Part shown: one piece after another, positions 1 to 64,000 of the stretch | Position numbering within the stretch: position 1 is the first letter of the stretch | Layout of the letters: every line of letters starts with the position of its first letter | Source of the DNA: Candidatus Gygaella obscura | GTDB taxonomy: Bacteria > Omnitrophota > Gorgyraeia > Gygaellales > Gygaellaceae | NCBI GenBank assembly: GCA_030765485.1 | Contig: JAVCCR010000032.1 | Location: 166,289-230,288, forward strand | Reading direction: 5' to 3' | DNA: 64,000 bases | Translations under genes and position numbers: made by a program | Notes under the pieces: model-generated | Database searches by the model: none | Seen by the model: only the letters and a program-made list of their open reading frames with translations | What the model was told of the DNA's origin: nothing

Positions 1-870
1 AATATCCATGTGAAGTTTAATGAGGAATTATTGCATAATTTGCCGCAGTTTTACGTTTTAGATGATAATAGGCTTATTGATCCTATAGGACTTTATGGAC
101 ATTGTTTGCAGATGCAAGCAATGTTTGTTTTGATGAAAACCAGCATTATGGATAGTTTGATAAAGGCTTTTTCGCAATCAGGCGTTGATGTTGATGAATT
201 TGTCTTTTCAGATTATGCGGCATCTTTCTCCGTTTTGGATAAGGCAGATAAGGAAAAAGGTTGCGTTCTTTTAGATATCGGTAGTGAACTTACTCATGTG
301 ATTGTTTTTGAAGAGGGCAGGATCTCTGCTGTCAGGGTATTGAGTGTTGGGTCAAATTCGATTACTGAAGATATTGCAAAAGAAATCAATATAAGCTTTG
401 ATTTGGCTAATGATTTGAAAGTTAGTCATGGCAGCGTGGCAAAAGAAGTCAGTGAGAGCGATAAAGAAATACTTGTAAAAATCAGTTCTACTTATAAAAA
501 AATCAATAAGGTCAATCTTAATCTAGTTATAGGCGCAAGCACGGATCGTCTTTTAAACGAAATAAAATCCAGCTGTGTTGATATTGTTGATTTTCCTCGG
601 ATTAATAAGGTTGTTGCTATTGGTGAAGGGGTTCTTTTAGACGGGTTTTTGGAAAAGATTGAATCACTGTTTGGAATTACTGTTGTTCTGGGTCAATCTA
701 AAGAAAAAAGTTCACAGATTGCATCAAAATATCCTACTTTTTGTATATGTATGGGCATATTGCGTTATAGTTTAAATGATTACATAGAGAACAAAAAAAG
801 CTTTTATGAACGTTTTTCCCCAGTTGGAATCTTTAATAAACTTAAATTGATTTACCAGGAGTATTTTTAA
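1..870 (+). CDS. ftsA: Cell division protein FtsA, C-terminal ~290 aa (5' end lies outside the window)
   Basis: The open frame continues to position 1 with no upstream stop. The translation shows actin-like ATPase C-terminal motifs (LLDIGSELTHV..., VVAIGEGVLLDGFLEKIE...GILRYSLND) typical of FtsA. It sits in a dcw-like context immediately before yggS. Confidence 0.75.
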   Translation, partial: NIHVKFNEELLHNLPQFYVLDDNRLIDPIGLYGHCLQMQAMFVLMKTSIMDSLIKAFSQSGVDVDEFVFSDYAASFSVLDKADKEKGCVLLDIGSELTHVIVFEEGRISAVRVLSVGSNSITEDIAKEINISFDLANDLKVSHGSVAKEVSESDKEILVKISSTYKKINKVNLNLVIGASTDRLLNEIKSSCVDIVDFPRINKVVAIGEGVLLDGFLEKIESLFGITVVLGQSKEKSSQIASKYPTFCICMGILRYSLNDYIENKKSFYERFSPVGIFNKLKLIYQEYF

Positions 871-928
871 AACCCGTCTTTTTGCTTAACTTATTGACAG
901 CGCAGGAGTTTTATGTTAATTTAATTCG

Positions 929-1615
929 ATGATAGCTGCTAATTTACTCAACTTAAGAAGAAAAATTAAGGGCATTTGCGAAAAATGCAACCGAAACTAT
1001 AACGATATCAGGCTGGTTGTGGTAACCAAGACTGTAAAGCAGGAAGCAATAAAGCAGGCTATCTCAAGTGGAATGCATGAAATAGGCGAAAATTATATCC
1101 AGGAAGCTAATAAGAAGTTTGGATATTTAAAGGATAATGCGCTTAAATGGCATTTTATTGGAAAACTACAGAAAAATAAGAGCAAATACGCTGTTAAGAT
1201 CTTTGATTTGATTCATTCTGTGGATAATCTGGATTTGGCAATAGAGATTGATAAACAGAGCCGTAAGCTTAATAAGATTCAGAATATTTTAATACAGGTT
1301 AATGTTTCCGGATGCGCGAGTCAAAACGGCGTAAACATTAAGGAAGTATTTGAGTTGGTAGAAAAGGTAAGCGAATTAAAAAATATTAGACTTCAGGGTT
1401 TGATGATGCTGGCACCTTTTTTTGAAGTTGCAGAAAGAACAAGGCCTTTTTTCAGGAAGCTACGCGAAATAAAAGATGAGATTAATTCAATCCATGCAGA
1501 TAGATTGAACCTGAATATTCTTTCTATGGGGATGACCTGGGATTTTCGTATTGCTTTAGAAGAGGGTTCTAATATGCTTAGAATTGGCAGGGCAATTTTT
1601 GGAGAAAGAACATGA
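929..1615 (+). CDS. yggS: YggS/YlmE-family pyridoxal-phosphate homeostasis protein (alanine-racemase-fold PLP protein)
   Basis: 228 aa. Contains LVVVTKTV...GENYIQE...WHFIGKLQKNKSK, which are the YggS signature segments. It occupies the classical position downstream of ftsA/ftsZ. Confidence 0.8.
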   Translation: MIAANLLNLRRKIKGICEKCNRNYNDIRLVVVTKTVKQEAIKQAISSGMHEIGENYIQEANKKFGYLKDNALKWHFIGKLQKNKSKYAVKIFDLIHSVDNLDLAIEIDKQSRKLNKIQNILIQVNVSGCASQNGVNIKEVFELVEKVSELKNIRLQGLMMLAPFFEVAERTRPFFRKLREIKDEINSIHADRLNLNILSMGMTWDFRIALEEGSNMLRIGRAIFGERT

Positions 1616-2421
1616 AGAAGATAATTGGATTTATTGGTTGCGGAGTTATGGGAGAGGCAATATTGCGTGGATGCAAAAAAGATAAGGATTTTAAGTTCGT
1701 AGCTATTGATAAAGTTAAGACTACAGAAGCTTTATTCTGCCGAAACCATAAAGCTAAATCAGCAAACAGCATTAAGGATATTGTAAAATTAGCTGATGTT
1801 ATTCTTATTGCTGTTAAGCCGCAGGATATAGATAATGTTTTACTGGAGATAAAAAAAGCGCTACCGGATTTAAAGAAAATGCCGCTGGTAATTTCCATTG
1901 CAGCCGGTATTACTACTAAATATATCGAACACTGCATAGGTTTTAAACTAAAAGTAGTGCGTGCCATGCCGAATATGGCGGCTATATTGGGGGAAAGCGT
2001 AACTGCTTTAAAAAAGGGACGCTTTGCTAATGTTAAAGATTTAGCAATAGCAAAAGACATATTTGAAAAAGTTGGTTTAGTTATTGAGGTAAAAAAAGAT
2101 GAAGATATTGATATTGTCACAGCTTTATCCGGAAGCGGACCAGCATATTTATTTTATATAGTTGCCGCTTTTATGGCTGCTGCAGAATATATGAAGTTTG
2201 ATAAGAAAAAAACAGACGAGCTCATATTTAAGACTTTGATTGGTTCTGCAGAATTATTAAAAGAGAATAAATTTAATACTAAAAAACTTGTTGCTAAAGT
2301 TGCTTCAAAAGGCGGTACTACTGAGGCAGCTTTAAAGGTGTTTAAAAAGAAAAAATTAAATAAGATTATCTCTGATGGTATATTAGCTGCTTTTAAACGA
2401 GCGACAGAGTTATCTCGATAG
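1612..2421 (+). CDS. proC: Pyrroline-5-carboxylate reductase
   Basis: 269 aa with an N-terminal Rossmann motif IGFIGCGVMGEAI and a ProC-like C-terminal dimerisation region. There is a 4-nt ATGA overlap with yggS. The yggS-proC linkage is common. Confidence 0.8.
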   Translation: MKKIIGFIGCGVMGEAILRGCKKDKDFKFVAIDKVKTTEALFCRNHKAKSANSIKDIVKLADVILIAVKPQDIDNVLLEIKKALPDLKKMPLVISIAAGITTKYIEHCIGFKLKVVRAMPNMAAILGESVTALKKGRFANVKDLAIAKDIFEKVGLVIEVKKDEDIDIVTALSGSGPAYLFYIVAAFMAAAEYMKFDKKKTDELIFKTLIGSAELLKENKFNTKKLVAKVASKGGTTEAALKVFKKKKLNKIISDGILAAFKRATELSR

Positions 2422-2429
2422 GAGGAACA

Positions 2430-3287
2430 ATGATTAAGGTTGGCATAATCGGAGGAAGCGGGATATATGATATTGATGGCCTGGATAATATCAAGGAGGT
2501 GGAAGTAAATACCCCTTTTGGCAAGCCGTCGGATAAATTTATTACAGGAAATCTGGAAGGTAAGGATATTGTATTTTTACCAAGACATGGAAGGGGGCAT
2601 TTGGTTTCTCCTACGAACATAAATTATCGCGCCAATATATTTGCGATGAAAAAACTTGGTGTTGAATGCATTATTTCCGTGACTGCCTGTGGAAGTTTAA
2701 AAGAAGAGCTTAAGCCAATGGATTTTGTCGTGGTGGATCAGTTTGTGGATAGGACTAATCATTCACGGGAAATGTCATTCTTTGATAATGGTATAGTGGC
2801 CCATATTATGTTTGCACATCCGGTATGTAAAAGTCTCAGTGAGCTTATTTATAAAAGCGGAAAAGATTTAGGTATTGATATGCACGAAAAAGGCACCTAT
2901 ATTAATATGGAAGGGCCGGCTTTTTCTACATTGGCAGAATCTAAACTCTACCGCAGTTGGGGGATGGATATAATCGGAATGACCAATATGCCTGAGGCAA
3001 AATTAGCCAGAGAAGCTGAGATTTGTTACGCTACTTTAGCTGCTGTTACCGATTATGACTGCTGGCATCCTGAGCATGATAATGTTACTACAGAAATGGT
3101 TATAAATAATCTTATTAAAAATATTGAAAATGCAAAGAAAATCCTAAAACAGGTTATTAAATCTATGCCGGAAACGAGAGTATGCGTTTGTAAAGATTCG
3201 CTTCAGAATGCGATAATTACCGATAAGAAGAAGATTCCCGAATCCGTAAAAAATGATTTATCAATTTTAATTGGAAAGTACCTATAG
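2430..3287 (+). CDS. mtnP: S-methyl-5'-thioadenosine phosphorylase / PNP family-2 nucleoside phosphorylase
   Basis: 285 aa. The segments VGIIGGSG...FLPRHGRGH...NIFAMKKLGVECIISVTACGSL...IGMTNMPEAKLAREAEICYA match MTAP/PNP family 2. Confidence 0.75.
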   Translation: MIKVGIIGGSGIYDIDGLDNIKEVEVNTPFGKPSDKFITGNLEGKDIVFLPRHGRGHLVSPTNINYRANIFAMKKLGVECIISVTACGSLKEELKPMDFVVVDQFVDRTNHSREMSFFDNGIVAHIMFAHPVCKSLSELIYKSGKDLGIDMHEKGTYINMEGPAFSTLAESKLYRSWGMDIIGMTNMPEAKLAREAEICYATLAAVTDYDCWHPEHDNVTTEMVINNLIKNIENAKKILKQVIKSMPETRVCVCKDSLQNAIITDKKKIPESVKNDLSILIGKYL

Positions 3288-3292
3288 ATAAA

Positions 3293-6133
3293 ATGGATTA
3301 TAAAAAAACATTAAATCTTCCCAAGACAAAATTTCCGATGAAGGCTAATCTGCCGATTTCTGAGCCGATGATTTTAAAACACTGGCAGGAAATAGGGATA
3401 TTTTCTTTAATCAGCAGTAAAAAAAATAATAGCGAAAAATATATCCTGCATGACGGACCACCGTATGCAAACGGTAATATTCATTTAGGCCATGCCTTGA
3501 ATAAGATTTTAAAAGATATGATTATTAAGTTTAAGTCTATGCAGGGATTTGATACTTATTATGTACCTGGATGGGATTGTCACGGGCTTCCTATAGAACA
3601 CCAGCTGTTTAAGGAACTAGGCATTAATAAGGCAGAGATAAGTCAGATTAAATTCCGTAAAAAAGCATATCGTTTTGCTGAGAAATTTGTAAATCTGCAG
3701 CGTGAACAGTTCAAGCGTCTTGCTGTTTTTGCAGATTGGGACAATCCTTATCTTACCATGGCGCCGAGTTATGAAGAATCAATTATTACTTCATTCGGCA
3801 AGATAGCCCAAAAGGGGTATATCTACCGCGGGTTAAAACCGGTTAACTGGTGCAAGAGCTGTGAAACAGCCCTTGCCGAGGCGGAAGTTGAATATAAGGA
3901 TGTAACTTCTGCGTCTATCTATGTAAAGTTCAAGCTTGAAGACTGTGATAGGTTTAAAGATAAAACCTATTTACTTATCTGGACAACAACACCTTGGACG
4001 CTTATTGCTAATGTTGCAGTTGCTGCGCATAAGGATTTAGTTTATGTGTATGTACGCTTGGGTGATGAATATTTGGTTATGGCAAAAGATTTATTAGGCA
4101 GCGTGTTAGAAAAATCAGGAAAAACAGAATATGAGGTTATTGAGGAATTTAAAGGAAATGAATTAGAAGGTTTGGGTTACGCGCATCCTTTTATAAATCG
4201 TAAAGGCAAGATTGTGACTGCTGATTATGTTTCTAAAGAAGATGGTTCTGGTTTAGTTCATATTGCCCCTGGTCATGGAGCAGATGATTATCTGGTAGGG
4301 TTAAAATATAAGCTTAATATGATTATGCCTGTTGATGAAAAGGGATGTTTTGATGATTCTGCTGGAGAATTTACCGGATTAAGCGTCAATAAGGCAAATA
4401 CGGCAATAATCGAAAAGCTTAAAGACGAAGGCTATCTATTAACAAGTGAAGAAATTACGCATTCTTATCCTCATTGCTGGCGTTGTAAACAACCGATAAT
4501 TTTTCGTGCCACCAAGCAGTGGTTTCTGTCTTTAGAAAAAGATTCATTGAGGCAAAGACTTATTGAGATAGTTGAAAAACAGGTTCGTTGGGTGCCTGAT
4601 TCCGGTAAGGAGAGAATAAAGTCGATGCTGGAAACGCGTCCTGACTGGTGTCTTTCCCGGCAGAGATACTGGGGTGTACCGATTCCTTCATTAGTCTGCG
4701 TTAAATGTAAGAATGAGTTTTTAGACGAAAAATTTATTGAGCAGTTTGCAAAACTGGTTTCAAAAGAGGGTACTGACTGTTGGTTTCAAAAAGAATTAAA
4801 AGATTTTATGCCGAAAGATACGAAATGCCCTTGTTGCGGTGGTCAGGATTTAGTTAAGGGAACGGATATTTTAGATGTTTGGTTTGATTCAGGTGTGAGT
4901 CATCAAGCAGTTTTAAAAAAGAGAGCCGAATTAGGCTCCACGCCTTGCGCGCTTTATCTTGAGGGTTCTGATCAGCACCGGGGATGGTTTCAATCTTCTT
5001 TGATACCTTCGGTCTGTATTGATAAAATCCCTCCTTTTAAAAGCGTGTTAACCCATGGATTTGTTGTTGATGGTCATGGGAGGAAGATGTCAAAATCTTT
5101 AGGTAATGTAATTTCACCGTTTGACATCATCAAAGATTACGGTGTGGATATTTTAAGGCTTTGGGTTTGTTCGAGTGACTATAATGAAGACATCAGGATC
5201 TCTGCGGAGATTATTAAAAGGTTATCTGAGGCATACCGAAAGATTCGTAATACCACAAGGTTTATTTTAAGCAATCTTTATGATTTTGATTTTGATAAAC
5301 GAAATCTGGACTACAGGCAGTTTTCAAAAATCGATAAATGGATTTTATTCAAACTTAGCTATACAATAAACAAAGTAGAAGCTCATTATGATACTTTTGA
5401 ATTCCATAAGGCATTTAAGGAAATTTATAATTTTTGCAATATTGATTTGTCTATGTTTTATCTGGATATGGTAAAGGGAAGGCTTTATACCTATGCCAAT
5501 GATTCTTTTAAGCGGCGCATGACTCAAACTGTAATTTTTGAAATAGTTAATTCGTTGTTGCGTTTGATTGCACCTGTTTTAAGTTTTACGGCAGAGGAAA
5601 TCTGGCAGTATATTCCAAAGCCAACTCCGGAGAAAGAAATAAAAAGTATTCATCTTCTTGATTGGCCTAAGGAAATTTTAGGTAGGAAAATTTCTGAAAT
5701 AGCAAGAGAGCTGAAACCGCTGGAAGAGGATTTGGATGTTATCTTAAGGCTTTTGCCTGACGTGGCTTTGGCTTTGGAAGAGAGAAGAACTGTCGGAGCA
5801 ATCGGTAGTTCTTTCGATGCAAAAATAAAGTTGTTGACAAATGATGAAATTCGTTATAAATATTTAACATCTTTAAGTGACGGATTAAGCGAGATTTTTA
5901 AGGTTTCGCAGGTGGAGATAGAAAAAACGTCCGATGATAGCGATAAATTAGAAACACTAGGAAAGTCAAGCGGGTTTAAGGATATAGTTTTTGTTGTAGA
6001 TAAAGCAGATGGAAAAAAATGCGTACGCTGCTGGAATTATACGCTTGATATTGGGAATGATGCAGAACATAAAGAAATTTGTGCTAATTGTATAAATGCA
6101 ATAAAAAAGGCGGAAAAAAATGAAACAATTTAA
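3293..6133 (+). CDS. ileS: Isoleucyl-tRNA synthetase
   Basis: 946 aa class I aaRS with HIGH (PYANGNIHLGH), KMSKS (KMSKSLGN), a CP1 editing region, and a C-terminal zinc-binding CxxC...CxxC (CVRCW...CANC). Confidence 0.95.
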   Translation: MDYKKTLNLPKTKFPMKANLPISEPMILKHWQEIGIFSLISSKKNNSEKYILHDGPPYANGNIHLGHALNKILKDMIIKFKSMQGFDTYYVPGWDCHGLPIEHQLFKELGINKAEISQIKFRKKAYRFAEKFVNLQREQFKRLAVFADWDNPYLTMAPSYEESIITSFGKIAQKGYIYRGLKPVNWCKSCETALAEAEVEYKDVTSASIYVKFKLEDCDRFKDKTYLLIWTTTPWTLIANVAVAAHKDLVYVYVRLGDEYLVMAKDLLGSVLEKSGKTEYEVIEEFKGNELEGLGYAHPFINRKGKIVTADYVSKEDGSGLVHIAPGHGADDYLVGLKYKLNMIMPVDEKGCFDDSAGEFTGLSVNKANTAIIEKLKDEGYLLTSEEITHSYPHCWRCKQPIIFRATKQWFLSLEKDSLRQRLIEIVEKQVRWVPDSGKERIKSMLETRPDWCLSRQRYWGVPIPSLVCVKCKNEFLDEKFIEQFAKLVSKEGTDCWFQKELKDFMPKDTKCPCCGGQDLVKGTDILDVWFDSGVSHQAVLKKRAELGSTPCALYLEGSDQHRGWFQSSLIPSVCIDKIPPFKSVLTHGFVVDGHGRKMSKSLGNVISPFDIIKDYGVDILRLWVCSSDYNEDIRISAEIIKRLSEAYRKIRNTTRFILSNLYDFDFDKRNLDYRQFSKIDKWILFKLSYTINKVEAHYDTFEFHKAFKEIYNFCNIDLSMFYLDMVKGRLYTYANDSFKRRMTQTVIFEIVNSLLRLIAPVLSFTAEEIWQYIPKPTPEKEIKSIHLLDWPKEILGRKISEIARELKPLEEDLDVILRLLPDVALALEERRTVGAIGSSFDAKIKLLTNDEIRYKYLTSLSDGLSEIFKVSQVEIEKTSDDSDKLETLGKSSGFKDIVFVVDKADGKKCVRCWNYTLDIGNDAEHKEICANCINAIKKAEKNETI

Positions 6134-6506
6134 AATGAATAAGGCTGATCTTAAGAAACATAAGGAAATTTTATTAAAAAGGAAAGAAGAGATTGTTGAG
6201 CAGATTGAACATATCTCACGGGATACCCTGAAACTTTCACAGAAAGATGCTTCAGGGGATATTTCTGGATATGCTTATCATATGGCAGATTTGGCAACAG
6301 ATTCTTTTGACAGAGAATTTTCTTTGGGGCTAGCATCTAACGAGAGACAGTTGCTTTATGAGATAAACGATGCCTTAAGAAGAGTTGAAGATGGCTCTTT
6401 TGGTAAGTGCAGTGCTTGCGATAAACCAATTCCCAAAACACGATTAAAAGCAATTCCTTATAGTAAGCTTTGCTTGAAATGCCAAAAGCTACAAGAGAAA
6501 TCATAA
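6120..6506 (+). CDS. DksA/TraR-family C4 zinc-finger protein
   Basis: 128 aa with an N-terminal coiled-coil region and a C-terminal CSACDKPIP...CLKCQ four-cysteine finger. It overlaps the ileS stop by 14 nt and the lspA start. Confidence 0.7.
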   Translation: MKQFKMNKADLKKHKEILLKRKEEIVEQIEHISRDTLKLSQKDASGDISGYAYHMADLATDSFDREFSLGLASNERQLLYEINDALRRVEDGSFGKCSACDKPIPKTRLKAIPYSKLCLKCQKLQEKS

Positions 6507-6970
6507 ATAAAGCTTATTGTAAAAACACGTTTCTTGTTTTATTTTGTGTATTGATAGTCGCTTTTGATCAATATACCAAATCTCTTGCTTTAAAATATCT
6601 ATCTTTATTAAGGCCTCAGGAAGTTATCCATAAAATATTTTATCTGACGTTAAGCTTTAATACCGGAGTCGCATTCGGTATGTTTAAAAACCAAACAATA
6701 TTTTTTGTGGTTATTTCTTTTATTGCCGCGATAGTAATTATTATAAATATTTTACGCAGCAAGAATTTTATTGAGAATTTAGGATTTATTTTTATACTTG
6801 CTGGTGCAATCGGTAATTTGATTGATCGTTTAAGGTATGGTTTTGTCGTAGATTTTATTGATTTTGTTATTTGGCCGGTTTTCAATGTTGCCGACAGCTT
6901 CATAACTATAGGCGCTTTTATAATTATTTTTGTTACCTTTTTTACTAAACCAAAACAATACAAAAGTTAA
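6479..6970 (+). CDS. lspA: Lipoprotein signal peptidase (signal peptidase II)
   Basis: Multi-TM protein with conserved FDQYTK, NTGVAFGMF, GAIGNLIDRLRYGFVVDFIDF and FNVADSFI blocks. The ORF track starts at 6470; the ATG at 6479 is the more likely start. It is in the ileS-lspA neighbourhood. Confidence 0.8.
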   Translation: MPKATREIINKAYCKNTFLVLFCVLIVAFDQYTKSLALKYLSLLRPQEVIHKIFYLTLSFNTGVAFGMFKNQTIFFVVISFIAAIVIIINILRSKNFIENLGFIFILAGAIGNLIDRLRYGFVVDFIDFVIWPVFNVADSFITIGAFIIIFVTFFTKPKQYKS

Positions 6971-6972
6971 CA

Positions 6973-7884
6973 ATGAAACGTTTCGAGTTATTTGTAGAGC
7001 CAATAGATAAAGAAAAAAGAATCGATACTTATTTAACTGACGTCTTGGTTAAGTACGGGGTATCAAGGAGTCTTATTAAGGAATTGATTAAGGAAAAGAA
7101 AGTCATTTTAAACAACAAGAAGGCTTTTAAGGTACATTATAAAGTACGGGAAAATGATCGAATATTGATTGATGTTCCGGAAAAAGGGAAGATTGATCTT
7201 CAGCCGCAAGAAATTAATTTCGATATTGTTTATGAAGATGATAATTTAATCGTAGTAAATAAGCCAATTGGTTTGGTGGTTCATCCTGCGCCAGGAAATA
7301 TTGATAGGACTTTGGTAAACGCATTGTTGTTTCATACAAATAAACTCTCTAATATAAATCCTGATAGGCCGGGTATTGTGCATAGGTTGGATAAAGATAC
7401 TTCTGGTCTTCTTGTTGTTGCAAAAGACAATAGTACTCATCTTGATTTATCACGTCAATTTGCCCAGAGGAAAGTGAAGAAAATGTATGTGGCGGTAGTA
7501 GAAGGAGAAGTGGAGTTTGCTGAGGGTGTAATTGATATACCTATTTCGCGCAACCCCAGGGACTTTAAAAAAATGCGTGTCTCTTTCCACGAAGATGCAA
7601 GGAAGGCAAAGACTTTTTATAAAGTTCTTTGTTCAAATAAAAATTTTACGCTTCTTGAATTAAAACCTGTTACGGGAAGAACCCATCAGTTGAGGGTGCA
7701 TATGCGTTATTTGGGCTATCCGATTTTAGGGGATGCTAAATATTCGAATAAAAAAGGCTATGCTCGGCTTTTTCTTCATGCAAAGTATTTAAAGTTTATG
7801 CATCCGGTCAAAAATAAAGTTATGGAGTTTAATCTTAAGATTCCAAAGAAGTTTAAGGAGTTTTTTGACAATAAAATATCTTGA
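6973..7884 (+). CDS. rluD: RluA-family 23S rRNA pseudouridine synthase (RluD-like)
   Basis: N-terminal S4 domain (RIDTYL...), catalytic HRLDKDTSGLLVVAK motif, and THQLRVHM. Confidence 0.8.
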   Translation: MKRFELFVEPIDKEKRIDTYLTDVLVKYGVSRSLIKELIKEKKVILNNKKAFKVHYKVRENDRILIDVPEKGKIDLQPQEINFDIVYEDDNLIVVNKPIGLVVHPAPGNIDRTLVNALLFHTNKLSNINPDRPGIVHRLDKDTSGLLVVAKDNSTHLDLSRQFAQRKVKKMYVAVVEGEVEFAEGVIDIPISRNPRDFKKMRVSFHEDARKAKTFYKVLCSNKNFTLLELKPVTGRTHQLRVHMRYLGYPILGDAKYSNKKGYARLFLHAKYLKFMHPVKNKVMEFNLKIPKKFKEFFDNKIS

Positions 7885-7908
7885 AAATTAGTTCCCCAAT
7901 GCTATAAT
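7881..7908 (+). promoter_or_regulatory. Putative sigma70 promoter (TTGAAA-16-TATAAT) for the 7932 gene
   Basis: TTGAAA at 7881-7886 and TATAAT at 7903-7908, followed by AAGGAGG 6 nt before the ATG at 7932. Confidence 0.4.
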
Positions 7909-7931
7909 ATTTATAAGGTAAGGAGGTTTTA

Positions 7932-8672
7932 ATGAATAAATCAGGAAAAATTACAGGAATTATATTTATTTTACTTATCGTCATTTTGGTTTCTGCTGCC
8001 GGTTATTTATTTTTTCAGTGGCAACAGGAAAAGCAGCGCGGGGATGCTTTGCAGGTAAAAGTTTTATCATTAGAAACGGAAAAAAAAGCTTTAGTCAGTA
8101 AATATAGAATTACTCTTGTTAAGCTAGAGGAATTGGATGTCCAGTTAAAAGAAAAGGATTTAAAGGCGCAGGCCTTAGAAGAGAATTTGCGTAGCGCCGA
8201 AGAGTTGAGAAAAAAAGCCATAGAAGACGTAAACGCGATTCATCAGCAGATGGCAGAAGCTGAGAAAGCAAAGAAAGAACTCGAGATCCAGTTAAATCAG
8301 ACCAAAGAAGAATTAGATTCCTTAAAGTCAAAAATGAACGTAATCCATGAATCTAGTAAGGTTGAAACCCAAGAGCAGATTTATTCTTCAGCGGAAGACG
8401 TGGATTTAGAAAAAATTGTAGTTTCTTCGAATGAAAGCCTTCAGGCTAAAGACGCTCGGGTTTTGGTTGTAAATAAAGAGTATGATTTTGTAGTTCTAAA
8501 CCTTGGTAAGCACGATGATATTGCAATAGGAGATATAGTTCAGGTAATAAGAGGCGATGCTATTATTGGTTCTTTGGAAGTTGAGGAAGTTAGAGAAACT
8601 ATGTCTGTTGCCAGATTCTCCACAGAAGGTTTAAAAGAACAGATAAAAGAAGGCGATTTACTAGCTTTATAA
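7932..8672 (+). CDS. Membrane-anchored coiled-coil protein with a conserved C-terminal beta domain (hypothetical)
   Basis: 246 aa with an N-terminal TM helix (ITGIIFILLIVILVSAAGYLFF), ~130 aa of heptad-rich coiled coil, and a C-terminal block VVLNLGKHDDIAIGDIVQVIRGD..IGSLEVEEV. I do not recognise a family. Confidence 0.45.
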   Translation: MNKSGKITGIIFILLIVILVSAAGYLFFQWQQEKQRGDALQVKVLSLETEKKALVSKYRITLVKLEELDVQLKEKDLKAQALEENLRSAEELRKKAIEDVNAIHQQMAEAEKAKKELEIQLNQTKEELDSLKSKMNVIHESSKVETQEQIYSSAEDVDLEKIVVSSNESLQAKDARVLVVNKEYDFVVLNLGKHDDIAIGDIVQVIRGDAIIGSLEVEEVRETMSVARFSTEGLKEQIKEGDLLAL

Positions 8673-8679
8673 ATTTATA

Positions 8680-9987
8680 GTGCCAGTCCTAATCCCAAAG
8701 TTAAAAAAACTTAGAGGAACAGTAACTTTCCCCGGCGATAAGTCTATAGCTCATCGCGCAATAATAATAAGTTCTATTGCTAAAGGTAGATGCGTGATAG
8801 AACATTTTCCTTTTAATAATGATTGTCTTACCACGCTGGAAATCTTTAAATTACTGGGTGTAAAAATAAAGGTTATAAAAAATAAAGAAAAAATTATTGT
8901 TTATGGTCGGGGAATTGGAAATTTAAAAAAGCCACAGAAAAGTTTATACTGTAAGTCTTCTGGCACCACTATTAGGCTTCTTGCCGGTATTTTGTCTGCT
9001 CAAAGATTCAATAGTAGTTTAACAGCAAGTAAGACTTTATCTAAAAGACCGATGTTGCGCATCACAAGGCCGTTAAGGTTGATGAGCGCTGATATAAAGG
9101 GAAAGTTGAGGCAAAAAGAAGAATACCCGCCATTAAAGATTAAAGGTAAAAGTCTTAAAGGGATTTATTATAAATTGCCTATAGCCAGTGCGCAGATAAA
9201 ATCAGCAATTTTTCTTGCCGGTATATATGCCAGCGGGAAAACAACTGTGGAAGAGGTTTTTGCTTCTCGTGATCATACTGAACGTATGCTTAAAATTTTC
9301 AAAGCGCGCCTTACCAGAAAAAATAGAAAAATTACAATACATAAAGTCAAAGAGTTGATTGCTGTAAAGAGCTTGTTTATTCCTGGAGACATTTCTTCTG
9401 CGGCTTTTTTTATCGTTGCTAGTTGTATTTTACCGGGTTCCAGAATAAAAGTGCGCAATCTTGGTATTAATCCTACTCGTAGCGGTATAATAAAAGTATT
9501 AAAACGCATGGGTGCAGATATAGAAATAACCAGGAAAAATGACAAGGTTGAACCTGTTGCTGACTTGGATGTCTGTTATTCGCCGCTTAAGGCAACAAAA
9601 ATAAAAGTTAAAGAGATACCTTTGTTGATAGATGAGGTGCCTATTTTAATGGTGGCGGCATGCTTTGCAAAAGGAACAACTATCATAGAGGGCGTTAATG
9701 AGTTACGTGTCAAGGAAACCGATCGTGTAAGGTCTATGGTGGATAATTTAATTAAGATGGCAGCAGATATAAAAATTGTGCGTAAGAATAAAAGGCAGGA
9801 TTTGGTTATAAGGGGAGTAAGAAACCTTAAAAGCGCTAGCTTAAAGAGTTTTCAGGATCACAGAACTGCTATGAGTTTGATTATAGCTTCTTTGGGGTTA
9901 AGTAAGGCAGCCCGTATAGATAACTTAAGCTGTATAAATAAGTCTTTTCCTGAGTTCTTCAAGATTCTTAAAAAGCTTAAAAGTTAA
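8680..9987 (+). CDS. aroA: 3-phosphoshikimate 1-carboxyvinyltransferase (EPSP synthase)
   Basis: 435 aa with GTVTFPGDKSIAHRA at the N-terminus (the PGSKS motif region), typical length, and an inside-out alpha/beta repeat pattern. GTG start. Confidence 0.85.
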   Translation: MPVLIPKLKKLRGTVTFPGDKSIAHRAIIISSIAKGRCVIEHFPFNNDCLTTLEIFKLLGVKIKVIKNKEKIIVYGRGIGNLKKPQKSLYCKSSGTTIRLLAGILSAQRFNSSLTASKTLSKRPMLRITRPLRLMSADIKGKLRQKEEYPPLKIKGKSLKGIYYKLPIASAQIKSAIFLAGIYASGKTTVEEVFASRDHTERMLKIFKARLTRKNRKITIHKVKELIAVKSLFIPGDISSAAFFIVASCILPGSRIKVRNLGINPTRSGIIKVLKRMGADIEITRKNDKVEPVADLDVCYSPLKATKIKVKEIPLLIDEVPILMVAACFAKGTTIIEGVNELRVKETDRVRSMVDNLIKMAADIKIVRKNKRQDLVIRGVRNLKSASLKSFQDHRTAMSLIIASLGLSKAARIDNLSCINKSFPEFFKILKKLKS

Positions 9988-9998
9988 TAAAATTATGA

Positions 9999-10027
9999 TT
10001 GACAACAGGTTTTGACTCTGATATATT
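9999..10027 (+). promoter_or_regulatory. Putative sigma70 promoter (TTGACA-17-TATATT) upstream of mreB
   Basis: TTGACA at 9999-10004 and TATATT at 10022-10027. A GGAG Shine-Dalgarno sits 6 nt before the ATG at 10055. Confidence 0.45.
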
Positions 10028-10054
10028 TAACACATTAAACAATTGGAGTTAAAA

Positions 10055-11143
10055 ATGGCAAGAGGAAGATTCCGAAATTTCAAGTTGGTAGAACGTGGTA
10101 AAGACTTCCTGAGTTATCTGTTAGGTCTTTTTTCTAATGATATGGGTATTGATTTAGGTACTGCAACTACTTTAGTCTATGCTAAGGGAGAGGGTGTTGT
10201 TTTATGTGAACCTTCTGTAGTTGCTGTAGAAAAAGGAAAAAATCATGTTTTAGCAGTTGGCCAAGAGGGTAAGCGTATGTTAGGTAGGACTCCTGGTAAT
10301 ATCATTGCCATAAGGCCGATGAAAGATGGAGTTATTGCTGATTTTGAGATAACTGAGGCAATGCTTCGTTATTTTATAAAAAAGGTTCATAATCGTCAGG
10401 TTTTGGTAAGACCCAGAATGGTTATTGCTATTCCCTCGGGTATTACAGAAGTGGAAAAAAGAGCGGTTAAAGATTCTGCTGAACGTGCTGGTGCACGTGA
10501 GGTATATTTGGTGGAAGAGCCTGTGGCCGCAGCAATTGGTGTGGGGCTTCCCATATCAGAGCCGACCGCAAGTATGATTATAGATATTGGTGGCGGTACA
10601 AGTGAAATTGCAGTTATTTCTTTAGGAGGCATAGTTAATTCAAAGTCTATTCGTATTGGCGGCGATGAAATGGATCAGGCTGTAAGTGAATATTTAAAAA
10701 AGACCTATAATCTGATGGTTGGTGAGCGTACCGCAGAAGAAATAAAGATAAAAATTGGTTCGGCTTTTTCTTTGGATGAAGAAAAAAGCATAGAGGTAAG
10801 AGGTCGCGATCTGATAGTGGGGCTTCCAAAAACTGTTACGATTACCTCAGAAGAAATCAGAGATGCGCTTAAAGAAACTATTAGTGCTATTATTGATGCA
10901 GTTAAGATGGTTTTGGAGAGAACTCCGCCGGAACTTTCCTCTGATTTGATAGAATTAGGTATTGTTATGGCTGGAGGAGGGTCACTTTTAAAAGGGTTGG
11001 ATAGAATAATCTCTGATGAGACTGGTCTCCCTGTTCATATAGCAGATGACCCTATAACAGCGGTTGTTTTGGGTACAGGCAAGATACTTAATGAAATACG
11101 TTATTTAAAAAGAGTTACCGTCCCTTCACGTATTGAAATCTAA
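10055..11143 (+). CDS. mreB: Rod-shape-determining actin homologue MreB
   Basis: Contains [14 protein letters not shown] (phosphate 1), adenosine and phosphate 2 motifs, and the [17 protein letters not shown] block. The ORF track begins at TTG 10043; ATG 10055 is the more likely start. Confidence 0.9.
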
Positions 11144-11152
11144 AAAAATGTA

Positions 11153-11935
11153 GTGAAATTAAAGAAGAAAAACCTCGCTGTTTTTTTTGCAATAACAATT
11201 CTAGCTTTATTTATTCTTCCTTTTTTTTCTTTTCTAAAGACTCCGACACACATTGCGCTTAAGTATCCTTTATATGTTGTGAAGTTTTTTCAACAAGAGG
11301 TAAAGGCTTTTTTTATGTTTCACGTGAACATGCAGGAAAACAAGCGGTTAAAGGTGCAGCAGAATAAACTTATTCATAGAATTATAATGCTTAGGGAGTT
11401 GGAAGCAGAAAATAACAGACTTAAAGACCTTTTGGATTTCACTCAGCGTCAAAAGGGTGAGTTTATTTATGCCAGGGTTATTACCAGGGATTCATCGAAT
11501 TTAGTATCCAGTTTATTAATCGATAAAGGTACATTAAGCGGCATAAAAGATGGAATGCCGGTAGTTAATAATTTAGGACTTGTCGGTCGTGTTACCCAGG
11601 CAGGTGTTTTTACCAGTAGGGTGGTATTGATTAACGATACTAGGCTTTTTGTGCCAGCAATAATCCAGCGCAGCCGTATTCAGGGTTTAGTTTCTGGAAG
11701 GCTTGACGGTAATCTGGCAATGAATTATATAGAAAAGGATAGCGATATTGCTTTAAAAGATGTTGTTGTCACTTCCGGTCTTGTTGAATCTGAAGCTAAA
11801 AGCATATATCCCAAAGGTATTCCTATCGGAGCGATTGTTCAGATTGTTCAGGAATCAAAGGGTGGGATGCTTACCGTATACATAAAGCCTTTCATTGATA
11901 TTAATTCTCTCGAAGAAGTCTTGATAATAAAATAA
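11153..11935 (+). CDS. mreC: Rod-shape-determining protein MreC
   Basis: 260 aa with an N-terminal TM, a coiled coil (ELEAENNRLKDLL) and C-terminal beta domains (GLVGRVTQ...). It lies immediately after mreB. Confidence 0.8.
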   Translation: MKLKKKNLAVFFAITILALFILPFFSFLKTPTHIALKYPLYVVKFFQQEVKAFFMFHVNMQENKRLKVQQNKLIHRIIMLRELEAENNRLKDLLDFTQRQKGEFIYARVITRDSSNLVSSLLIDKGTLSGIKDGMPVVNNLGLVGRVTQAGVFTSRVVLINDTRLFVPAIIQRSRIQGLVSGRLDGNLAMNYIEKDSDIALKDVVVTSGLVESEAKSIYPKGIPIGAIVQIVQESKGGMLTVYIKPFIDINSLEEVLIIK

Positions 11936-11940
11936 TTATT

Positions 11941-12504
11941 ATGAGATTTATCGAACAATTATCGAAAAGAATTAAACAGATTTTAAAAAATAACGGATTT
12001 AATTTTTCTCTTGTCAAAAGAGACAATTTATTAAAGCTTGTCACGCTTACGATTTTATTACTGGTTTTTGAAAATAGCTTCCTGGAATGGTTTAAAATTT
12101 TTGGCGTTAGGCCTAATCTTGCTTTATGCCTTATTGTTTTTTTAAGTTTTACTCAAGAGTCTGCGGTAGTTTTATTGGTTGTGCTTTTAGCTGGGATTAT
12201 TAAGGATAGTTTTTCCGGATTCATATTCGGATTAAACTTGATTACTTTTTTTTCTACAATGTTTTTATGCTTTGAGATAAAAAGAAGATTATTTGTGCAG
12301 AAAATCATTATATTTATCCTGGTCGCTTTATTGGGAATATGGATATCCTTTTTTATCTTTTGCTTTTATTCTTTTATTTATGAGTTAAATTATAATTTCT
12401 TTAGAGTGTTTTTTATGACGTTTATGGAGTCTTTGTATAGTTGTGCAGTATTTTATTTAATATTAAAATATTTAAGAAAATGCGTACCAGGTCTGTTTAT
12501 CTGA
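11941..12504 (+). CDS. mreD: Rod-shape-determining protein MreD (polytopic membrane protein)
   Basis: 187 aa, about 5 TM helices, in the canonical mreBCD position. The sequence is poorly conserved in general, so this call is positional. Confidence 0.55.
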   Translation: MRFIEQLSKRIKQILKNNGFNFSLVKRDNLLKLVTLTILLLVFENSFLEWFKIFGVRPNLALCLIVFLSFTQESAVVLLVVLLAGIIKDSFSGFIFGLNLITFFSTMFLCFEIKRRLFVQKIIIFILVALLGIWISFFIFCFYSFIYELNYNFFRVFFMTFMESLYSCAVFYLILKYLRKCVPGLFI

Positions 12505-14180
12505 TATTTTTAGGAATTTTTTCTTTTATCGTCTTAGGACTGTTTTATGCCCAGGTCATTAGAGGCAATCACTATTCAAGGCTTAGTTACCATAATTATA
12601 TCCGTATTTTTCCCGAGGAAGGCATAAGAGGTAGAATTTTAGATAAAGATAATCGTCTGATTGCTGAGAATCAGGTTAGTTTCGATTGCTATGTTAATCT
12701 TAGGCAGACTGGGGATGAAGTAATTTCGTTTTTAAGCAGACATCTGGATCTTTCCAAACAAGAGATAAAAAGAAAGATAAAAAGAAATCTAAAATCTCAA
12801 GACTTGCCTGTTTTAATATATAAAGGTCTATCCAAAGAAAAAGCGTTTCTTATAAAAGAAAATTCTTTAAGCTATCCAGCAGTTTTAGTTAAGTTTAATC
12901 ATTCGCGGTTTTATCCTTATGCAGAAGCTACAAGTCATATCAGCGGGTATTTAGGGCAAATCAGCAAAAGTTTAATTACAAAATTAAAGGATTATGGTTA
13001 CAGTACGCAGGATTTTATCGGTTATGGCGGAGTGGAACAGGCAATGGATAAATTTTTAAGATCCGAATCTGGGGGTAGTCAGATTCAAGTTGATTCTCGT
13101 GGTAGACAGATTGCACTTTTAGGTTTTAAGGCTGCCAATGATGGTTTGGATGTTAGACTCACCGTGGATGTGAGAATGCAGACGATCGCATACAATGTAC
13201 TAAAAAAATATAAAGGGGCGATTGTAATACTTGAGCCTGATACGGGTAAGGTTTTGGCAATGGTTAGTAGTCCTGCCTTTGATGCCAATGTGTTTATTCA
13301 GGGTAAGGATAGCCATAAAATCAGTGAGATATTAACTGATAAGAATTCTTGTTTGTTAAATCGGGCAATAAGCGCATCTTATCCGCCAGCATCGATCTTT
13401 AAGTTGGTTGTGGCTTCATCTGGTTTGGATAATAATAAGATTAGTCTTGAGGATACATTCAATTGTAATGGAGCTTTAAGGATAGGCAATAGAAGTTTTA
13501 GTTGTTCAGGGGTTCACGGTGTACAGAATTTGGAAGATGCTATTGCTAATTCCTGCAACGTGTTTTTTTATAATCTAGGTTTAAGAATTGGAGCACGGGC
13601 CATAATTGAAGCTGCACATAGGTTTAGACTTGGCAAAAAGACCGGAATAGATCTGCCATATGAGGTAAGTGGTTTTTTGCCCAGTCTTTTATCGAATAAG
13701 CTGCTTTTAAAAAAGTGGTATTCAGGAGATACTGCTAATATTTCCATAGGCCAGGGTGAGTTACTTGTTACACCTTTACAGGCAGCGCGTCTAATTTCGA
13801 TTTTTGCTAATTACGGTAAATTGGTTAAACCTTATATTATCGAGAGTATTGCTGGTGTAGATAATTTTTTGCCTCAAGTTACAAAATTGGATTTTGAAAA
13901 AAATGTAATTGCTACGGTAAGATCAGCCTTACGTAGGACTGTAACCGATACAAATGGAACTGCGAAAATAATGAATATGAATAGATTGTCAGTTGCCGGT
14001 AAGACTGGTACAGCGCAGGTAGGAAACAAACGTTCCCACGGTTGGTTTGTTGGTTTTGCACCTTATGATGAGCCTAAGATTGCTTTTTGTGTATTCTTAG
14101 AAAACGCCGGTTCTAGTTATCGTTCTTGTCAGGTTGCACGAAAAATGTTGGAGTTGTTTATAAAAGAAAATTTATTATGA
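12480..14180 (+). CDS. mrdA: Penicillin-binding protein 2 (elongasome transpeptidase)
   Basis: N-terminal TM and PBP dimerisation domain. Transpeptidase motifs SIFK (SxxK), SCN (SxN) and KTGTA (KTG). ATG 12480 is the likely start; the ORF track gives 12441. Confidence 0.85.
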   Translation: MRTRSVYLIFLGIFSFIVLGLFYAQVIRGNHYSRLSYHNYIRIFPEEGIRGRILDKDNRLIAENQVSFDCYVNLRQTGDEVISFLSRHLDLSKQEIKRKIKRNLKSQDLPVLIYKGLSKEKAFLIKENSLSYPAVLVKFNHSRFYPYAEATSHISGYLGQISKSLITKLKDYGYSTQDFIGYGGVEQAMDKFLRSESGGSQIQVDSRGRQIALLGFKAANDGLDVRLTVDVRMQTIAYNVLKKYKGAIVILEPDTGKVLAMVSSPAFDANVFIQGKDSHKISEILTDKNSCLLNRAISASYPPASIFKLVVASSGLDNNKISLEDTFNCNGALRIGNRSFSCSGVHGVQNLEDAIANSCNVFFYNLGLRIGARAIIEAAHRFRLGKKTGIDLPYEVSGFLPSLLSNKLLLKKWYSGDTANISIGQGELLVTPLQAARLISIFANYGKLVKPYIIESIAGVDNFLPQVTKLDFEKNVIATVRSALRRTVTDTNGTAKIMNMNRLSVAGKTGTAQVGNKRSHGWFVGFAPYDEPKIAFCVFLENAGSSYRSCQVARKMLELFIKENLL

Positions 14181-15301
14181 GAAAGAATTTTTCAATAATA
14201 CTGATTCCGGTTGTTATTTGTCTTATTGGTATATTTTCCATTTATACCAATACCTATTTGAGTGATAATTTTGTTGTAGGTTCGAGTTCGTTAATAGATA
14301 AAATTAATAGTTTTTTTAATATATTAGTCGGTAAACAGATTGTTTGGCTTTTAATAAGTCTATGCGTATATTGGCTGGTTAGCTGTATTTATTACCGTAG
14401 GCTATATGATGTAGCATATTTTCTTTATGCATTTTTATTGCTTTTGCTTGTATTTGTTTTTGTGTTAGGGATAGTTAGGCTCGGCGCGCAACGGTGGTTA
14501 AAGATAGGATTTTTTAATTTCCAGCCATCGGAATTTGCTAAAATATGTATTGTGTTAGTGATGGCAAGGTATTTTGATTACAGGCGGTTAAAAAATATTA
14601 AATTATTTGATGTTGATTTTGCAAGAGGTTTTGTTTTGCCTGTTGTGATAGTAGGTATACCTTGTTTTCTAATCGCCAAGCAACCGGATCTTGGCTCGGC
14701 TATTATTGTTTTTTTGATATTAGTTTCTATTCTTTATGTAAAAGGATTTTCTTTGAAATGGTTTTTATTATTAGCGATTTTGTTTTTAATAGCTTTTCCT
14801 TTTGTCTGGAGTTTCCTTGAGGGATATCAAAAGCAACGATTGCTTGTTTTTGTAAATCCGAATATGGATCCTTTGGGCGCAGGTTATACAGTAATTCAGT
14901 CAAAGATTGCCGTTGGTTCCGGTGGTTTTTTTGGCAAGGGTTGGCTTTCGGGAACGCAGAGCCAGTTGCATTTTCTGCCTGAAGCCCACACGGATTTTAT
15001 ATTCGCAACCTGGGCTGAGGAGAGGGGATTTTTCGGATCAGCAATCTTGGTAACGCTTTATGCTCTATTAATAAAAAGTATTATTGATGTAGGCTTAAAG
15101 GCAAAAGATAATTTTGCAAAGTTGATCTGTGTTGGCATTGCCAGTATGTTTGGGTTCCAGATCAGCATAAATATTCTTATGACAATTGGACTTTCTCCGG
15201 TAGTAGGTCTTCCTTTACCATTTATGAGTTACGGCGGTTCATCTCTTTTGATAAGTTTTATTTCTTTGGGAATAATCTCTAATATCAAAAATAATCTTTA
15301 A
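14177..15301 (+). CDS. rodA: SEDS-family peptidoglycan polymerase RodA
   Basis: 10-TM FtsW/RodA/SpoVE family with FIFATWAEERGFFGS and GLPLPFMSYGGSS blocks. ATGA overlap with mrdA. Confidence 0.85.
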   Translation: MRKNFSIILIPVVICLIGIFSIYTNTYLSDNFVVGSSSLIDKINSFFNILVGKQIVWLLISLCVYWLVSCIYYRRLYDVAYFLYAFLLLLLVFVFVLGIVRLGAQRWLKIGFFNFQPSEFAKICIVLVMARYFDYRRLKNIKLFDVDFARGFVLPVVIVGIPCFLIAKQPDLGSAIIVFLILVSILYVKGFSLKWFLLLAILFLIAFPFVWSFLEGYQKQRLLVFVNPNMDPLGAGYTVIQSKIAVGSGGFFGKGWLSGTQSQLHFLPEAHTDFIFATWAEERGFFGSAILVTLYALLIKSIIDVGLKAKDNFAKLICVGIASMFGFQISINILMTIGLSPVVGLPLPFMSYGGSSLLISFISLGIISNIKNNL

Positions 15302-15302
15302 A

Positions 15303-17036
15303 ATGAATCTATCTGACGTTAGAAAACCGGCAAGATATATTGGCAGGGAATGGAATCTTACAAAAAAGAATTTGGATTCTTGTAAGATAAAGATTGCGCT
15401 TTGTTATCCGGATATGTACGAATTGGGAATGAGTAATCTTGGATTTAGAATTATCTATGGGTTATTGAATAAGCAAAAGGATACTTTTTGTGATAGGGTT
15501 TTTACCCCTACTGATGATTATCTGGAATATTTAAAAAAACAAGAACGTAAATTTGCCGCATTAGACTCTGGGCTTTTATTAAACGAATTCGATATTTTAG
15601 GTTTTTCTTTAGGTTGCGAATTAATCTTTACTAATGTATTGACAGTTCTTTCTCTTGCTGGTTTGCCTTTGCGCAGTTGTGATAGAGATGAAAGTTTTCC
15701 TTTAGTGATTGCCGGAGGGCCATGTGCAGTAAATCCTGAACCGATGAGTGAATTTATCGATCTATTCGTAATTGGCGAGGCAGAAGAGGCAATAAAAGAA
15801 ATTTTAAGTTGTTTTATGAAAAATTCTCATAATAAAAAAGAATTATTAAAAAAGATGTCTTTTATAAAAGGAGTCTATGTGCCTTCACTTTATGAGGTTT
15901 TTTATGATAAAGATGCATCTTTAAATAAAATTATACCCAAACAAAAGAGTGTACCTGCAGAAATTCATAAACGCGTGGTAAAGAATTTTAATAAAAGTTA
16001 TTTTCCTGTTAATTGGGTTGTTCCTTTTATTCAAATCGTACATGATAGAGTATCATTAGAAATTATGCGCGGATGTCCCAACAGTTGTCGTTTTTGCCAG
16101 GCGAGGAATATTTATTTCCCCTTTAGATTAAGAAAGCTAAATACTATAATAGATCTTGCCCGAAAAACATTTAAACACAGCGGCTATGAAGAGATTGGCC
16201 TGTGCGGATTATCTGTAAGTGATCACTATCAGATACGGAAATTGATTAAAAAGCTTGTCGGTTGTTTTAAGGAAAAAGGAGTGTCGCTTTCTTTATCAAG
16301 CATGCGCGCAGATATTCTTCTTGGCGGTTCTTTTTCTGAACTTGCCAGTATAAAAAAAACAGGTCTTACTTTTGCTTTAGAGGCTGCCAGCGAGAGATTG
16401 CAGAAAAAAATAAATAAGAATATCAATATGGATAAGTTTTTTTCTTTGGCCGGTCAAAGTATCGATAAGGGATGGCGGAAGATAAAATTATATTTTATGG
16501 TTGGTTTTCCTGATGAGACAGAGGATGATTTAAAAGGTATTATTGAGATTGTCGATAGGTTGCTTAAAATGAGATCTGAATCAGGAGGTAGATTTATTAA
16601 AATCAATTTAAGCGTTAATCCGTTTATTCCCAAACCGCATACTCCTTTTCAGTGGGTAGGAATGGAGTCAATGGAAAGTTTAAAAGCAAAAAAAATGTTT
16701 TTATTGAAAGGTTTAAATGCGCTTTCTAAGAATAGGATTAATTTTACTTTTCATAATGTTGAAACGAGTTTTTTGGAGGCGGTTCTTTCTCGGGGAGACA
16801 GAAGAGTTTCTAAAGCTATTCTCGCAGCCTGGAATAAGGGAGCAAGATTTGATGCTTGGAGCGAATTTTTTGATTTTAAGATTTGGCAGCAGGCATTTGC
16901 AGAATCTAAGATTGATCCTAATTTATTTGCAAACCGTAATATTGCTTTAAGCGAAAGACTTGCTTGGGATCATATTAAAATCTCACCTAATAAGGCCTTT
17001 CTGGTCAAAGAATTTAAAGACAGTCAAAAATACTAA
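15303..17036 (+). CDS. B12-binding-domain radical SAM protein
   Basis: 577 aa with an N-terminal B12-binding-like domain and a CPNSCRFC (CxxxCxxC) radical SAM cluster. Exact function unknown. Confidence 0.7.
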   Translation: MNLSDVRKPARYIGREWNLTKKNLDSCKIKIALCYPDMYELGMSNLGFRIIYGLLNKQKDTFCDRVFTPTDDYLEYLKKQERKFAALDSGLLLNEFDILGFSLGCELIFTNVLTVLSLAGLPLRSCDRDESFPLVIAGGPCAVNPEPMSEFIDLFVIGEAEEAIKEILSCFMKNSHNKKELLKKMSFIKGVYVPSLYEVFYDKDASLNKIIPKQKSVPAEIHKRVVKNFNKSYFPVNWVVPFIQIVHDRVSLEIMRGCPNSCRFCQARNIYFPFRLRKLNTIIDLARKTFKHSGYEEIGLCGLSVSDHYQIRKLIKKLVGCFKEKGVSLSLSSMRADILLGGSFSELASIKKTGLTFALEAASERLQKKINKNINMDKFFSLAGQSIDKGWRKIKLYFMVGFPDETEDDLKGIIEIVDRLLKMRSESGGRFIKINLSVNPFIPKPHTPFQWVGMESMESLKAKKMFLLKGLNALSKNRINFTFHNVETSFLEAVLSRGDRRVSKAILAAWNKGARFDAWSEFFDFKIWQQAFAESKIDPNLFANRNIALSERLAWDHIKISPNKAFLVKEFKDSQKY

Positions 17037-17064
17037 AAATTCAACCCAAAAAAGTTAAAACCTA

Positions 17065-17093
17065 TTGACAAACAAAGGATTATGAAATATAGT
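17065..17093 (+). promoter_or_regulatory. Near-consensus sigma70 promoter (TTGACA-17-TATAGT) heading the T4P/c-di-GMP operon
   Basis: TTGACA at 17065-17070 and TATAGT at 17088-17093. AAGGAGG lies 7 nt before the ATG at 17131. This is the only intergenic gap of about 90 nt or more between rodA and the pilus genes. Confidence 0.5.
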
Positions 17094-17130
17094 ATTATTT
17101 AGATTAACATAATTTTAAGGAGGCATTTAT

Positions 17131-18534
17131 ATGATTAAATTATTTAAAAAAACCTCTATTTCTTCCCGGGGCTTACGCAGTAAACTGGCTGTTGCTTTTG
17201 CTTTAACTTCGACTATTCCTATACTAATCAGCGTTTATTTATTAACACAAATTACTGATATCTCTAAATTGGATTCACGTATTGGTGTGTTTCTTTTTCT
17301 GAGTCTGGTAATTGCTGTTATCGGCTATTTTGTTTTAAATACTATAGTCAGCTCGATTATTAGAACCAGCAAAAAAGCCAATGCCTATATAAACGGAAAA
17401 ACCTTTGGAGGAATGAAAATTTCCACCGATGATGAGATTTCTGATTTGAATAAAGCTATTGATAAGCTTAACGACCGTATACGCGATAATATGGATAAGC
17501 TAAGTTTTTATGATAAACAAAGCAAGCTTGTAGGTATGGATTTAAACAAAAAAATCATTGCGCTTTCAAGTCTTTTACAGATTGGAAGTTTTATTTCTTC
17601 AACCAATAATATCGATGATATTTTTTCGTTGGTTGTCGGAAAGCTGGCCAATATTGAGTCTAGCTTCGAAGTTTTTTTATTTCTGCATAATAAAAGTAAT
17701 GAGTATACGCTTGATTTTGCATCTAACCAGGAAAAAATTAAATCAAATGTTTTTACCTTATCAACCGATTCAAGAAAAATCGTTCAGGCTATTTCTAGCA
17801 ATGAGCCTTTAAGGCTTGATGTTTCTCGTTCCGAATCAAAAACCCTGGAGCGATTGGGAGAAATATTCAATATCCGCAATATAGTTATCTTTCCTATCTT
17901 TGCCTGCGAGGAGACTAAAGGGATTCTTGTAGTAGGTAGCACTAAAGGAGATTATATTTTTGAAGCATCAGATATTGAGCTTATAAGACTATTTTCTAGA
18001 CAAGTTGCTATTTCACTTGAGAAGAATCAGCTTTTTACCAAGGCAAAAAAACTGGAAGTTAAAGACGGGTTAACTGGTTTATATAATGAGCATTTTATAC
18101 GCAGCCGTCTAGAGGAAGAGATAAAACGTGCATTTATTTCTCAGAGGCCGTGTTCTTTTGTTCTTTTGACTGTAGATAGGTTTCAGGATTATCAGCAGCG
18201 CAAGGGTCAGGATGGTGCGGAGAGTTCTTTAAAACATATCGCTACTTTATTAAAAGAATCTTCTCGCGAGATTGATAAACCAGGACGATTTGGATATTCT
18301 GATTTCGCGATACTGCTTCCTGAAATGAATAAAAAGGAAGCGATTGCTCTAGCGGAAGAGGTTAGACAAAAGGTGGCTTTTATTTTTAAGGAAGAGGAAG
18401 ATGTAAAACTTCGTTTGACAATTTCAGCTGCCGTAAGTGAGAATCCCATAGATGGAATAAAAGCAGAAGAATTGATTATACATGCAAGGAATCTTTTGGC
18501 TAATAAAAACTCAGATAATAAGGTTTTTCGCTGA
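17131..18534 (+). CDS. Membrane-anchored GAF-like / degenerate-GGDEF protein with RxxD I-site retained (putative c-di-GMP receptor)
   Basis: 467 aa with two N-terminal TM helices, a HAMP-like coiled coil and a GAF-like middle domain. The C-terminal GGDEF fold has the active-site motif changed to RFGYSDF, while the upstream REID (RxxD) keeps the canonical spacing. Confidence 0.7.
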   Translation: MIKLFKKTSISSRGLRSKLAVAFALTSTIPILISVYLLTQITDISKLDSRIGVFLFLSLVIAVIGYFVLNTIVSSIIRTSKKANAYINGKTFGGMKISTDDEISDLNKAIDKLNDRIRDNMDKLSFYDKQSKLVGMDLNKKIIALSSLLQIGSFISSTNNIDDIFSLVVGKLANIESSFEVFLFLHNKSNEYTLDFASNQEKIKSNVFTLSTDSRKIVQAISSNEPLRLDVSRSESKTLERLGEIFNIRNIVIFPIFACEETKGILVVGSTKGDYIFEASDIELIRLFSRQVAISLEKNQLFTKAKKLEVKDGLTGLYNEHFIRSRLEEEIKRAFISQRPCSFVLLTVDRFQDYQQRKGQDGAESSLKHIATLLKESSREIDKPGRFGYSDFAILLPEMNKKEAIALAEEVRQKVAFIFKEEEDVKLRLTISAAVSENPIDGIKAEELIIHARNLLANKNSDNKVFR

Positions 18535-18536
18535 TA

Positions 18537-18986
18537 ATGTTTTCTCCATTTAGAAAGGTTGTCAATAAACAATTAGGTGAATTGCTGGTAGAGCATAAGA
18601 TTATAAGTGAGGCGCAGTTGAAGAAGGCGCTAGCTTTGCAAAGCCAGCGTTGCGGTGCTTTGATTGGTGAATTAATAGTAGAGCTGGGTTATGCCAAGGA
18701 AGAAGATATTGCTAATACCTTAGCTGCCCAGTACGGTTTTCCTTATTTGCCTTTGGATAATTATTCTGTTGATGAGAATATCGTAAAACTTATACCGAAA
18801 AATGTTGCAAATCAGTATTGCTTATTAGCGATAGACAAATTGGGTAATTCTATCGTTGTAGCAACAAGTAATCCTTTGAATACTCAGGCGATTGAAGACG
18901 TCGAGTATATAACCAATTGCGATGTCCGTGTTTTTATCAGTACAGCCACGAGCATCAGGGGCAAGATTAAAGAATACTACCAATAG
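18537..18986 (+). CDS. Standalone MshEN / T2SSE_N domain protein (predicted c-di-GMP-binding)
   Basis: 149 aa. QLGELLVEHKIISEAQLKKALALQ matches the MshEN 24-residue c-di-GMP binding motif (LGxxLVxx-IIxxxxLxxxLxxQ). The rest matches the GspE N-terminal domain fold consensus (...YGFPYLPLDNY...). Confidence 0.7.
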   Translation: MFSPFRKVVNKQLGELLVEHKIISEAQLKKALALQSQRCGALIGELIVELGYAKEEDIANTLAAQYGFPYLPLDNYSVDENIVKLIPKNVANQYCLLAIDKLGNSIVVATSNPLNTQAIEDVEYITNCDVRVFISTATSIRGKIKEYYQ

Positions 18987-18989
18987 TAA

Positions 18990-20717
18990 ATGGCAACATT
19001 AAAAGAAAACCTAACTAATATTCTTATTGATAATAGCCTTATTACCCGTGAGAATTTAGAAAAAGCCATTTCTACCCAGAAACAACAAGGCGGCAGTCTT
19101 AGTCAAATTCTTATAGATTCTGGAAATGTAAAAGAAAAAGATCTAGTTATTGCCTTAAGTCAAGGTTTAGGTATTCCTCCTATTAATTTAAATAAAATCA
19201 AAGTTGATAAAAAAGTAGTTAAACTGATATCTAAAGATGTTGCGCAGCGTTATTTAATCCTGCCGATTTCTCAGGTTGGGACAACGTTAACTGTGGCTAT
19301 GGCTGATCCTTTGAACGTTTTTACACTGGATGATCTAAAGGTTCTTACGAATATGAAGATTAATCCTGTGATTACTACGGCTAATGATATCAAAGACGCT
19401 ATCAAGATTTATTATGAACAATCCCAGCAGGTGGATGGTGTTAAAATAGATGATATCATTAAGAATATTTCTTCTCCGGATATAGAGTTAGTTAATGATT
19501 CTGGCAAAACGGAAGAAAATATTAGTTTTATGCATATGATCGATGAGGCACCTATTGTAAAAATAACCAATAGGTTTCTTACTGATGCGGTTAAGCTTAG
19601 CGCAAGCGATATTTTGTTTGAGCCTTTTGAGAAGACAACCCGTGTAAGATGCAGGGTAGACGGCGCCTTAAGAGAAATCGAGACTCTGCCTAAGTATATG
19701 CATGAGGCCATAGTATCGCGTACCAAGGTAATTTCCGGGCTTGATATTTCCGAACATAGGCTTCCTCAGGATGGCCGTTTTAAGATAAAATTCCAGAGTC
19801 GGGAAGTCGATTTTAGAATTTCAATTCTGCCTTCTGTTTTCGGAGAAAAGGTTGCTTTGCGTGTTTTAGATAAAACAACTGCAATGCTTGATGTTGAAAA
19901 GCTTAATTTTTCCGACCATAATTTAAATACCATTAAACATTGTTCTTCTTTCCCGCATGGCATGATGCTTGTCTGTGGTCCTACGGGTTCGGGCAAGACC
20001 ACAACACTTTATTCAATTCTTAAATATGTGGATAGTCCTGAAAAAAATATTGTAACTGTAGAAGATCCTGTAGAATATCAGCTTAATGGAGTAAATCAGG
20101 TTACTTGTCGGATTGATATTGGTTTGACATTTGCTGCGGCCTTACGTTCAATATTAAGACAAGACCCTGATATTATTATGGTTGGTGAGATTAGAGATTT
20201 TGAGACTTTGGATATATCCATAAAATCAGCTCTTACAGGGCATATGGTTTTAAGTACACTTCATACTACTACTGCTTCTGGGTCTATAATTAGGATGTTG
20301 AATATGGGGGCAGAACCTTTTTTGATTACGTCCTGCGTAGTGGGTATTATTGCTCAAAGATTGGTGCGTAAGCTTTGTCCGAAATGTAAAGAATCATATA
20401 AGCCATCAAAGGCGGTTTTGGATACTTTAAGCATAAAAGACGATATTAATGAAAATGTTAATTTTTGTCGGCCTAAAGGTTGCCCGGAATGTTTTAATGT
20501 CGGGTACCGCGGAAGAATTGCTATTTGTGAAGTACTTGTATTAACCCATGAAGTAAAGGGTTTGATTTTAAAGCGGGCGCAGGAACATCAGATAAAAAAA
20601 ATGGCTAGGTCTCAAGGGATGCGTACGTTAAGAGAAGATGGGATAGATAAGATAATTACCGGATTAACTACACCAGAGGAAGTTTTAAAGGTAACCGCTT
20701 CAGACGCAAAGGCTTAA
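18990..20717 (+). CDS. pilB: Type IV pilus assembly ATPase PilB/GspE (paralogue 1)
   Basis: 575 aa with an N-terminal MshEN-like domain. Walker A GPTGSGKTT, Asp box VEDPVEYQL, Walker B DPDIIMVGEIRD, His box TGHMVLSTLHT, and a tetracysteine CPKC...CPEC zinc motif. Confidence 0.9.
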   Translation: MATLKENLTNILIDNSLITRENLEKAISTQKQQGGSLSQILIDSGNVKEKDLVIALSQGLGIPPINLNKIKVDKKVVKLISKDVAQRYLILPISQVGTTLTVAMADPLNVFTLDDLKVLTNMKINPVITTANDIKDAIKIYYEQSQQVDGVKIDDIIKNISSPDIELVNDSGKTEENISFMHMIDEAPIVKITNRFLTDAVKLSASDILFEPFEKTTRVRCRVDGALREIETLPKYMHEAIVSRTKVISGLDISEHRLPQDGRFKIKFQSREVDFRISILPSVFGEKVALRVLDKTTAMLDVEKLNFSDHNLNTIKHCSSFPHGMMLVCGPTGSGKTTTLYSILKYVDSPEKNIVTVEDPVEYQLNGVNQVTCRIDIGLTFAAALRSILRQDPDIIMVGEIRDFETLDISIKSALTGHMVLSTLHTTTASGSIIRMLNMGAEPFLITSCVVGIIAQRLVRKLCPKCKESYKPSKAVLDTLSIKDDINENVNFCRPKGCPECFNVGYRGRIAICEVLVLTHEVKGLILKRAQEHQIKKMARSQGMRTLREDGIDKIITGLTTPEEVLKVTASDAKA

Positions 20718-20721
20718 TAAT

Positions 20722-22443
20722 ATGGTTAAATCATTAAGAGATAAAATTCTTGATTTTTTACTTGAGGAAAAACGGATTACAAGAAGCGATATAGAGAGGT
20801 TTTCTAAGCTTCAGGAGCAAAGCAATCTTAAGATTGAAGCTATTTTGATTGATAATGCTATAATTTCTGCACAGGAGTATTTGTCTATGCTGGCAAAAGA
20901 AACTAATACTCCAGTAGTATGTCTTGAAAAAATAGATTGTGATCCGGAAATTTTAAATATTATTCCTGAAAGGATATGTCAGCAGTATAGTATTTTTCCT
21001 GTTGCAAAATTGGGGAATCTTTTAACTTTGGCTATGTCAGATCCAATGAATATTTTTGCTATGGATGATATAAAGTCTTTAACTTCTTTAGAAATCAATA
21101 CAATTTTAGCCAGCGAAGAAGATATTAAAAAGAATATACAGTTTTGGTATGAGGAGTCAAAGAATAAGGATATATCTGAACTTATCGGAGAAGTCAATGA
21201 AGATGAAATAAATGTAGTCGGAGAAGGAAAAAAGAGAGAATTTGAGGGCCAGTTTGATTTAGACAGAGCAATGCTTGAAGCTGAAAAGTCTCCTGTTATC
21301 AAACTTGTTAATCTTATGCTTTCAGAGTCATATCAGAAAAGGGCATCGGATATTCATATTGAACCAGAAGAGGATTTTTTAAGAGTTCGTTACAGAATTG
21401 ATGGAATGTTGCATGATGCTTATCAGATACCGAAAGATAAGCAGAATGCCGTAATTACACGTTTAAAAATAATGTCTAATTTGGATATTACGGAGTTCCG
21501 TATTCCTCAGGACGGTCGTTTTAAAATCCGTTTGGGTCAGAATGAAGTGGATTTCCGTGTTTCCATATTACCGATCAGTTTTGGGGAAAAGGTAGTTTTG
21601 CGTTTATTGGATAAACGTAATCTTTCGATTGGTTTGGAAAAGTTGGGGTTTTTAGCTGAGCCCATGCAGAAATTCAGAGATTGTATCAATAAACCTTATG
21701 GGATGATTCTTGTAACTGGTCCTACTGGTTCTGGTAAATCGACTACGCTTTATTCGATTATCAATCAGCTCAATACTCCTACGACGCATATAATTACTGT
21801 TGAGGACCCGGTAGAGTATCAGATCGAAGGTATAGCCCAGATTCCGGTTAAGCCGGATATTGGTCTTACGTTTTCAGCAGGTTTGAGAGCACTTTTGCGT
21901 CAGAGTCCTGATATTATATTAATTGGTGAGATTAGAGATTCTGAAACTGCAGATATTTCCGTTAAGGCATCTTTGACGGGGCAGATGGTTTTATCTACGT
22001 TACATACCAATGATGCCGCAGGGGCTATAACTCGACTTATTGATATGGGGGTAGAGCCGTTTTTGGTTTCTTCAAGTTTAATCATGACTTGTGCTCAGAG
22101 ATTAAGTAGAAAGATTTGTAGTAATTGCAAGGCAGAATATAAACCTGATCCGACTGTAGTGAAAAATCTGGGAATAAAATTAGAAAAAGGTTCAGTTCTT
22201 TATCACGGAAATGGATGTTCTCATTGTAATAATACAGGTTACCGTGGTAGAATAGGGACAATTGAAGTTTTGGTTATTGACGATAAGATTAGGGAGATGA
22301 TTATTGAAAGAGTTTCATCTGATGAAATCCGTGATTATGCTGTAACCCAGGGCATGGAGACATTGAGGGACAATGGCATTCGTCAGGCTCTCATAGGTTT
22401 AACTACCTTAGAAGAGGTTTTAAGGATAACCTCAGAGGAATAA
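20722..22443 (+). CDS. Type IV pilus/T2SS ATPase PilB/GspE (paralogue 2)
   Basis: 573 aa with the same architecture as paralogue 1 (GPTGSGKSTTLYS, VEDPVEYQI, TGQMVLSTLHT, CSNC...CSHC). Full-length, with an N-terminal T2SSE_N domain. It is not a PilT. Confidence 0.9.
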   Translation: MVKSLRDKILDFLLEEKRITRSDIERFSKLQEQSNLKIEAILIDNAIISAQEYLSMLAKETNTPVVCLEKIDCDPEILNIIPERICQQYSIFPVAKLGNLLTLAMSDPMNIFAMDDIKSLTSLEINTILASEEDIKKNIQFWYEESKNKDISELIGEVNEDEINVVGEGKKREFEGQFDLDRAMLEAEKSPVIKLVNLMLSESYQKRASDIHIEPEEDFLRVRYRIDGMLHDAYQIPKDKQNAVITRLKIMSNLDITEFRIPQDGRFKIRLGQNEVDFRVSILPISFGEKVVLRLLDKRNLSIGLEKLGFLAEPMQKFRDCINKPYGMILVTGPTGSGKSTTLYSIINQLNTPTTHIITVEDPVEYQIEGIAQIPVKPDIGLTFSAGLRALLRQSPDIILIGEIRDSETADISVKASLTGQMVLSTLHTNDAAGAITRLIDMGVEPFLVSSSLIMTCAQRLSRKICSNCKAEYKPDPTVVKNLGIKLEKGSVLYHGNGCSHCNNTGYRGRIGTIEVLVIDDKIREMIIERVSSDEIRDYAVTQGMETLRDNGIRQALIGLTTLEEVLRITSEE

Positions 22444-22444
22444 A

Positions 22445-25400
22445 ATGCAAAAAGATTTAATTATCTATATTGATGAGTTGACCGAACTTTACAATAGAAG
22501 ATATCTTTCCCAGGTTTTTCCCAAGGAACTTAAAAAAGCTCAGGAAAAAAATTACAGTCTTTGGTTTTTTATGATGGATTTAGATAATTTTAAAGGCATC
22601 AATGATACCTTGGGTCATTTGGCCGGAGACGATGCTTTAAAAAGTCTCGCGGTGGTTTTGAAAAAGAATATGCGCGAGCAGGATATACTTTTTCGTTATG
22701 CAGGTGATGAATTTTCCGCAATTATCCCCGGTGGTACGCTTTCTGATGTTCTGGCGGTAGCTAAAAGAATTCTAGAAAACGTTGCCAGGTCCTCTTTTGG
22801 CAGTAATCCTATGCAGCCGGCAATGAAATTCACGGTTAGTATCGGTATTTCTTGTTTTCCTGAAGATGCAGTCGATACCCTGCGTTTGATTGATTTGGCT
22901 GACAAAGCCCTTTATGTATCGAAAAGAAAAGGTAAAAATCATATTTCCGTCGTTAGCGATGTGCCTCCAGAAGTTTTAAGTCTGTATCAGATTTTAGAAA
23001 AATTTCCTTGTCCTGTTTTTATCGATAGAGTAGAAGAATTAAACCAGCTTTTTAAAGCTACAGACGAATTTATAGCGCATAAAAAGAAAAAGAACATTTT
23101 TATATTCGGAAATTCCGGAATAGGAAAGACAAGGATTTTACATGAGTACGGAAAGAGAATTTCCAGTAAAAACATAAGCTTGATAGTTTCGCACGCAAAC
23201 GAAAAAGACATTTTTACAAATTATCATATTTTTATCGATGGTATTAGCGATTATTTCAAGACGCATAGTTTTCAGATGGAACTGCTGGAAGGTTTAGATG
23301 ATAAGGCTAAGTCAATTTTGGTAGGTTTTATTCCGGATTTGAAACGATTCGTAAGCGTTTCCGATACAGAACTTAAAAATCTTTCTGGTAAATCAATTAA
23401 GGATGAAGAAATAAAGATTATTTTCAAGAAATTTATTTCTAATATATGCAAAAAGCATTCTTTGTGTTTTGTGGTTGATGACCTGCAGTGGACAGATAAG
23501 GCAAGTTTGGATTTATTAAAGGAATTTAATTCCATAGAAGAAAGTCTGATGGTTATTGCTGCGGTTTCTAATGATTATGTTGTGCAAAAGGATAACCTTG
23601 TTCCTTTAAGCGATTTTATAACTAAGCATAGTTTATCTTTTGAGAGGCTTGATGTTAAACCATTTGAAAAAGAACAGGCTGCTAAGATGGTTAATGCTGT
23701 TTTTAATTCTTTGGATAATTTGAACGAATTTACATCGTTGTTATTTTCTGTTACCAAGGGTTCACCTTTATTTATTGAAGAGCTTCTAAAGTATTTTATA
23801 AATCGTGGTTTTGTTTTTTATCGTAAAGGAAAATGGGGTTGGTTGGATATAAGAAAAGAAGATCTTCCTTCAAGTATAGAAGAAGTCGTTGCTCAGCGTA
23901 TAAAATCTTTAAGTTCTGAATTAAAAGAGGTCATTACTCAGGCATCTGTAATCGGAGAGGGTTTTGAATTAAATCTTCTTCAGAAGTTAGGTAAAAAGAA
24001 TCAGGGCTATCTTATGGATTTGATTGAAACCGCCAAGAAATCTGGTCTTATCAGGGAGGAAAAAGGAGCTGAAGGCACCAGATTTGTTTTTACTAGTGCA
24101 AAAGTAAAGGATGTTTTATATGGTTTGGCAGATAAAAATGAAATTAAAAATCTTAACCGACAGATCGGACAGATAAAAGAAGAGATTTATAAAGGTAATG
24201 AAGATCAGGTTGCCGGCGAGTTATACTATCGATTTAAAAAGGCAGAAGATGAAAAGAAAGCTACTCGTTATGCAAAGATGGTTAAAGAAGGCCGTTCTTT
24301 TGTTTATGAAAAGAGTATTCATTTTGCCAAGGGTCTTCTGGAAGAAGTACAGGTTACTGAACAGGAAATTCCTGATAAGGTAATTGATGGAGTTTCTGAT
24401 ATTGTACGTCTTATTTATGTTTCCCAAATTAACAGCAGTCTTTATCCAAAGGGCAGCTCCATGCGTACTCAACCTTTGGCAGATTTGATTTCAAAACTAA
24501 AGAATATCTTTGAATATGTTTTGGTGGTAAGTTTTAGTCATTTTAATGAATTTTTAGTTGTTAATAATCGGATTTACGATAATGAGAGCCTTAAGGGAAC
24601 ATTTAGGAATGCATTTATTGGTCTTTTAAAGCAGAACAAGATTGAAAAAATTTCTTTTTTCCCTAGTTTAAGCGTAGAGGAGTTGGAGAATTTTTTAGAA
24701 TTGTTTGAATCAAGTGAAAAAGAAATATTCAAGAATAAATTTAATCAAGAAGAATTTGCTAATATAAAGGTAGAGTATTTAAGTTATGAGAACTATCTTT
24801 CCAAAAGGACCAAAGACAGAGAGCAGTTGCAGGATATTATGCTTTTGGATTATCTTTTAGGTAAAGTTCCTGGAGAAGGCATAGGGGGCAAGATGGATAT
24901 TCTTGATAAAATCCAGACACATAGTCAGGATATAGCTTCTGCTCTTACCAAGATGGCGGATAAAGTTAGCAAGCAAAAAGGAGTTGATAAGGATTCGGCA
25001 AGGGCAGATATACTTTCTGATAATTTTAAGAAAATATCTCAGCATATATTTAATAAAGGAGAAGGGGCCTGGGATAAGTATAAGAAAGGGCTTGCCAATA
25101 CAATACTTTCACTTGAACCTAATCTGCGCGATGAGGTTTTACATAAACAACTTGAAGAGGATAAGAAAAATGCCGCGCTTGAAAATAATCAGTCTGCTTC
25201 TGATACATCCGAAGAAGCTGTTTCTTTTGATAATACAGATGAATCGACTGGTAATTTAAAAAAAGATGCTTTGAAAGATCAGCCGCAGCAGGATATTATC
25301 AAGGCCTTAGCAGGAGAATTTCCCGAAGATGTTGTTCTGGATTTGATAAAGAAGGAATATAAAGATGGCGACAATAGCCCCGAGCAGTTTAAAGAGATAG

Positions 25401-26608
25401 TTCTAAAATTCTTGCCTGAAGATAATGACCAGAAAAAAACCTTGATGGATAAGATTAGTAAGCTTTTAAAAGAAGAAGGGGCTTCGGAAGAAGAGTTGAA
25501 GTTTCTTACTCAGGAAGAATTCTGGCCAAAACTTGGATTTAGTGAAAAGATTATAGATTTTATGAATATGGCTTCAGATAGATATGTATATATTTCCAAC
25601 AAATACGGGTTTAATCCGGTTATGGAGTTTGCGCTTTCTTCAGAGACAGGAGAGGTTAAAAAAATACTTGAACGCTTGGTTTATTTTATTGAGTCGGATA
25701 GCTTAGAAGCAAAAAAGATAGCCAAGCAGGACCTTCTGTCCTTGATTGATCTGGTGTTTACTTATAAGAAAAGCGAATTTTTAGAATTGTTAATTAATAC
25801 ATTTATCGCTGAATTGCGCAAAGAGCATAATGAAGAAACTACCAGTATATTTATTAATCATATTGAAAAACTTACTTATGTTGTTTTTTCTATGGCAGCT
25901 TTTGATTTATTCTCCAAAGTAATTAATGAATTAAAAAAACTTGTTGCAGAAGATAACACTTCCGAAGATATGAAGGCAAATCTCAGTTTGGTTTTATCTC
26001 ATATTTGCTCAGATGAAATAGTTCAACGATTGATTGAAAGATTATTTAATTATGTTGATAGCAATGAGGATTATTCTCAAATTATTCAGATTTTTGTTGC
26101 CATCGGTAAGCAGGCAGCGAATAGATTGATTGATGAGGCAATGTTTGAGAAAAACATAAATGTTGTAGGTTATTTCGGCGGATACCTTAGAAGAAAGGCT
26201 GTCGGTAATATTTTAAATATGATGGATAAAAATGATGTTATGGAGTTTATAAAAAATAGACTTCAAAACGAGAAGTGGTTTATTGTACGCAATACAATTG
26301 ATTTAATTATGCATATAGATAATCCTGAGTATATTTTACTTCTTGGAATCGTGAAAGATAATAACGATTCGCGCGTAAGAAGAAAACTGCTTTTTGTTTT
26401 GGGTAGGTTTAAGAGCAAGCAGGCATTGGATATTTGTTATTCTCTGGCTAATGACCGTGATGATGCTATTGCTATGGGTTCGATAAAGCTGATTGCTTCT
26501 ATTGGAGATAAAGATTCTCTTGATTTTTTGAACAATTTATCTGTAAAACATTCCTTGCGTGATGAGAAAAATAAAGCTATTGAAGAGCTGAAAGAAAGGT
26601 TAAAATAA
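22445..26608 (+). CDS. Large multidomain signalling protein: GGDEF (RYAGDEF, I-site REQD) - AAA16/STAND-type P-loop NTPase - helical/HEAT-like repeats
   Basis: 1387 aa. Residues 1-175 form a GGDEF fold (DLDNFKGINDTLGHLAGD...RYAGDEF...KALYVSKRKGKN). Walker A is FGNSGIGKTR and Walker B is LCFVVDDLQWTDKASLDLL, the AAA_16/STAND signature. The C-terminal ~250 aa are HEAT/PBS-like repeats (DSRVRRKLLFVLGRF...NDRDDAIAMGSIKLIASIGD). It is translationally coupled to pilB2 upstream and to the MshEN gene downstream. Confidence 0.7.
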   Translation: MQKDLIIYIDELTELYNRRYLSQVFPKELKKAQEKNYSLWFFMMDLDNFKGINDTLGHLAGDDALKSLAVVLKKNMREQDILFRYAGDEFSAIIPGGTLSDVLAVAKRILENVARSSFGSNPMQPAMKFTVSIGISCFPEDAVDTLRLIDLADKALYVSKRKGKNHISVVSDVPPEVLSLYQILEKFPCPVFIDRVEELNQLFKATDEFIAHKKKKNIFIFGNSGIGKTRILHEYGKRISSKNISLIVSHANEKDIFTNYHIFIDGISDYFKTHSFQMELLEGLDDKAKSILVGFIPDLKRFVSVSDTELKNLSGKSIKDEEIKIIFKKFISNICKKHSLCFVVDDLQWTDKASLDLLKEFNSIEESLMVIAAVSNDYVVQKDNLVPLSDFITKHSLSFERLDVKPFEKEQAAKMVNAVFNSLDNLNEFTSLLFSVTKGSPLFIEELLKYFINRGFVFYRKGKWGWLDIRKEDLPSSIEEVVAQRIKSLSSELKEVITQASVIGEGFELNLLQKLGKKNQGYLMDLIETAKKSGLIREEKGAEGTRFVFTSAKVKDVLYGLADKNEIKNLNRQIGQIKEEIYKGNEDQVAGELYYRFKKAEDEKKATRYAKMVKEGRSFVYEKSIHFAKGLLEEVQVTEQEIPDKVIDGVSDIVRLIYVSQINSSLYPKGSSMRTQPLADLISKLKNIFEYVLVVSFSHFNEFLVVNNRIYDNESLKGTFRNAFIGLLKQNKIEKISFFPSLSVEELENFLELFESSEKEIFKNKFNQEEFANIKVEYLSYENYLSKRTKDREQLQDIMLLDYLLGKVPGEGIGGKMDILDKIQTHSQDIASALTKMADKVSKQKGVDKDSARADILSDNFKKISQHIFNKGEGAWDKYKKGLANTILSLEPNLRDEVLHKQLEEDKKNAALENNQSASDTSEEAVSFDNTDESTGNLKKDALKDQPQQDIIKALAGEFPEDVVLDLIKKEYKDGDNSPEQFKEIVLKFLPEDNDQKKTLMDKISKLLKEEGASEEELKFLTQEEFWPKLGFSEKIIDFMNMASDRYVYISNKYGFNPVMEFALSSETGEVKKILERLVYFIESDSLEAKKIAKQDLLSLIDLVFTYKKSEFLELLINTFIAELRKEHNEETTSIFINHIEKLTYVVFSMAAFDLFSKVINELKKLVAEDNTSEDMKANLSLVLSHICSDEIVQRLIERLFNYVDSNEDYSQIIQIFVAIGKQAANRLIDEAMFEKNINVVGYFGGYLRRKAVGNILNMMDKNDVMEFIKNRLQNEKWFIVRNTIDLIMHIDNPEYILLLGIVKDNNDSRVRRKLLFVLGRFKSKQALDICYSLANDRDDAIAMGSIKLIASIGDKDSLDFLNNLSVKHSLRDEKNKAIEELKERLK

Positions 26609-26610
26609 TA

Positions 26611-27081
26611 ATGCCTTTTAAAAGACAGTCGATATATAAGAAGCAATTATTGGGCCAGATTTTTTTAAAAAGCGGGATTATCTCTAAGGAGCAGCTTAAG
26701 GAAGCGCTTGAAACACAGAAAAAAGAGGGTGGGTTTTTAGGAAGCGTATTGATTAAGCTTGGTTATTTGACTGAGATGGATTTGGTTACAGGTTTGTCTA
26801 GCCAGTGCAGTATACCTTATTTGCCGCCTCAAAGATATAAAATACCGAAAAGTGTTTCTGAAATCATGACTGAGGATTTTTTAAGAGAGAATAGTTTTGT
26901 TCCTATTGATAAATTTCACGATACTCTGACAGTTTGTATGGTTAATCCTTTAAATGATCGGGCAATAAGCGAGATTTCACGAGTTAGCAATATGGAAGTT
27001 CTTGCCTGTATTGCCACAAAGGAAGAAATAGAAAAAACAATTAATAGCTTATTTAAGAAAAATTCTAAAAATGGATTGTAA
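26611..27081 (+). CDS. Standalone MshEN / T2SSE_N domain protein (second copy)
   Basis: 156 aa. LLGQIFLKSGIISKEQLKEALETQ is an excellent match to the MshEN c-di-GMP binding motif. Downstream is ...CSIPYLPPQRY..., as in GspE N-domains. Confidence 0.7.
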   Translation: MPFKRQSIYKKQLLGQIFLKSGIISKEQLKEALETQKKEGGFLGSVLIKLGYLTEMDLVTGLSSQCSIPYLPPQRYKIPKSVSEIMTEDFLRENSFVPIDKFHDTLTVCMVNPLNDRAISEISRVSNMEVLACIATKEEIEKTINSLFKKNSKNGL

Positions 27082-27143
27082 TTGTACACATATTATTATA
27101 CAATTAAAATATTACTTGTTATATTTAAAGAAAGGATTTTTAA

Positions 27144-28349
27144 ATGCCACAATTTAAATATTACTCAAAAGACAAAAAAGGAGCTTCTGTAAATGGTATC
27201 CTTGAAGCGGAAAATAAAAACGTTGTAATTGAAGAATTAAGGCGTAGGCAGTTAACTATCATTACCTTAAAGGAAGTAAAGAAGGCCTTTAGTTTTGGTG
27301 GTAAGAAAAAGGTTTCTTCGGATGATTTGGTTATTTTCTCCCGTCAGTTAGCCACAATGGTAAATTCTGGCATACCGTTAGTTCAGTCTTTGGATATTCT
27401 AGGTGAACAACTTGATAATAAGCAATTCCGTTCGATAATTATGACTATTAGAGATGATATACAGACAGGTCTTAGCTTATCCGGTGCGTTTGCAAAACAC
27501 CCCAGTGTTTTTTCTACACTTTACATAAACATGGTAAAAGCTGGGGAGACTTCTGGTATGCTTGATGAGATTTTAGATCGGCTTGCTATCTACTTGGAAA
27601 AGTCCAATTCTTTAAAAAAGAAGATAATGGCAGCTATGATTTATCCTGCTTTGGTTTTTAGTATGGCGATAATAATCACTTCCGGTCTTTTGATTTTCGT
27701 TGTCCCTCAGTTTAAATCGATTTTTAGTTCTTTTGGCGGCAAACTTCCATTACCTACGGTTATTTTAATCGCTATAAGTGATAATTTTGCAAAGATTATA
27801 CCTTCTTTGATTGTGCTAATAATTATTACTGCGGTTGTATTTTCCCGGGTCATTAAAACTCCGAAAGGAAGATTCAAATTTGATCAGTTTAAGCTAAAAG
27901 TGTTTATTTTCGGTAAGATGTTTCAGATGGTGGCAGTAAGTAGGTTTTCTAGGACATTATCTACGTTAGTCAGAAGCGGCGTTTCTATTTTAACTGCCTT
28001 AGATATAGTTTCTAAAACAACGGGAAATAAAGTTATTGAACAGGCATTGGATAATGTAGGTGCTAATATAAAAGAAGGTAAATCCATTGCTTTGCCTTTG
28101 GCTGAGGCTAAGGTTTTTCCTCCTATGGTTGTAAGGATGATTTCTGTAGGTGAGCAGTCAGGAGAGTTAGAAAAGATGCTTACTAAGATCTCTGATTTTT
28201 ATGATGAACAGGTGGATATTGCCGTATCTGGACTTTCCAGCGTAATAGAGCCTGTAATTATTATATTTTTAGGTCTTGTTATTGGCTCAATCGTTATTGC
28301 CATATTCTTGCCGATATTGAAGATGTCTTCTCTTGTCGGAGGAATGTAA
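27144..28349 (+). CDS. pilC: Type IV pilus platform protein PilC (GspF family)
   Basis: 401 aa with two GspF repeats and 3 TM segments. Characteristic blocks are SRQLATMVNSGIPLVQSL and MISVGEQSGELEKML. Confidence 0.9.
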   Translation: MPQFKYYSKDKKGASVNGILEAENKNVVIEELRRRQLTIITLKEVKKAFSFGGKKKVSSDDLVIFSRQLATMVNSGIPLVQSLDILGEQLDNKQFRSIIMTIRDDIQTGLSLSGAFAKHPSVFSTLYINMVKAGETSGMLDEILDRLAIYLEKSNSLKKKIMAAMIYPALVFSMAIIITSGLLIFVVPQFKSIFSSFGGKLPLPTVILIAISDNFAKIIPSLIVLIIITAVVFSRVIKTPKGRFKFDQFKLKVFIFGKMFQMVAVSRFSRTLSTLVRSGVSILTALDIVSKTTGNKVIEQALDNVGANIKEGKSIALPLAEAKVFPPMVVRMISVGEQSGELEKMLTKISDFYDEQVDIAVSGLSSVIEPVIIIFLGLVIGSIVIAIFLPILKMSSLVGGM

Positions 28350-28353
28350 AAGG

Positions 28354-28824
28354 ATGAAGAAAAGTTTTTCTCTTATAGAGCTGGTGTTTGCTCTTGGGAT
28401 ATTGGCTCTTGTGGCAGCGACTTTTATGATGAGTTTTGCTAATTACTCTAATCTTAATGAAACTAATATAAATATTAATTTAGCTACCATAAAGGCAAAG
28501 TCTATTGCTGAAGAGCTGATTTCAATCAATGATTCTGATCAGGGGCATTTGAAGACTGCAAAAAATGCCTGTGGTACTATGAAAGTAGTGGAAAGCGGTG
28601 AATTAACCGGTGTGGGCCAATCCGGAACCGGTATATACTCAGTGTTGGTAAAATGTTTAAAAAATTCCAGTGGAACTAGTTGTTTGGATCAGACATTTGA
28701 TGTAAGTGTAATAGTTTGTTGGGTGCAGTCAAACGGCAGATTGATTGGTATAAGAGACGATGATAATGAAGAATGTACGGTTTCTAATTACGGGTATAAT
28801 ACTAGCTTTACTACTGATAATTAA
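28354..28824 (+). CDS. Prepilin-type N-terminal domain protein (pilin/pseudopilin candidate)
   Basis: MKKS|FSLIELVFALGILALVAATFM has a class-III signal-peptide-like N-terminus with Glu at +5 and Phe at +1, but Ser rather than Gly at -1. It is a small secreted protein with a Cys pair in the C-terminal region. Confidence 0.5.
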   Translation: MKKSFSLIELVFALGILALVAATFMMSFANYSNLNETNININLATIKAKSIAEELISINDSDQGHLKTAKNACGTMKVVESGELTGVGQSGTGIYSVLVKCLKNSSGTSCLDQTFDVSVIVCWVQSNGRLIGIRDDDNEECTVSNYGYNTSFTTDN

Positions 28825-28827
28825 GTT

Positions 28828-29442
28828 ATGATATTGAACAAAAAAATTAGATCTAACAAGGCTTTTAGTATATTAGAATTAGTTACATCAATGACGATTT
28901 TTTCATTTTTGACTATATTTTTGTTTTCCGGCATTATCACTGTGCGTAATATCTGGCTGAAGTCTTCAGCTAAATTAAAGCTTACGGATGAATTGACCAA
29001 CGCTTTTGAGGTTATGAAAAATGATTTGTCTTATGCTGTTTCGAACAGGCTGAAGGTTTCGTCGTTATCAGCCGATTACTGCGCTGCAACTAGCGCCAGT
29101 AGCGGAGTTTTGATTTTATTCCCAGTACCTACCGTAATCAGCGGAAGTTATTTTAGTAGTTCCGGTAGTGTGCAAATAGGTTGTGATGGAGATAGCAATA
29201 AAAGAATCAGGTATAGGGTTGATGGTAAAAAGTTACTTAGAGAGATAGTCAGTGCAACTTCACCCTGCCATGCGCATGAGACGAAAGCCTTGGTTTATAA
29301 TATGGATACTGATTCTCCTATTGGATTTAGTTTTGACGGTACATATAAAACTTTAACCATTACTATGAATTTAGAAGATAGCGATTTTCAGGATAATGAG
29401 GTTGTCTTAAGTTTCGAGGAGACAGTTTATCTAAGGAATTAA
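28828..29442 (+). CDS. Prepilin-type N-terminal domain protein (second pilin/pseudopilin candidate)
   Basis: ...NKA|FSILELVTSMTIFSFLTIFLF has Phe at +1 and Glu at +5, with Ala at -1, followed by a hydrophobic helix. Confidence 0.45.
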   Translation: MILNKKIRSNKAFSILELVTSMTIFSFLTIFLFSGIITVRNIWLKSSAKLKLTDELTNAFEVMKNDLSYAVSNRLKVSSLSADYCAATSASSGVLILFPVPTVISGSYFSSSGSVQIGCDGDSNKRIRYRVDGKKLLREIVSATSPCHAHETKALVYNMDTDSPIGFSFDGTYKTLTITMNLEDSDFQDNEVVLSFEETVYLRN

Positions 29443-29452
29443 AAAGGAAATG

Positions 29453-32038
29453 ATTATGAAAAATAAAAAAGGTATTGCTATTATTGTAACATATTCTATC
29501 CTTGTGCTTTTGTTGATGCTTTCTGCCGCGTTTATGTATCAGGGTATAAACGCCAATTATTTAACTAAAAAAAAGCTTACTAATAATACTGCGCGTGCAA
29601 ATGCAGAAAAAGGTATTGCTTATGTTTTAAGGGAGCTTTCTTTTAATTCTGATTTGATAACGCATACGGTTAATGCTTCTACAGATGTCTTAGAGAGTGC
29701 TGATCTTACTGCGACTCTTAAATTGCCCAATACTGCTATTTTAAATGATGCCCAACTTGATATAGACGGTTGTTACTTTGGTTATGGAAGTTCTGTTAGC
29801 GATGTTCTATTTAGGGTAAAAACATATCATAAGCCAGGTTCAGAAGGTGATACAGTGGTTGTAAGTCAAGGTATAGACGCAGGTCATACTGTTTATCTGG
29901 CTTCGACTATAAGCTCTACGAGTCTTTATGATTATTTTATGTTTTTTCAAGGGAATCAGTCTTTTGGTTGGGGAAGTAATTTTGATGGGAAAGGTTTAGG
30001 AAGAATTTTTGTTAACGGCAATGCTTATTTTACTCAGGGTAAGATTACCGATGCTGCAGAATTTGCTGTTGCAAAGGATATAAAGATTCCCGCGAGTACT
30101 TATAATACGCCTGCTAGGTTAGACTCAATTGATGGAACAACAGATAATAAGGCTCCGTTACCTACTCTATATGTAGATATGGATTGTGGTAGTATTGCAA
30201 GTGATCCTGCGTTGAAACAAGTCGCGTTTGACAATATTCATTATAATGATGCTAGTGATTGGCCGCCACCTTACATGACAATGACTACGGAAGCACGAAA
30301 GGCGATTTATAACGAAATCCATGATTTTAACGGAGATGGTAATGTAAATAAACTTGATTATGTTTACATCCCGGATAAGACCGATGAAACAAAATCTTTA
30401 CCTTGGAAAGCAGATGGTTATGTTTATAACGAATGGTTGCCCGCAGGTAGTTATATCAGGGACTGGAAAGATGTAGATAACCATTTTTATATACCTTCAA
30501 ATTTTTATAAGCAGTTTATTTTTACTGCTGAAGGAAGTGGGACTACTGCAGATTATTCATTTAATCTTCCTAGTACAGGCAGTACACCTGCTTTTGCAAC
30601 GAGTTGGGATTGGCAGATGTATAATACAAGCGAGCCATATCCTTTAACCTGGCAGGCTTATGATTATGAAACAGGCGCAGTGGTGGACGTTGCGAATAAT
30701 TTTAGTGATGAAGGATACTGGAAAAATATTCTAAGGGCCTTAGAGGATACTGGTAATCTTAGTGATATTGATAAAGCCGATATTGAAAATTACGCCTGGG
30801 CTTATGGAAGTAATACAACAGTAAGCGTTAATTATTTGGATACTGCCGTACAATCTCTAGAATGGAATGGTTGGCTTGAAAGCACAACTATGGCTTTGGA
30901 TTCCGGAGATACTTTAAAATTGTCTGATGTTGTTAAAACCAATGAAGGTATTATTAATCCTCCTGAGGTAGCAGAGTATTATGCTACATTAGCCCAGGAT
31001 CCTACCGTGGGTATTTATATTGATCCAGATGAGATTATTGCAGGAAGTTCTGCTGATCCTAAAGTTCAGGCTTTAATTGATGAAAGTTGCATTACAATGA
31101 CACAATTCTATAATAATTATAATCCTGTTGTTGATACAACTACAACAAAAGATCCCGATACAACCAATGATATTACATTTCCTGAACCGGCAGTAAAAGT
31201 TGATGTTGCCTGTGTAAAGGCTTTATCTGACTCAGGTGAATCTTTTAAGGCAAATGTGATTTATGTAAAGCCTGCGATAAAAAGTGTTGCCGGTCAATTA
31301 GTAGATAATTCTCCTTCTGGCACAAATAAAGATATACCTATAAGTAGTCTTCTTGTTAATGGTGAAAGTATTCCCGATGGGGGCATGACTTTTGTAGCAC
31401 CTTATCCAGTTTATGTAAAGTCAGATTTTAATATTTCCGATCCTCAGCCAGCATCCATTATAACGAATTCTAACTACTATGTTTTATCTGATCAATATCA
31501 GGATTATGGTACAGAAAGACGTACATCACTCAATAAACCTGCGACAACCTGTACAGGTGAATTTACTGATCCCAGTTGTGATGGGCCTCAGCATCTGCCC
31601 GGTCTTAGATATTCAACTGACGGTTATTCAAATCCGCTTGAGTATCCATATGAAACTCCGGAACATACTATTTTTGCGGGAAAGAACAATCCACCTGTTG
31701 CTGCAGAAAATAAAATGGGTGATATAACACAAAGGGTATCAGTTGTTATTCCCGGAGGTCTTTATACTTCGATTGAAAACGGCTATGGTTCAACAGTTAG
31801 TATAATCGGTTCGAGAATAGAAGTAGATTCATGGACAAGTGAAAGTAGTAGGCTTGGGTATTATGATCGCAGTAGGGTAAGCCCTGGTGGTGTTAGTACA
31901 TACTATGGTGCTAGCGTTGTCCGGGATTATGATGAAATGTTACTGACAAGTAAGCCCCCGGGAGATTTTAGCGGTACAGCAAGTGAGCTGATGGTTGAGG
32001 TAACAGCAGATGATTTCTTGAAGAACACGAAATTCTAA
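29453..32038 (+). CDS. Large PilX-N-like pilus-associated protein with EF-hand/dockerin-like Ca-binding loop (putative tip adhesin, PilY1-like role)
   Basis: About 860 aa. The N-terminus KKGIAIIVTYSILVLLLMLSAAFM resembles the PilX_N minor-pilin anchor. There is a DFNGDGNVNKLDY loop (nt ~30323-30361). The protein is Gly/Thr/Asn/Asp-rich with no other recognisable family. Confidence 0.45.
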   Translation: MMKNKKGIAIIVTYSILVLLLMLSAAFMYQGINANYLTKKKLTNNTARANAEKGIAYVLRELSFNSDLITHTVNASTDVLESADLTATLKLPNTAILNDAQLDIDGCYFGYGSSVSDVLFRVKTYHKPGSEGDTVVVSQGIDAGHTVYLASTISSTSLYDYFMFFQGNQSFGWGSNFDGKGLGRIFVNGNAYFTQGKITDAAEFAVAKDIKIPASTYNTPARLDSIDGTTDNKAPLPTLYVDMDCGSIASDPALKQVAFDNIHYNDASDWPPPYMTMTTEARKAIYNEIHDFNGDGNVNKLDYVYIPDKTDETKSLPWKADGYVYNEWLPAGSYIRDWKDVDNHFYIPSNFYKQFIFTAEGSGTTADYSFNLPSTGSTPAFATSWDWQMYNTSEPYPLTWQAYDYETGAVVDVANNFSDEGYWKNILRALEDTGNLSDIDKADIENYAWAYGSNTTVSVNYLDTAVQSLEWNGWLESTTMALDSGDTLKLSDVVKTNEGIINPPEVAEYYATLAQDPTVGIYIDPDEIIAGSSADPKVQALIDESCITMTQFYNNYNPVVDTTTTKDPDTTNDITFPEPAVKVDVACVKALSDSGESFKANVIYVKPAIKSVAGQLVDNSPSGTNKDIPISSLLVNGESIPDGGMTFVAPYPVYVKSDFNISDPQPASIITNSNYYVLSDQYQDYGTERRTSLNKPATTCTGEFTDPSCDGPQHLPGLRYSTDGYSNPLEYPYETPEHTIFAGKNNPPVAAENKMGDITQRVSVVIPGGLYTSIENGYGSTVSIIGSRIEVDSWTSESSRLGYYDRSRVSPGGVSTYYGASVVRDYDEMLLTSKPPGDFSGTASELMVEVTADDFLKNTKF

Positions 32039-32048
32039 TTTTTAATTA

Positions 32049-32702
32049 ATGGCGCAGATAAATCTTTTACAGACAAGGATGGTTTTAAAGACAAAAAAAG
32101 CCAAGGCGCAAAATGGTGCAGGTAGCGCTAAGGGTTTTAATTTTGATTTTAAGATAAATTTCAGAAGAATGCCCCGCTGGTTTTTTATAATTGCTATTGG
32201 CTGGATTGCGTTTTTATTTATCGGTGAAACTGTATTGCTTTTGCGTCTGAGTGGTGAGAAGAAGAAATTAAGAATTTTAGAAACCGAAGGAACTCTTTTT
32301 TCAAAGAGCCCTAAGGAATTGAGTGCTTTAAAGAAAAGAAAAAAAAGCATGCAGGATGCTTTAGGTATTATTGAGAGTTTTTTGATTACCAAAACACCGT
32401 TTTCGCAGGCGCTAAATATTATCAGTGATGAAGTAGTTGATGGTCTTTGGCTCGAGAAGATATTTTTTAATTCTAAAAAAATTGATAAAGATAACGATCA
32501 AATAATTATAAAGATAAACGGTAAGGTTTATTCAGTAATTGCCCAAGAACAGATTGATATTCTGGGACAGTTTTCTAGTGGTTTAAAAAATAATCCTTAT
32601 TTTGAGTTATTATTTAGTGGTCTAAAGGTAGGCAATCTTAAAAATGTAAATTTTCTTGGTTTTGATGTGTTGGATTTTGAGATGGAGGTAACTTTAAAAT
32701 AA
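32049..32702 (+). CDS. pilN: Type IV pilus inner-membrane alignment protein PilN
   Basis: N-terminal MAQINLLQTR (the INLL hallmark of PilN), a single TM (WFFIIAIGWIAFLFIG), then a periplasmic domain. Confidence 0.6.
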   Translation: MAQINLLQTRMVLKTKKAKAQNGAGSAKGFNFDFKINFRRMPRWFFIIAIGWIAFLFIGETVLLLRLSGEKKKLRILETEGTLFSKSPKELSALKKRKKSMQDALGIIESFLITKTPFSQALNIISDEVVDGLWLEKIFFNSKKIDKDNDQIIIKINGKVYSVIAQEQIDILGQFSSGLKNNPYFELLFSGLKVGNLKNVNFLGFDVLDFEMEVTLK

Positions 32703-32707
32703 GGCAT

Positions 32708-33289
32708 ATGGATTTCGATATTAAACAAATTATTGATTGGGCTAAGTTGCGCAAAGTAGAACTGATTCTGCTTAGCGTGTTATTTTTGATAAGTACTGTA
32801 TTGTCTTTCTTGCTATTTCAACCGCAGGCAAGAAAAATCATGCAGTCTCAAGAGAATCTTAAAGCAAGCACAAAAGATACTAGTAATCTGCGTACGGCAC
32901 AGGTTGAGTTAGCTAATTTGAAAAAAGAGATTATTTCTATCGAGGAGAAATTAGTAAGCCACGAGGGAAAACTTTTTTCTCAGGAAGACTCGCAGGCATT
33001 TTTAAATTATATCAACCGGATTTCAAAGTTTTATAACGTGAGGATTCAAAAGATTAATCCACTTTCACAGGTAAAGAAGGAAGTGAAATCTCTTGATAAG
33101 ATTTATTTAGCTTCTCCTTATCGGTTGAGTTTAACTTGCAGTTATCATAATCTGGGTAAATTCTTAAATAAATTGGAGCAGTCAAAAGATAGGTTTGTTA
33201 GGGTTGATAGTCTTTCCGTACAGGCTGATAGTTCTAAGACAAGAGAGCATAAAGTTGAGCTGGGGATAACTATTTTTTCCATAATGTGA
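32708..33289 (+). CDS. pilO: Type IV pilus protein PilO-like
   Basis: 193 aa with an N-terminal TM, a coiled coil and a ferredoxin-like C-terminus. Position after pilN. Confidence 0.5.
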   Translation: MDFDIKQIIDWAKLRKVELILLSVLFLISTVLSFLLFQPQARKIMQSQENLKASTKDTSNLRTAQVELANLKKEIISIEEKLVSHEGKLFSQEDSQAFLNYINRISKFYNVRIQKINPLSQVKKEVKSLDKIYLASPYRLSLTCSYHNLGKFLNKLEQSKDRFVRVDSLSVQADSSKTREHKVELGITIFSIM

Positions 33290-33290
33290 G

Positions 33291-33677
33291 ATGAAAAGAA
33301 TAATTATAATATTTTTGGTTTTGATTTTAACTTCAATTTGTCTTGCAGAAGAAAATGCTTTTGAAGAAAGATTGAGTTTTAAGTATAATGATAATGATAA
33401 GCGTGATCCGTTGATCCCTTTACTTGATAAAGATGGTTTACGTCCTAAATCAGAGTTGTTTGAGAAGGCAGAGCTGCCTATAGAAATAAATTTATCAGGT
33501 ATTGTTTGGAATAAAGATGTGCAATTTGCTATAATAAATGGTAAAATAGTAAAAGAAAATGAAGAAGTTGCAAGAGGGTTGATTTTAGAAAAAATAAATC
33601 TTGAAAGCGTCGTCTTGGAGTATGGAGAAAGAAGCACTACTATATATATAGGAGGCCCCAAGAAGGATGGTAAGTAG
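33291..33677 (+). CDS. pilP: PilP-like pilus assembly protein
   Basis: 128 aa with a signal peptide, the KRDPLIP motif (the RDPF-type motif of PilP), and a C-terminal beta domain. Position between pilO and pilQ. Confidence 0.5.
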   Translation: MKRIIIIFLVLILTSICLAEENAFEERLSFKYNDNDKRDPLIPLLDKDGLRPKSELFEKAELPIEINLSGIVWNKDVQFAIINGKIVKENEEVARGLILEKINLESVVLEYGERSTTIYIGGPKKDGK

Positions 33678-35211
33678 TAAAAGAATAAAATTAGTTTTAA
33701 TTTTTTTATTTATTTTTAGTTTCTGCAACTTTACACTTTACGGTGAAGAGCCGTCTATGATTGAGCCTTTATCTGATGAGTATCAGATGGCCTTTGAGCA
33801 AATATCCCAAGAAAAACCACAGCAAGAGATTAAACAAGAGTCTAAAGAAGAGCCTATTGCTATTGAAGCAGGCCGGTCTTTTAACGGAGAAAATACTATA
33901 GATGAAGATTTTGTGAATCTGGCCTTTGATAATGCTGATATCCGCGATGTTATTAAGGTATTGGCTGCGAAAAGCGATATGAATATTATCGTTGGAGAAG
34001 ACGTAAAGGCTAATGTTACCATGAAGCTTAAGGATGTTATCTGGGAGTCGGCCTTAGAATTAATTCTAAACACGTATAATCTTACTTATCAAAAAGAAGG
34101 CAATCTTATAAGAGTTATGACTTTAACTGAGGCAGAAGAGGTAGCGAAGAAAGTACCTATGATTACAAAGATTATTCCTCTTAATTTTGCTCAGACTGCG
34201 GAGATGTCAGCATCGATTGCAAAGATGCTTTCTGCAAGAGGTTCTGTTCAGGAAAATAGCCGTACTAATACGCTGATTATTACTGATATTCCTTCGCGCG
34301 TAAGGATGATGGAAGAGACTATTGAAAAACTTGATACGCCTACGCCGCAGGTTTTAATTAATGTGTTGATTGTCGATATTACTTTAACCGACAGTGATGA
34401 TTTAGGTGTTGACTGGCAGGCAATTACTACAAATCAGCTTGCAGATCTTTCTTCTGCTAATAGATCGAAGACAGCTACATTAACACAGCCCAGCAACATG
34501 TCTTCAACCGGAGGACCGGCATTTACGCTAGCGCTTGTTAAAAAATTCGGCGAAGCTGATTTCACCGCTAATCTACAGGCATGGATTGAAAATAAAGAAG
34601 CAAAGGTTTTAGCAAATCCAAGGATTTTGACGCTTGATAACCAGGAAGCAAAGATTGAGATAATAAATCAATTTCCTTATTTGCAGACTTCCAGTTCAAG
34701 TGATGGCGGTACTACATCGGGAACTGAATATAAGAATATTGGAACAAGTCTTAGCGTTACTGCGCATATTACTAATGATGGGCATATAACTTTGAATCTA
34801 AAACCTTCTCAGGATATAAATGCTGGAAGTGATTCTACTACAGGTGCACCAATAGTTGATACACGTTCAGCGGAAACAAACGTGTTGGTAAGAGATGGCC
34901 AGACTGTTGCTTTAGGCGGTTTAAGGCGCGTTGATAGGGCTACAACTGTTAATAAAGTTCCTATTTTAGGAGATATCCCCTTTATTGGTAAAATATTCCA
35001 GAATAGACAGATTGATGATAAAGATGTTGAGTTGGTGATGTTTGTCACGCCTTATATAATTAAGGATGCTGGAATTAGCGAAGAGGAAAAAATATTTATA
35101 GAAGCAAATCTTCCTGGTCCGCAGAGGCCGTTTTCCCGGAATAGTCCTTTTCTTCTGGAAGAAAAATACGATTTAAGACCTCCTGTAAAAAAAATTAAAG
35201 GGAATTGGTAA
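33667..35211 (+). CDS. pilQ: Type IV pilus secretin PilQ
   Basis: Signal peptide and N0/secretin_N domains. The C-terminal secretin block is GGLRRVDRATTVNKVPILGDIPFIGKIFQNRQIDDKDVELVMFVTPYII. Confidence 0.9.
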   Translation: MVSSKRIKLVLIFLFIFSFCNFTLYGEEPSMIEPLSDEYQMAFEQISQEKPQQEIKQESKEEPIAIEAGRSFNGENTIDEDFVNLAFDNADIRDVIKVLAAKSDMNIIVGEDVKANVTMKLKDVIWESALELILNTYNLTYQKEGNLIRVMTLTEAEEVAKKVPMITKIIPLNFAQTAEMSASIAKMLSARGSVQENSRTNTLIITDIPSRVRMMEETIEKLDTPTPQVLINVLIVDITLTDSDDLGVDWQAITTNQLADLSSANRSKTATLTQPSNMSSTGGPAFTLALVKKFGEADFTANLQAWIENKEAKVLANPRILTLDNQEAKIEIINQFPYLQTSSSSDGGTTSGTEYKNIGTSLSVTAHITNDGHITLNLKPSQDINAGSDSTTGAPIVDTRSAETNVLVRDGQTVALGGLRRVDRATTVNKVPILGDIPFIGKIFQNRQIDDKDVELVMFVTPYIIKDAGISEEEKIFIEANLPGPQRPFSRNSPFLLEEKYDLRPPVKKIKGNW

Positions 35212-36854
35212 TGAGAAGAAAGCTTCCATTTGTTTTTGCACTTTTATTTTCCATTTCTTTTTTAAATTGTTCCTTTGTTAAAGCAGAGTATTCTCTTATT
35301 GGTGAAGAGGGATTGATTTGGAAGAAAAGCGTCGACGGCATAAAAGATGCAGTAAGAGATTTGCTTGCAGAGAATAAGAATTTAAAGCAGCAGATCGATT
35401 TAAGATCTCTTGAGATGCATAAGCTAAATGAAGTTCTTAAGGCTTTGCAGGATAAAAACGACACGTTGGAAAAGAAGATTGAATCAATGGATCTTAAGGT
35501 TACATTAAATAGCAAAGTCAAATCTCTTACCCGGAGAAATGAATCTTTAAAAGGGCTAAAAGGCTCGTTAGAAGTGGAGGTTAAACAGCTAAGGGCAAAT
35601 AATATAAAATTAAAAAAAGATTCCGATGTTTTGGAGAAAGAGGTTAGTTCTTTAGGTAAAAGATTCGAAATCACTCAAACCCAGCTTGAGGAATTAAAGG
35701 ATTCGTATATAAATTTTAAACAAAAGTCAGTTGATTATGAGAAAGAGTTAGAAGGAAAGTTGATAAATCTACAATCAGAAAATAAAAGGTCATCTGGAGC
35801 TATCCAGGATAACGAGAAATTAGCTGTTCAGCTTCGAGATTTAAAAGAAGAAAAGATTGATCTTCTAAGTCAGCTTAAGACTACAAAAGAGCAGTTTAAG
35901 AATATCGATTCATTAAGTCAGAAGATTGTTGATTTACAGAATGAAAAGCAAAGATTATCCGATAGTTTAGAAAATTCTCGAATTGAAATTGAGGAGCTGA
36001 AAAAAACTCTGGAAGAAAAAGACAATTTTATAGATTCCAATAAAAATGAACTTAAAAAGATTGAATTGCTCTCAAATGAATTATCTAAAGCCGAGAAGGA
36101 AAAGTTAGGTTTTAAAGATGAAATTGTTTCTCTTAAGATACAGTTAAATGAATCCAACAATAAATTAGAGATTTCTGAAAAAGAGATAGAGGTTTTAAGC
36201 GAATCTTTCAATAAATTCAAGCAAAAATCTATTGAAAATCAAGAAAAACTAATTGAAACACAAAAAGAAAACACCAACCTAGGAAGCAGAATCGCTCCTT
36301 TAAAAAATCAACTTGATAATTTACAGGAAAAACTCGTAATTTTAGAAAAAGAAAAAGACTTGGCTTTAAGAAAATCCGTTGTTGTAAATGATGCAGATAA
36401 GGCTAAAAAGGTTAAAAGAATTCCTGTTTATTTAAAAGAGCAGGTTGAAGATAAAAGTAGCACAATACCTAAAGTTATAAAATTAAGGGCATTTCAACAA
36501 GCAGAAAAAAAACTTAACAGCTTACAAAAGCTTGATTTAGGTATTATTGAAGTCATGCTAAGTAACGCTTATAATTACGCTAATAATAATCAGATAAGCC
36601 TAGCATCTCGGGAATATAGAAAGGTTTTAGATCTTGATTCTAAGAATAAAGATGCGCTTTTTAATCTTGGTGTTGTTTATTTAAATAATCATAATGTTAA
36701 ACATGCGATTGCTAATTTTGAGAAACTTGTAGAATTAGATCCAAATGATGCGCAGGCTTTGTATAACCTTGCTTTATGTTACAGTAAGATGCATAATAAA
36801 AAGCAAACCGAATTTTATTATTTAAAATACCTGGAACTTGAAAATGACTCTTGA
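35211..36854 (+). CDS. Secreted long coiled-coil protein with C-terminal TPR repeats (FimV/PilF-like candidate)
   Basis: Signal peptide MRRKLPFVFALLFSISFLNCSFVKA, then about 400 aa of continuous heptad coiled coil (ELKK..., LQNEKQRL...), then 2-3 TPR motifs (ALFNLGVVYL..., AQALYNLALCYSKM...). Confidence 0.45.
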   Translation: MRRKLPFVFALLFSISFLNCSFVKAEYSLIGEEGLIWKKSVDGIKDAVRDLLAENKNLKQQIDLRSLEMHKLNEVLKALQDKNDTLEKKIESMDLKVTLNSKVKSLTRRNESLKGLKGSLEVEVKQLRANNIKLKKDSDVLEKEVSSLGKRFEITQTQLEELKDSYINFKQKSVDYEKELEGKLINLQSENKRSSGAIQDNEKLAVQLRDLKEEKIDLLSQLKTTKEQFKNIDSLSQKIVDLQNEKQRLSDSLENSRIEIEELKKTLEEKDNFIDSNKNELKKIELLSNELSKAEKEKLGFKDEIVSLKIQLNESNNKLEISEKEIEVLSESFNKFKQKSIENQEKLIETQKENTNLGSRIAPLKNQLDNLQEKLVILEKEKDLALRKSVVVNDADKAKKVKRIPVYLKEQVEDKSSTIPKVIKLRAFQQAEKKLNSLQKLDLGIIEVMLSNAYNYANNNQISLASREYRKVLDLDSKNKDALFNLGVVYLNNHNVKHAIANFEKLVELDPNDAQALYNLALCYSKMHNKKQTEFYYLKYLELENDS

Positions 36855-37920
36855 TCAAAAAGGCTTTTTAGGAATAAAGAGTAGTTTTTTTAAGAAAAAA
36901 GAAAAAAGTTTTGTTGGAATTGATATTGGTTCATCAAATCTTAAAATTGTAAGGCTTGCCCCGAATAAAGAAACTAAGAAAATCCAGTTAACTGATTTTG
37001 CGAATATAGCTTTTGAGGAACAGGTTTCTAGTGACCAGATAAAAAAGGCATTAGAGGAGGCATTACGCCAAACCAATATTTCCAAAGATAGCGATGTGGT
37101 TTTTAATATCCCCAATAACTCTGCGATAACCCGTTATGTTGTGATGCCGAAAATGAACCATGATGATTTAAGAAAGGCTATTGGGTATGAGCTGGAGAAA
37201 TATATTGCTTTTGATACAAAAGAAGCCGTTTACGACTTCCGTATTTTAGAAAACGCACAAGTAAAAGAAGGACATTTGAAGGTCCTTTTGGTTATTACTA
37301 AAAAGGAAACTGTTGATGAAAGGGTGAAGGCAATCGAGGATGTAGGGTTTATTCCTAAGGTGGTGAGTATTGATTCAGTTGTGATTTCTAATACATTTTA
37401 TCTTAATCATGCTGATAAAAAGGATAAGAATATCGCTATTGTAAATCTTGGTTCAAGGCTTTGTAGTATAAGTGTTGTAAGGGGCGGTATCTCCAATTTT
37501 ATGCGTGATATCGCTGTTGGCATAGAAAATATCGTAAGTCTGGTTTCGGAAAAGCTAGAGATGAATAAGGCCGATATCTTAAATTCTATATTAAAGCCGG
37601 AACTTCAGTCGAAAGAGTTTAAAGATATAATAAATTCTGTACTTTCAAATCTATTAAATGAACTTTACCTTTCTTTTGATTATTACGAAACGCAGTTTGA
37701 GACTTCTATCGATGAAATTTATATAACCGGTGGACTTTCGCAACAGCCGGGATTAATAGAATTTTTATCCAATAATCTAGGTATAACGGTAAATAAGCTT
37801 AATCCTTTACAGAACCTTGATATGTCAGTCGATTTGAGGTCGAAGCTTGATTCGAAGAAGGATATTATGGCTGTAAGCATAGGTCTTGCCTTAGAAGATT
37901 CCGATTTAAAATATTTTTAA
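36844..37920 (+). CDS. pilM: Type IV pilus assembly protein PilM (actin-like)
   Basis: FVGIDIGSSNLKIVRL phosphate-1 motif with a PilM/FtsA-like fold. ATG 36844 is the likely start; the ORF track gives TTG 36838. Confidence 0.85.
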   Translation: MTLDQKGFLGIKSSFFKKKEKSFVGIDIGSSNLKIVRLAPNKETKKIQLTDFANIAFEEQVSSDQIKKALEEALRQTNISKDSDVVFNIPNNSAITRYVVMPKMNHDDLRKAIGYELEKYIAFDTKEAVYDFRILENAQVKEGHLKVLLVITKKETVDERVKAIEDVGFIPKVVSIDSVVISNTFYLNHADKKDKNIAIVNLGSRLCSISVVRGGISNFMRDIAVGIENIVSLVSEKLEMNKADILNSILKPELQSKEFKDIINSVLSNLLNELYLSFDYYETQFETSIDEIYITGGLSQQPGLIEFLSNNLGITVNKLNPLQNLDMSVDLRSKLDSKKDIMAVSIGLALEDSDLKYF

Positions 37921-37928
37921 AATTTCTT

Positions 37929-38315
37929 ATGAAAAAAGAACTTATCGTTATTGGTGATAAAGTGTTGATTTCTGTTTATGAAGGAAGCGATAAGACAGAT
38001 TTTGGACTGTATTTACCTCAAGGGATAAAAGAAAAAGAAAAAGTTGCCGCAGGTTTGATTGTTAAATCCGGTCCCGGTTATCCTGTGTGGCAGGCAAATA
38101 CAATAGAGAATGAAGACTGGAAACAGCCTTATAATAAAGAAGCTACAAATTACATAGCGCTTCAAGCAAAAGAAGGTGATTATTGTATTTTCTTGCGTGA
38201 TTCTGCAGTGGAAGTCCGTTATGAAAAGAAAAAATACGTTGTAGTACCGCATTCGGCAATACTTCTTTTGGTCAGAGGCGATATTGACAAAGCGATAAAT
38301 CTTCTGGAAAAGTAA
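37929..38315 (+). CDS. GroES/cpn10-fold protein (orphan co-chaperonin-like)
   Basis: 128 aa. LIVIGDKVLISVYEGSDKTDFGLYLPQGIKEKEKVAAGLIVKSGPG aligns to the GroES pattern (L.P.GDRVLV....T.GGI.LP....K...G.VVAVG.G). It carries a ~30 aa insertion. No groEL is adjacent. Confidence 0.45.
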   Translation: MKKELIVIGDKVLISVYEGSDKTDFGLYLPQGIKEKEKVAAGLIVKSGPGYPVWQANTIENEDWKQPYNKEATNYIALQAKEGDYCIFLRDSAVEVRYEKKKYVVVPHSAILLLVRGDIDKAINLLEK

Positions 38316-38316
38316 T

Positions 38317-39405
38317 ATGAAAAAGGTTTTTATTGCAGCTACCAAGCAGAATGACGGTAAGACTACGGTAAGCCTTGGTCTTATCTCTAATCTTAACAGA
38401 CATTTTAAGAATATTGGTTTTATAAAGCCAATTGGCCAGCGTTATTTGGAAGAAGAAGGTTTTAAGGTTGATGAGGATTCAATTCTTATTGAAGAGGTTT
38501 TTGGGATAAGATGCGGTCTTAAGGATATGAATCCTATTGCTGTGGAAAGGGGTTTTACGGAAAAATATATCATAACTCCTAACGGCAAAAAGCTCACTCA
38601 GCAGATTAAAGATGCCTATAGGCATGTTTCAAAAAATAATGATTTTGTTGTTATTGAAGGCACCGGTCATGCAGGTGTGGGCTCTGTATTTGATTTGTCT
38701 AATGCTGCTGTGGCAAAACTTCTTAAGGCCAAGGTGATTATTATATCTTCTGGCGGTATAGGTAGGCCTGTAGACGAGATAATGCTTAATAAGGCGCTTT
38801 TTGATAAGTTAGGGGTAAAGGTTTTAGGCGTTATTATAAATAAAGTACTACCGGAGAAATCTGCAAAGATAGAAAAACTTTTGAAAAAACGGCTCACGCA
38901 ACTAAAAGTAGAAGTTTTAGGCGTTTTGCCTTACCTCCCGTTTCTTTCTTATCCTAATGTTGCACGGATCTCTGAGGAATTAGGTTTTAAGTTTTTTGTC
39001 GGTAAAGATAATGCGCATAATGTGGTTAAAAAAATCGTTATTGGGGCAATGCTGTCTCATGATGCCGTAGCCTATATAGAGGACGGTTCTTTAGTGATTA
39101 CCCCTGGTGATAGAGGAGATATGATTTTGACTGTTTTAAACTGTCATTTTGTCCAGACAAAAAAACGGATAAAAATATCAGGATTAATTTTAACAGGTGG
39201 TATAATGCCTAATAAAAGAGTACAGGAACTTCTTAAAAAATCCAATATCCCTGTTCTTTTATCTGAAAAAGACACCTATAGTGTTGCTTCATTAGTGCAT
39301 GATTTAGTAGTTAAGATCAGGTCTGATGATAAGGAAAAGATTGCCATGGCTCATGATATGTTTAAAGAAAATATTGATATAGAAAAGATTATTGGAGGAA
39401 TTTAA
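38317..39405 (+). CDS. Phosphotransacetylase N-terminal regulatory module (CobQ/MinD-like P-loop + DRTGG domain) as a separate protein
   Basis: 362 aa. The N-terminus is ATKQNDGKTTVSLGL (dethiobiotin-synthetase-like P-loop). The later PGDRGDMIL is the DRTGG motif. The order matches the N-terminal half of long Pta enzymes. Confidence 0.7.
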   Translation: MKKVFIAATKQNDGKTTVSLGLISNLNRHFKNIGFIKPIGQRYLEEEGFKVDEDSILIEEVFGIRCGLKDMNPIAVERGFTEKYIITPNGKKLTQQIKDAYRHVSKNNDFVVIEGTGHAGVGSVFDLSNAAVAKLLKAKVIIISSGGIGRPVDEIMLNKALFDKLGVKVLGVIINKVLPEKSAKIEKLLKKRLTQLKVEVLGVLPYLPFLSYPNVARISEELGFKFFVGKDNAHNVVKKIVIGAMLSHDAVAYIEDGSLVITPGDRGDMILTVLNCHFVQTKKRIKISGLILTGGIMPNKRVQELLKKSNIPVLLSEKDTYSVASLVHDLVVKIRSDDKEKIAMAHDMFKENIDIEKIIGGI

Positions 39406-40337
39406 TGCAGATTGTAGAAAAAATTAGAGATAAGGCTAAGCAGAATAAAAAAAGAATAGTTCTTCCTGAAAGCGAAGATGCAAGAGTAAAAGAGGCAGTT
39501 GATTTTATAAATAAAGAGTCAATTGCCGAAGCGGTTTTAATTTCTAAAGAGGATATGGAAGAAGTAATGATGAAAAAATATGTGCAGGAGTATTTCAAAT
39601 TGCGTAAGCATAAGGGAATAACCGAATTAGATGCGATGGAAAAAATCAAAAATCCGCTTTATTATGCTGCAATGATGACTCGTTTTGGTGATTGTGATGG
39701 TTTTGTTGCCGGGGCAATCAATACAACGCCTAATGTTATTCGCGCATCTCTTCATTGTCTTGAACTGGATAAGACAATCGGTGCGGTATCAAGTTGTTTT
39801 ATTATGGTAGTACCAGATTGTATTTACGGTGACAATGGTGTGTTCGTATTTGCTGATTGCGGTGTAATGCCAGAGCCGTCAAGCAAGCAGCTTGCTAAGA
39901 TTGCGATTTCTAACGCCCTTTTAGCTAAAAAGGTCTTAGGGATTGAGCCTAAGGTGGCAATGTTGAGTTATTCTACTAAAGGTTCGGCTGGTGGTAAATT
40001 CGTGGAAAAAGTACAGGAGGCAACAAGGCTAGCTAATGAACTTAGGCCGGATTTGATTATTGACGGAGAATTGCAGCTGGATGCAGCTATTGTACCTGAG
40101 GTTGCGAAAATAAAAAAATCCCATAATGGCATTAAGGGCGATGCCAATGTATTGATCTTTCCTGATTTAGAAGCTGGTAATATCGGTTATAAACTTGTCC
40201 AGCGCTTGGCTAAGGCAAGGGCAATCGGTCCGATTTTGGAAGGTTTTACAAAACCTTGTTCTGATCTTTCCCGGGGATGCGAAGTGGATGACATAATAGA
40301 CTGTGTGGCTGTAACAGCGATAAGGGCAAACAGATGA
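39405..40337 (+). CDS. pta: Phosphate acetyltransferase, catalytic PTA_PTB domain
   Basis: 310 aa PTA_PTB fold (GAINTTPNVIRASL..., SYSTKGSAGG, ANVLIFPDLEAGNIGYKL...). TAATG overlap with the upstream gene. Confidence 0.9.
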   Translation: MQIVEKIRDKAKQNKKRIVLPESEDARVKEAVDFINKESIAEAVLISKEDMEEVMMKKYVQEYFKLRKHKGITELDAMEKIKNPLYYAAMMTRFGDCDGFVAGAINTTPNVIRASLHCLELDKTIGAVSSCFIMVVPDCIYGDNGVFVFADCGVMPEPSSKQLAKIAISNALLAKKVLGIEPKVAMLSYSTKGSAGGKFVEKVQEATRLANELRPDLIIDGELQLDAAIVPEVAKIKKSHNGIKGDANVLIFPDLEAGNIGYKLVQRLAKARAIGPILEGFTKPCSDLSRGCEVDDIIDCVAVTAIRANR

Positions 40338-41398
40338 AAATTCTTGTTATAAATTCAGGCAGCTCTTCTATAAAATACCGTCTTTACGATATGCCTAAAG
40401 AGAGATTATTTTTAAAGGGGATGATTGATAAAATCGGTGAAGGTTCTTCCTGTGTAAAAAACCACCACGAAGGTTTTAGGAAAATATTAAAAAAAATTGA
40501 CGGTGTGGATGCAGTGGGACATCGAGTTGTACATGGAGCAGAGGAGTTTCAAAAGCCCATTGTGATTAAAGATAATATCATCAAACGGCTTAAAAAATAT
40601 AATATCCTTGCTCCTTTGCATAATCCGGCCAATCTATCCGGTGTTATTGCCTGCAAGAAACTATTGAAAAATATTGCTCAGGTTGCTGTTTTTGATACTT
40701 CCTTCCATCAGAGTATTCCTGATTATGCCTATATCTATGGTCTGCCGTTTAGTTTTTATAAAAAGCACAAAATTAGAAGATATGGATTTCACGGAACAAG
40801 CCATCATTATGTAGCTGAAGAGGCGAGTAAATTACTGAAAAAACCTTTGAATAAATTAAATCTTATAACCTGTCATTTGGGAAATGGCTGTAGTATGGCA
40901 GCGGTAAAAAAAGGTAAATGTATTGATACAACTATGGGGTTTACTCCTCAAGAGGGACTTTTGATGGGTACACGTGCTGGGGATATGGATACGGCTATTT
41001 TGATTTATTTGATGGAAAAGCTGCATCTAGGTATTGAACAGATAAACCGGATAATCAATAAAGAAAGCGGTCTTAAAGGTATATCCGGCGTAAGCAATGA
41101 TATGCGTAAAATCGAACAGGCAATTGCCAAAGGTAACAAAAGGGCAAAATTAGCCAGGGAGATATTTATTTATAGAATCAAAAAATATATCGGAGCATAT
41201 AGCGCTATAATGGGTGGAGTTAATGCGGTGATTTTTACTGCCGGAATCGGAGAGAATCAAATTCGTTTAAGAGGTGACATTATTAAAGGTTTATTTGATT
41301 ACTTAAAACATAAGCCTAAGGTAATGGTTATTTCTACAAACGAAGAATTGATGATCGCCAGGCAGACGTATAAAGCAATAAAGAAAGGCGTAAAATGA
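40334..41398 (+). CDS. ackA: Acetate kinase
   Basis: MKILVINSGSSSIKY at the N-terminus, and HLGNGCS and GFTPQEGLLMGTRAGD motifs. Confidence 0.95.
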   Translation: MKILVINSGSSSIKYRLYDMPKERLFLKGMIDKIGEGSSCVKNHHEGFRKILKKIDGVDAVGHRVVHGAEEFQKPIVIKDNIIKRLKKYNILAPLHNPANLSGVIACKKLLKNIAQVAVFDTSFHQSIPDYAYIYGLPFSFYKKHKIRRYGFHGTSHHYVAEEASKLLKKPLNKLNLITCHLGNGCSMAAVKKGKCIDTTMGFTPQEGLLMGTRAGDMDTAILIYLMEKLHLGIEQINRIINKESGLKGISGVSNDMRKIEQAIAKGNKRAKLAREIFIYRIKKYIGAYSAIMGGVNAVIFTAGIGENQIRLRGDIIKGLFDYLKHKPKVMVISTNEELMIARQTYKAIKKGVK

Positions 41399-41742
41399 GA
41401 ACAATGCTTAAATCAAAATTAAAGAATTTAAAAGTTACCGAGACTGAACTTTTTTATGAAGGCAGTATTACTATTGATGAGGCGTTAATGGAAGCGTCTG
41501 ATATTTTACCCGGAGAAAAAGTTGAGGTTTTAGATGTCAATAACGGCGCCCGTATTTCAACCTATGCGATTAAAGGTAAACGTGATAGCGGAATAATCTG
41601 TATGAACGGACCTGCAGCCAGGCTTGTTTATAAACATGATATAATAATGGTGCTTTCTTATGTTTTACTTGATGATGATAAGGCCAAGACACATGAGGGT
41701 GTAGCAATCGCAGTAGATGAAAATAATAGAATAAAGAGTTAA
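41395..41742 (+). CDS. panD: Aspartate 1-decarboxylase
   Basis: 115 aa pyruvoyl-dependent PanD (MLKSKLKNLKVTE...YEGSITID..., with the G-S processing site). Confidence 0.9.
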   Translation: MRTMLKSKLKNLKVTETELFYEGSITIDEALMEASDILPGEKVEVLDVNNGARISTYAIKGKRDSGIICMNGPAARLVYKHDIIMVLSYVLLDDDKAKTHEGVAIAVDENNRIKS

Positions 41743-41755
41743 TTAAATAAATAAT

Positions 41756-42709
41756 TTGAAAAAAATCATTATAATTTTCTTTAAGATAGCAATAAGTTTT
41801 TTCTTATTGCTATTTTTATTTAAGAAAATCGATACCGAAAATGTATTTATTCTTTTGGGTAGCTTTAATAAGTTTTTTATTGTTGTTAGTTTTTTATTAT
41901 TTTGTTTCGCTTATTTTCTTGGGATGGTTCGTTGGTTAATGCTTTTATATATAAGCGAAGTAGATTTCAGTATAAAAAAGGTTGTGGTTACGTATTTAGG
42001 ATCACAGTTTTTTAGTTTGTTTGTACCTTCGATTATCGGTTCGGATGTGGCAAGAAGCATTGATTTGGGAAAGTATTCGAATAGTTTCAAAAAAGTTGCA
42101 GTCACTGTATTTTTGGATCGATTAAGCGGTAGTATAGGTCTTGTTTTAGTAGCTTTTTCTTCTTTGCTGTTGGGGAAAAGTTTTATTAATAATTTCTATG
42201 TGTATTTGATTATTTATGTTTTTGTTTTGGCAATTTTAATAATATTAACTTTATTATTTAATAGCCGTATATTTGATTTTTTCTCTAGAGTCCTTCAAGG
42301 CAGAGGCAGGTTTTGGGATAAGTTTTTTCTTATTCATAAAGAGATATTTTATTTTCGAAAACATAGATTCTTGTTGTTGTTAAATATCGCAATTTCTGTG
42401 GTGATTCAATTAGTAGTACCGGTTATTTTCTGGATTTTGACAAATAGTCTTTACGGGGGAGTTTCGATTTTTCCATTTTTGATTATTGTGCCTATAGTTA
42501 CTGTTATATCGGCAATCCCTATTACTATTGGCGGTCTTGGAGTAAGAGAGTGGTCTATGGTGCTTTTTTTATCGCAGCTGGGGTTAGATAAAAGCTTGTC
42601 TGCAAGCCTATCGTTGTTGCAGTTTGTTTTCTTAATTAGCGTTGGTGTTATTGGTGGAATTGTTTATGTCCTTACATTTCATACTAGACGGTTACAATAT
42701 AACAAATAA
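41756..42709 (+). CDS. Flippase-like (UPF0104 / LPG-synthase-TM family) membrane protein
   Basis: 317 aa with about 8 TM helices. The family's conserved GxxVxxxxD-like block is LGSQFFSLFVPSIIGSDVARS. Confidence 0.55.
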   Translation: MKKIIIIFFKIAISFFLLLFLFKKIDTENVFILLGSFNKFFIVVSFLLFCFAYFLGMVRWLMLLYISEVDFSIKKVVVTYLGSQFFSLFVPSIIGSDVARSIDLGKYSNSFKKVAVTVFLDRLSGSIGLVLVAFSSLLLGKSFINNFYVYLIIYVFVLAILIILTLLFNSRIFDFFSRVLQGRGRFWDKFFLIHKEIFYFRKHRFLLLLNIAISVVIQLVVPVIFWILTNSLYGGVSIFPFLIIVPIVTVISAIPITIGGLGVREWSMVLFLSQLGLDKSLSASLSLLQFVFLISVGVIGGIVYVLTFHTRRLQYNK

Positions 42710-43136
42710 ATTTAAATATAAGCCTGTGTCTGATTTGCGTCATTCAAGGTTTCAGCTTTATAAATTTATTCAGGAAAATAAGTTCAAGGGCTCAAAGAAT
42801 AATATTTTGACCGTTGTTTTTGACGGTAAGGAAGATGTTATATCTAATGAAACGGCAGAGGGCATTAGTATTATTTTTTCAAAGAATAAAAGCGCTGACT
42901 GTGTTATCATGGAATTGATTGAAAGTTCTTCTCAGCCAAAGAACATGGTTTTAGTTACAGATGATAAGGAACTTATCATTTTTGCGCGCTCTAAAAGGGT
43001 AAAATTAATGCCTGTTAAACAGCTTTTGGCTAAGAAAAAAACGGTTATTTTTAAGAAGAAAATGAGAATAACTACAGAAGACGCTCGGAAAATCAACAGG
43101 GAACTTCGCAATATTTGGTTAAATGAAGCAGAATAA
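42666..43136 (+). CDS. NYN-domain (YacP-like) predicted RNA-binding/ribonuclease protein
   Basis: The N-terminus MSLHFILDGYNI..VVFDG... is the YacP/NYN signature. ATG 42666 is preferred over the ORF-track start at 42642. Confidence 0.55.
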   Translation: MSLHFILDGYNITNKFKYKPVSDLRHSRFQLYKFIQENKFKGSKNNILTVVFDGKEDVISNETAEGISIIFSKNKSADCVIMELIESSSQPKNMVLVTDDKELIIFARSKRVKLMPVKQLLAKKKTVIFKKKMRITTEDARKINRELRNIWLNEAE

Positions 43137-43893
43137 TTTTATAAAATTCTTAGGTACTGCTGGTGCGCGTTTTGTTACTATTAGTCAACTGCGAGCTTCA
43201 GGCGGGATCTGGATTAGGTATCAGAATACAAATATTCTTATTGATCCAGGTCCGGGAAGCCTGGTTAAGGCATTAGAGGCGCGACCTAAGCTTTTACCAA
43301 AGACACTTGATGCGATCATTTTAACACATAGGCACCTTGATCATGCTAGCGATTTAAATATTATGACCGAGGCAATGACTGAAGGTTGCCGTAACAAAAG
43401 AGGAATGCTTTTAGTGCCTGAAGATAGTCTAAAAAAAGAAACAATGATACTTTCTTTTTTAAGAAAAAGCGTTAAATCGGTTAAATTGTTAAATGTAAAG
43501 AAAAGTTTTGTTATAAAAGATATCCGTTTACAGAATGTTTACCGTTTGAGGCATAGCGTCGAGACTTATGCCTTAAAATTTATTTTTGGTAAAACAAGTT
43601 TATGTTTAGTCAGTGATACCATGTTTTTCCCCTCATTAAGCAAAAAGATTAACAGTTGCGATTATTTGATACTTAATGTAGTGTTTTATAAGCCCAATGC
43701 GGATATAAAACATCTTGATTATTTTTCAGCAATAAAACTGATTAAAGAAGTGAAGCCTAAAAGAGCGATAATAACTCATTTTGGTACGCCGATGTTAAAG
43801 GCGAATCCAAAAAAACTGGCTAAAAAAGCAAAAAAGATGACAGGTATTGATGTTCTTGCGGCAGAAGACGGCATGAAGTTGATGATTAAATAG
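43123..43893 (+). CDS. MBL-fold metallo-hydrolase
   Basis: LTHRHLDHASDL (an HxHxDH variant) and downstream His/Asp ligands. Confidence 0.7.
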   Translation: MKQNNFIKFLGTAGARFVTISQLRASGGIWIRYQNTNILIDPGPGSLVKALEARPKLLPKTLDAIILTHRHLDHASDLNIMTEAMTEGCRNKRGMLLVPEDSLKKETMILSFLRKSVKSVKLLNVKKSFVIKDIRLQNVYRLRHSVETYALKFIFGKTSLCLVSDTMFFPSLSKKINSCDYLILNVVFYKPNADIKHLDYFSAIKLIKEVKPKRAIITHFGTPMLKANPKKLAKKAKKMTGIDVLAAEDGMKLMIK

Positions 43894-43894
43894 A

Positions 43895-43923
43895 TTGACA
43901 GTTTGGAAAGGCTTTTTTATAAT
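43895..43923 (+). promoter_or_regulatory. Consensus sigma70 promoter TTGACA-17-TATAAT
   Basis: TTGACA at 43895-43900 and TATAAT at 43918-43923. AAGGGAGG lies just before the start of the 43946 gene. Confidence 0.55.
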
Positions 43924-43945
43924 AATAATAGGATAGGAAAGGGAG

Positions 43946-44620
43946 GTGTTTATGTCTATATTTATAGAACCTGCTAAAACAGTATTATTGCAAATCGGAT
44001 CATTTTTGCCGAAGTTGATTGCTGCGATTATTGTTTTTATTGTCGGCTGGCTTTTAGCAAAAGTAATCGGTGAGCTTCTAAAAAGATTTTTAAAACTTAT
44101 TAAGTTGGAACAATTTGCGGATAATGTTGGTGTTAATAAGTTTTTAACCAAAGGTGGTATCAAGTATACTTTTTGTGAATTATTAAGCTTTTTGGTATAT
44201 TGGTTGGTTGTGTTAGTTGTGTTGGTGGTAGCTGTGGACATATTAGGTCTTACCGTAGCCGGAAATATAATTGAAAAGGTAGCTTCATATATTCCTAATG
44301 TTATTGCTGCATTGTTTATTTTAATATTAGGTATATTTGCATCCAGTTTTTCTGGTTCTACTGTTACAGCAGCTTTGACCAATGCTGGGATAGAGCAGGC
44401 TCGTCTTTTAGGCAAGGTTGCAGAGATAATCATAATTGTATTTACAATCTTTGTTGCCATTGAACAACTGGGTATTGCTGGTCAAGTTATTGTGCTAGCG
44501 ATAACTATAACTTTTGCATCTATTGGTTTAGCAGTAGGTCTTGCGTTTGGTCTAGGCTGTAAGGACATAGCTGCTGATTTTTTGAAGAATTTTTTAGCAA
44601 AAATTAAGGTAAAGAAATAA
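43946..44620 (+). CDS. Membrane protein with Conserved-TM-helix repeats (MscS-N-terminal-like)
   Basis: 224 aa, 4-5 TM helices. The repeated pattern hydrophobic helix - KxxxxxLxxxGxxxxxxG resembles the TM_helix repeat family. The start may be the ATG at 43952. Confidence 0.5.
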   Translation: MFMSIFIEPAKTVLLQIGSFLPKLIAAIIVFIVGWLLAKVIGELLKRFLKLIKLEQFADNVGVNKFLTKGGIKYTFCELLSFLVYWLVVLVVLVVAVDILGLTVAGNIIEKVASYIPNVIAALFILILGIFASSFSGSTVTAALTNAGIEQARLLGKVAEIIIIVFTIFVAIEQLGIAGQVIVLAITITFASIGLAVGLAFGLGCKDIAADFLKNFLAKIKVKK

Positions 44621-44626
44621 TTTTTA

Positions 44627-45025
44627 ATGCATAAACTTTTAATCGCCGATGATGAGCTTGATGTGCTTAATAGTCTTAGCAATAGGCTCAAAAAGGAAGG
44701 TTTTTTTGTCTCAACTGCCAGAGACGGTCAGGAGGCATTGGATCTGGCTCTGGCAGTTGATGGACCTGATATTCTTATTTTAGATATTGAGATGCCAAAA
44801 AAAAACGGCTTCGAAGTGTTAAAAGAGCTTCGTGAAAGTAATATTAAACATAACCAATGGCAGCCTGTTATAATACTTTCGGCAAAAAGTGATTTTGATG
44901 ATATCAAGAAAGGCTATGGTTTGGAGGCTGATTTTTATATTACGAAACCTTTTAACTTTCAGCAGCTGTTAAAGGGAATTGAAACGATGATTACGCTTTT
45001 ATCCGTTAGAAGGATAGAGAAATGA
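44627..45025 (+). CDS. Single-domain CheY-like response regulator
   Basis: 132 aa with the acidic pocket LIADDE, the phospho-acceptor LILDIEMP, and T/K residues in the conserved positions. Confidence 0.8.
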   Translation: MHKLLIADDELDVLNSLSNRLKKEGFFVSTARDGQEALDLALAVDGPDILILDIEMPKKNGFEVLKELRESNIKHNQWQPVIILSAKSDFDDIKKGYGLEADFYITKPFNFQQLLKGIETMITLLSVRRIEK

Positions 45026-45678
45026 TTGCATTATTTATAACTATTTTTATATTTATTTTATTAGCGGTAGTAGTTGAGGTGGCAACTACTGCTTTGCGTA
45101 TGACAGGTTTGGATATTCGTATCGCCCGTTTTCAGGCAATGTCAGCTTTAACCGGTACAGGCTTTACCACAAGAGAAAGTGAGCTTATCACTGATAATAA
45201 ACAGCGTAGAATCATCGTAATGAGTTTGATGATAATTGGGCCTATTGGTTTTGTTACTATACTTACTTCAATTTTATTGTCAGCAAGGGAGCATGTTATG
45301 CTTTATCAGCTTTTAGTTTTGGCAGTTCTTGCTTTGTTGCTTTTGAAGTTTTCTAAAAGCCGCAAGCTGATGAGTGTATTCCATAAGGCAATTGAAACTA
45401 CATTAAAGAAACGCCATTATCCTAGGAAGATAGTTTTAGAAGAGATATTGCAGTTGGATGAGAATTTTGGAGTATGTGAGATAAAAATCGATAAACACTC
45501 TAAATTAGCAGATAAAACCTTGGCTCAAAGTGATATTAAAGAGAAAGGATTTATTGTATTAGCGATTCAACGTGAGGATAACTTAATCACTGTTCCTCAC
45601 GCAAACGACAAAATTTTAGTTAATGATATATTAGTTGTTTTTGGTAATCTTAAGCACTTACGAGATTTTGCGAGGTAG
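45022..45678 (+). CDS. Membrane protein with C-terminal TrkA-C (RCK_C) domain
   Basis: 218 aa with 3 TM helices, then a TrkA_C-like beta domain (VCEIKIDKHSKLADKTLAQSDIKEKGFIVLAIQREDNLIT...ILVVFG). Overlaps the RR gene by 4 nt. Confidence 0.5.
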   Translation: MIALFITIFIFILLAVVVEVATTALRMTGLDIRIARFQAMSALTGTGFTTRESELITDNKQRRIIVMSLMIIGPIGFVTILTSILLSAREHVMLYQLLVLAVLALLLLKFSKSRKLMSVFHKAIETTLKKRHYPRKIVLEEILQLDENFGVCEIKIDKHSKLADKTLAQSDIKEKGFIVLAIQREDNLITVPHANDKILVNDILVVFGNLKHLRDFAR

Positions 45679-45684
45679 TTTTAA

Positions 45685-46083
45685 TTGAAACTTTATCTAT
45701 TCATTATTTTAGGGTTTTTATTCATGCTATTGTTTTTTAACGGCTGCAGAAAAAAGTCTTCAGTTGAAACATTTCAGTCTCCCTATGAGTTGATAGATGA
45801 AATTGAGTCTCTCAGCCTTTTGGAAACCGAATCGGTCGAAACAGCTTCTGTATCTGTAGCTAAAACAATTTCAAAAGAAAAAAATATTGATCTGGATTTA
45901 AATGATAAAAAGATCCAGACCGCTTTAAAAGAAGCTGGGTTTTATGATGGTAAAATCGATGGTAAAATCGGTTTAAAGTCAAAGCAGGCAGTGAGAGACT
46001 TCCAGACAGCGAATAATTTAAAAGTTGATGGAGTTGTTGGTATAAATACTAAAAAAGCTCTTCAGAAATATTTGACGCAATAG
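45685..46083 (+). CDS. Lipoprotein with peptidoglycan-binding (PG_binding_1) domain
   Basis: Lipobox LFFNGC. The C-terminus LKEAGFYDGKIDGKIGLKSKQAVRDFQTANNLKVDGVVG is a canonical PGB repeat. Confidence 0.7.
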   Translation: MKLYLFIILGFLFMLLFFNGCRKKSSVETFQSPYELIDEIESLSLLETESVETASVSVAKTISKEKNIDLDLNDKKIQTALKEAGFYDGKIDGKIGLKSKQAVRDFQTANNLKVDGVVGINTKKALQKYLTQ

Positions 46084-46108
46084 TTTTTAAAATAGTTTCA
46101 ATCAAGCG

Positions 46109-46903
46109 ATGAAGAAAAAAATAAGCGATATAATTATTCGTATGGGTAGATATATTTTAGGCATTATACAGGAAATAGGTTCAATTCTGGTTTTTTCGAT
46201 TAAAGTCTTTAGTTTTATTCTTAAAGGCAAGGTAAGATTTTTTGATGTATTAAAGCAGATCTATGAGCAGGGTTTTGAGTCTATATTTATAGTAGCGATA
46301 ACTTCACTTACCACAGGTATGGTTTTGGGGCTTCAAGGTTATTTTGCTCTTGTACGGTTCGGTGCAAAGGAATTTGTTGCTGCTTTGGTGGCAATTTCAA
46401 TTCTAAGAGAGCTAGGTCCAGTGTTGACTTCGATAGTTTTCTCAGGCAAAGTAGGGGCAAAGATAACCTCTGAGTTAAGCACAATGAATGTCTCCGAACA
46501 GATATTAGCAACGCGTACCATGGGCGTAGATCCATTAGAGTATTTTGTTGTTTCAAGAGTTATAGCCTGTGTTATAGTTTTGCCTATTTTGGTAGTCATA
46601 TCAGGTGTAATCGGGATATTCGGCGGGTATTTGGTAGTTTCCTGGGAGGGAGCAACTAATGCCATTTATTACTTTCATAATACCTTAGATATAGTTGCGC
46701 TAAGGGACTTTTTAAGCGGAATCATAAAGGCAATTGTTTTTTCTGTAATAATAGGTATTATTTGTTGCTATCAGGGTTTTCGGGCCAAAGGAGGCTCTTT
46801 GGGTGTCGGAAGGTATACTACTAAGGCTGTTGCTTTTTGTTATATTTTGATAATTGTGTTTAATTTTATTTTGACTAAGATTTTGTTAAAACTTGGATTT
46901 TAA
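46109..46903 (+). CDS. mlaE: Mla-type ABC transporter permease
   Basis: 264 aa MlaE family (GFESIFIVAITSLTTGMVLGLQ..., RELGPVLTSIVFSGKVGA...). Confidence 0.8.
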   Translation: MKKKISDIIIRMGRYILGIIQEIGSILVFSIKVFSFILKGKVRFFDVLKQIYEQGFESIFIVAITSLTTGMVLGLQGYFALVRFGAKEFVAALVAISILRELGPVLTSIVFSGKVGAKITSELSTMNVSEQILATRTMGVDPLEYFVVSRVIACVIVLPILVVISGVIGIFGGYLVVSWEGATNAIYYFHNTLDIVALRDFLSGIIKAIVFSVIIGIICCYQGFRAKGGSLGVGRYTTKAVAFCYILIIVFNFILTKILLKLGF

Positions 46904-46917
46904 AAAGGAGATTTATT

Positions 46918-47238
46918 ATGCATGTTAAAATTATTTGTATATCCCTATTGATATCTTTTGTTTTTTTATCCGGTTGTAGCTTAAACGGCGGAATTATAAA
47001 TTATTATCATGTTAATGAAGCGTCTTGGATTAGAAAAGGAGAACCTATTGAGTTTGAAGAGGATTTTTGGTATCCGACCGATACAGTAGAAAACTTTCTG
47101 GGTAAGGAAATGCTTTTTAAGGGGAAATTTAAAGGGGTTAAATTTTTTACAGAACGAAAAGATATCCGTCCGTTTAGTTACCTTTATACGAAGTTTGGCG
47201 AAAATCAATTCCGTACTTACGAGAAAAACCATGATTGA
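46918..47238 (+). CDS. Small lipoprotein of unknown function (inside mla operon)
   Basis: 106 aa with a signal peptide and lipobox LSGC, then a soluble domain. Its 3' end overlaps the mlaF start. Confidence 0.4.
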   Translation: MHVKIICISLLISFVFLSGCSLNGGIINYYHVNEASWIRKGEPIEFEEDFWYPTDTVENFLGKEMLFKGKFKGVKFFTERKDIRPFSYLYTKFGENQFRTYEKNHD

Positions 47239-47980
47239 AGTAATAGGATTAAGTAAGTCTTTCGATGATGTACAGGTTTTAAAAGATATAAACGTTACAT
47301 TTAATGATAACGAAATTACCTGTATCTTAGGTGAAAGTGGAAGCGGCAAAAGCGTGTTTTTACAAACCATGGCAGTTTTGCATGGGCCTGATTCTGGAAA
47401 AATCTTGATAGATAATCAGGATATCCTGCGTAAAAGCGAAGAACAACTGTTGGATTTAAGGAAAAAAATCGGGTATTTGTTTCAGTCAAGCGCACTGTAT
47501 GATTTTATGAATATTTTTGATAATTTAGCATTTCCTTTAAGAGAAAATACAAAGCTATCAGAACCTGAAATCGAAAAAAAAATAAAAGATATTTTGCATG
47601 ATGTTAATCTTTCTGATGTGGAAGAAAAATTTCCCAATGAACTATCCGGAGGAATGCAGAAAAGAGCGTCTTTAGCACGTTCGGTTATCTTAAAACCACA
47701 GTTTTTATTATGTGATGAGCCGACATCTGGTCTTGATCCTGAGCATGCGCGTATAATTGCTCAACTTATTGCCAAGATATCCAAATTTTATAAATCTACG
47801 ACTATTATTACTAGTCATGATATACCGAATTCTTTAGCTATAGCTGATAGATTAATTTTTATTTTTGATGGACAGTTTACGGAGATTGGTTCACCCAGCA
47901 ATTTAACGAAGAATACAGATAAGCGGATTAATAATTTTTTGGGTCCTTATGTGGAGGTTACGAAATGCATGACAGATTAA
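47231..47980 (+). CDS. mlaF: Mla-type ABC transporter ATP-binding protein
   Basis: Walker A GESGSGKSV, signature LSGGMQKRASLAR, Walker B LLCDEPTSGLD. Confidence 0.85.
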   Translation: MIEVIGLSKSFDDVQVLKDINVTFNDNEITCILGESGSGKSVFLQTMAVLHGPDSGKILIDNQDILRKSEEQLLDLRKKIGYLFQSSALYDFMNIFDNLAFPLRENTKLSEPEIEKKIKDILHDVNLSDVEEKFPNELSGGMQKRASLARSVILKPQFLLCDEPTSGLDPEHARIIAQLIAKISKFYKSTTIITSHDIPNSLAIADRLIFIFDGQFTEIGSPSNLTKNTDKRINNFLGPYVEVTKCMTD

Positions 47981-48558
47981 AAGAATTTATCGCCGGGTTA
48001 TTTTTTATTTTTGGTATTGTTGTTTTCTTGATTGTTTTCTTTGTTATTGGAAACGATAAAGGAATAACCTCTTTGAAATTTAATAAAAAAGTTATTTTCT
48101 CCGATGTCGCCGGTTTAAGTATTGGTGCACCCGTGCGTTTATCGGGAGTAAACGTTGGAATTGTTGAATCGATCCATTTTACCAAAGAAGAGATTATAAA
48201 GGAAAAGAATATAGTTGTGGTTTTAAGCATTCTTTCTAGGTACGGTCCGCAGTTTAAAGGATGTTTGGATTATTCAATACGCACTGAAGGTGTTTTAGGC
48301 GGGAAGCTCATTGAAATAAAGCCTTCCAAAAGTTATCAGAATTGTCAGGATTCAGAATTCGCTGTAGGAGATGATCCTTTGGATATCCAGGATCTGACAG
48401 TTTCTTTTGATAATACTGCTAAATCCCTTACCAGCCTTTCTCAAAGAATTGAAGATTATCTAAAACAGCTGAGCAAAATCTCCTATACGATAAAAAGGAC
48501 GATTGATCGGCTTGAGAAACGCATCATTGAAGGGACTTTATTCAATATTTTTAAATAA
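47965..48558 (+). CDS. mlaD: MCE-domain protein MlaD
   Basis: N-terminal TM plus MCE domain (VAGLSIGAPVRLSGVNVGIVESI). Confidence 0.75.
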   Translation: MHDRLKEFIAGLFFIFGIVVFLIVFFVIGNDKGITSLKFNKKVIFSDVAGLSIGAPVRLSGVNVGIVESIHFTKEEIIKEKNIVVVLSILSRYGPQFKGCLDYSIRTEGVLGGKLIEIKPSKSYQNCQDSEFAVGDDPLDIQDLTVSFDNTAKSLTSLSQRIEDYLKQLSKISYTIKRTIDRLEKRIIEGTLFNIFK

Positions 48559-48563
48559 TTTAA

Positions 48564-49061
48564 ATGAAGTATCTAAAAAAACAATTAACTTTATTGGATG
48601 TTTTCTCTGTTGCCACCGGTGCAATGATTAGCTCTGGTATTTTTATTCTGCCAGGTTTAGCTTTTGCCAAGGCAGGCCCGGCTGTGATTTTATCTTATTT
48701 TTTGGCTGCGCTAATCTGTATCCCTACGCTTTTTTCCCAAGCTGAGCTTACCACTGCTATGCCTAAAGCAGGAGGAGATTATTTTTATATTATGCGCGGT
48801 TTTGGTCCTTTATTAGGTACTATTGCTGGTTTTAGCTCTTGGTTTGTTTTAAGTTTTAAAGGCGCGTTTGCGCTTATAGGTATGGGTGAATTTTTAAGCG
48901 TTTTTAGTAATCTGTCGTTTCATATTGTTGCTATGGTTCTATGTGTGTTTTTTGTAATTTTAAATCTAATTGGGGTAAAGTTCGCTGGCAGATTTCAGGT
49001 TTATCTTGCATTTAAAGATGCTTGCGGCAATCGCTCAGATTACACAGAACAAGGATTTTGA
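48564..49061 (+). pseudogene. Truncated APC-superfamily amino-acid permease (N-terminal ~150 aa only)
   Basis: The translation begins as a typical APC permease (LTLLDVFSVATGAMISSGIFILPG...AMPKAGGDYFYIMRGFGPLLG...) but stops after 165 aa with a non-homologous tail. Full-length members are about 450 aa. Confidence 0.5.
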
Positions 49062-49145
49062 TAAAAATTGGATGGCGTCAAAAAATATCGATGAGTTTAA
49101 GAATTTGGTGTTATTGGCTGAACGGAAAAGGAGTCGTTAATAAAG

Positions 49146-50822
49146 ATGAGTATCTTTGATAATATTTTAGCAAGCATACATGTGTATCAGTTAAATATCT
49201 TAGTGCTTTTGGGCCTTGCTTTATTCGGCGGGGTATTAGGCGGCAGGGTGTTTCAGAAGCTTAAGGTGCCTCAGGTAGTAGGCTATATCGTTATTGGTAT
49301 TTTAATCGGTCAATCAGGGTTAAAAATAGTAGATGAGAAGCTTCTTACAATGCTTGAACCTCTTAATTACTTTGCTCTTGGTTTAATCGGCTTTATGGTT
49401 GGAGGAGAGTTGCACCGTAGTATTTTTACCAAGCACGGCAGACAGTTTATGACGATTCTTTTTTGTGAGGGTATAACCCCGTTTTTGTTAGTTACTATTT
49501 TAGTAGGTTTTGTTGGCTCAATTTTCTTTGACTGGCGTATTGCTTGGGGTCTGGGGTTACTGTTTGGCGCAATTGCTTCAGCTACGGATCCGGCTACAAC
49601 AACCGAAGTGTTAAGAGAGTATAGAACAAGAGGGCCGTTAAGTAAGACTGTCTTAGGTATTGTCGCTCTAGATGATGGTTTGGCTTTGATTCTTTTTGCA
49701 ATTGCCTCCAGCATTGCTGGATCTTTAAGCGGGATAACTCATGAAAGTCTTTTAAAAACCTTTATTCATCCGATTTATGATATTGGTGGTTCTATCCTTT
49801 TGGGGACCGTTCTTGGGTTTACATTAAGTAAGATTTTAAATAAATACACTGAAAAAGAACGTCTTTTGGCTTTTACTATTGGCATAGTTTTGCTTGTCGT
49901 AGGATTGTCTCTTACCTTAAATGTAGAAATGCTTCTTACTGCCATGACTGTAGGTATTATTGTAGTGAATTTTAGCCCGCAAAAAAGTAAAGGTGTATTT
50001 AAATTAGTCGGAGGATTCACGCCGCCAATATATGTACTCTTTTTTGTGCTCATCGGAGCAAAATTAAATTTATCACATATGGGTTTATCTACAAGCGTGC
50101 TTGTTTTGGTTTATTTGTTTGGTACGATGGCAGGTAAAGTGATAGGTTCAAAGTTTGGCGCACGTATCGCCCGTTCTCCAAAAACAGTACAAAAATATCT
50201 GCCGCTTGCACTGTTTTCTCAGGCTGGCGTAGCTATTGGTTTATCCATATTGGCAGCACAGTATTTTCCTGGAGCAATCGGTAATACCATTATTATTGTT
50301 ATTACCGCAACTACTTTTATCTTGCAGCTTGTGGGGCCATACTTGACTAAGGTTGCCGTAACTCGTGCCAAAGAGGTAGGGCTTAATGTTACTGAAGAAG
50401 ATTTGATTTTTAATACAAAAGCAAAAGACGTGATGGACGCTAATCCACCGTTGATAATAAACAATATGCCTCTCACTAATATTTTAAAGATATTTTCCAG
50501 TGATACCAATCTTTATTATCCGGTTGTGGATAAAACCAAAAAATTACTTGGAATAATAACTGTGGATAATTTAAAGAATATTTTTATGGAGACTGATTTA
50601 AATGAGCTACTTTTAGCAGTAGATGTTATGGAACCGGTTTTAACAACCGTATCAATTGATTCTCCTGTTCAAAAAGTAAAAGAGGCTTTAAATAGGTATA
50701 ATCTTGAATATATCCCGGTTACCAATAGTGAAAATAAACTTATTGGTTTTATCGAAGAAAGAACTTTAGACAGAATCATATCTACTAAACTTATGGAGCT
50801 TCAAAGGGAAGTAGATATGTAG
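49146..50822 (+). CDS. CPA-family monovalent cation:proton antiporter with C-terminal CBS-domain pair
   Basis: About 12 TM helices in the Na_H_Exchanger pattern, followed by two CBS domains. Confidence 0.8.
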   Translation: MSIFDNILASIHVYQLNILVLLGLALFGGVLGGRVFQKLKVPQVVGYIVIGILIGQSGLKIVDEKLLTMLEPLNYFALGLIGFMVGGELHRSIFTKHGRQFMTILFCEGITPFLLVTILVGFVGSIFFDWRIAWGLGLLFGAIASATDPATTTEVLREYRTRGPLSKTVLGIVALDDGLALILFAIASSIAGSLSGITHESLLKTFIHPIYDIGGSILLGTVLGFTLSKILNKYTEKERLLAFTIGIVLLVVGLSLTLNVEMLLTAMTVGIIVVNFSPQKSKGVFKLVGGFTPPIYVLFFVLIGAKLNLSHMGLSTSVLVLVYLFGTMAGKVIGSKFGARIARSPKTVQKYLPLALFSQAGVAIGLSILAAQYFPGAIGNTIIIVITATTFILQLVGPYLTKVAVTRAKEVGLNVTEEDLIFNTKAKDVMDANPPLIINNMPLTNILKIFSSDTNLYYPVVDKTKKLLGIITVDNLKNIFMETDLNELLLAVDVMEPVLTTVSIDSPVQKVKEALNRYNLEYIPVTNSENKLIGFIEERTLDRIISTKLMELQREVDM

Positions 50823-50843
50823 TTTTTGTATAGAGGTCGTTTA

Positions 50844-50872
50844 TTGAAAATAATTTTAGCTTGTGGTATGAT
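50844..50872 (+). promoter_or_regulatory. Putative sigma70 promoter (TTGAAA-17-TATGAT) for the gcv-lipA operon
   Basis: TTGAAA at 50844-50849 and TATGAT at 50867-50872, about 55 nt upstream of the gcvT ATG. Confidence 0.4.
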
Positions 50873-50928
50873 ACAAGGTGTTTAGGGCATTTAATAATTA
50901 TATTTAAGGCAGGTTTTTCTTTCCTTTG

Positions 50929-52011
50929 ATGAATTTAAAATTTACTCCCTTAATTGAAGTTCATAAAAATCTAGGCGCAAAGATTGCCCCTTTTGGCGGT
51001 TGGCTTATGCCCATACAATATGCTGGTATAATCCAGGAGCATAACTGGACGAGAAAAAGCGCTTCTTTATTTGATATCTGCCATATGGGAGAGTTCTATC
51101 TAGATGAAGATTTAAAAGAATCCGGCTTGGATAATATAGTCAGTGCGAATTTAGATTCTATGCCTGTAAAAGCTTGCCGATATGGGTTTTTACTTGACGA
51201 GAAAGGCAATATTCTTGATGATATGGTTACTTACCGAAAAGGTAAAGATGAATGGATGCTGGTAGTCAATGCTGCTACAACTAATGCTGATTTTAAACAC
51301 ATACAAAGTAATTTAAAGATAAAAACCCTAAAGGATATTTCAAATAATACAGCCAAGCTTGATTTGCAAGGTCCGTTATCACGTGATGTGCTAAAAAGTC
51401 TAGGATGTAAAGATATAGAAAGCCTGACCTATTACAGTTTTGATTATTTTGTTCTTTTAGGTAATGATGTATTAATCAGTAGAACCGGCTATACCGGAGA
51501 ACTTGGTTTTGAGATCTATATTGAATCCAGTAAAGCAGTTGTGTTGTGGAATAGTTTGCTAAAAGATGAAAGGGTAAGGCCTGCAGGTCTAGGTGCGCGC
51601 GATACGCTAAGATTGGAAATGAATTACCCTTTATACGGACAGGACATATCAAAAGATAATAACCCAATTGAAGCAGGGTTTATCAAGTTTATTGATTTTG
51701 AGAAAGATTTTATTGGTAAAGACACGCTTTTAAACAAAAGGGATAATATCGATAAAAAATTGGTTTGTTTTATCTGTGACTCGCGCCGAGCGCCCAGGCA
51801 TAATAATAAGATTTTAATTGATAAAGCTGTTGTGGGAAGAGTGACCAGCGGGTCGTTTTCACCAAGTTTGGGTGTTGGTATTGGTACGGGTTATGTAGAT
51901 AAAGATAAGGCAGTTATTGATAAAGATATAACAATCACCGATGGCAGAAAAGAATTGAGCGCTAAAATAGTAAAAAGGCCTTTTTATAAAAATGGTTCTT
52001 TAAGAAGATGA
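50929..52011 (+). CDS. gcvT: Glycine cleavage system T protein (aminomethyltransferase)
   Basis: 361 aa GcvT fold (FDICHMGEF..., YTGELGFEIY...). Confidence 0.9.
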   Translation: MNLKFTPLIEVHKNLGAKIAPFGGWLMPIQYAGIIQEHNWTRKSASLFDICHMGEFYLDEDLKESGLDNIVSANLDSMPVKACRYGFLLDEKGNILDDMVTYRKGKDEWMLVVNAATTNADFKHIQSNLKIKTLKDISNNTAKLDLQGPLSRDVLKSLGCKDIESLTYYSFDYFVLLGNDVLISRTGYTGELGFEIYIESSKAVVLWNSLLKDERVRPAGLGARDTLRLEMNYPLYGQDISKDNNPIEAGFIKFIDFEKDFIGKDTLLNKRDNIDKKLVCFICDSRRAPRHNNKILIDKAVVGRVTSGSFSPSLGVGIGTGYVDKDKAVIDKDITITDGRKELSAKIVKRPFYKNGSLRR

Positions 52012-52023
52012 AAGGAATTTTTT

Positions 52024-52413
52024 ATGGATGTTAGAGATGGTCTCTATTACAGTAAAGAGCATGAGTGGGTAAAGTTAGATAACAAAATCGCAATTATAGG
52101 TATAACTGATTATGCTCAGTCGGCCTTAGGAGATGTTACCTTTGTGGAGCTTCCTAAGCCGGGCGAAAGCTTTAAACAGTCACAGCAGATTGCTACAGTT
52201 GAGTCTGTTAAGGCTGCATCAGATGTGTATGTTCCTATAAGCGGTGTGGTAAAAGAGGTAAACTTAGAACTTGACAATACGCCTGAGTTGGTTAATCAAT
52301 CCTGTTATGAAAAAGGGTTTTTCTTGAAGATGCAAGTAGAGGATGAAACTGAGGTTAAAAATCTTATGGATTCAGCAAGTTATAAGGCTTATTTAGAAGG
52401 ATTATCTAAATGA
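52024..52413 (+). CDS. gcvH: Glycine cleavage system H protein
   Basis: 129 aa with the lipoyl-lysine context ATVESVKAASDVY. Confidence 0.9.
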   Translation: MDVRDGLYYSKEHEWVKLDNKIAIIGITDYAQSALGDVTFVELPKPGESFKQSQQIATVESVKAASDVYVPISGVVKEVNLELDNTPELVNQSCYEKGFFLKMQVEDETEVKNLMDSASYKAYLEGLSK

Positions 52414-53741
52414 ATTTTGTTCCCCATACAGACAAAGAACGTCAGGAGATGCTAAAAACAATCGGCGTATCTTGTTTAGATGAGCTTTTTAAAGATATTA
52501 CCCCCAGTTTAAAAGCTAAATCATTTGATTTAGAAAAAGGTAAGTCTGAATTTGAGGTAATGAGTTTTTTTAAAGGCTTGGCTAATAAAAACAATATAGG
52601 ACTAACGAGTTTTTTAGGCGCAGGGTTCTATGATCACTATATTCCATCAGTTGTCGATAGCCTTGCTTCCAGGCCGGAGTTTTATACTGCCTATACGCCT
52701 TATCAGGCAGAGTGTTCTCAAGGTTGGCTTCAATCTATTTTTGAATTTCAGACTGCTATATGTGAATTGACTTCTTTGGATGTTTCCAATGCCTCACTTT
52801 ATGACGGTGGAACTGCGCTTTATGAAGCAGCAATGATGGCTGTGCGTATTACCGGTAGAAAAAAAATAATCGTTGATAGTGGAGTGAATTTACTCTATAG
52901 AAGCATGATTTATACCTATACCACTAATCTGGAACTTGAGTTTAAAGAAACCCCGGTTGTGCACGGTCAGAGTTCCCGTAAGCATATATTTGAGCTTTTA
53001 GATAAAGACACTGCAGCGATAATTTTGCAGAATCCGAATTTTTTCGGTGCTGTAGATGATCATACGGATATCGTAAAAAAAGCGCATGAGTTGGGTGTTT
53101 TGGTGATTCAATCGGTTTATCCGATTGCCTTAGGATTAGTAAAATCCCCTCAAGAGATGGGAATTGATATTGCAACCGGAGAGGGACAAAGCCTGGGGTT
53201 AAATTTAAATTTTGGTGGGCCTTACTTAGGTTTTATGGCAACAAAAAAAGAATATATGCGCAAAATGCCTGGTCGCATTGTAGGCGAAACGATTGATAAA
53301 CAAAACAGAAGAGGTTTTGTATTAACCTTGCAGACACGGGAACAACATATAAGGCGTGAAAAGGCAACTTCTAATATTTGTTCTAATGAAGCCTTGTGTG
53401 CTCTGCGTGCGGTGATTTATTTATCCGTATTAGGAAAAAAAGGTTTTAAAGAACTTGCGTTATTAAATTATAAAAAGGCAGAATATACTAAGAGTCTATT
53501 TGATAAAATTAAAGGTGTTGAGGTTAAGAAAAATTCCCCTACATTTAATGAGTTTACGGTGATGCTACCTAAGCGTGCAGATGAGGTTGTTTGTAAATTG
53601 ATTAAGAAAGGATTCCTCTGCGGTTTTCCTCTGGGTAGGTTTTATAAGGGAATGGATAATTATCTTCTTGTTAGTGTAACGGAAAAACGCACCAAGGAAG
53701 ATATTGTCAAGTTAGCTGATACTCTGGAGACTGTTTTATGA
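52410..53741 (+). CDS. gcvPA: Glycine dehydrogenase (decarboxylating) subunit 1
   Basis: 443 aa GDC-P N-terminal-half family. Confidence 0.9.
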   Translation: MNFVPHTDKERQEMLKTIGVSCLDELFKDITPSLKAKSFDLEKGKSEFEVMSFFKGLANKNNIGLTSFLGAGFYDHYIPSVVDSLASRPEFYTAYTPYQAECSQGWLQSIFEFQTAICELTSLDVSNASLYDGGTALYEAAMMAVRITGRKKIIVDSGVNLLYRSMIYTYTTNLELEFKETPVVHGQSSRKHIFELLDKDTAAIILQNPNFFGAVDDHTDIVKKAHELGVLVIQSVYPIALGLVKSPQEMGIDIATGEGQSLGLNLNFGGPYLGFMATKKEYMRKMPGRIVGETIDKQNRRGFVLTLQTREQHIRREKATSNICSNEALCALRAVIYLSVLGKKGFKELALLNYKKAEYTKSLFDKIKGVEVKKNSPTFNEFTVMLPKRADEVVCKLIKKGFLCGFPLGRFYKGMDNYLLVSVTEKRTKEDIVKLADTLETVL

Positions 53742-55192
53742 AACTTATATTTGAAAAAAGCGTAAAAGAAAGAACTGCTTTTAAAGTGCCTGAGTTTGAT
53801 GTGGCAATAAAGGTGAATTTTCCAGATAAGTATGCAAGAAAGCAAAGCGTAGAACTTCCTGAAGTTTCAGAGTTAGATGTGGTTAGGCATTTTACAGGGC
53901 TTTCTAAGAAAAACTTTTCCATTGATGGTAATTTTTATCCTTTAGGTTCATGTACTATGAAATACAACCCAAAGTTTACTGAAGCTATTGCTAATTTAGA
54001 AGGGTTTACCCAGCTTCACGGGCTTCTGCCGCAGGTTGTAGGTGCAGGAATGCTCTGTCAGGGTGCGTTGCAGGTTATTCATGATCTGCAGAGACTACTT
54101 TGCGAGATAACCGGGATGAAAGTTTTTACCACCCAACCTTTGGCTGGCGCGCATGGTGAGTTAACCGGAGCGATGATTATTGCTGCGTATCATAAGGAGA
54201 AGGCGCGTAAACGTAAATACGTGATTATACCGGATTCATCCCACGGCACTAATCCAGCCAGTGCATCAATTGCAGGCTATGAAATAATTACAATCCCTAC
54301 GGATGAATCAGGCTGTATGGATTTTGAAAAGTTTAAATCTAAACTTACAGAAGATGTGGCCGCGGTGATGCTGACGTGTCCGAATACTCTGGGGATTTTT
54401 AATTCGCGTATAAAAGATATCTGTGATGAAGCCCACAAGGTGGATACCTTGGTTTATTATGACGGAGCAAATCTTAATGCAATATTAGGCAAAGCGCGTC
54501 CAGGTGATATTGGTTTTGATATCGTGCATATTAATCTGCATAAAACCTTTGCTACTCCTCATGGCGGAGGAGGTCCGGGAGCTGGACCAGTAGGGGTAAG
54601 TGAGAAGTTAATACCTTATTTGCCTATTCCCCGCGTAGTTAAAAGAACTGATGCCACCTATGGCTTAAGTTATAATAAGCCAAAGTCTTTAGGGTATATG
54701 GCAGCGTTTTTCGGTAACTTTAGTGTGATATTAAAAACCTATGCCTATATCATGATGCTAGGTAAAGATGGTCTGATTGAGGTAAGTGAGGCTGCGGTAT
54801 TAAATGCTAATTATTTAAAAGAAAGGTTAAAGAAATATTTTACTTTAGCTTACGACAGGAGATGTATGCATGAATTTGTACTTTCGGCTGAGAAGCAACT
54901 AAAAAATAATATTCATGCTTTTGATATTGCTAAATATTTGATTGATAAAGGAATTCATCCGCCTACTGTATATTTCCCGTTGATTATCAAGGAAGCGATG
55001 ATGATTGAGCCAACTGAGACCGAAAGTAAACAAACCATGGATGAGTTTATTGAAGTGATGATTGAGATTGCTGATTTAGCAGAGCATAATCCACAAGAGT
55101 TAAAAAATGCACCCACTACTACTTGTGTAGGCCGGCTTGATGAGGCAAAGGCTGCACGTGAATTAAAGCTGCGTTGGCAAAAAGAGGCATGA
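53738..55192 (+). CDS. gcvPB: Glycine dehydrogenase (decarboxylating) subunit 2
   Basis: 484 aa with the PLP-lysine region INLHKTFATPHGGGGPGAGP. Confidence 0.9.
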   Translation: MKLIFEKSVKERTAFKVPEFDVAIKVNFPDKYARKQSVELPEVSELDVVRHFTGLSKKNFSIDGNFYPLGSCTMKYNPKFTEAIANLEGFTQLHGLLPQVVGAGMLCQGALQVIHDLQRLLCEITGMKVFTTQPLAGAHGELTGAMIIAAYHKEKARKRKYVIIPDSSHGTNPASASIAGYEIITIPTDESGCMDFEKFKSKLTEDVAAVMLTCPNTLGIFNSRIKDICDEAHKVDTLVYYDGANLNAILGKARPGDIGFDIVHINLHKTFATPHGGGGPGAGPVGVSEKLIPYLPIPRVVKRTDATYGLSYNKPKSLGYMAAFFGNFSVILKTYAYIMMLGKDGLIEVSEAAVLNANYLKERLKKYFTLAYDRRCMHEFVLSAEKQLKNNIHAFDIAKYLIDKGIHPPTVYFPLIIKEAMMIEPTETESKQTMDEFIEVMIEIADLAEHNPQELKNAPTTTCVGRLDEAKAARELKLRWQKEA

Positions 55193-56049
55193 GTACAACT
55201 ATTGTAAAAAAACCTTCCTGGATGAAAAAGAAAATCATCCTTAAAGACTGCGTAAAATTAAACCAGCTATTTTCCAGGTTAAAACTACATACAGTTTGTC
55301 ATGAGGCAATGTGTCCTAATATTTCAGAGTGTTTTAATAAAGGCGTAGCAACATTTTTGATTATGGGTGATACTTGTACACGTCGCTGCGGGTTTTGTAA
55401 TGTGAAAAAAGGTAATCCTAAAGATCTAGATGATAATGAACCTGATAGGGTTTTAGAAGCTGTAAAAGAACTCAAGTTGAATCATGTTGTGGTTACAAGC
55501 GTTACCCGGGATGACTTAGAAGACAAGGGAGCAAGTCATTTCGTTAAAACGATTAAGACAATAAAGGATTTCGACAATGTTATTAAAGTAGAAGTGTTGG
55601 TGCCGGATTTTTTAGGCAGGAAGGATTTGATTGAGATTGTTTTAAATGAAAAACCGGATATCTTTGCGCATAACGTGGAAATGGTATCTAGACTTTATAC
55701 AGAAGTGAGACCAGATTCAGATTACAGGCGGTGTCTGGAAGTTTTAAGAATAGCCAAAGATATTAATAAAGATATTTATACCAAGTCCGGTATTATGTTA
55801 GGGCTTGGTGAAACCCATCAGGAAGTAATGGAAGTTTTGGGGGATTTAAGAAAAGTTAATTGCGATTTTTTAAGCATCGGTCAATATTTATCGCCATCTA
55901 AGAGTCATTATCCTGTAAAAGAGTTTGTTAAAGAAAGCGTATTTAACGAGCTTAAGATCAAAGCACTTGAGATGGGTTTTTTGCATGTAGAAAGCGCTCC
56001 TTATGTGAGAAGCTCTTATATTGCCTGCGAATACCTAAAAAATAAATAG
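55174..56049 (+). CDS. lipA: Lipoyl synthase
   Basis: Two Cys clusters: CHEAMCPNISEC and CTRRCGFC (radical SAM). Confidence 0.9.
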   Translation: MAKRGMSTTIVKKPSWMKKKIILKDCVKLNQLFSRLKLHTVCHEAMCPNISECFNKGVATFLIMGDTCTRRCGFCNVKKGNPKDLDDNEPDRVLEAVKELKLNHVVVTSVTRDDLEDKGASHFVKTIKTIKDFDNVIKVEVLVPDFLGRKDLIEIVLNEKPDIFAHNVEMVSRLYTEVRPDSDYRRCLEVLRIAKDINKDIYTKSGIMLGLGETHQEVMEVLGDLRKVNCDFLSIGQYLSPSKSHYPVKEFVKESVFNELKIKALEMGFLHVESAPYVRSSYIACEYLKNK

Positions 56050-56052
56050 TAT

Positions 56053-56787
56053 ATGAAAGAAAAAATCCAGATTACAAAAAAGTGGTTTAAAAGTTGGTCT
56101 AATGAGTTTGACCAGTCTTTAGGCAGTATGAGTTTTCATAAGGGGCTGTTGCGTCTCATGGTGGAATCTTCCGGAGTAAAGAATAATAGCCGTATTCTTG
56201 ATATCGGATGCGGTACGGGATTATTGAGTATTAATTTCTTAAGTAAAAGAAACTGTTCTATTGTTGGAATCGATAATTCCAAGGATATGCTTTTGATATT
56301 GAATAAAAAGATCAAGAAGTTTGCAATAACTGATAACTTAAAAGTTCAATATATGGATATATCAAAGCTTGATTTTAAGGCGAATAGTTTTGATATAGTG
56401 ACTAGTTCTATGGTGTTGCATCATTTTGATAAGGATAAGCTGAAATTGCTTAAGAAAATTAAAAAGGTGCTAAAGCCAGGGGGATTGTTTATTTTAGGCG
56501 ATATTGATATGGATACCCGTGGGCTTCATACAGATACAAAAAGATTAAAGAAGATAGTGGAAGTTTTATTAAGCGAGTGGGTTTGTGCGTTAACAGAGGT
56601 AGGAACAGAAGCCTTTAAGCGAATGTATGATAATGGTAAAAAACATATTCTTAACATCGGTGAATTCTGCGTGAGTTTTAATGAGTGGGCTGCGCTTTGT
56701 AAAAAGGCAGGATTAAAGATTGTTAAAGTACTGCCGGTTAAGGAAAACAAGCATTTTAAGGTGCTGGTGGCTAAAAGGGTAAAATAA
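56053..56787 (+). CDS. Class I SAM-dependent methyltransferase
   Basis: Motif I ILDIGCGTGLLS, and post-I/II motifs. Confidence 0.7.
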   Translation: MKEKIQITKKWFKSWSNEFDQSLGSMSFHKGLLRLMVESSGVKNNSRILDIGCGTGLLSINFLSKRNCSIVGIDNSKDMLLILNKKIKKFAITDNLKVQYMDISKLDFKANSFDIVTSSMVLHHFDKDKLKLLKKIKKVLKPGGLFILGDIDMDTRGLHTDTKRLKKIVEVLLSEWVCALTEVGTEAFKRMYDNGKKHILNIGEFCVSFNEWAALCKKAGLKIVKVLPVKENKHFKVLVAKRVK

Positions 56788-56897
56788 TGAAATGCAAGAT
56801 AGTACTAAAAAGAGTATAAAAAAATCGCCCTCCTAAAAGAAAAATCTACTATCGGTAAAGTCATAATCGTTGAAGGGTATAAAGAGTAAAATAATTC

Positions 56898-57290
56898 ATG
56901 AAGAATAAATTTGCAACATGTATTAGCTGCATAGACGGGCGGGTACAGCTACCGGTAATTAGTTTTATCAAGAAGCATTTTAAGGTAGATTTTGTAGATA
57001 TGATAACTGAACCTGGGGTAGATAAGGTATTATCAAAAAACCAGGATAAAACTACCATTGTTGCTATAAAAAACAAAGTATCTCTTTCAGTTAAAAAACA
57101 CAATCCTAAAGTTATTGTACTTGTGGGGCACTTTGATTGTCTTGCTAATCCTGTAAGCAAGCAAATACATATTAGGCAGATAAAGCTTTCGGTTGAAATA
57201 ATTCGAAAGTGGGCTTTGAATGTTTCCGCAGCAGGCGTATGGGTAAATAGTTGTTGGCAGGCAAAGGAAGTATTAATTTATAAATATTAA
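56898..57290 (+). CDS. Small beta-carbonic-anhydrase-like protein (tentative)
   Basis: 130 aa. CISCIDGRVQ resembles the beta-CA CxDxR zinc-ligand motif and VLVGHFDC resembles the HxxC motif. It is much shorter than typical beta-CAs. Confidence 0.3.
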   Translation: MKNKFATCISCIDGRVQLPVISFIKKHFKVDFVDMITEPGVDKVLSKNQDKTTIVAIKNKVSLSVKKHNPKVIVLVGHFDCLANPVSKQIHIRQIKLSVEIIRKWALNVSAAGVWVNSCWQAKEVLIYKY

Positions 57291-57293
57291 TTT

Positions 57294-58703
57294 ATGACGG
57301 TTAAGCGCAAACGTAAAATCAATAATGATACTACTGGCGGCAATCTAAAATCTTCCATTTGGAAATTAGCTGTTCCGATGATGTTTGGGGCAGTTTTGCA
57401 TGATCTTTTTTCCTTGGCGGATTTGTTTTTTGTCGGCAGGCTCGGTCATGAAGCAGTGGCGTCTTTGACTATATCGGGGTTTATTCTTTCTGTGATAATG
57501 ATGGCGATTATCGGTATTGCTACAGGTACAACTGCCTTGATTGCACATTTTACAGGTAGAAAGGATTATGAATCTGCCGATTTAGTACTTTTTCAGACAG
57601 TGGTAGTTAGCATTGTTGGTTCTTTGATTATGGTTTTTATCGGTTTATTTGCTACTGATTTCCTGCTGCGTTTATTTGGGGCAACGCCAGAGATTATTCC
57701 TGCAGCCGCAGAGTATTTAAGAATATGTTTTGTTTGGTCGATTTTTATATTCCTTTTTATCGGTTTTAACCAGGCCCTAAGGGGTTCAGGTGATGTTGTT
57801 GTTCCTTTAAAGGTGCTTATTTTAGCTAATGTTATCAATATAATTATTGATCCGATGTTTATTTTCGGCTTTGGCATTATTCCTTCAATGGGAGTAGCTG
57901 GTTCAGCCATAGCTACTGTCTTAAGCCGCGGTATAGGAGTTTTTATTCTTTTGTTTCATTTTATGTTTGGTCATTCCAGCCTGCATTTTCGTAAGAATAT
58001 CTTTAGGCTCAATTTTATGCTTATAACTAGAATGATAAAGATCGGGTTTTTTGCTTCATTCGAGGTGTTGTTAAGACAGATTTCTATTCTTTTATTGGCT
58101 CGTCTTGTGGTTTCATTTGGTGCAGTAGCCTTAGCTGCTTTTGGTATTGCCATGAGATTGCGGATGTCTATTATTATGTTGGGTATGGGTATGGCTGATA
58201 CAGCTTCTGTATTAATCGGTCAGAATATGGGCTCAGGTAATCCCAATAGGGCGCAGAAGTCCGGCATGAAAACCTTAAAATATTTTGAATTAATGATTAT
58301 TCCAATAGCAGTGTTATTCTTTGTTTTTTCCGGGAAAATTATTGGGCTATTTAATAATTATCCTTTAGTTATAGATATAGGAAAACCCCTTTTAAAGCTG
58401 GTGGCAGTTACTCTTCCATTTTTGGCTTTGGCGCTTATTTTAGGTAGAGGCGTAACCGGAGCAGGAGATACGCTTGCACCGGCAGTAGTGACCGGCATTG
58501 CCCAGCTGGGCCTGCGTGTTCCTGTTGCTTATCTTATGGTTAGTGTTTTCGCCTTAGGCGTAAATGGTGTTTGGATGGGAATTATTGTTTCTGATATATT
58601 CCAGGGTTTGGCAATGTTATGGTATTTTAAGAAAGGATACTGGAAAAAAAGATATTATAAGCATAGAGTGATATTAGAGCAGGGCGGATTTATTGATGCA
58701 TAG
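57294..58703 (+). CDS. MATE-family efflux transporter
   Basis: 469 aa, 12 TM helices, MatE repeat pattern. Confidence 0.85.
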   Translation: MTVKRKRKINNDTTGGNLKSSIWKLAVPMMFGAVLHDLFSLADLFFVGRLGHEAVASLTISGFILSVIMMAIIGIATGTTALIAHFTGRKDYESADLVLFQTVVVSIVGSLIMVFIGLFATDFLLRLFGATPEIIPAAAEYLRICFVWSIFIFLFIGFNQALRGSGDVVVPLKVLILANVINIIIDPMFIFGFGIIPSMGVAGSAIATVLSRGIGVFILLFHFMFGHSSLHFRKNIFRLNFMLITRMIKIGFFASFEVLLRQISILLLARLVVSFGAVALAAFGIAMRLRMSIIMLGMGMADTASVLIGQNMGSGNPNRAQKSGMKTLKYFELMIIPIAVLFFVFSGKIIGLFNNYPLVIDIGKPLLKLVAVTLPFLALALILGRGVTGAGDTLAPAVVTGIAQLGLRVPVAYLMVSVFALGVNGVWMGIIVSDIFQGLAMLWYFKKGYWKKRYYKHRVILEQGGFIDA

Positions 58704-58926
58704 CCCAACATGTAATAAAAATACAATTTTTCATAGGATATAATTCTGATTTAAAGATTCTCAAGCTGTTTTAAAAATACAGGCTCTATATCAATGCTTT
58801 GTATTTGCTATTCATCTATAATTTTATACTTTGTAACACTTATTCCTCCAAGCAGTTAACGAGTAAATACTTTTGTTAATTATAGAGAAAAAATTAATAT
58901 AAATATATAAATTTTTGTCTAGGTAA

Positions 58927-58950
58927 TGTTATAATATTATATTAAGGAGA
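58927..58950 (+). promoter_or_regulatory. Extended -10 promoter element (TGtTATAAT) and AAGGAGA Shine-Dalgarno for the giant gene
   Basis: TGTTATAAT at 58927-58935 inside a ~250 bp AT-rich intergenic region. AAGGAGA at 58944-58950 lies 7 nt upstream of the codon at 58958. Confidence 0.45.
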
Positions 58951-58957
58951 TAGGCTA

Positions 58958-61900
58958 ATCAAAAAACAAATTCTTATAACAGTACTGGTTTGTTTATCCT
59001 TAGTTGTCTATGCGGGTAAAGCGTTTGCGGCAGACATAACCTGGAATTCCGCTGATGCTGGTACTTGGGGTGATGATACGAACTGGGCAGGGGGATCAAA
59101 ACCAGGGGCCGATGATACAGCAATATTTGATGGGACGGGAGCAGGAGTTTGTACTATCGATACAGACGAAGTTTGTACAGGAATTACTCTCAGCAGCGGA
59201 ACTATAAGCGTTACAACTGGCAGTCTTGATTTGAGCGGAGATTTTACGATATCCGGCGGGTCTTTTACAGCACCCAATGCTGCAGATAAATTTTATGTTG
59301 GAGGTACCTGGACTAATAACGGTGGAACATTTAATAATGGCGGTACTTCATCTGAAGTAACATTAGATGGCGCTAGTAAGAATATAGCAGGAACTGCAAC
59401 AACCACATTCAATGATCTTACCATAGATGGATCTTATTTAGCAACTACCAGCGTAACAGTAACTGATGTATTGATAATTGATTCGGACGATTCCGGTACG
59501 GATTCTTTGACATTGGATGCTACTTCTAATGCCGTTACCCTTTCGGTTGAAACTTCAATAACTATAGGAAACAATGGCGATCTGATTAATGACAATGGTA
59601 ATGATTCTGATAGGCATCTAACGCTCATCGGTACCAATGTGGGGACTCCGCTTTCCATAACTAAAGCACCGGAATTTAGACTAACCACCTATCTCCAGAA
59701 CGTAGATATACAAACAACTACTGTATTAGATACTAATGTTTCGCTTATATATTTAAATGATAGCAATTGCAATTTTGCCGGATTTACAGTTTCTACAGGT
59801 GTAGCAATTGCTGGTCTGTTTATGCAAGGTTATGATGTGAGTTTTACCGGTGATATTTCGATAGCTGGTACAATATCGGGAATACAGAATAACGGTGGGA
59901 ATATCAATGCAGGGACAAACTCCATAACCCTCAATGGAAATGATACAACTGCAACTATATCATTAGATGGAAATGGAATCCTTACCGCAGGCGCTGTCAA
60001 TGTTACTTCCGGAAAATTTGACCTTGATAGCAGTACGTGTTCGGTAGACTTTTCCGGTAATTTGACTATTGGCGCAAGCGGTACGGTAGAAGCAACAGGA
60101 TTTTCGCCGGATATTAATGTTGCCGGTAATTGGGATAACAACGGGACATTTACTGCCGGAAGTAGTAAAGTTATCCTGGATGGTACAACTAGTACGACTT
60201 TTGAAGCAGGTTCATCTAGTTATTATCAAATAGAAATAAACAAAACGGGTACTGATTCCAATGATGAGGTTACTGTTCAAACAGATACCCTGACAATGAC
60301 TAATGCTTTAACGGTGACTAACGGTGTATTGGATCAGGATATAGCAATATCTGGACCCACAGGAGTTACGATAGCAGCTGGTGGTGAATGGATAAATGAT
60401 ACTAATAGTGATGTTACGTTAGCGGGCGATGTAGCTAATGCCGGAATAGTAACGTTTAATGGGATAACGGTGAATAATGGTATAACCATAGCTTCAAGCG
60501 ATACCACAAAGCGTAACTGGCAGACTTCAGGCGCAGGTTCGTTTAGTTTTACCGATGTCACTGCATCATATCAGTCATGTACTGGTGGTAGTCCAGCTAC
60601 GATAGCTGTAACAAGCGGAACTAGCGGGGGTAACAACTTAAACTGGACGTTTGGGACGAATACGGTTACGGGAGCTGTTTATAAAGGGGTTACGCTACAG
60701 ACATCAGATCCCATTGGAGTAGTTTTTCATGACGTTAGTGCCGGAACAACTGATATTATCCTTGATAATACGAACGGCAGTGGTATTTTTGGTACGACAG
60801 TTGGAACAATAGGGGCGGGCGACATTATCGGCCTATATACTGATGATGATAACGCAGAGACAGGATGTACAGTTATTGAATGTGAATCCGGAGGAGATCA
60901 GGCTGGATTGACAATGGCTTATTATTATGTGTTTTTGTCTAGTTCAAATTTAACGAATGCGGATTTGAATGAAGTTGATGCTGACATAGATGATGAGATG
61001 AATTTTACAGTTGATGGTAGTGGGCATCTTACAACTGGAACCAGTAGCCAGTTAATGTTACAGCTGAGTGCCAATACAAATTATGTACCCGGAGGGAATG
61101 TGACCGTTCCTGGGTCAGTCGGAGATGATGGTGATATAACTCTGGGGGCTCTTGCGATAATGAATATGGAGGGAAATGATCTCAATATGACGGGTACTTT
61201 GAATGTTCAAGGTACTTTTTTACAGACGGTTGGAGGGACAACCACGATAAGTGGTGCTACAGAAGCTATTGTTGCGTCTTCGAATTTTGTTAGTGCTACT
61301 TTTTATGATCTAGATATCACGGGAACATACTCGTTAGATGATGGAGATATTAACGCTATTATGGTCTTGAATGATCTTACTGTCGGTGACGGGGCATCAT
61401 TAACCTTAGGCGGAACCGCTGGACCGCTCACAGTCACTGTTGATAACTCTATAATCTATGCCGAAGGATGTAGTGTCTCCGGGGAATATGACGAAGGTAT
61501 TATAATTTCGAATGATGACAATGCTGTTACATTGGTAGGCAATACTGGTGATGAAACCTTTGTGGGTACGGGCGGTGGTAGTGCTGAGATATTTTATGTC
61601 GCGAATAATAAGATGATCTATCTATCGGGTCTTGATGTGCAGATGCCGACGATAATCGAAGGATCAAACGGAGGAAGCTTAGCTTCTGCAGTTTCAGCTA
61701 TTACTCTTAGCGGAGCTTGTACATTTGATGCCATAACTATACAAAACGGTTTGTGGAATCTTACCAGATTTTATACTGGTGCTAATGTGTGTACAGTTGG
61801 AGGTACGATTACGGTTGATGGTAATGGTACTACTGGGGGGGCTTTTCATGTAGATAATGGAGGAACTTTGACGGCTACCGGGCAAGATATTGTTGTGAAT

Positions 61901-64000
61901 CTTGGTGGAAGCGGGTTTTGGGTAAACGGTAACGGTACGGCAACATTTGATGATATGACAAGCAGTGGTTGGACTGGATTTGCGTCTACACCGACCGGAT
62001 CTATGAATATTACCGGTAATTACACTAACACCGGGACAGTAAATTTTGGCAGCGGCGCTTGTGCTATTTCACTTGAAGGTAATTGGAACAACTCCGGTGG
62101 TGTGATCTCCAATGCCGGAAGTTCCACGATTACGCTCGATGGTAGCACAGCAAGTACAACCTTTATTGCAAAATCTGACGGCAGCGATGTCTATAACAAC
62201 ATTACGATCAACAAAACAGACGGTGATGATGGTGATGATAATGTCACATTTCAGACAAATGCGTTTACTATTGATGGAACATTAACCGTAACTGACGGTG
62301 AAGCGGTGCAGCAGGTACCTTTTACACGCGTTGATGCAGTGGATCTTGCGAATGCAGGAAAATGGACCAATACGACAGCAGGAGCTGATATAACCCTTGG
62401 CGGTAATGTTACAGGATACGGTTCGGGGCATCTTAATTTTGATGCTGCTTTCAATATCAGGTCAAGTGCAGCAACTCAACGTAATTGGGACGGTGGGCTT
62501 ACAGCAGATGCCATGTCGAACGTTGATGTGAGTTATCAGAACTGGATAACAGATAGGATAAAGGTAACCAGCGGAACAGATTCAGGCAATAACACAAACT
62601 GGGTTTTCGGTGAAAACCAGATATTCGGAACAGTTTATACAGATGATACTAAAGTTTCAACTCAGAATAGTACGGCAGTAACAGTGGTTGTCTATGATAA
62701 TTCTGCTGGGACGCAATCAATTTATACGACTACCACCCATGCCAGTGACGGAACGTATTCAGTAGGCAACGGTACTTTAGCGGAGAACGATCTCATTGGT
62801 GTTTACTTAGATACAGGTGGTGCGACAAAAGCAACATCTGTATATAAATGTGCGGGTCCAGGAGATGTTACAGGGCTTGATCTTTATGTTGGTGATCTGG
62901 TAATAAGTGGCGGTAGCATTACCACAACTAATTTAAGTAATGCCGATGATACGGATACGGATATCTTGTATTCCATAGATGGTGATGATGATTTTACCTT
63001 AAATTCCGGAGTTAATCTTTATATAGAATCCGGCGCAACACTAAATCTTGAGAGCAATAATATTGATGATATCTCCGGCAACATGACAATAGAATCGATT
63101 GGTACCTTAACCCAGGCAGGTGGGACAACGATTTTATCCGGTACAAGTAAAACTATAACCGGCGCAGGAACATATACGTTTTATAATCTTACCATAGATG
63201 GCACGTATACATTTCAGCCTTCAGCTAGTGTGACCATGACAGTTTCGGGTACATTGTTAACGAATGATTCAGGAGATACACTCAGTTTGGATGCGGATAC
63301 AGGAAATATAGATTTAGTGCTTGAGGCAAGAGCTTATGTTAATAACGGTAATATTGAAATTATATCTTCAGATGATGACACTGTTACAATTCAGGGCACA
63401 GATGATACCGTAAGAGATTTTGGTGAAGATTCCGGAGATAATTTTATTGATCTTAACGGAAGGGGTGTATATGTGCGATATCTAGATTTTAAGATGAATG
63501 CTGTTGCTGATGAGTCTGGTGATAATATTAAAGTTACTGGGCCCTGCACATTTGTAGATGTTTCTCTGCTCAATGTATGGACAGGTTTTCAGGTTTTTGA
63601 GGGTGCAACTGCTACTATAAATGGTAATGTTACAACAGCGTCGACTAGTTGGCTCTTGGTTGGCGACAATCTTGACACTGATACTATCGGTATCATGAAC
63701 GTTTCAGGAGATATCAATATTGGTGCTTCTGGTTGGCTTGGGTCTGGTTTAGCTGTGGCATATGGTGATTCAATCATTACAGCAACCAATATCGATGTAA
63801 GTAGTGGTAGTATTATTGTTGTAGATGAAGATTCGACCACAGGAAAAATAGATGTAAGTGGAAATATTACTATGTCTGGAGGGAGCGTTAAACTTACAAA
63901 TTATGGAACTATTGAACTTGAAGGTAACTGGGATAACTCGGGAACAACTTCATTTATCTCAGGAACGAGTTCCACGATTACGCTTGATGGCAGTGCGGCA
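58958..64000 (+). CDS. Giant secreted Gly/Thr/Asn-rich repeat protein (putative surface adhesin / beta-helical repeat protein), 5' part only; ORF open to the end of the window
   Basis: My own translation from 58958 gives (I)KKQILITVLVCLSLVVYAGKAFA|ADITWNSADAGTWGDDTNWAGG..., a classical signal peptide with an AFA-A cleavage site, followed by unbroken coding sequence. The ORF track reports no complete + ORF in this 5 kb stretch, which is consistent with a frame that has no stop before the window end. A module recurs, of the form GNW(D/N)N(N/S)G...(I/V)TLDG(S/T)...TTF...(Y/N)(D/N)LTIDG. I found no in-frame ATG, GTG or TTG between the upstream TAA at 58943-45 and the signal peptide. Confidence 0.65.
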   Translation, partial: MKKQILITVLVCLSLVVYAGKAFAADITWNSADAGTWGDDTNWAGGSKPGADDTAIFDGTGAGVCTIDTDEVCTGITLSSGTISVTTGSLDLSGDFTISGGSFTAPNAADKFYVGGTWTNNGGTFNNGGTSSEVTLDGASKNIAGTATTTFNDLTIDGSYLATTSVTVTDVLIIDSDDSGTDSLTLDATSNAVTLSVETSITIGNNGDLINDNGNDSDRHLTLIGTNVGTPLSITKAPEFRLTTYLQNVDIQTTTVLDTNVSLIYLNDSNCNFAGFTVSTGVAIAGLFMQGYDVSFTGDISIAGTISGIQNNGGNINAGTNSITLNGNDTTATISLDGNGILTAGAVNVTSGKFDLDSSTCSVDFSGNLTIGASGTVEATGFSPDINVAGNWDNNGTFTAGSSKVILDGTTSTTFEAGSSSYYQIEINKTGTDSNDEVTVQTDTLTMTNALTVTNGVLDQDIAISGPTGVTIAAGGEWINDTNSDVTLAGDVANAGIVTFNGITVNNGITIASSDTTKRNWQTSGAGSFSFTDVTASYQSCTGGSPATIAVTSGTSGGNNLNWTFGTNTVTGAVYKGVTLQTSDPIGVVFHDVSAGTTDIILDNTNGSGIFGTTVGTIGAGDIIGLYTDDDNAETGCTVIECESGGDQAGLTMAYYYVFLSSSNLTNADLNEVDADIDDEMNFTVDGSGHLTTGTSSQLMLQLSANTNYVPGGNVTVPGSVGDDGDITLGALAIMNMEGNDLNMTGTLNVQGTFLQTVGGTTTISGATEAIVASSNFVSATFYDLDITGTYSLDDGDINAIMVLNDLTVGDGASLTLGGTAGPLTVTVDNSIIYAEGCSVSGEYDEGIIISNDDNAVTLVGNTGDETFVGTGGGSAEIFYVANNKMIYLSGLDVQMPTIIEGSNGGSLASAVSAITLSGACTFDAITIQNGLWNLTRFYTGANVCTVGGTITVDGNGTTGGAFHVDNGGTLTATGQDIVVNLGGSGFWVNGNGTATFDDMTSSGWTGFASTPTGSMNITGNYTNTGTVNFGSGACAISLEGNWNNSGGVISNAGSSTITLDGSTASTTFIAKSDGSDVYNNITINKTDGDDGDDNVTFQTNAFTIDGTLTVTDGEAVQQVPFTRVDAVDLANAGKWTNTTAGADITLGGNVTGYGSGHLNFDAAFNIRSSAATQRNWDGGLTADAMSNVDVSYQNWITDRIKVTSGTDSGNNTNWVFGENQIFGTVYTDDTKVSTQNSTAVTVVVYDNSAGTQSIYTTTTHASDGTYSVGNGTLAENDLIGVYLDTGGATKATSVYKCAGPGDVTGLDLYVGDLVISGGSITTTNLSNADDTDTDILYSIDGDDDFTLNSGVNLYIESGATLNLESNNIDDISGNMTIESIGTLTQAGGTTILSGTSKTITGAGTYTFYNLTIDGTYTFQPSASVTMTVSGTLLTNDSGDTLSLDADTGNIDLVLEARAYVNNGNIEIISSDDDTVTIQGTDDTVRDFGEDSGDNFIDLNGRGVYVRYLDFKMNAVADESGDNIKVTGPCTFVDVSLLNVWTGFQVFEGATATINGNVTTASTSWLLVGDNLDTDTIGIMNVSGDINIGASGWLGSGLAVAYGDSIITATNIDVSSGSIIVVDEDSTTGKIDVSGNITMSGGSVKLTNYGTIELEGNWDNSGTTSFISGTSSTITLDGSAA

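Follow-up and report, generated by a model that had tools for sequence, protein, structure and literature searches.

Omnitrophota are largely uncultured nanobacteria that are thought to rely on pili for host contact. In the 64-kb stretch of Candidatus Gygaella obscura DNA analyzed here (hereafter the window), a PilB1-PilB2-PilC-pilins-PilNOPQ-PilM cluster contains a small gene, which we call MshEN2, whose product matches only the MshEN domain. [quoted passage not shown] What, then, does such a domain do when it is encoded on its own beside the pilus motors, and is it a genuine gene or the debris of a broken one? The answer bears on how Omnitrophota regulate their pili. A literature search found no paper studying a free-standing MshEN and no description of this Omnitrophota module, and the domain-architecture table of the founding MshEN paper has no entry for a plain free-standing MshEN.

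MshEN2 is a separate and conserved gene

The MshEN2 open reading frame starts with an ATG at position 26,611 and its stop codon ends at 27,081, and the preliminary description of this DNA was correct for the window as to its extent, its length and its place between a GGDEF-STAND gene and pilC (Table 1). The start codon lies 2 nt past the TAA (26,606–26,608) of the upstream GGDEF-AAA_16-HEAT gene, and 62 nt separate the end of MshEN2 from pilC. A Shine-Dalgarno-like AAAGG is situated within the end of the upstream gene, through which translation of MshEN2 could possibly be coupled to that of its neighbor. The NCBI entry with exactly this protein is named ‘hypothetical protein P9L96_06705’ (Ca. 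Gygaella obscura). Scanning 16.9–28.5 kb for promoters and terminators gave counts equal to the shuffled expectation. A promoter-like site at 17,065–17,093 matched 11 of 12 positions, such sites not being enriched over shuffles, the gap before pilC held promoter-like matches of 9/12 only, and the scan detected no terminator from the GAF-GGDEF gene through to pilC. These results are consistent with one operon, but they are not evidence for one.

Table 1. Features of the pilus cluster and of MshEN2 (positions in the window)
Feature	Position	Strand	Basis and remarks
GAF-GGDEF protein, degenerate active site (GYSDF), first gene of the module	17131..18534	+	Profile match, motif inspection
MshEN1, the other free-standing MshEN paralog, 149 aa, directly upstream of PilB1	18537..18986	+	Profile matches
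PilB1 assembly ATPase, own MshEN domain with degenerate c-di-GMP site	18990..20717	+	T2SSE 442 bits, TIGR02538 638 bits
PilB2 assembly ATPase, own MshEN domain with degenerate c-di-GMP site	20722..22443	+	Profile matches
GGDEF (AGDEF, I-site RxxD)-AAA_16 STAND-HEAT protein, 1387 aa	22445..26608	+	Profile matches, motif inspection
Shine-Dalgarno-like AAAGG	26595..26599	+	From sequence; 11 nt 5′ of the MshEN2 ATG
MshEN2, free-standing MshEN protein, 156 aa	26611..27081	+	ORF, PF05157 and NF053729 matches, AF2 model
Motif I, residues L13–Q36 (equivalent to MshE R9–Q32), position 1 Leu	26647..26718	+	phmmer alignment, regex, family alignment
Linker KKEGG (5 residues) between the motifs	26719..26733	+	Alignments; K37, G40 and G41 family-invariant
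Motif II, residues F42–Q65 (equivalent to MshE R38–Q61), position 1 Phe (F/V/I in relatives)	26734..26805	+	Alignment, regex
C-terminal alpha/beta subdomain (MshEN_C / T2SSE_N1), residues 67–149	26809..27057	+	PF05157 stretch, AF2 model
PilC platform protein, invariant downstream neighbor of MshEN2	27144..28349	+	T2SSF 225 bits
PilM, actin-like platform protein	36838..37920	+	PilM_2 E=1e-40

MshEN2 had been described as a standalone protein, a claim that would fall if its homologs proved to be fused to an ATPase, as expected for the N-terminal piece of a disrupted GspE gene. We looked for such homologs and found none: all 16 close homologs are 151–158 aa long and carry PF05157 alone, and at each of the 24 Omnitrophota loci examined (identities from 37% to 81%) MshEN2 stands as an ORF of its own, closed by its own stop codon, with pilC directly downstream. 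Comparison with the 81%-identical ortholog gave a dN/dS of ~0.04, showing that the gene is under purifying selection. Profile searches of MshEN2 returned no match to PF00437, and no T2SSE ATPase domain with a Walker A motif, the protein ending at residue 156; TIGR02538 scored 62.7 bits against a cutoff of 675.65 bits, covering profile positions 2–141 only. The frame of MshEN2 relative to the upstream gene varies between genomes when coordinates are compared, which makes a conserved frameshift or read-through fusion of the two impossible; a programmed fusion, considered as a candidate, was ruled out on this ground. No PilZ domain (PF07238), whose hallmarks are RxxxR and DxSxxG motifs, was matched at E≤0.01, which sets MshEN2 outside the class of PilZ adaptors, and its likeness to single-domain members of that class would be one of function only, as a small c-di-GMP adaptor acting in trans.

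The notion that MshEN2 is a pseudogene fragment, left over from the N-terminus of a GspE or PilB gene, is already refuted by these conservation data, and we give it a negligible probability even though several observations could be cited for it. PilB/GspE N-termini are the top whole-protein models for MshEN2 (the TIGR02538 match), JGI has named some of the homologs ‘PilB’, one short database match (P0139) proved to be part of a longer gene cut off by the contig end, and true remnants are known, such as the 60-aa piece of pilB in the reference strain of P. thiaminolyticus. Apart from the uniform length, the invariable stop and the low dN/dS, the stretch before pilC is too short for any ATPase-coding remnant, and two intact PilB genes lie close by.

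Sequence and predicted fold identify MshEN2 as a complete MshEN domain

A profile search and a structural overlay, two of the checks suggested with the preliminary description, bore out the domain assignment. Residues 67–149 matched Pfam MshEN (PF05157) with E=5.5e-14 and 52.4 bits (cutoff 23.1), while residues 14–65 matched NCBIfam NF053729 (‘c-di-GMP_motif’) with 58.8 bits (cutoff 38), covering profile positions 2–53 of 53, and the sequence also matched the MshE N-domain in PDB 5HTL (E=2e-12). The AF2 model (pLDDT 86.4, pTM 0.76) places helices at residues 8–20, 26–39, 43–49 and 55–65, followed by three strands and helices, corresponding to the four-helix bundle and alpha/beta subdomain of an MshEN domain. 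When this model was compared by Foldseek with MshE bound to c-di-GMP (5HTL), TM scores were 0.75/0.82 with an rmsd of 2.2–2.3 over ~135 columns; further matches were the PilF GSPII-B complexes 8PDK and 8PE0, as well as 9G1W, 2D28 and 7LKM, with 4PHT and 2BH1 as weak matches. Within the C-terminal subdomain, D100, D104, N112-P113-L114 and I134-A135-T136 are invariant in the family alignment. By analogy, this subdomain is likely a protein-docking surface; homologous subdomains bind GspL/EpsL (4PHT, 2BH1) or PilZ (7LKM).

The c-di-GMP motifs of MshEN2 are intact except for the stacking arginines

MshEN2 aligned with residues 8–110 of MshE (5HTL) by phmmer without gaps, with two 24-residue motifs joined by a 5-residue linker. 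The residues corresponding to the MshE contacts L10, G11, G18, L25, L29, Q32, L39, G40, L54, L58 and Q61 are all kept, and they are invariant or conservatively hydrophobic among 13 orthologs; K10 and K11, directly ahead of motif I, are invariant in the family as well. Both motifs have Leu/Gly at positions 2–3, Gly at 10, Leu at 17 and 21, and Gln at 24. In a six-frame search of the window, the strict form of this motif occurred exactly twice, both times in MshEN2 and 29 residues apart (24 + 5), compared to one occurrence per 300 windows in codon-shuffled controls. The peptide quoted in the preliminary description, LLGQIFLKSGIISKEQLKEALETQ, corresponds to residues 13–36 of MshEN2, and its billing as the best MshEN motif in the window holds, given that NF053729 scored highest on MshEN2, followed by MshEN1 (55.2 bits), PilB1 (44.2 bits) and PilB2 (24.2 bits). 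Two features had gone unnoticed at that stage, namely the second tandem motif (residues 42–65) and the fact that neither motif has the consensus Arg at its position 1.

The relaxed motif published by Wang et al. (2016) calls for R, K, P or N at position 1; it had no match in the window, as MshEN2 carries L13 and F42 at these positions. Among orthologs, position 1 is Leu in motif I (Arg or Met in two relatives) and Phe, Val or Ile in motif II. The missing arginines make MshEN2 a poorer fit to the strict motif but leave its likely function unaffected, because published work shows that a Leu there does no harm and can even be of benefit: in PilF GSPII-B, the natural L196 and the engineered K167L stack on guanine, and K167L binds c-di-GMP more tightly, with a KD of 2 nM (PMC11731258). 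By analogy, the affinity of MshEN2 for c-di-GMP is probably high. Since another domain of PilF, GSPII-A, is reportedly a non-binder despite its near-consensus sequence, such a motif does not guarantee binding and sequence alone cannot decide the matter.

The neighboring PilB ATPases have degenerate c-di-GMP sites

The same positions have a different fate in the two motor ATPases. In the PilB1 N-domain, G11 is replaced by T/M/K, G40 by S and Q61 by G/S in 8/8 orthologs, and in that of PilB2, G11 is replaced by L/V/I (9/9), G40 by E/D (8/9, one ortholog keeping the Gly) and Q61 by E (9/9). In MshE, G11L abolishes c-di-GMP binding, while G40I and Q61A lower it 72-fold and 12-fold, respectively, and XpsE has lost binding with changes including G11V, G40L and Q61V (PMC5013675). 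Judged from sequence, the substitutions in PilB1 and PilB2 are of the kinds known to weaken or abolish binding. The NF053729 score of PilB2 falls under the 38-bit cutoff and that of the PilB1 N-domain is still over it, and the putative loss of binding by PilB1 is argued from single residues only. Sensing of c-di-GMP appears to have moved from the motor ATPases to a separate protein, and the idea, raised earlier, that MshEN2 acts as an adaptor is strengthened by the loss of the key Gly/Gln residues from both PilBs. Two unrelated lineages, L020 (GC 0.68) and L019 (GC 0.45), show the same arrangement, an intact free-standing MshEN adjoining a PilB whose motifs are degenerate.

MshEN1, the second free-standing copy in the window, has kept its Gly and Gln contacts. 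Its family comprises 2066 clusters, and the best 120 of these 2066 are all 140–221 aa long with PF05157 only, their named members all being Omnitrophota. Identity is 59–64% within the MshEN1 and MshEN2 orthologous groups and 39% between them; the two are separate, ancient groups, which fits distinct partners. Among matches in the representative library, ATPases with several MshEN stretches, up to seven, are common, and ~43 of the top 150 matches measure 142–200 aa, a count that is an upper bound on free-standing proteins because P0139 is a longer gene cut short at the end of its contig.

The conserved neighbor of MshEN2 is pilC rather than the GGDEF-STAND gene

The adjacency to a GGDEF-STAND gene that had been claimed for MshEN2 is true of the window and of ~13 loci, but it is not invariant: the STAND gene is absent from at least six (L008, L010, the P0036 contig, L030, L031 and L032), where MshEN2 sits between PilB2 and pilC. 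Since this neighbor is optional, the conserved link of MshEN2 is the one to pilC and PilB2. A partner read from adjacency to pilC is circumstantial, and by analogy PilM is another candidate for docking, considering the GspE-N1/GspL and PilF-N/PilM pairs (PMC12002112, PMC8389850). Where the STAND protein is present, its AGDEF motif and I-site are invariant, and it is possible that it acts as a local source or sensor of c-di-GMP. Local supply of the ligand is uncertain because both GGDEF proteins of the window (AGDEF and GYSDF) are without a canonical active site. Searching the C-terminal 768 aa of the STAND protein against a set of 5.8 billion proteins returned only two matches, neither of them with PF05157.

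Discussion

From the motif integrity, the conservation and the gene neighborhood described above we infer that MshEN2 binds c-di-GMP, how tightly, what it docks on and in which direction it might affect pilus assembly. The reading we favor, holding it to be slightly better than an even bet, is that MshEN2 is a stand-alone c-di-GMP receptor working specifically for the type IV pilus machine, to which it would supply control in trans. In the N-terminal four-helix bundle, two Leu triangles would hold a single c-di-GMP molecule between them, and the nucleotide would be contacted by backbone amides of the Gly residues and by the Gln side chains; L13 and F42 would take the place of the stacking arginines of MshE, a kind of replacement that raises the affinity of PilF GSPII-B to low-nanomolar values. 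The C-terminal T2SSE_N1-like subdomain would serve as output surface, through which the loaded protein could dock on the pilus machine from the cytoplasmic side, the candidates being PilC, PilM and the N-terminal ring of PilB2. In this way MshEN2 would provide c-di-GMP control in trans, both PilB ATPases presumably being unable to exert it themselves since the essential Gly/Gln were lost from their MshEN domains. MshEN1, the older of the two paralogs, probably plays an equivalent role for PilB1, and the ligand may come locally from the AGDEF-STAND neighbor or, in relatives, from a REC-GGEEF cyclase.

Could MshEN2 instead be a structural or assembly cofactor that works independently of c-di-GMP, a detached N-domain helping PilB to dock on PilM or PilC? 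The MshEN fold would then serve purely as a protein-protein module, as in XpsE-N, Xanthomonas PilB-N and PilF GSPII-A, and the loss of both stacking arginines with the failure of the relaxed motif, the precedent of GSPII-A and the frequency of ATPases with up to seven MshEN stretches, whose extra modules may be structural, would all agree with this. Yet 11/11 non-Arg contacts are kept in the window and Gly/Gln do not vary across 13 genomes with identities as low as 37%, whereas the same positions decay freely in the neighboring PilB N-domains of the same genomes, a selectivity that is hard to explain without ligand binding, and PilF GSPII-B binds better with hydrophobic residues at position 1; we regard a ligand-independent cofactor as unlikely. 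Alternatively, the partner of MshEN2 might be the upstream AGDEF-STAND-HEAT protein and not the pilus motor, with MshEN2 as product sensor and feedback subunit or as output adaptor of a STAND hub. The retention of MshEN2 between PilB2 and pilC at the loci that lack the STAND gene, together with the unfailing adjacency to pilC, makes this rather improbable despite the close spacing of the two genes in the window, their adjacency in ~13 loci, the invariant AGDEF motif and I-site, and M. xanthus FrgA, which joins MshEN with HEAT repeats and hints at a functional link (PMC5013675 Suppl. Table 4).

A third view would make MshEN2 a mere sink or buffer near the pilus base, an abundant high-affinity binder that makes no specific protein contact. 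Its small size, its single domain and the high affinity predicted from Leu and Phe at position 1 would suit such a role, but a pure sink could make do with the 53-residue N-subdomain, since this part binds by itself (PMC5013675), and the C-terminal subdomain, with one ligand-contacting residue only, is strongly conserved nonetheless, so that we consider a sink very improbable.

Under the reading as a pilus-dedicated receptor, MshEN2 would bind c-di-GMP at nanomolar concentrations in spite of the missing arginines, PilB1 and PilB2 would not bind it, and MshEN2 would dock on PilB2, PilC or PilM in a c-di-GMP-dependent manner. An intact free-standing MshEN beside ATPases with ruined sites amounts to a natural experiment that separates sensing from docking. 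We also put forward, tentatively and as something possible rather than expected, a wider design in which control of pili by c-di-GMP is split in Omnitrophota as well as in two or more further uncultured lineages. Arg-less free-standing MshENs, probably of nanomolar affinity, would act as detachable, ligand-loaded N-modules, the two paralogs would serve two PilB motors whose MshEN domains would have turned into docking sites blind to the ligand, and c-di-GMP would decide which motor engages PilC/PilM. If this were true, free-standing MshENs would form a distinct class of single-domain c-di-GMP adaptors, comparable to stand-alone PilZ proteins, and thousands of ‘hypothetical’ or mis-named ‘PilB’ database entries would be accounted for. 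The data in any case flag an annotation problem, with more than 2000 protein clusters labeled ‘hypothetical’ or ‘PilB’.

Comparison with known systems

The closest reference is Vibrio cholerae MshE (5HTL), with which MshEN2 shares the two-subdomain fold, the tandem 24-residue motifs, the 5-residue linker and the Leu/Gly/Gln contacts, as well as the biological setting, namely control of type IV pilus assembly. Unlike in MshE, where the domain is the N-terminus of an ATPase, MshEN2 comes without one, and the cation-pi stacking R9 and R38 are replaced by L13 and F42, and D108 by N112. With respect to position 1, MshEN2 resembles Thermus thermophilus PilF GSPII-B (8PDK; K167L variant 8PE0; structural match E ~1e-8 at ~24% sequence identity), which has non-Arg residues there (K167 and L196) and whose 2-nM K167L variant has Leu at both positions (PMC11731258), a hydrophobic/hydrophobic combination that MshEN2 carries naturally. 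GSPII-B, however, is one of three tandem domains in cis with the ATPase, whereas the Omnitrophota equivalents are separate polypeptides. Pseudomonas aeruginosa PA3740, compared here by its published description, is likewise a non-ATPase protein consisting essentially of an MshEN module, which is reported to bind c-di-GMP and to affect surface motility (PMC5013675); it is found in beta- and gamma-proteobacteria rather than Omnitrophota, and its C-terminal subdomain is highly diverged, while that of MshEN2 matches PF05157 at 52 bits.

Two further systems resemble the proposed arrangement in their logic. In the PilB-PilZ-FimX system of Xanthomonas and Pseudomonas, the PilB N-domain has no c-di-GMP motifs and control is exerted by proteins docking in trans (PMC8389850), so that a motif-less MshEN fold on PilB is likewise combined with c-di-GMP control from separate proteins. 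The trans sensor in that case is an EAL-domain protein working via a non-binding PilZ adaptor, in contrast to the MshEN paralog proposed here; the resemblance would be one of working, implying neither homology nor membership of MshEN2 in that system. In E. coli NfrB-DgcJ, a dedicated diguanylate cyclase associates physically with the MshEN receptor and supplies it (PMC8669469), which recalls the GGDEF genes directly upstream of each free-standing MshEN gene in the window, an association known here from gene positions. The MshEN of NfrB is fused to a glycosyltransferase, unlike MshEN2, and the GGDEF neighbors in the window differ from DgcJ in their non-canonical active sites (AGDEF and GYSDF).

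A free-standing MshEN gene ahead of pilC

The gene MshEN2 lies in an AT-rich window (GC 0.358), and a protein identical to its product has been deposited as a hypothetical protein of a Candidatus Gygaella obscura MAG (phylum Omnitrophota). Three resources, which we counted as independent, agreed on its domain: residues 67-149 matched Pfam MshEN (PF05157, 52.4 bits, cutoff 23.1), residues 14-65 matched the 53-residue c-di-GMP motif model NF053729 of NCBIfam (58.8 bits, cutoff 38), and sequence matches in the PDB were PilF, Geobacter PilB and MshE of Vibrio cholerae (5HTL, E=2e-12). With NF053729, MshEN2 ranked first among the window's four MshEN-containing proteins, ahead of the other free-standing protein, MshEN1 (55.2 bits), PilB1 (44.2) and PilB2 (24.2). 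Across the entire window, translated in all six frames, a strict MshEN-motif regular expression gave two matches, both inside MshEN2 and spaced 29 residues apart; it gave one match over 300 codon-shuffled windows. The preliminary description had called this ORF the best MshEN match in the window, which the top score and its being the sole regex-positive ORF bear out; it rightly saw one motif, but overlooked the second, tandem motif and the lack of the consensus arginines. Assignments of MshEN2 as an ATPase or as a PilZ protein were rejected.

There is practically no chance that MshEN2 is a gene fragment, as four agreeing lines of evidence refute this reading. The 16 close homologues (44-81% identity) all have lengths of 151-158 aa and carry PF05157 only, none being fused to an ATPase; in each of the 24 loci that include downstream DNA (the window, 12 more genome-derived and 11 metagenome loci) the gene stands as its own ORF, with pilC immediately after it; its reading frame relative to the upstream gene differs from genome to genome, so that a hidden fusion is impossible; and comparison with L004, the closest relative, whose orthologue is 81% identical, gives a dN/dS of ~0.04, close to the PilB and PilC values, although approximate because dS is close to saturation. 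MshEN2 is therefore free-standing, as first described, and under strong purifying selection despite its divergence from L004. Of the cluster's soluble components it has diverged the most from that locus (MshEN1 95%, PilB2 94% and PilC 93% identity), and word-indexed searches returned 16 homologues for MshEN2 versus 2066 for MshEN1.

Features of the window and of compared loci
Feature	Coordinates	Strand	Description
mreB-mreC-mreD-pbp2-rodA	10043-17036		cell-shape genes, same strand as pilus cluster
Pilus cluster	17131-37920
GAF-GGDEF gene	17131-18534		GYSDF; active site variously degenerate in all orthologues
MshEN1	18537-18986		free-standing MshEN
PilB1	18990-20717		N-terminus 18990-19190, MshEN-fold with contact substitutions; equivalents in L001, L003-L006, L008-L010
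PilB2	20722-22443		N-terminus 20722-20920, likewise; equivalents in the same loci
STAND gene	22445-26608		1387-aa GGDEF-AAA_16-HEAT protein; AGDEF motif and intact RxxD I-site, invariant across 8 orthologues
MshEN2	26611-27081	+	156 aa; starts 2 nt past the STAND gene stop, ends 62 nt before pilC
pilC	27144-28349
862-aa ORF	29450-32038		follows two N-methyl (pilin-like) genes
549-aa protein	35205-36854		coiled-coil and C-terminal TPR; between pilQ and pilM
L019 (GC 0.45)	835-2291		178-aa free-standing MshEN, intact motifs, directly upstream of degenerate-motif PilB
L020 (metagenome contig, GC 0.68)	4896-9660		215-aa free-standing MshEN, otherwise as L019; order PilT-MshEN-PilB-PilC-PilS
L014 (Hydrogenedentota MAG)	3124-4452		442 aa, non-ATPase MshEN architecture

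Predicted fold and ligand contacts of MshEN2

Residues 12-114 of MshEN2 align without gaps to MshE 8-110 (phmmer). An AF2 model built with 16 homologues as input was confident (pLDDT 86.4, pTM 0.76) and has four helices and, after them, an alpha/beta subdomain of three strands; the overlay that had been suggested on an MshEN/c-di-GMP complex gave a fit to 5HTL with TM 0.75/0.82 and rmsd 2.2-2.3 Å over ~135 columns (Foldseek), with further matches to PilF GSPII-A and GSPII-B, XpsE-N and Xanthomonas PilB-N. The C-subdomain is strongly conserved (D100, D104, N112-P113-L114 and I134-A135-T136 invariant), and K10-K11, just ahead of motif I, are invariant. Sequence, motif spacing and predicted fold place MshEN2 in the MshEN domain family, with the position-1 arginine as the only defining feature that it lacks.

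Predicted residue correspondence of MshE and MshEN2
Role	MshE	MshEN2
Leu triangles	L10, L25, L29, L39, L54, L58	L14, L29, L33, L43, L58, L62
Backbone amides to guanine O6/N7	G11, G40	G15, G44
Motif position 10	G18	G22
Ribose-phosphate contacts	Q32, Q61	Q36, Q65
Linker, 5 residues		KKEGG
Cation-pi stacking	R9, R38	L13, F42
Single MshEN_C contact	D108	N112

MshEN2 does not satisfy the relaxed motif of Wang et al., in which position 1 must be R, K, P or N. PilF GSPII-B, whose natural position-1 residues are K167 and L196, has a c-di-GMP affinity far above that of MshE; arginine put back at either site weakened binding, and the K167L variant, with leucine at both sites, bound at 2 nM, and its crystal structure shows the leucine stacked on guanine (PMC11731258). 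Whereas the hydrophobic/hydrophobic position 1 was engineered in PilF, it is natural in the Omnitrophota protein, and this, together with the invariant K10-K11, makes c-di-GMP binding by MshEN2 plausible, possibly very tight. Sequence does not prove binding, since PilF GSPII-A was a non-binder even after its consensus had been restored, because its helix alpha-1 is N-capped and because of subdomain contacts (PMC12002112).

Intact small proteins and decayed ATPase sites

The four MshEN-bearing proteins of the window form separate orthologous groups (54-64% identity within, 28-40% between), so that the two free-standing genes, earlier described as diverged copies, are by these values ancient paralogues. 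The MshEN1 family comprises 2066 clusters; the best 120 range from 140 to 221 aa in length, and every named one among them is from Omnitrophota. Such proteins carry the NCBI label 'hypothetical protein', and JGI frequently names them 'type IV pilus assembly protein PilB', though they lack an ATPase domain. We aligned all four groups to MshE, using 8-13 genomes each.

MshE contact residues in the four groups
Group	G11	G40	Q32	Q61	Position 1 (motif I / II)
MshEN2 (13 genomes)	invariant	invariant	invariant	invariant	L (R, M in two) / F, V, I
MshEN1 (8 genomes)	invariant	invariant	invariant	invariant	Q (H in one) / L
PilB1	T/M/K 8/8	S 8/8	kept	G/S 8/8	varies (R/N; R/S/E)
PilB2	L/V/I 9/9	E/D 8/9, retained in one	kept	E 9/9	varies (K/R; K/S/G)

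All six Leu positions are hydrophobic throughout both small-protein groups. In MshE, G11L abolished detectable binding, and G40I and Q61A lowered it 72-fold and 12-fold; G11V, G40L and Q61V are among the changes with which XpsE has lost binding (PMC5013675). Within the same genomes, selection thus maintains the contact residues of the small proteins, whereas those of the ATPases have decayed. This contrast is our strongest argument for c-di-GMP binding by the small proteins and for a dependence of the ATPases on them. For PilB1 the loss of binding is argued from individual residues, as its N-domain still passes the NF053729 cutoff. Co-occurrence of standalone MshEN genes with pilB, for which a survey had been suggested, was found in Omnitrophota loci and also in L020 and L019, unrelated lineages outside this phylum with the same intact MshEN/degenerate PilB pairing.

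The pilus gene cluster

The conserved module reads [GAF-]GGDEF(degenerate)–MshEN1–PilB1–PilB2–[REC-GGEEF]–[AGDEF-STAND-HEAT]–MshEN2–PilC–pilins–PilN/O/P/Q–TPR protein–PilM, often directly downstream of mreBCD-pbp2-rodA. This linkage to cell-shape genes, interrupted in the window by a radical-SAM gene, is also seen in L003, L008, L010, L031 and the P0036 contig, and recurs in distant Omnitrophota genomes. Both GGDEF proteins of the window's cluster have non-canonical active sites. An additional cyclase, of REC-GGEEF type, is encoded between PilB2 and the STAND gene in several relatives but is absent from the window. The 862-aa ORF has no Pfam match, shares just 49% identity with the L004 counterpart, was undetected in the other loci, and may encode a rapidly evolving protein associated with the pilus or located at its tip. 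Where the window has its 549-aa protein, L001-L003 carry a 500-530-aa gene in the secretin/PilM interval, without Pfam match.

The placement of MshEN2 between the STAND gene and pilC held on the pilC side; the STAND gene directly precedes it in ~13 loci, but is absent from at least six, where PilB2 adjoins MshEN2. The invariantly linked genes are therefore pilC and PilB2, and for the same reason it is rather improbable that MshEN2 partners the STAND protein and not the pilus. A ligand-independent docking module is somewhat easier to entertain, yet still unlikely given the selective conservation of the contact residues, while a c-di-GMP sink, against which the conserved C-subdomain speaks, seems very improbable.

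Novelty and possible mechanism

The founding paper's table of domain architectures shows MshEN fused to ATPase, glycosyltransferase, REC, HD-GYP, kinase or HEAT domains, and PA3740 as MshEN with a diverged N1; it has no entry for a plain free-standing MshEN (PMC5013675). Our full-text literature search found no study of plain free-standing MshEN and no account of this Omnitrophota pilus module; free-standing MshEN ORFs are abundant in sequence databases. The new element, as we infer from these data, would be a free-standing receptor that lacks the arginines and is paired in trans with motors that are themselves ligand-blind. The metagenomic protein P0106 (454 aa) joins an N-terminal MshEN (residues 68-152) to a bacterial DnaA AAA+ domain (209-368, E=1e-65) and resembles a DnaA-like ATPase in which a c-di-GMP receptor domain takes the place of the usual N-terminus; other non-ATPase architectures, among the closest relatives, are MshEN with PilZ, MshEN with a cNMP-binding domain, and two to three tandem MshEN only (P0116, 288 aa; the L014 protein; P0021, P0030, P0033).

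As a c-di-GMP receptor of the pilus, MshEN2 would sense the ligand with its N-subdomain and dock on the machine with its strongly conserved C-subdomain, candidate partners being PilC (the invariant neighbor), PilM or the ligand-blind PilB2 N-domain; MshEN1 would serve PilB1 likewise. The c-di-GMP might come from the AGDEF-STAND protein, with its invariant AGDEF motif and RxxD I-site, or, in relatives, from the canonical REC-GGEEF cyclase. Surfaces homologous to this C-subdomain bind GspL/EpsL in the T2SS and PilZ in Xanthomonas, and the homologous part of PilF binds PilM. The proposed scheme resembles PilB-PilZ-FimX, where a motif-less PilB is under the control of a trans sensor (PMC8389850), and, in its local signaling, the documented NfrB-DgcJ system (PMC8669469).

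Follow-up and report, generated by a model that had tools for sequence, protein, structure and literature searches.

The gene lying between the secretin gene and pilM in the type IVa pilus cluster of Candidatus Gygaella obscura (Omnitrophota), here called X, encodes an exported protein comprised of a conserved N-terminal helix, a long heptad-periodic rod and a C-terminal block of three tetratricopeptide repeats (TPRs). It is a member of an accessory family that is specific to some Omnitrophota and that is newly recognized here. The family occurs together with a short conserved motif in the tail of the neighboring secretin, and both disappeared in the same sub-lineage. Secretins need helper proteins, and to our knowledge each of the secretion and pilus families studied so far has its own pairing of secretin and helper. 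Our preferred reading, for which we see about an even chance, is that X is a non-lipidated, pilotin-like accessory of the secretin, whose TPR block would bind the secretin tail in the way that TadD binds RcpA.

Genomic context of gene X

The window, i.e. the whole stretch of DNA that was analyzed, comprises 64,000 nucleotides from a MAG of Candidatus Gygaella obscura, and all features described below are located on its forward (+) strand. Gene X occupies positions 35211..36854, including the stop codon, as defined from the ORF listing and the junction sequences. The ORF is real: independent gene callers agree on a product of 547 aa, and not on the approximately 400 residues given in the sequence-only reading, the identical call is found on 8 public contigs, and the product is an exact match to the NCBI protein 'tetratricopeptide repeat protein [Candidatus Gygaella obscura]'. 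The ATG of X and the stop codon of the secretin gene overlap by one base (TAATG), and the overlap between the X stop and the pilM start that had been noticed beforehand amounts to 11 nt, the pilM ATG being located at 36844. Promoter and terminator scans around X gave counts at chance level, and a DNA tandem-repeat scan of the same surroundings gave nothing of note.

The gene upstream of X (33667..35211) encodes a 514 aa PilQ-type secretin, the proposed binding partner of X, with PF00263 (E = 4e-48), Secretin_N, STN and N0 domains and a TIGR02515 score above the cut-off (293.5 bits vs 284.35). The downstream gene (36844..37920) encodes PilM (358 aa; PF11104, E = 1e-40), and the gene calls on the public contigs start at the same ATG. 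These two assignments bear out the position of X between pilQ and pilM. The secretin gene is preceded by a PilN-like gene whose product starts with MAQINLLQ (32049-32702) and has no Pfam match, by pilO (32708-33289; Pfam PilO match), and by a gene in the PilP position, immediately before the secretin gene, with a T2SSB domain (33291-33677; Pfam T2SSB match). The order of these four genes is common to all related loci. With two T2SSE, one T2SSF, two N_methyl, PilO, T2SSB, Secretin and PilM_2 matches, the locus is a type IVa pilus cluster, its two ATPases (638 and 628 bits) being placed just under the PilB cut-off of 675.65. The secretin has no AMIN domain, and the cluster encodes no lipoprotein pilotin. 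The gene order N-O-P-Q-X-M is non-canonical: among 80 PilM loci of GTDB species representatives, approximately 70 have the secretin gene downstream of pilM, so that the displacement of pilM behind pilQ is indeed as unusual as it had appeared from the sequence.

Export signal and domain anatomy of X

The protein starts with an apparent signal peptide of the SPase-I type (aa 1-26, 35211..35288; MRRKLPFVFALLFSISFLNCSFVKA, followed by EY), which was read from the sequence and is composed of MRRK, a 14-residue hydrophobic core and VKA ahead of the predicted cleavage site. The n, h and c regions, together with an A-x-A/Q/K/R cleavage context, are present in 10/10 orthologues, and a conserved lipobox was found in none of these 10. 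Cys20 of the window protein is located in an F-L-N-C context, which is no lipobox, and is replaced by Tyr in L004, a 60% identical orthologue. The signal peptide is the only hydrophobic segment of X, with no further transmembrane segment being found, and outside of it the protein is highly charged (80 K, 60 E and 32 D among the 547 residues). Judged by their sequences, all members of the family are predicted to be exported, in agreement with the earlier proposal of a secreted protein and against a cytoplasmic one.

The largest part of X is a heptad-periodic alpha-helical rod (aa 32-388, 35304..36374), which was delimited by its heptad contrast and by AlphaFold2. Its a/d contrast reaches 0.509, compared with 0.265 +/- 0.025 for 500 shuffles (z = 9.9), and its dominant hydrophobic period, taken from the spectral peak, is 3.48 residues. 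X is free of proline between aa 7 and 362, and this sustained 3.5-residue periodicity in a proline-free helical region qualifies it as a coiled-coil protein. AlphaFold2 predicts four helices of 60-99 residues each (32-92, 95-193, 198-296 and 302-388; pLDDT 50-75), which are separated by breaks at 93-94, 194-197 and 297-301, and the heptad register shifts several times. The model, built from a single sequence, is confident for the TPR block only and low-confidence for the coiled coil (pLDDT 50-75, pTM 0.28). The heptad scan that had been suggested for this region thus returned a signal far beyond chance; the 'extremely long uninterrupted' coiled coil of the sequence-only reading holds as regards its heptad signal, but not as regards its continuity, given the three predicted breaks and the register shifts. 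The rod contains an internal duplication, aa ~44-192 resembling aa ~211-355 (self-alignment score 135 vs 75 +/- 10 for shuffles).

The rod begins with a conserved 'head' helix (aa ~32-75, 35304..35435), for which the alignment of 10 orthologue heads gives W-x-K-S-V-x-x-I-K-x-A-V-x-x-L-L-x-E-N-x-x-L-K. The heads of the window protein and of L004 are 73-76% identical, compared with 42% for the rest of the coiled coil, and an HMM built from the X head matches family members only. At its other end the rod is followed by a charged, Pro-containing linker (aa 389-440, 36375..36530) that AlphaFold2 predicts to be disordered; aa 389-425 have a pLDDT of 29-43 and no secondary structure, and the sequence conservation of the linker is low.

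The C-terminus (aa 441-547, 36531..36851) is composed of three TPRs and a capping helix, as supported by Pfam, AlphaFold2 (pLDDT ~90) and Foldseek. Pfam TPR_1/2/8/11/17 match at aa ~446-545 with E = 1e-9 to 1e-12, and gathering cut-offs (given second) are passed at aa 453-531 by TPR_17 (46 bits, 24.4), TPR_11 (44.4, 26.8), TPR_1 (41.1, 27.8) and TPR_2 (37.7, 27), which substantiates the C-terminal TPRs that had been read from the sequence. This block is the best-conserved region of X across 7 orthologues. Its fold is close to that of designed CTPR3 modules (Foldseek; rmsd 1-2 A over ~100 residues), and the peptide-bound designed TPR module 3kd7 is among the nearest structures (rmsd 1.1 A). As a group, the nearest structures to X found by PDB sequence search and Foldseek, namely designed consensus TPRs and OGT, are uninformative on the ligand.

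An Omnitrophota family with conserved ends and a plastic middle

Nine further orthologues of X, with lengths of 213-626 aa, were found, all of them between the secretin gene and pilM in Omnitrophota clusters of the order pilN-O-P-Q-X-M. In the 10 loci, X is separated from the secretin gene by mostly -4 to +12 nt and from pilM by mostly -17 to +28 nt. Throughout the family, the two ends of the protein, N-terminal helix and TPR block, are conserved, while the length of the intervening coiled coil ranges from ~50 to 470 residues. Every recognizable member of the family is thus located between the secretin gene and pilM, and none at a random genomic location unrelated to pili, a positional conservation that is partly circular since the family was recognized largely via synteny.

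Searches by sequence were dominated by the TPRs. A word-indexed search with the X protein returned X itself and generic TPR proteins only, and a six-member alignment as query did no better. An exhaustive HMMER search with X gave 28,431 matches at E <= 0.001, of which the best 150 were multi-TPR proteins; among 11 candidates inspected from this search, the sole family member was P0140, the L005 orthologue. Because sequence searches were swamped by TPR proteins in this way, the family was collected through its neighbor genes. Local X HMMs rank multi-TPR proteins high and were therefore unusable for defining membership. When a metagenome sample was recruited by a generic TPR pattern alone, the X architecture was found in 5/84 TPR-bearing ORFs, four of which were located at secretin/pilM loci, the fifth being a polytopic membrane protein. 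Several other candidates were set aside: the verrucomicrobial coiled-coil and TPR proteins P0298 and P0285 (~740 aa) adjoin deoC and further metabolic genes and not pilus genes, and are not considered relatives, and the matches of 720 aa at L027 and of 653 aa at L126 are polytopic membrane proteins with C-terminal TPRs outside the X family.

X is absent from two loci, L008 and L009, which belong to one sub-lineage, and is consequently dispensable in some machines. The passages of the Omnitrophota literature that we consulted on pili or secretins with coiled coils or TPRs make no mention of X.

A secretin tail motif gained and lost with X

The C-terminal tail of the window secretin (aa ~467-514, nt 35065-35208) contains the sequence YDLRPP (aa 501-506, 35167..35184), which comparison of the secretin tails identifies as an instance of a conserved motif Φ-x-L/I-R-P/S-P. 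The motif is present in 10/10 X-linked secretins, at 3-16 residues from the C-terminus, and is the only conserved element of their tails, which otherwise differ in sequence and length. It was found in 0/2 related secretins from loci lacking X and in 0/5 secretins from canonical pilMNOPQ clusters, and in 1.3 million residues of other ORFs, 4 unrelated matches to a stricter form of the motif, [FY]x[LI]R[PS]P, were counted. A neighbor-joining tree of secretin and PilM places the X-less pair inside the X clade with 88% bootstrap support (100% for the whole clade), from which it follows that X and the tail motif were lost together. The co-occurrence of X and motif corresponds to two independent evolutionary events only, namely a single origin and a single joint loss.

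The secretin of the X-less locus L009 has a charged helix at its C-terminus, along with one sub-threshold TPR (TPR_2, E = 7e-5), and this extension was not detected by the TPR HMM built from X orthologues. It gives a slight hint that the two functions have been fused, an argument that is weak because the extension is seen only by the sub-threshold Pfam TPR_2 match.

Proposed role of X and alternative explanations

We propose that X may act as a periplasmic, non-lipidated accessory subunit of the Omnitrophota type-IV-pilus-like machine. Its three-TPR module would dock on the YDLRPP motif in the disordered tail of the secretin encoded just upstream, while the head helix and the coiled coil of variable length would oligomerize. 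Such oligomers could bring together or cross-link several TPRs that are bound to tails around the secretin ring, or could serve as a tether between the ring and another component of the envelope. The likely effect would be to aid the assembly or the stability of the multimer of a secretin that has neither an AMIN domain nor a lipoprotein pilotin encoded in its cluster.

An appreciably smaller chance is given to the explanation that X is a periplasmic accessory whose TPRs bind not the secretin tail but a different ligand, for example a pilin, PilP or some other protein of the envelope, and that the tail motif is unrelated, serving for instance in BAM or chaperone recognition. Synteny and export are established, the contact between TPR and tail is a proposal, the co-loss is a single event and a TPR so close to the consensus is no guide to its ligand, all of which leave room for this explanation; it needs, however, a chance coincidence of the sole conserved tail element with X in both gain and loss. 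We regard as improbable that X is a trans-periplasmic ruler or spacer, as had been suggested before, with a coiled coil that bridges the secretin and the PilMNO platform of the inner membrane and keeps the two at a fixed distance. X does consist of two conserved ends joined by a rod, its gene is placed between those for outer-membrane and inner-membrane components, and by our own calculation ~350 helical residues would measure ~50 nm fully extended or ~15 nm as ~100-residue hairpins. A ruler should not be as plastic as the rod is, both in the length range of the family and between the window and its closest relative L004 (86% identity for PilM, 82% for the secretin and 60% for X): between the two X proteins there are indels of +38 and -118 residues, while the lengths of PilN, PilO and PilP are the same in both (217, 193 and 128 aa) and the secretins have 514 vs 521 aa. 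The short forms of X (213 and 260 aa) are moreover too small to span the periplasm, and the loss of X in L008 and L009 also argues against a distance-setting role.

Two further explanations start from known TPR proteins. The chance that X is a classical lipoprotein pilotin of the PilF/PilW/Tgl/TadD type, which would carry the secretin to the outer membrane via the Lol pathway, is considered small, even though X is a TPR protein encoded beside a secretin and two other TPR proteins, MshN and TadD, are known to pair with secretins (PMC10499894). X has sub-threshold NCBIfam matches to Tgl and PilW, but the window protein remains 5- to 14-fold under the curated cut-offs (TIGR02521 PilW, 29.7 vs 154 bits; NF033762 Tgl, 16.1 vs 225 bits), and the best orthologue, L125, also stays below them with 40.3 and 46.2 bits, respectively. 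For the short orthologues, Tgl (E = 3e-12) and PilW (E = 3e-10) are the best or near-best NCBIfam matches, again under cut-off. MamA, LcrH and Ycf3 score about equally for the family, and since the TPR of X is near the generic consensus, the similarity to Tgl and PilW is unspecific. The missing conserved Cys in the signal peptides and the presence of three TPRs instead of 5-6 likewise speak against this type, and we know of no pilotin with a coiled coil. The PilF-type TPR pilotin fused to a spacer, as put forward in the sequence-only reading, comes nearest of the earlier ideas to the evidence, but a true PilF type is not supported.

A FimV/HubP-like polar organizer or a peptidoglycan anchor, which had also been suggested, is the explanation we find hardest to credit. 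The likeness of X to such proteins, a coiled coil or low-complexity region combined with TPR-like repeats, is superficial, although another anchor would be plausible because the window secretin lacks AMIN domains. Domains of the LysM, OmpA, SPOR, AMIN or PG_binding type are absent from X, as is any transmembrane helix other than the signal peptide; the matches in Pfam and NCBIfam are limited to TPR and generic coiled-coil families, with no LysM or other peptidoglycan-binding family at E <= 0.01.

Returning to X as a pilotin-like accessory that docks on the tail, a more far-reaching form of this proposal seems rather unlikely. X might represent a new, lipid-independent way of building or bracing a secretin, in which coiled-coil oligomers bearing several tail-binding TPR heads gather the protomers and surround the pilus pore as a periplasmic collar or tether, and so take the place of the lipoprotein pilotin as well as of the AMIN/peptidoglycan anchors found in classical type IVa pili; the rod would be free to lengthen or shorten by internal duplication, which would tune the architecture of the envelope in these ultra-small, host-attaching bacteria. 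A study of the phylum describes type IVa pili as almost universal among Omnitrophota, with a presumed role in attaching to host cells (PMC10066038).

If docking on the tail holds true, the mode of binding seen for TadD and RcpA would reach beyond Tad systems and include a PilQ-type secretin, and a pilotin-like function would be possible without a lipid anchor; if it does not, X stays an uncharacterized TPR protein of one phylum. What is added here is a lineage-specific accessory family together with a concrete candidate contact, between a three-TPR block and a six-residue tail motif. Orthologue rods of 50-470 residues, along with a lineage lacking both partners, provide a natural experiment.

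Comparison with known systems

The closest parallel is TadD, the pilotin of the Tad pilus, with its distant homologue MshN of MSHA pili, which like X is a TPR protein encoded with the secretin of a type IV filament. The unstructured C-terminus of RcpA lies in the TPR groove of TadD, where its four C-terminal residues bind centrally, an interaction that is essential for secretin formation (PMC10499894); the co-occurrence of the conserved tail motif with X (10/10 vs 0/7) would, by analogy, be consistent with a similar contact. TadD differs from X in being a lipoprotein of the outer membrane that contains five TPRs and lacks a coiled coil; X combines a type-I signal peptide with three TPRs and a coiled coil of 50-470 residues. 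Among the Pfam, NCBIfam and PDB matches listed for X there is no TadD or MshN model or sequence. The residues of RcpA that are bound are at the very tip of its C-terminus, unlike the motif of the X-linked secretins, which is found 3-16 residues from the end.

In type IVa pili, PilQ-type secretins depend on pilotins that are TPR proteins, namely PilF of P. aeruginosa, PilW of Neisseria and Tgl of Myxococcus. These pilotins are lipoproteins consisting almost wholly of about six TPRs, in contrast to X, which has no lipobox, is mostly coiled coil and falls under their cut-offs. The C-terminal residues of P. aeruginosa PilQ are not needed for PilF binding (PMC10499894), so that docking on the tail is not general among type IV pili. 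At the level of the fold, the C-terminal 105 residues of X superimpose on CTPR3, CTPR390 and three-TPR peptide-binding domains such as that of SGT with an rmsd of 1-2 A and 30-38% identity, and share with them the three repeats and the capping helix; this likeness is one of fold and sequence consensus only and is silent on the ligand.

FimV and HubP, large proteins associated with pili or with the cell pole, contain TPR-like repeats along with regions that are extended, of low complexity or helical. In FimV, a LysM domain on the periplasmic side and a transmembrane helix are accompanied by TPRs in the cytoplasm, whereas X lacks both the LysM domain and the transmembrane helix and is predicted to have its TPRs in the periplasm. 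Within the PVC superphylum, the Akkermansia genes Amuc_1098-1101, which we take to encode a secretin, coiled-coil proteins and a PilM/FtsA-like protein, may represent a parallel to the X locus.

Genomic context of X

The gene under study, X, is located on the forward strand from 35211 to 36854, with the same boundaries in the public gene calls; its 547-aa product exactly matches an NCBI protein from Candidatus Gygaella obscura, encoded on a 241-kb JGI contig. The source of the window is a metagenome-assembled genome of this member of the Omnitrophota, which was described from an Antarctic lake (PMC8542988). X lies between a PilQ-type secretin and PilM, as the sequence-only reading had placed it: its ATG and the secretin stop have one base in common (TAATG junction), and its TGA falls 11 nt into pilM (ATG at 36844), which bears out the overlap that had been described. 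The 514-aa secretin contains an N0/STN, one Secretin_N and a Secretin domain, and passes the TIGR02515 cut-off. It is preceded by a PilN-like gene, pilO, a gene encoding a 128-aa T2SSB-domain protein, an 862-aa protein, two prepilin-like genes and pilC. The cluster is type-IVa-pilus-like, with the order N-O-P-Q-X-M.

The gene in the pilN position (32049-32702) has no match in Pfam or NCBIfam; the start of its product, MAQINLLQ, resembles INLLP, the N-terminal peptide through which PilN binds PilM, and it is probably a divergent PilN. The 862-aa ORF (29450-32038), which carries an N-terminal hydrophobic, pilin-like segment (MIMKNKKGIAIIVTYSILVLLLMLSAAF) and has no family match in Pfam or NCBIfam, has the two prepilin-like genes on one side and the PilN-like gene on the other, and may therefore encode a giant minor pilin or tip protein. 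Directly after pilM, a Cpn10/GroES-like gene (37929-38315) encodes 128 aa, longer than a typical GroES (about 95-100 aa), with no GroEL gene adjoining it in the window; this position is kept in L004 and L005, two of the pilus loci of other genomes used for comparison.

Upstream of the pilC group, a dense cyclic-di-GMP gene set (17131-27081) precedes the pilus cluster. It is comprised of two GGDEF proteins, one GAF-GGDEF (17131-18534) and one GGDEF/AAA_16 (STAND-like)/HEAT of 1387 aa (22445-26608), a tandem pair of PilB-like ATPases with MshEN N-domains (18990-20717 and 20722-22443), and two stand-alone MshEN-domain proteins of ~150 aa each (18537-18986 and 26611-27081), and was found again in L006, L007, L008 and L165.

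The displacement of pilM behind pilQ is, as previously noted, unusual. When 80 loci around PilM relatives were sampled from GTDB species representatives, the secretin was downstream of pilM (canonical pilMNOPQ) in about 70, the rest being too short for any secretin on either side to show; a secretin upstream of pilM was found in Omnitrophota loci only. In several Omnitrophota two secretin systems stand in tandem: directly behind N-O-P-Q-X-M come pilin genes, a DUF4900 protein and then a second pilM-N-O-P-Q set, canonical in order and provided with a secretin of its own (L007 11469-19868; L165 10419-18909; L166 10410-18281; L168 6447-14578); this second set is absent downstream of the cluster in the Gygaella window. 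Two Planctomycetia loci with canonical pilMNOPQ, L013 (7860-9773) and L041 (7890-9761), encode just upstream of pilM a TPR protein of ~630 aa with no coiled coil, perhaps an unrelated TPR protein associated with the pilus.

Architecture and family of X

X starts with what looks, from its residues, like a type-I signal peptide (aa 1-26: MRRK, hydrophobic core, VKA|EY). Residues 32-388 are helical, and a heptad scan supports the proposed coiled coil (period 3.48 residues; a/d contrast 0.509 versus 0.265 ± 0.025 in shuffles, z = 9.9); proline is absent from residues 7 to 362. An AlphaFold2 model, run from the single sequence, divides this rod into four predicted helices (32-92, 95-193, 198-296 and 302-388), followed by a predicted disordered stretch (389-425) and a confidently modelled TPR block (441-546, pLDDT about 90). 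The outline of a secreted coiled-coil/TPR protein thus holds, but not its size, put at ~400 residues, nor its uninterrupted coil, which is segmented. Within the rod, aa 44-192 are similar to aa 211-355 and have the FKQKS motif in common; the self-alignment score of this duplication (135 versus 75 ± 10 for shuffles) overstates its significance, because the shuffle null keeps no heptads. The TPR block is composed of three repeats and a cap helix, near the TPR consensus; of the structures in the PDB, designed CTPR3 modules match it best, both in sequence and in fold.

Relatives of X were not recovered by sequence searches, which are swamped by consensus TPRs and coiled coils, and the family was therefore collected outward from PilM homologues. 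A gene of the same architecture is present between secretin and pilM at nine further loci: L004 (626 aa), L005 (595 aa), L006 (451 aa), L007 (464 aa), L165 (464 aa), L166 (455 aa), L168 (472 aa), L095 (= L047; 260 aa) and L125 (213 aa). All orthologues begin with a signal peptide in which no cysteine is conserved; a conserved N-terminal helix (the head), a coiled coil and, at the C-terminus, the three-TPR block follow, and this block closes with Y-[YF]-x-x-[YF]-L-[KE]-[LIV]. At L008 and L009, which are related loci, the order is N-O-P-Q-M, without X. In L005, an exported 184-aa protein that is paralogous to the head and the first coiled-coil segment and has no TPRs (1460-2014) sits between the secretin and X, just upstream of X. 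In a less circular check, a metagenome scan seeded by a generic TPR pattern alone, five of 84 TPR-bearing ORFs had the X architecture, four of them at secretin/pilM loci; the fifth, a polytopic membrane protein, was rejected.

Between its conserved ends, the rod measures anything between about 50 and 470 residues, depending on the orthologue. The window and L004 are close relatives (86% identity for PilM, 82% for the secretin) with PilN, PilO and PilP of exactly equal lengths; their X proteins share 60% identity overall (head 73-76%, TPRs 65%, rod 42%), and relative to its counterpart the window protein has 38 residues inserted and 118 deleted. The suggestion that X is a fixed ruler is therefore unlikely, since rod length varies tenfold while partner sizes stay constant, and since X-less systems exist.

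A secretin tail motif that accompanies X

The secretin alignment revealed a C-terminal tail past the secretin domain in every X-linked secretin. These tails vary in length and sequence and have one short element in common (Φ-x-L/I-R-P/S-P), 3-16 residues from the end: YDLRPP in the window, and YDLRSP, FTLRPP (twice), IYLRPP (twice), FYLRPP, FYIRPP, FSLRPP and FPLRPP elsewhere. Neither X-less secretin of this clade carries the motif, nor do five canonical pilMNOPQ secretins of the same genomes. Among 1.3 million residues of other ORFs, [FY]x[LI]R[PS]P has only four unrelated matches; this stricter pattern leaves the two IYLRPP tails unmatched.

Neighbour joining on secretin and PilM sequences combined (722 columns, 200 bootstraps) unites all N-O-P-Q-(X)-M systems (100% bootstrap). 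The X-less pair nests inside this clade, sister to the two short-X systems (88%), and X and the tail motif were therefore lost jointly; their co-occurrence counts as no more than two independent events, a single gain and this loss. The L009 secretin (8358-9995), in a locus without X, exceeds its L008 sister by ~80 aa and ends, in place of the motif, with a highly charged helix and one TPR-like repeat (…LYKEAVNYYNHNQFPEAEHAFEHILILDPDETEAREYLE…; sub-threshold TPR_2 match, E = 7e-5). This is only a hint of fusion, because the TPR HMM from X orthologues does not detect the extension.

Putative role and comparison with known systems

Short extended peptides are common ligands of three-repeat TPR modules, and 3kd7, a designed TPR solved with bound peptide, is among the nearest structures to the X TPR block. 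Among type-IV-filament secretins, TadD/RcpA is a direct precedent for a TPR-tail contact: the groove of TadD, a TPR pilotin, holds the last four residues of RcpA, which are required for secretin formation (PMC10499894). Given such peptide-binding modules and this precedent, we infer that the TPR block of X would bind the Φ-x-L-R-P-P motif of its own secretin, and head and rod would oligomerise, allowing several TPR heads to act jointly on the secretin ring.

X is a genuine accessory gene, restricted to one phylum, in a type-IVa-pilus-like cluster whose gene order is non-canonical; the Omnitrophota papers searched contained no description of it. The gene itself will hardly surprise a pilus specialist; its pairing with the tail motif is a specific, cheaply testable prediction. 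A FimV/HubP-type organiser, as had been proposed, was rejected because X has neither a LysM domain nor a transmembrane helix. The likeness to a PilF-type TPR pilotin survives in part: by analogy, X would work most like the pilotin-type secretin partners TadD, MshN, PilF, PilW and Tgl, but membership of these families was rejected, as X has no lipobox, three TPRs versus their five or six, and scores far under the curated cut-offs (29.7 bits where PilW requires 154, 16.1 bits where Tgl requires 225). The description that suits X best is that of a new variant among the TPR proteins that partner secretins.

What the first reader, a model, noticed from the sequence alone, without database searches (positions are those of the whole stretch)
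58704..64000. Giant secreted repeat-protein gene that apparently initiates at AUC, with extended -10 promoter and kilobase-scale internal repeats
In the only open + frame, an in-frame TAA at 58943-45 is followed by GGA GAT AGG CTA ATC AAA AAA CAA ATT CTT.... This encodes (I)KKQILITVLVCLSLVVYAGKAFA|AD, a perfect signal peptide in which the ATC at 58958 occupies the Met position of a canonical MKKQ start. An AAGGAGA Shine-Dalgarno lies 7 nt upstream. There is no in-frame ATG/GTG/TTG between the stop and the hydrophobic core. This is either a genuine non-AUG (AUC/AUU-class) start, which is rare and usually tied to translational regulation, or a single-base error (ATG to ATC). The protein then runs for more than 1680 codons to the window end. 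It carries diverged repeats of a module containing GNWDNNG...ITLDG(S/T)...TTF....LTIDG (copies near 59303, 60124, 62078 and 63923), typical of giant beta-helical surface adhesins. The minus-strand ORFs in this span are artefacts.
Basis: seen in the sequence. Interest (0 to 1): 0.65.

Follow-up and report, generated by a model that had tools for sequence, protein, structure and literature searches.

The report
Giant secreted protein gene starting at ATC
An uncultured Antarctic-lake bacterium (Candidatus Gygaella obscura, Omnitrophota) carries a 4,322-codon gene for a secreted beta-helix surface protein; its only plausible start is the rare weak codon ATC, which is truly in the DNA, and gene callers miss it and so cut off the export signal.

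Summary
TAA lies at 58943-45, UAAGGAG sits 8 nt upstream of ATC 58958, and the next 24 codons read as a textbook signal peptide. There is no in-frame ATG/GTG/TTG before codon 92, and the frame stays open to the window end.

The ATC is not a read error. It is identical in six other independent assemblies of this locus and of a second, diverged locus. Three haplotypes share ATC and the Shine-Dalgarno but have their first canonical in-frame start at codons 13, 92 or 172. Codons 2-91 evolve under purifying selection (dN/dS about 0.2). In 126 of 149 distant relatives, a Met-initiated signal peptide sits directly before the same N-terminal domain.

The most likely mechanism is low-efficiency fMet initiation at AUC, helped by a strong Shine-Dalgarno. 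This is inferred, not shown. A silenced or decaying gene is the main rival.

Both parts are known kinds: near-cognate start codons and large Omnitrophota surface proteins. The extended -10 promoter is no better than chance.

The parts
58927..58935 (+). TGTTATAAT, an extended -10-like sequence (weak evidence only)
   Evidence: Present in the sequence. TATAAT occurs 3 times in the 23% GC spacer. The promoter scan gives 2 sites against 3.2 expected. It is not conserved in the L005-type locus.
58943..58945 (+). In-frame TAA that closes the giant frame upstream, 4 codons before ATC
58943..58949 (+). Shine-Dalgarno UAAGGAG: 7 contiguous nt of the anti-SD complement, 8 nt before ATC
   Evidence: It contains the only GGAG in the intergenic region. 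Only 2 of 33 ATG-start genes in the window have a longer match. The GGAGATAGGCTA part is conserved in the second locus type.
58958..58960 (+). ATC, the inferred initiation codon (would be read as fMet)
   Evidence: Identical in L001-L004, L008 and L005-L007. It sits at the Met position of the family's signal peptide.
58958..59029 (+). Signal peptide, 24 codons: (M)KKQILITVLVCLSLVVYAGKAFA, with predicted cleavage before AD
   Evidence: Hydrophobicity profile. Homologues have Met plus a signal peptide directly before the same domain. Differences from L005 are conservative hydrophobic swaps.
59030..60160 (+). Mature N-terminal region (aa 25-401), predicted right-handed parallel beta-helix; it begins with the widespread A-x-TW..NW..PG..D.A.FDG module
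59231..59233 (+). TTG at codon 92, the first canonical in-frame start, used by the JGI gene call; not the real start
   Evidence: The JGI call on L001 starts here. It is TTA (synonymous) in L008 and in the L005 type.
59969..61924 (+). Large repeat unit 1 (about aa 338-989; GNWDNNG at aa 390)
   Evidence: Chunked self-BLASTP, offsets 653 and 1265 aa, 27-42% identity. Motif positions.
61925..63763 (+). Large repeat unit 2 (about aa 990-1602; GNWNNSG at aa 1041)
   Evidence: 65-72% identical to unit 3 over about 390 aa, at an offset of 614-615 aa. AF2 model is all-beta but low confidence (pLDDT 60.6). No significant Foldseek hit.
63764..64000 (+). Start of repeat unit 3 (GNWDNSG at aa 1656); it continues beyond the window
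   Evidence: L001 continues the ORF to at least aa 3248.
58958..64000 (+). First 1,681 of 4,322 codons of the giant CDS
   Evidence: Open frame. L001 is identical to the window over 16.7 kb and open for at least 3,248 codons. The JGI product is 4,231 aa from codon 92.

Best explanation
This is the 5' 39% of a functional 4,322-codon gene of Candidatus Gygaella obscura (Omnitrophota). The product is a Sec-exported, repeat-built, largely beta-helical cell-surface or extracellular protein.

Architecture:
- signal peptide;
- an N-terminal beta-helix module;
- three to four diverged units of about 615-650 aa;
- Ig-like, DUF11 and SdrD_B domains;
- a conserved but uncharacterised C-terminal module.

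Translation most likely starts at the near-cognate codon AUC (58958). The codon would be read by initiator tRNA as fMet, because the 30S subunit is positioned by a strong Shine-Dalgarno (UAAGGAG, 8-nt spacer). A-rich second and third codons (AAA AAA) may help.

AUC pairs imperfectly with the CAU anticodon and is discriminated against by IF3. Initiation should therefore run at a few percent of an AUG start. That keeps output of a very costly protein low and may tie it to IF3 level or growth state.

Shown here: the DNA really is ATC; the Shine-Dalgarno, ATC and signal-peptide arrangement is conserved; the region upstream of any canonical start is under purifying selection; and the architecture is homologous to Met-initiated relatives.

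Inferred: that ribosomes initiate at AUC, the efficiency, and any regulatory role.
For: 1. The ATC is not an error.
- The 361 nt around it are 100% identical in a JGI contig and three separately assembled SRA runs.
- A slightly different strain from an ENA sample has the same leader. L008 differs by 7 synonymous and 1 non-synonymous change over 1,932 intact codons.

2. A second, diverged locus type keeps GGAGATAGGCTAATCAAAAAAC exactly.
- It is seen in L005 (ENA), L006 (a MAG that is a separate species representative in GTDB) and L007 (JGI).
- Its upstream context is different.

3. The first canonical in-frame start is not conserved. It is codon 92 in the window, codon 13 in the L005 type and codon 172 in L008. 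TTG92 is TTA in the other two.

4. Codons 2-91 show purifying selection against L005: 10 synonymous and 7 non-synonymous differences, dN/dS 0.20. The rest of the gene gives 0.36-0.40.

5. phmmer with aa 1-115 gives 685 hits. In 126 of the 149 best, a Met plus hydrophobic signal peptide lies directly before the same A-x-TW..NW..PG..D.A.FDG domain. One example is MSKKVAVAIVCLFVICTSVFA|ADITWDGG.

6. The Shine-Dalgarno contains the only GGAG in the spacer and ranks third of 34 gene starts in the window.

7. This is the only ORF of 45 in the window with a long start-less 5' extension.

8. From the literature:
- AUC supports 1-2% of AUG initiation in E. coli, with N-terminal Met shown by mass spectrometry (bioRxiv 10.1101/063800).
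- Natural AUU and AUA starts in S. aureus all come with strong, extended Shine-Dalgarno motifs and give about 10% of AUG output (PMC13009471).
Against: - There is no expression, ribosome-profiling or proteomic evidence; the organism is uncultured.
- All carriers of ATC are close relatives (dS about 0.16 in the 5' region). A gene-conversion tract links the two locus types. The 'conservation' may therefore be one inherited or copied event.
- The L005-type copy has an in-frame TAA at codon 612 and sits next to a frameshifted HTH ORF. This fits decay in that lineage.
- No experimentally confirmed natural AUC start was found in the papers read.
Confidence: 0.7

Rival explanations
1. Start-codon-loss allele. 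An ancestral ATG mutated to ATC, so the gene is silent or nearly silent and is a young pseudogene that has not yet picked up stops in the window lineage.
For: - AUC is a very poor initiator: 1-2% of AUG in E. coli.
- The sister locus type (L005) has an internal TAA at codon 612 and a broken upstream HTH ORF.
- All ATC carriers are closely related.
Against: - The window lineage keeps 4,322 codons open in 35.8% GC DNA.
- dN/dS is 0.17-0.40 between the two ATC-bearing lineages, at dS up to 0.5.
- Strain polymorphism is 7 synonymous to 1 non-synonymous.
- The strong Shine-Dalgarno is retained in all copies.
- The single TAA in L005 rests on one short-read contig.
Confidence: 0.13
2. Initiation at another near-cognate codon just downstream: ATT 58970, ATA 58976 or CTG 58985.
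For: These codons are in frame and upstream of most of the hydrophobic core. AUU, AUA and CUG initiate about as well as AUC.
Against: - They lie 20-35 nt from the Shine-Dalgarno, outside the functional spacing.
- Starting there would remove the Lys-Lys n-region that homologues have.
- No second SD-like motif precedes them.
Confidence: 0.08
3. The public gene call is right. Translation starts at the first canonical codon (TTG 59231) and the protein is cytoplasmic, without a signal peptide.
For: The JGI gene caller chose it.
Against: - TTG92 is a synonymous TTA in L008 and L005.
- No Shine-Dalgarno precedes it.
- The 91 codons upstream are under purifying selection and homologous to the signal peptide plus N-terminal domain of hundreds of proteins.
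Confidence: 0.03
4. Sequencing or assembly error: the true base is G, giving ATG.
For: None, beyond the prior that ATG to ATC is a single-base change.
Against: ATC is the same in seven assemblies from at least six read sets, three haplotypes and two genomic contexts.
Confidence: 0.01

Closest known systems
Near-cognate (AUU/AUA) start codons that limit translation: E. coli infC and pcnB; S. aureus infC, cvfC1 and ccpN
   Same: - The weak start differs from AUG only at the third base.
- It is paired with a strong or extended Shine-Dalgarno at normal spacing.
- It is conserved among close relatives.
- The expected effect is low output sensitive to IF3.
   Different: - The codon is AUC, for which I found no experimentally confirmed natural bacterial example in the papers read.
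- The gene encodes a 4,322-aa secreted structural protein rather than a regulator or translation factor.
- Nothing has been measured here.
Beta-helical passenger domains of type V autotransporters and TpsA adhesins (UpaB, pertactin, Ag43, Hap, EtpA, HMW1)
   Same: - N-terminal Sec signal peptide.
- Very long, repeat-built, Thr/Gly/Ser/Asp/Asn-rich sequence.
   Different: - Sequence identity is only 7-15%.
- No Pfam or NCBIfam autotransporter, TPS or pectate-lyase-type hit.
- No beta-barrel translocator is seen in the 3,248 aa available.
- The C-terminal half instead has Ig-like/CarboxypepD_reg, DUF11 and SdrD_B domains.
Giant proteins of Omnitrophota (West-Roberts et al. 2023, bioRxiv 10.1101/2023.11.21.568195; 2026 preprint 10.64898/2026.06.07.730766)
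   Same: - Same phylum; the order Gygaellales is listed among giant-protein bearers.
- Signal-peptide-bearing, repeat-rich, few recognisable domains, presumed cell-surface role.
   Different: - At 4.3 kAA it is well below the 10 kAA or more catalogued there.
- It lacks the multi-enzyme domain content and TM helices described there.
- Those papers do not discuss start codons.
'Beta strand repeat-containing proteins' of PVC bacteria (e.g. P0003, Planctomycetota)
   Same: - Same N-terminal A-x-(T/L)W..NW..G..P..D.A module after the signal peptide.
- Same recurring GNWxNNGTF..G.STVTFDG....F.NLT repeat.
   Different: Only 19-39% identity over short stretches. Close relatives of the window protein are very few: 6 hits per search among 5.8 billion sequences.

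Membership tests
Genes with a near-cognate (AUH) initiation codon | No canonical start in frame between the upstream stop and the conserved N-terminus | tested here: met
   Codon list from 58946 to 59041. The first canonical start is at codon 92.
Genes with a near-cognate (AUH) initiation codon | Shine-Dalgarno at functional spacing from the near-cognate codon | tested here: met
   UAAGGAG with an 8-nt spacer; third strongest of 34 starts in the window.
Genes with a near-cognate (AUH) initiation codon | The non-canonical codon is conserved in relatives while the coding region stays under selection | tested here: met
   ATC in three haplotypes and two locus contexts. dN/dS is 0.2 for codons 2-91. 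Caveat: divergence is shallow (dS 0.16) and there is gene conversion.
Genes with a near-cognate (AUH) initiation codon | Initiation at that codon shown experimentally (N-terminal peptide, toeprint, TIS profiling or reporter) | not testable with these tools
   Uncultured organism; no expression data are accessible.
Sec/SPase I signal peptide | Positive n-region, hydrophobic h-region of 10-16 residues, small residues at -3 and -1 (A-x-A) | tested here: met
   KK, then ILITVLVCLSLVVYA, then A-F-A|AD. KD 9-mer mean up to 3.4. Checked by rule and by alignment to homologues, not with a trained predictor.
Right-handed parallel beta-helix fold | Stacked three-stranded coils that superpose on solved beta-helices | tested here: met
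   [not shown]
Right-handed parallel beta-helix fold | The same fold in the ~615-aa repeat unit | tested here: inconclusive
   AF2 pLDDT 60.6, pTM 0.41, all-beta. Foldseek finds no hit with E of 1e-3 or better. The top of the list is beta-helix passengers at TM 0.1-0.2.
Type V (classical) autotransporter | C-terminal 12-stranded beta-barrel translocator domain | tested here: inconclusive
   No autotransporter Pfam hit in aa 1-3248. The last ~1,074 aa lie outside the DNA held, so they are not excluded.
Two-partner secretion TpsA exoprotein | N-terminal TPS (haemagglutination activity) domain after the signal peptide | tested here: not met
   No Pfam or NCBIfam hit in aa 1-1681 at E of 0.01-0.1 or better. 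The neighbouring gene is a MATE transporter, not a TpsB.
DUF11 (PF01345) repeat-containing surface proteins | Match to PF01345 above the gathering score | tested here: met
   53.3 bits against a cutoff of 24.6, at about aa 2757-2860 of the full protein, outside the window on L001. TIGR01451 gives 45.3 bits.
Omnitrophota 'giant' proteins as catalogued (10 kAA or more) | Length of at least 10,000 aa | tested here: not met
   4,322 aa: 91 codons plus the 4,231-aa JGI product.

The most novel reading that the evidence does not exclude
AUC initiation here is a selected, conserved throttle, possibly sensitive to IF3 or growth state, on a very costly surface protein. It would be the first natural bacterial AUC start tied to a secreted giant protein.

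By extension, an unknown share of large Omnitrophota or PVC proteins that public catalogues list as lacking a signal peptide would be truncated gene calls hiding near-cognate starts.
Probability: 0.15. Interest if true: 0.6.

Novelty: new member of a known kind. Interest (0 to 1): 0.4.

Why it matters
If AUC is used, this adds a natural AUC start to the very short list of bacterial near-cognate starts, which are mostly AUU or AUA in infC, pcnB, ccpN and cvfC1. It would also suggest that weak start codons can ration the synthesis of very large secreted proteins.

There is a practical point that holds regardless. Standard gene callers, which allow only ATG/GTG/TTG, placed the start at codon 13, 92 or 172 in three haplotypes of the same gene. 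Each call removed or broke the signal peptide. The protein would then be misclassified as non-secreted in surveys of Omnitrophota long-protein topology.

The protein itself is an ordinary example of a beta-helical, repeat-expanded surface protein.

Tried and rejected
- **Known RNA elements in the leader:** Rfam found nothing on the whole window at gathering threshold, and only chance-level hits on 58600-59300 at E up to 10. This rules out a known riboswitch such as c-di-GMP.
- **Leader RNA structure:** z = 0.13 against shuffles. No structure is worth proposing.
- **Frameshift or slippage at the A6 run (58961-66) feeding in from an upstream ORF:**
  - Rejected. No ATG-initiated ORF in another frame reaches the run.
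  - ATG 58926 is followed by TTA TAA.
  - In L005, ATG-GAG-ATA-GGC-TAA stops one base into ATC.
- **A special tRNA:** there are no tRNA genes in the window.
- **Short-period tandem repeats:** none. The repeats are about 1.9 kb long and diverged.
- **Family assignment:** Pfam and NCBIfam give nothing for the 1,681 aa in the window.
- **Other family members with hidden non-canonical starts:**
  - I looked at two relatives that begin directly at the mature domain, P0064 and P0045.
  - Both start at or overlapping the stop of the preceding gene, and P0045 has a Peptidase_M23 gene downstream.
  - They appear to lack signal peptides genuinely and say nothing about start codons.
- **Recovering the full 4,231-aa product:**
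  - The word-indexed protein search never returned the protein itself.
  - The last ~1,074 aa were therefore not examined.
- **Wider scans:** the genome contigs and metagenome-contig scans each returned only one locus, both of the L005 type. No more distant orthologue could be checked for ATG versus ATC.
Full report
**1. Observation**

- An in-frame TAA lies at 58943-45.
- AAGGAGA lies at 58944-50. It extends to UAAGGAG at 58943-49.
- ATC lies at 58958-60.
- The following codons encode KKQILITVLVCLSLVVYAGKAFA|AD.
- The in-frame codons between the stop and the hydrophobic core are GGA GAT AGG CTA ATC AAA AAA CAA ATT CTT ATA ACA GTA CTG. None is ATG, GTG or TTG.
- The first canonical codon is TTG 59231, codon 92.
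- The frame is open for all 1,685 codons to the window end, in 35.8% GC DNA.

Two comparisons show that this is unusual.
- Of 45 ORFs of at least 200 codons in the window, this is the only one with a long stretch before its first canonical start. It has 95 codons; one other has 35, and the rest have 14 or fewer.
- The only GGAG in the 254-nt, 23% GC spacer is this Shine-Dalgarno.
- Measured as a contiguous match to the anti-SD complement, only 2 of 33 ATG-start genes in the window have a longer match.

**2. Is the ATC real?**

Yes. The upstream MATE protein led to several other contigs.
- A JGI contig (L001) is identical to the window over 16.7 kb.
- Three separately assembled SRA runs (L002-L004) are 100% identical to the window through 58700-59060, including the ATC.
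- A variant MATE protein from an ENA sample led to L008, a slightly different strain.
  - It has the same leader and ATC.
  - Its ORF is intact for 1,932 codons.
  - It differs from the window at 7 synonymous sites and 1 non-synonymous site.

A second locus type was also found, in L005 (ENA), L006 and L007 (JGI).
- L006 comes from a MAG held as its own species representative in the genome collection and labelled 'uncultured Planctomycetia'.
- This type has an entirely different upstream region: a Fer4 gene and a frameshifted HTH-like ORF.
- It nevertheless keeps GGAGATAGGCTAATCAAAAAAC exactly.

A base-calling or assembly error is therefore excluded.

**3. Is the region upstream of the canonical start translated?**

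Four lines of evidence say yes.

(a) The first canonical in-frame start differs between haplotypes.

| Haplotype | First canonical in-frame start |
|---|---|
| L005 type | codon 13, inside the signal peptide; the gene call gives MSLVVFAGKAFA... |
| Window | codon 92 |
| L008 | codon 172 |

TTG92 is a synonymous TTA in both other haplotypes. ATC and the Shine-Dalgarno are invariant.

(b) Comparison of the window with L005.
- Codons 2-91 give 10 synonymous and 7 non-synonymous differences (dS 0.17, dN/dS 0.20).
- The changes inside the signal peptide are L-F, C-Y and Y-F, which preserve hydrophobicity.
- The rest of the gene gives dN/dS 0.36-0.40 at dS 0.45-0.51.

(c) A phmmer search of 1.84 billion representative proteins with aa 1-115 gave 685 hits.
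- In 126 of the best 149, a Met-initiated hydrophobic signal peptide directly precedes the same A-x-TW..NW..PG..D.A.FDG domain.
- One example is MSKKVAVAIVCLFVICTSVFA|ADITWDGG.

(d) The ATC occupies exactly the Met position of that shared architecture.

**4. What the gene is**

Exact matches of neighbouring proteins identify the organism as Candidatus Gygaella obscura.
- It belongs to Omnitrophota, order Gygaellales in GTDB usage.
- The genus and species were named from Ace Lake MAGs (PMC8542988).

The JGI product is 4,231 aa from codon 92, so the gene has 4,322 codons from ATC.

Features of the protein:
- The composition is rich in Thr, Gly, Ser, Asp, Val and Asn.
- Chunked self-BLASTP shows a large repeat with a period of 610-655 aa.
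  - Units begin near aa 338, 990 and 1603, with a weaker fourth.
  - Units 2 and 3 are 65-72% identical over about 390 aa; other pairs are 27-42% identical.
- Downstream of the window, on L001 and L005, lie CarboxypepD_reg and Ig-like domains, DUF11 (PF01345, 53 bits) and SdrD_B.
- After those comes a conserved C-terminal module with no Pfam family (GRLAYYLKGKIKGKYLITS...YYPVYGD...). In one relative it sits next to an OmpA domain.

Structure predictions:
- An AlphaFold2 model of mature aa 25-401 has pLDDT 71.7 and pTM 0.63. It superposes on right-handed beta-helices.
- The model of one 618-aa repeat unit is all-beta but of low confidence (pLDDT 60.6). It gave no significant Foldseek hit.

The beta-helix reading is therefore supported for the N-terminus and only suggested for the repeats. 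An adhesin function is a reasonable guess, but nothing here tests it.

**5. Mechanism**

The best-supported model is fMet initiation at AUC.
- The ribosome would be placed by the strong Shine-Dalgarno at 8-nt spacing.
- The AAA AAA codons at positions +2 and +3 may help. That A-rich early codons favour initiation is from my own knowledge and was not tested here.

Support from the literature:
- In E. coli reporters, AUA, AUC, AUU and CUG initiate at 1-2% of AUG, and an AUC-initiated protein carried N-terminal Met by mass spectrometry.
- Only infC and pcnB, both AUU, are confirmed non-canonical starts in E. coli (bioRxiv 10.1101/063800).
- In S. aureus, the natural AUU and AUA starts of infC, cvfC1 and ccpN all have strong extended Shine-Dalgarno motifs.
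- Those starts give roughly 10% of AUG output, and for ccpN the output depends on growth medium (PMC13009471).

The window's arrangement has the same anatomy. The inferred consequence is rationed synthesis of a very expensive protein, possibly sensitive to IF3. None of this is measured.

**6. Rivals**

- **A young start-loss pseudogene is the main alternative.**
  - For it: AUC is weak. The L005 copy has an in-frame TAA at codon 612 where the window has Gln, and an adjacent broken HTH ORF. The two locus types exchange sequence.
    - L008 carries L005-type alleles at all four sites in codons 79-94.
    - The 5' region has a lower dS than the rest (0.16 against 0.5).
    - The shared ATC could therefore be a single copied event.
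  - Against it: 4,322 intact codons in AT-rich DNA, dN/dS well below 1 between the two ATC-bearing lineages, the retained Shine-Dalgarno, and the fact that the L005 TAA rests on one contig.
- **Initiation at ATT 58970, ATA 58976 or CTG 58985** is disfavoured by the SD spacing (20 nt or more) and by loss of the Lys-Lys n-region.
- **The public TTG92 call** is contradicted by point 3.
- **Frameshifting at the A6 run** is excluded because no upstream ORF feeds it.

**7. Other claims**

- TGTTATAAT at 58927-35 exists. However, TATAAT occurs three times in the spacer, and promoter-like sites are not enriched over shuffles (2 against 3.2).
- The sequence is absent from the L005-type leader, and Omnitrophota promoter rules are unknown.
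- No terminator, Rfam family, significant leader structure, tRNA or short tandem repeat was found.
- The minus-strand ORFs in the span are at most 105 aa and lie inside the long ORF. I accept them as artefacts.

**8. Comparison and novelty**

- Near-cognate starts and large repeat-built beta-helical surface proteins are both known kinds.
- Omnitrophota are already known for far larger proteins. This one, at 4.3 kAA, is below the thresholds used in those catalogues.
- Neither Omnitrophota paper discusses start codons, and a literature search for Omnitrophota plus 'start codon' found nothing relevant.
- The finding is therefore a new member of known kinds.
- Two points carry modest interest: a well-supported candidate natural AUC start, and a concrete case of gene callers deleting a signal peptide.
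- Confidence that the DNA is ATC is about 0.99. Confidence that AUC is the functional start of a functional gene is about 0.7.

Noticed in passing
window 1-64000: All 44 ORFs of at least 200 codons that look like genes are on the + strand, tightly packed. The one minus-strand ORF (43795-44481) overlaps + strand ORFs. This is an unusually long co-directional block.
   Followed up: no
L005:1773-1959 (also L006 and L007): Upstream of the second locus type lies a small MerR/excisionase-like HTH ORF (MKQKKRNYHIAQEVCNMVGISKKTLFSWED*). It appears frameshifted and continues in another frame as ...FPRDWRGWRMYKEKHLKEAKRIMEIG*. Its TAA overlaps the giant gene's ATC (TAATC). The same state is seen in three assemblies. 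It could be a decayed regulator or a coupling arrangement.
   Followed up: partly
L005:3792-3794: An in-frame TAA at codon 612 of the L005-type giant gene, where the window has Gln. The frame continues, homologous and open, for about 1,530 more codons. Gene callers split it into two genes of 599 and 1,484 aa. Only one contig covers it.
   Followed up: partly
L008:5008-5056 (window 59192-59240, codons 79-94): Strain L008 differs from the window at four synonymous sites within 16 codons. All four carry the L005-type allele, so this is a short gene-conversion or recombination tract between the two locus types. In line with this, dS is 0.16 in the 5' 160 codons against about 0.5 elsewhere.
   Followed up: yes
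L001 about 20600-21410 and L005 about 7700-8396 (downstream of the window): A conserved C-terminal module (F/WxxGRLAYYLKGKIKGKYLITS..D..YYPVYGD...TDTQG..Y....WD.S...WGN....TEF..FNR(S/T)L(Y/F)G(G/A)K) has no Pfam family. It recurs in fragments attributed to Nitrospirae, Elusimicrobia, Roizmanbacteria and others, and once next to an OmpA domain. It may be an uncharacterised anchoring module.
   Followed up: partly
window 17131-18534 and 22445-26608: Two proteins that NCBI names diguanylate cyclases, one of 1,387 aa, lie in the same co-directional block. West-Roberts et al. note pilZ genes next to giant genes. No c-di-GMP riboswitch was found in the giant gene's leader.
   Followed up: no
L006 (CAZWIR010000032.1): The MAG carrying the L005-type locus is titled 'uncultured Planctomycetia bacterium'. 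Its giant gene is about 90% identical at the N-terminus to that of an Omnitrophota genome and recombines with it. The label or the binning of that contig may be wrong.
   Followed up: no
window 58926-58934: A minimal ATG-TTA-TAA start-stop ORF lies inside the putative -10 region, 24 nt upstream of ATC. It is not conserved in the L005-type leader and is probably chance in AT-rich DNA.
   Followed up: partly
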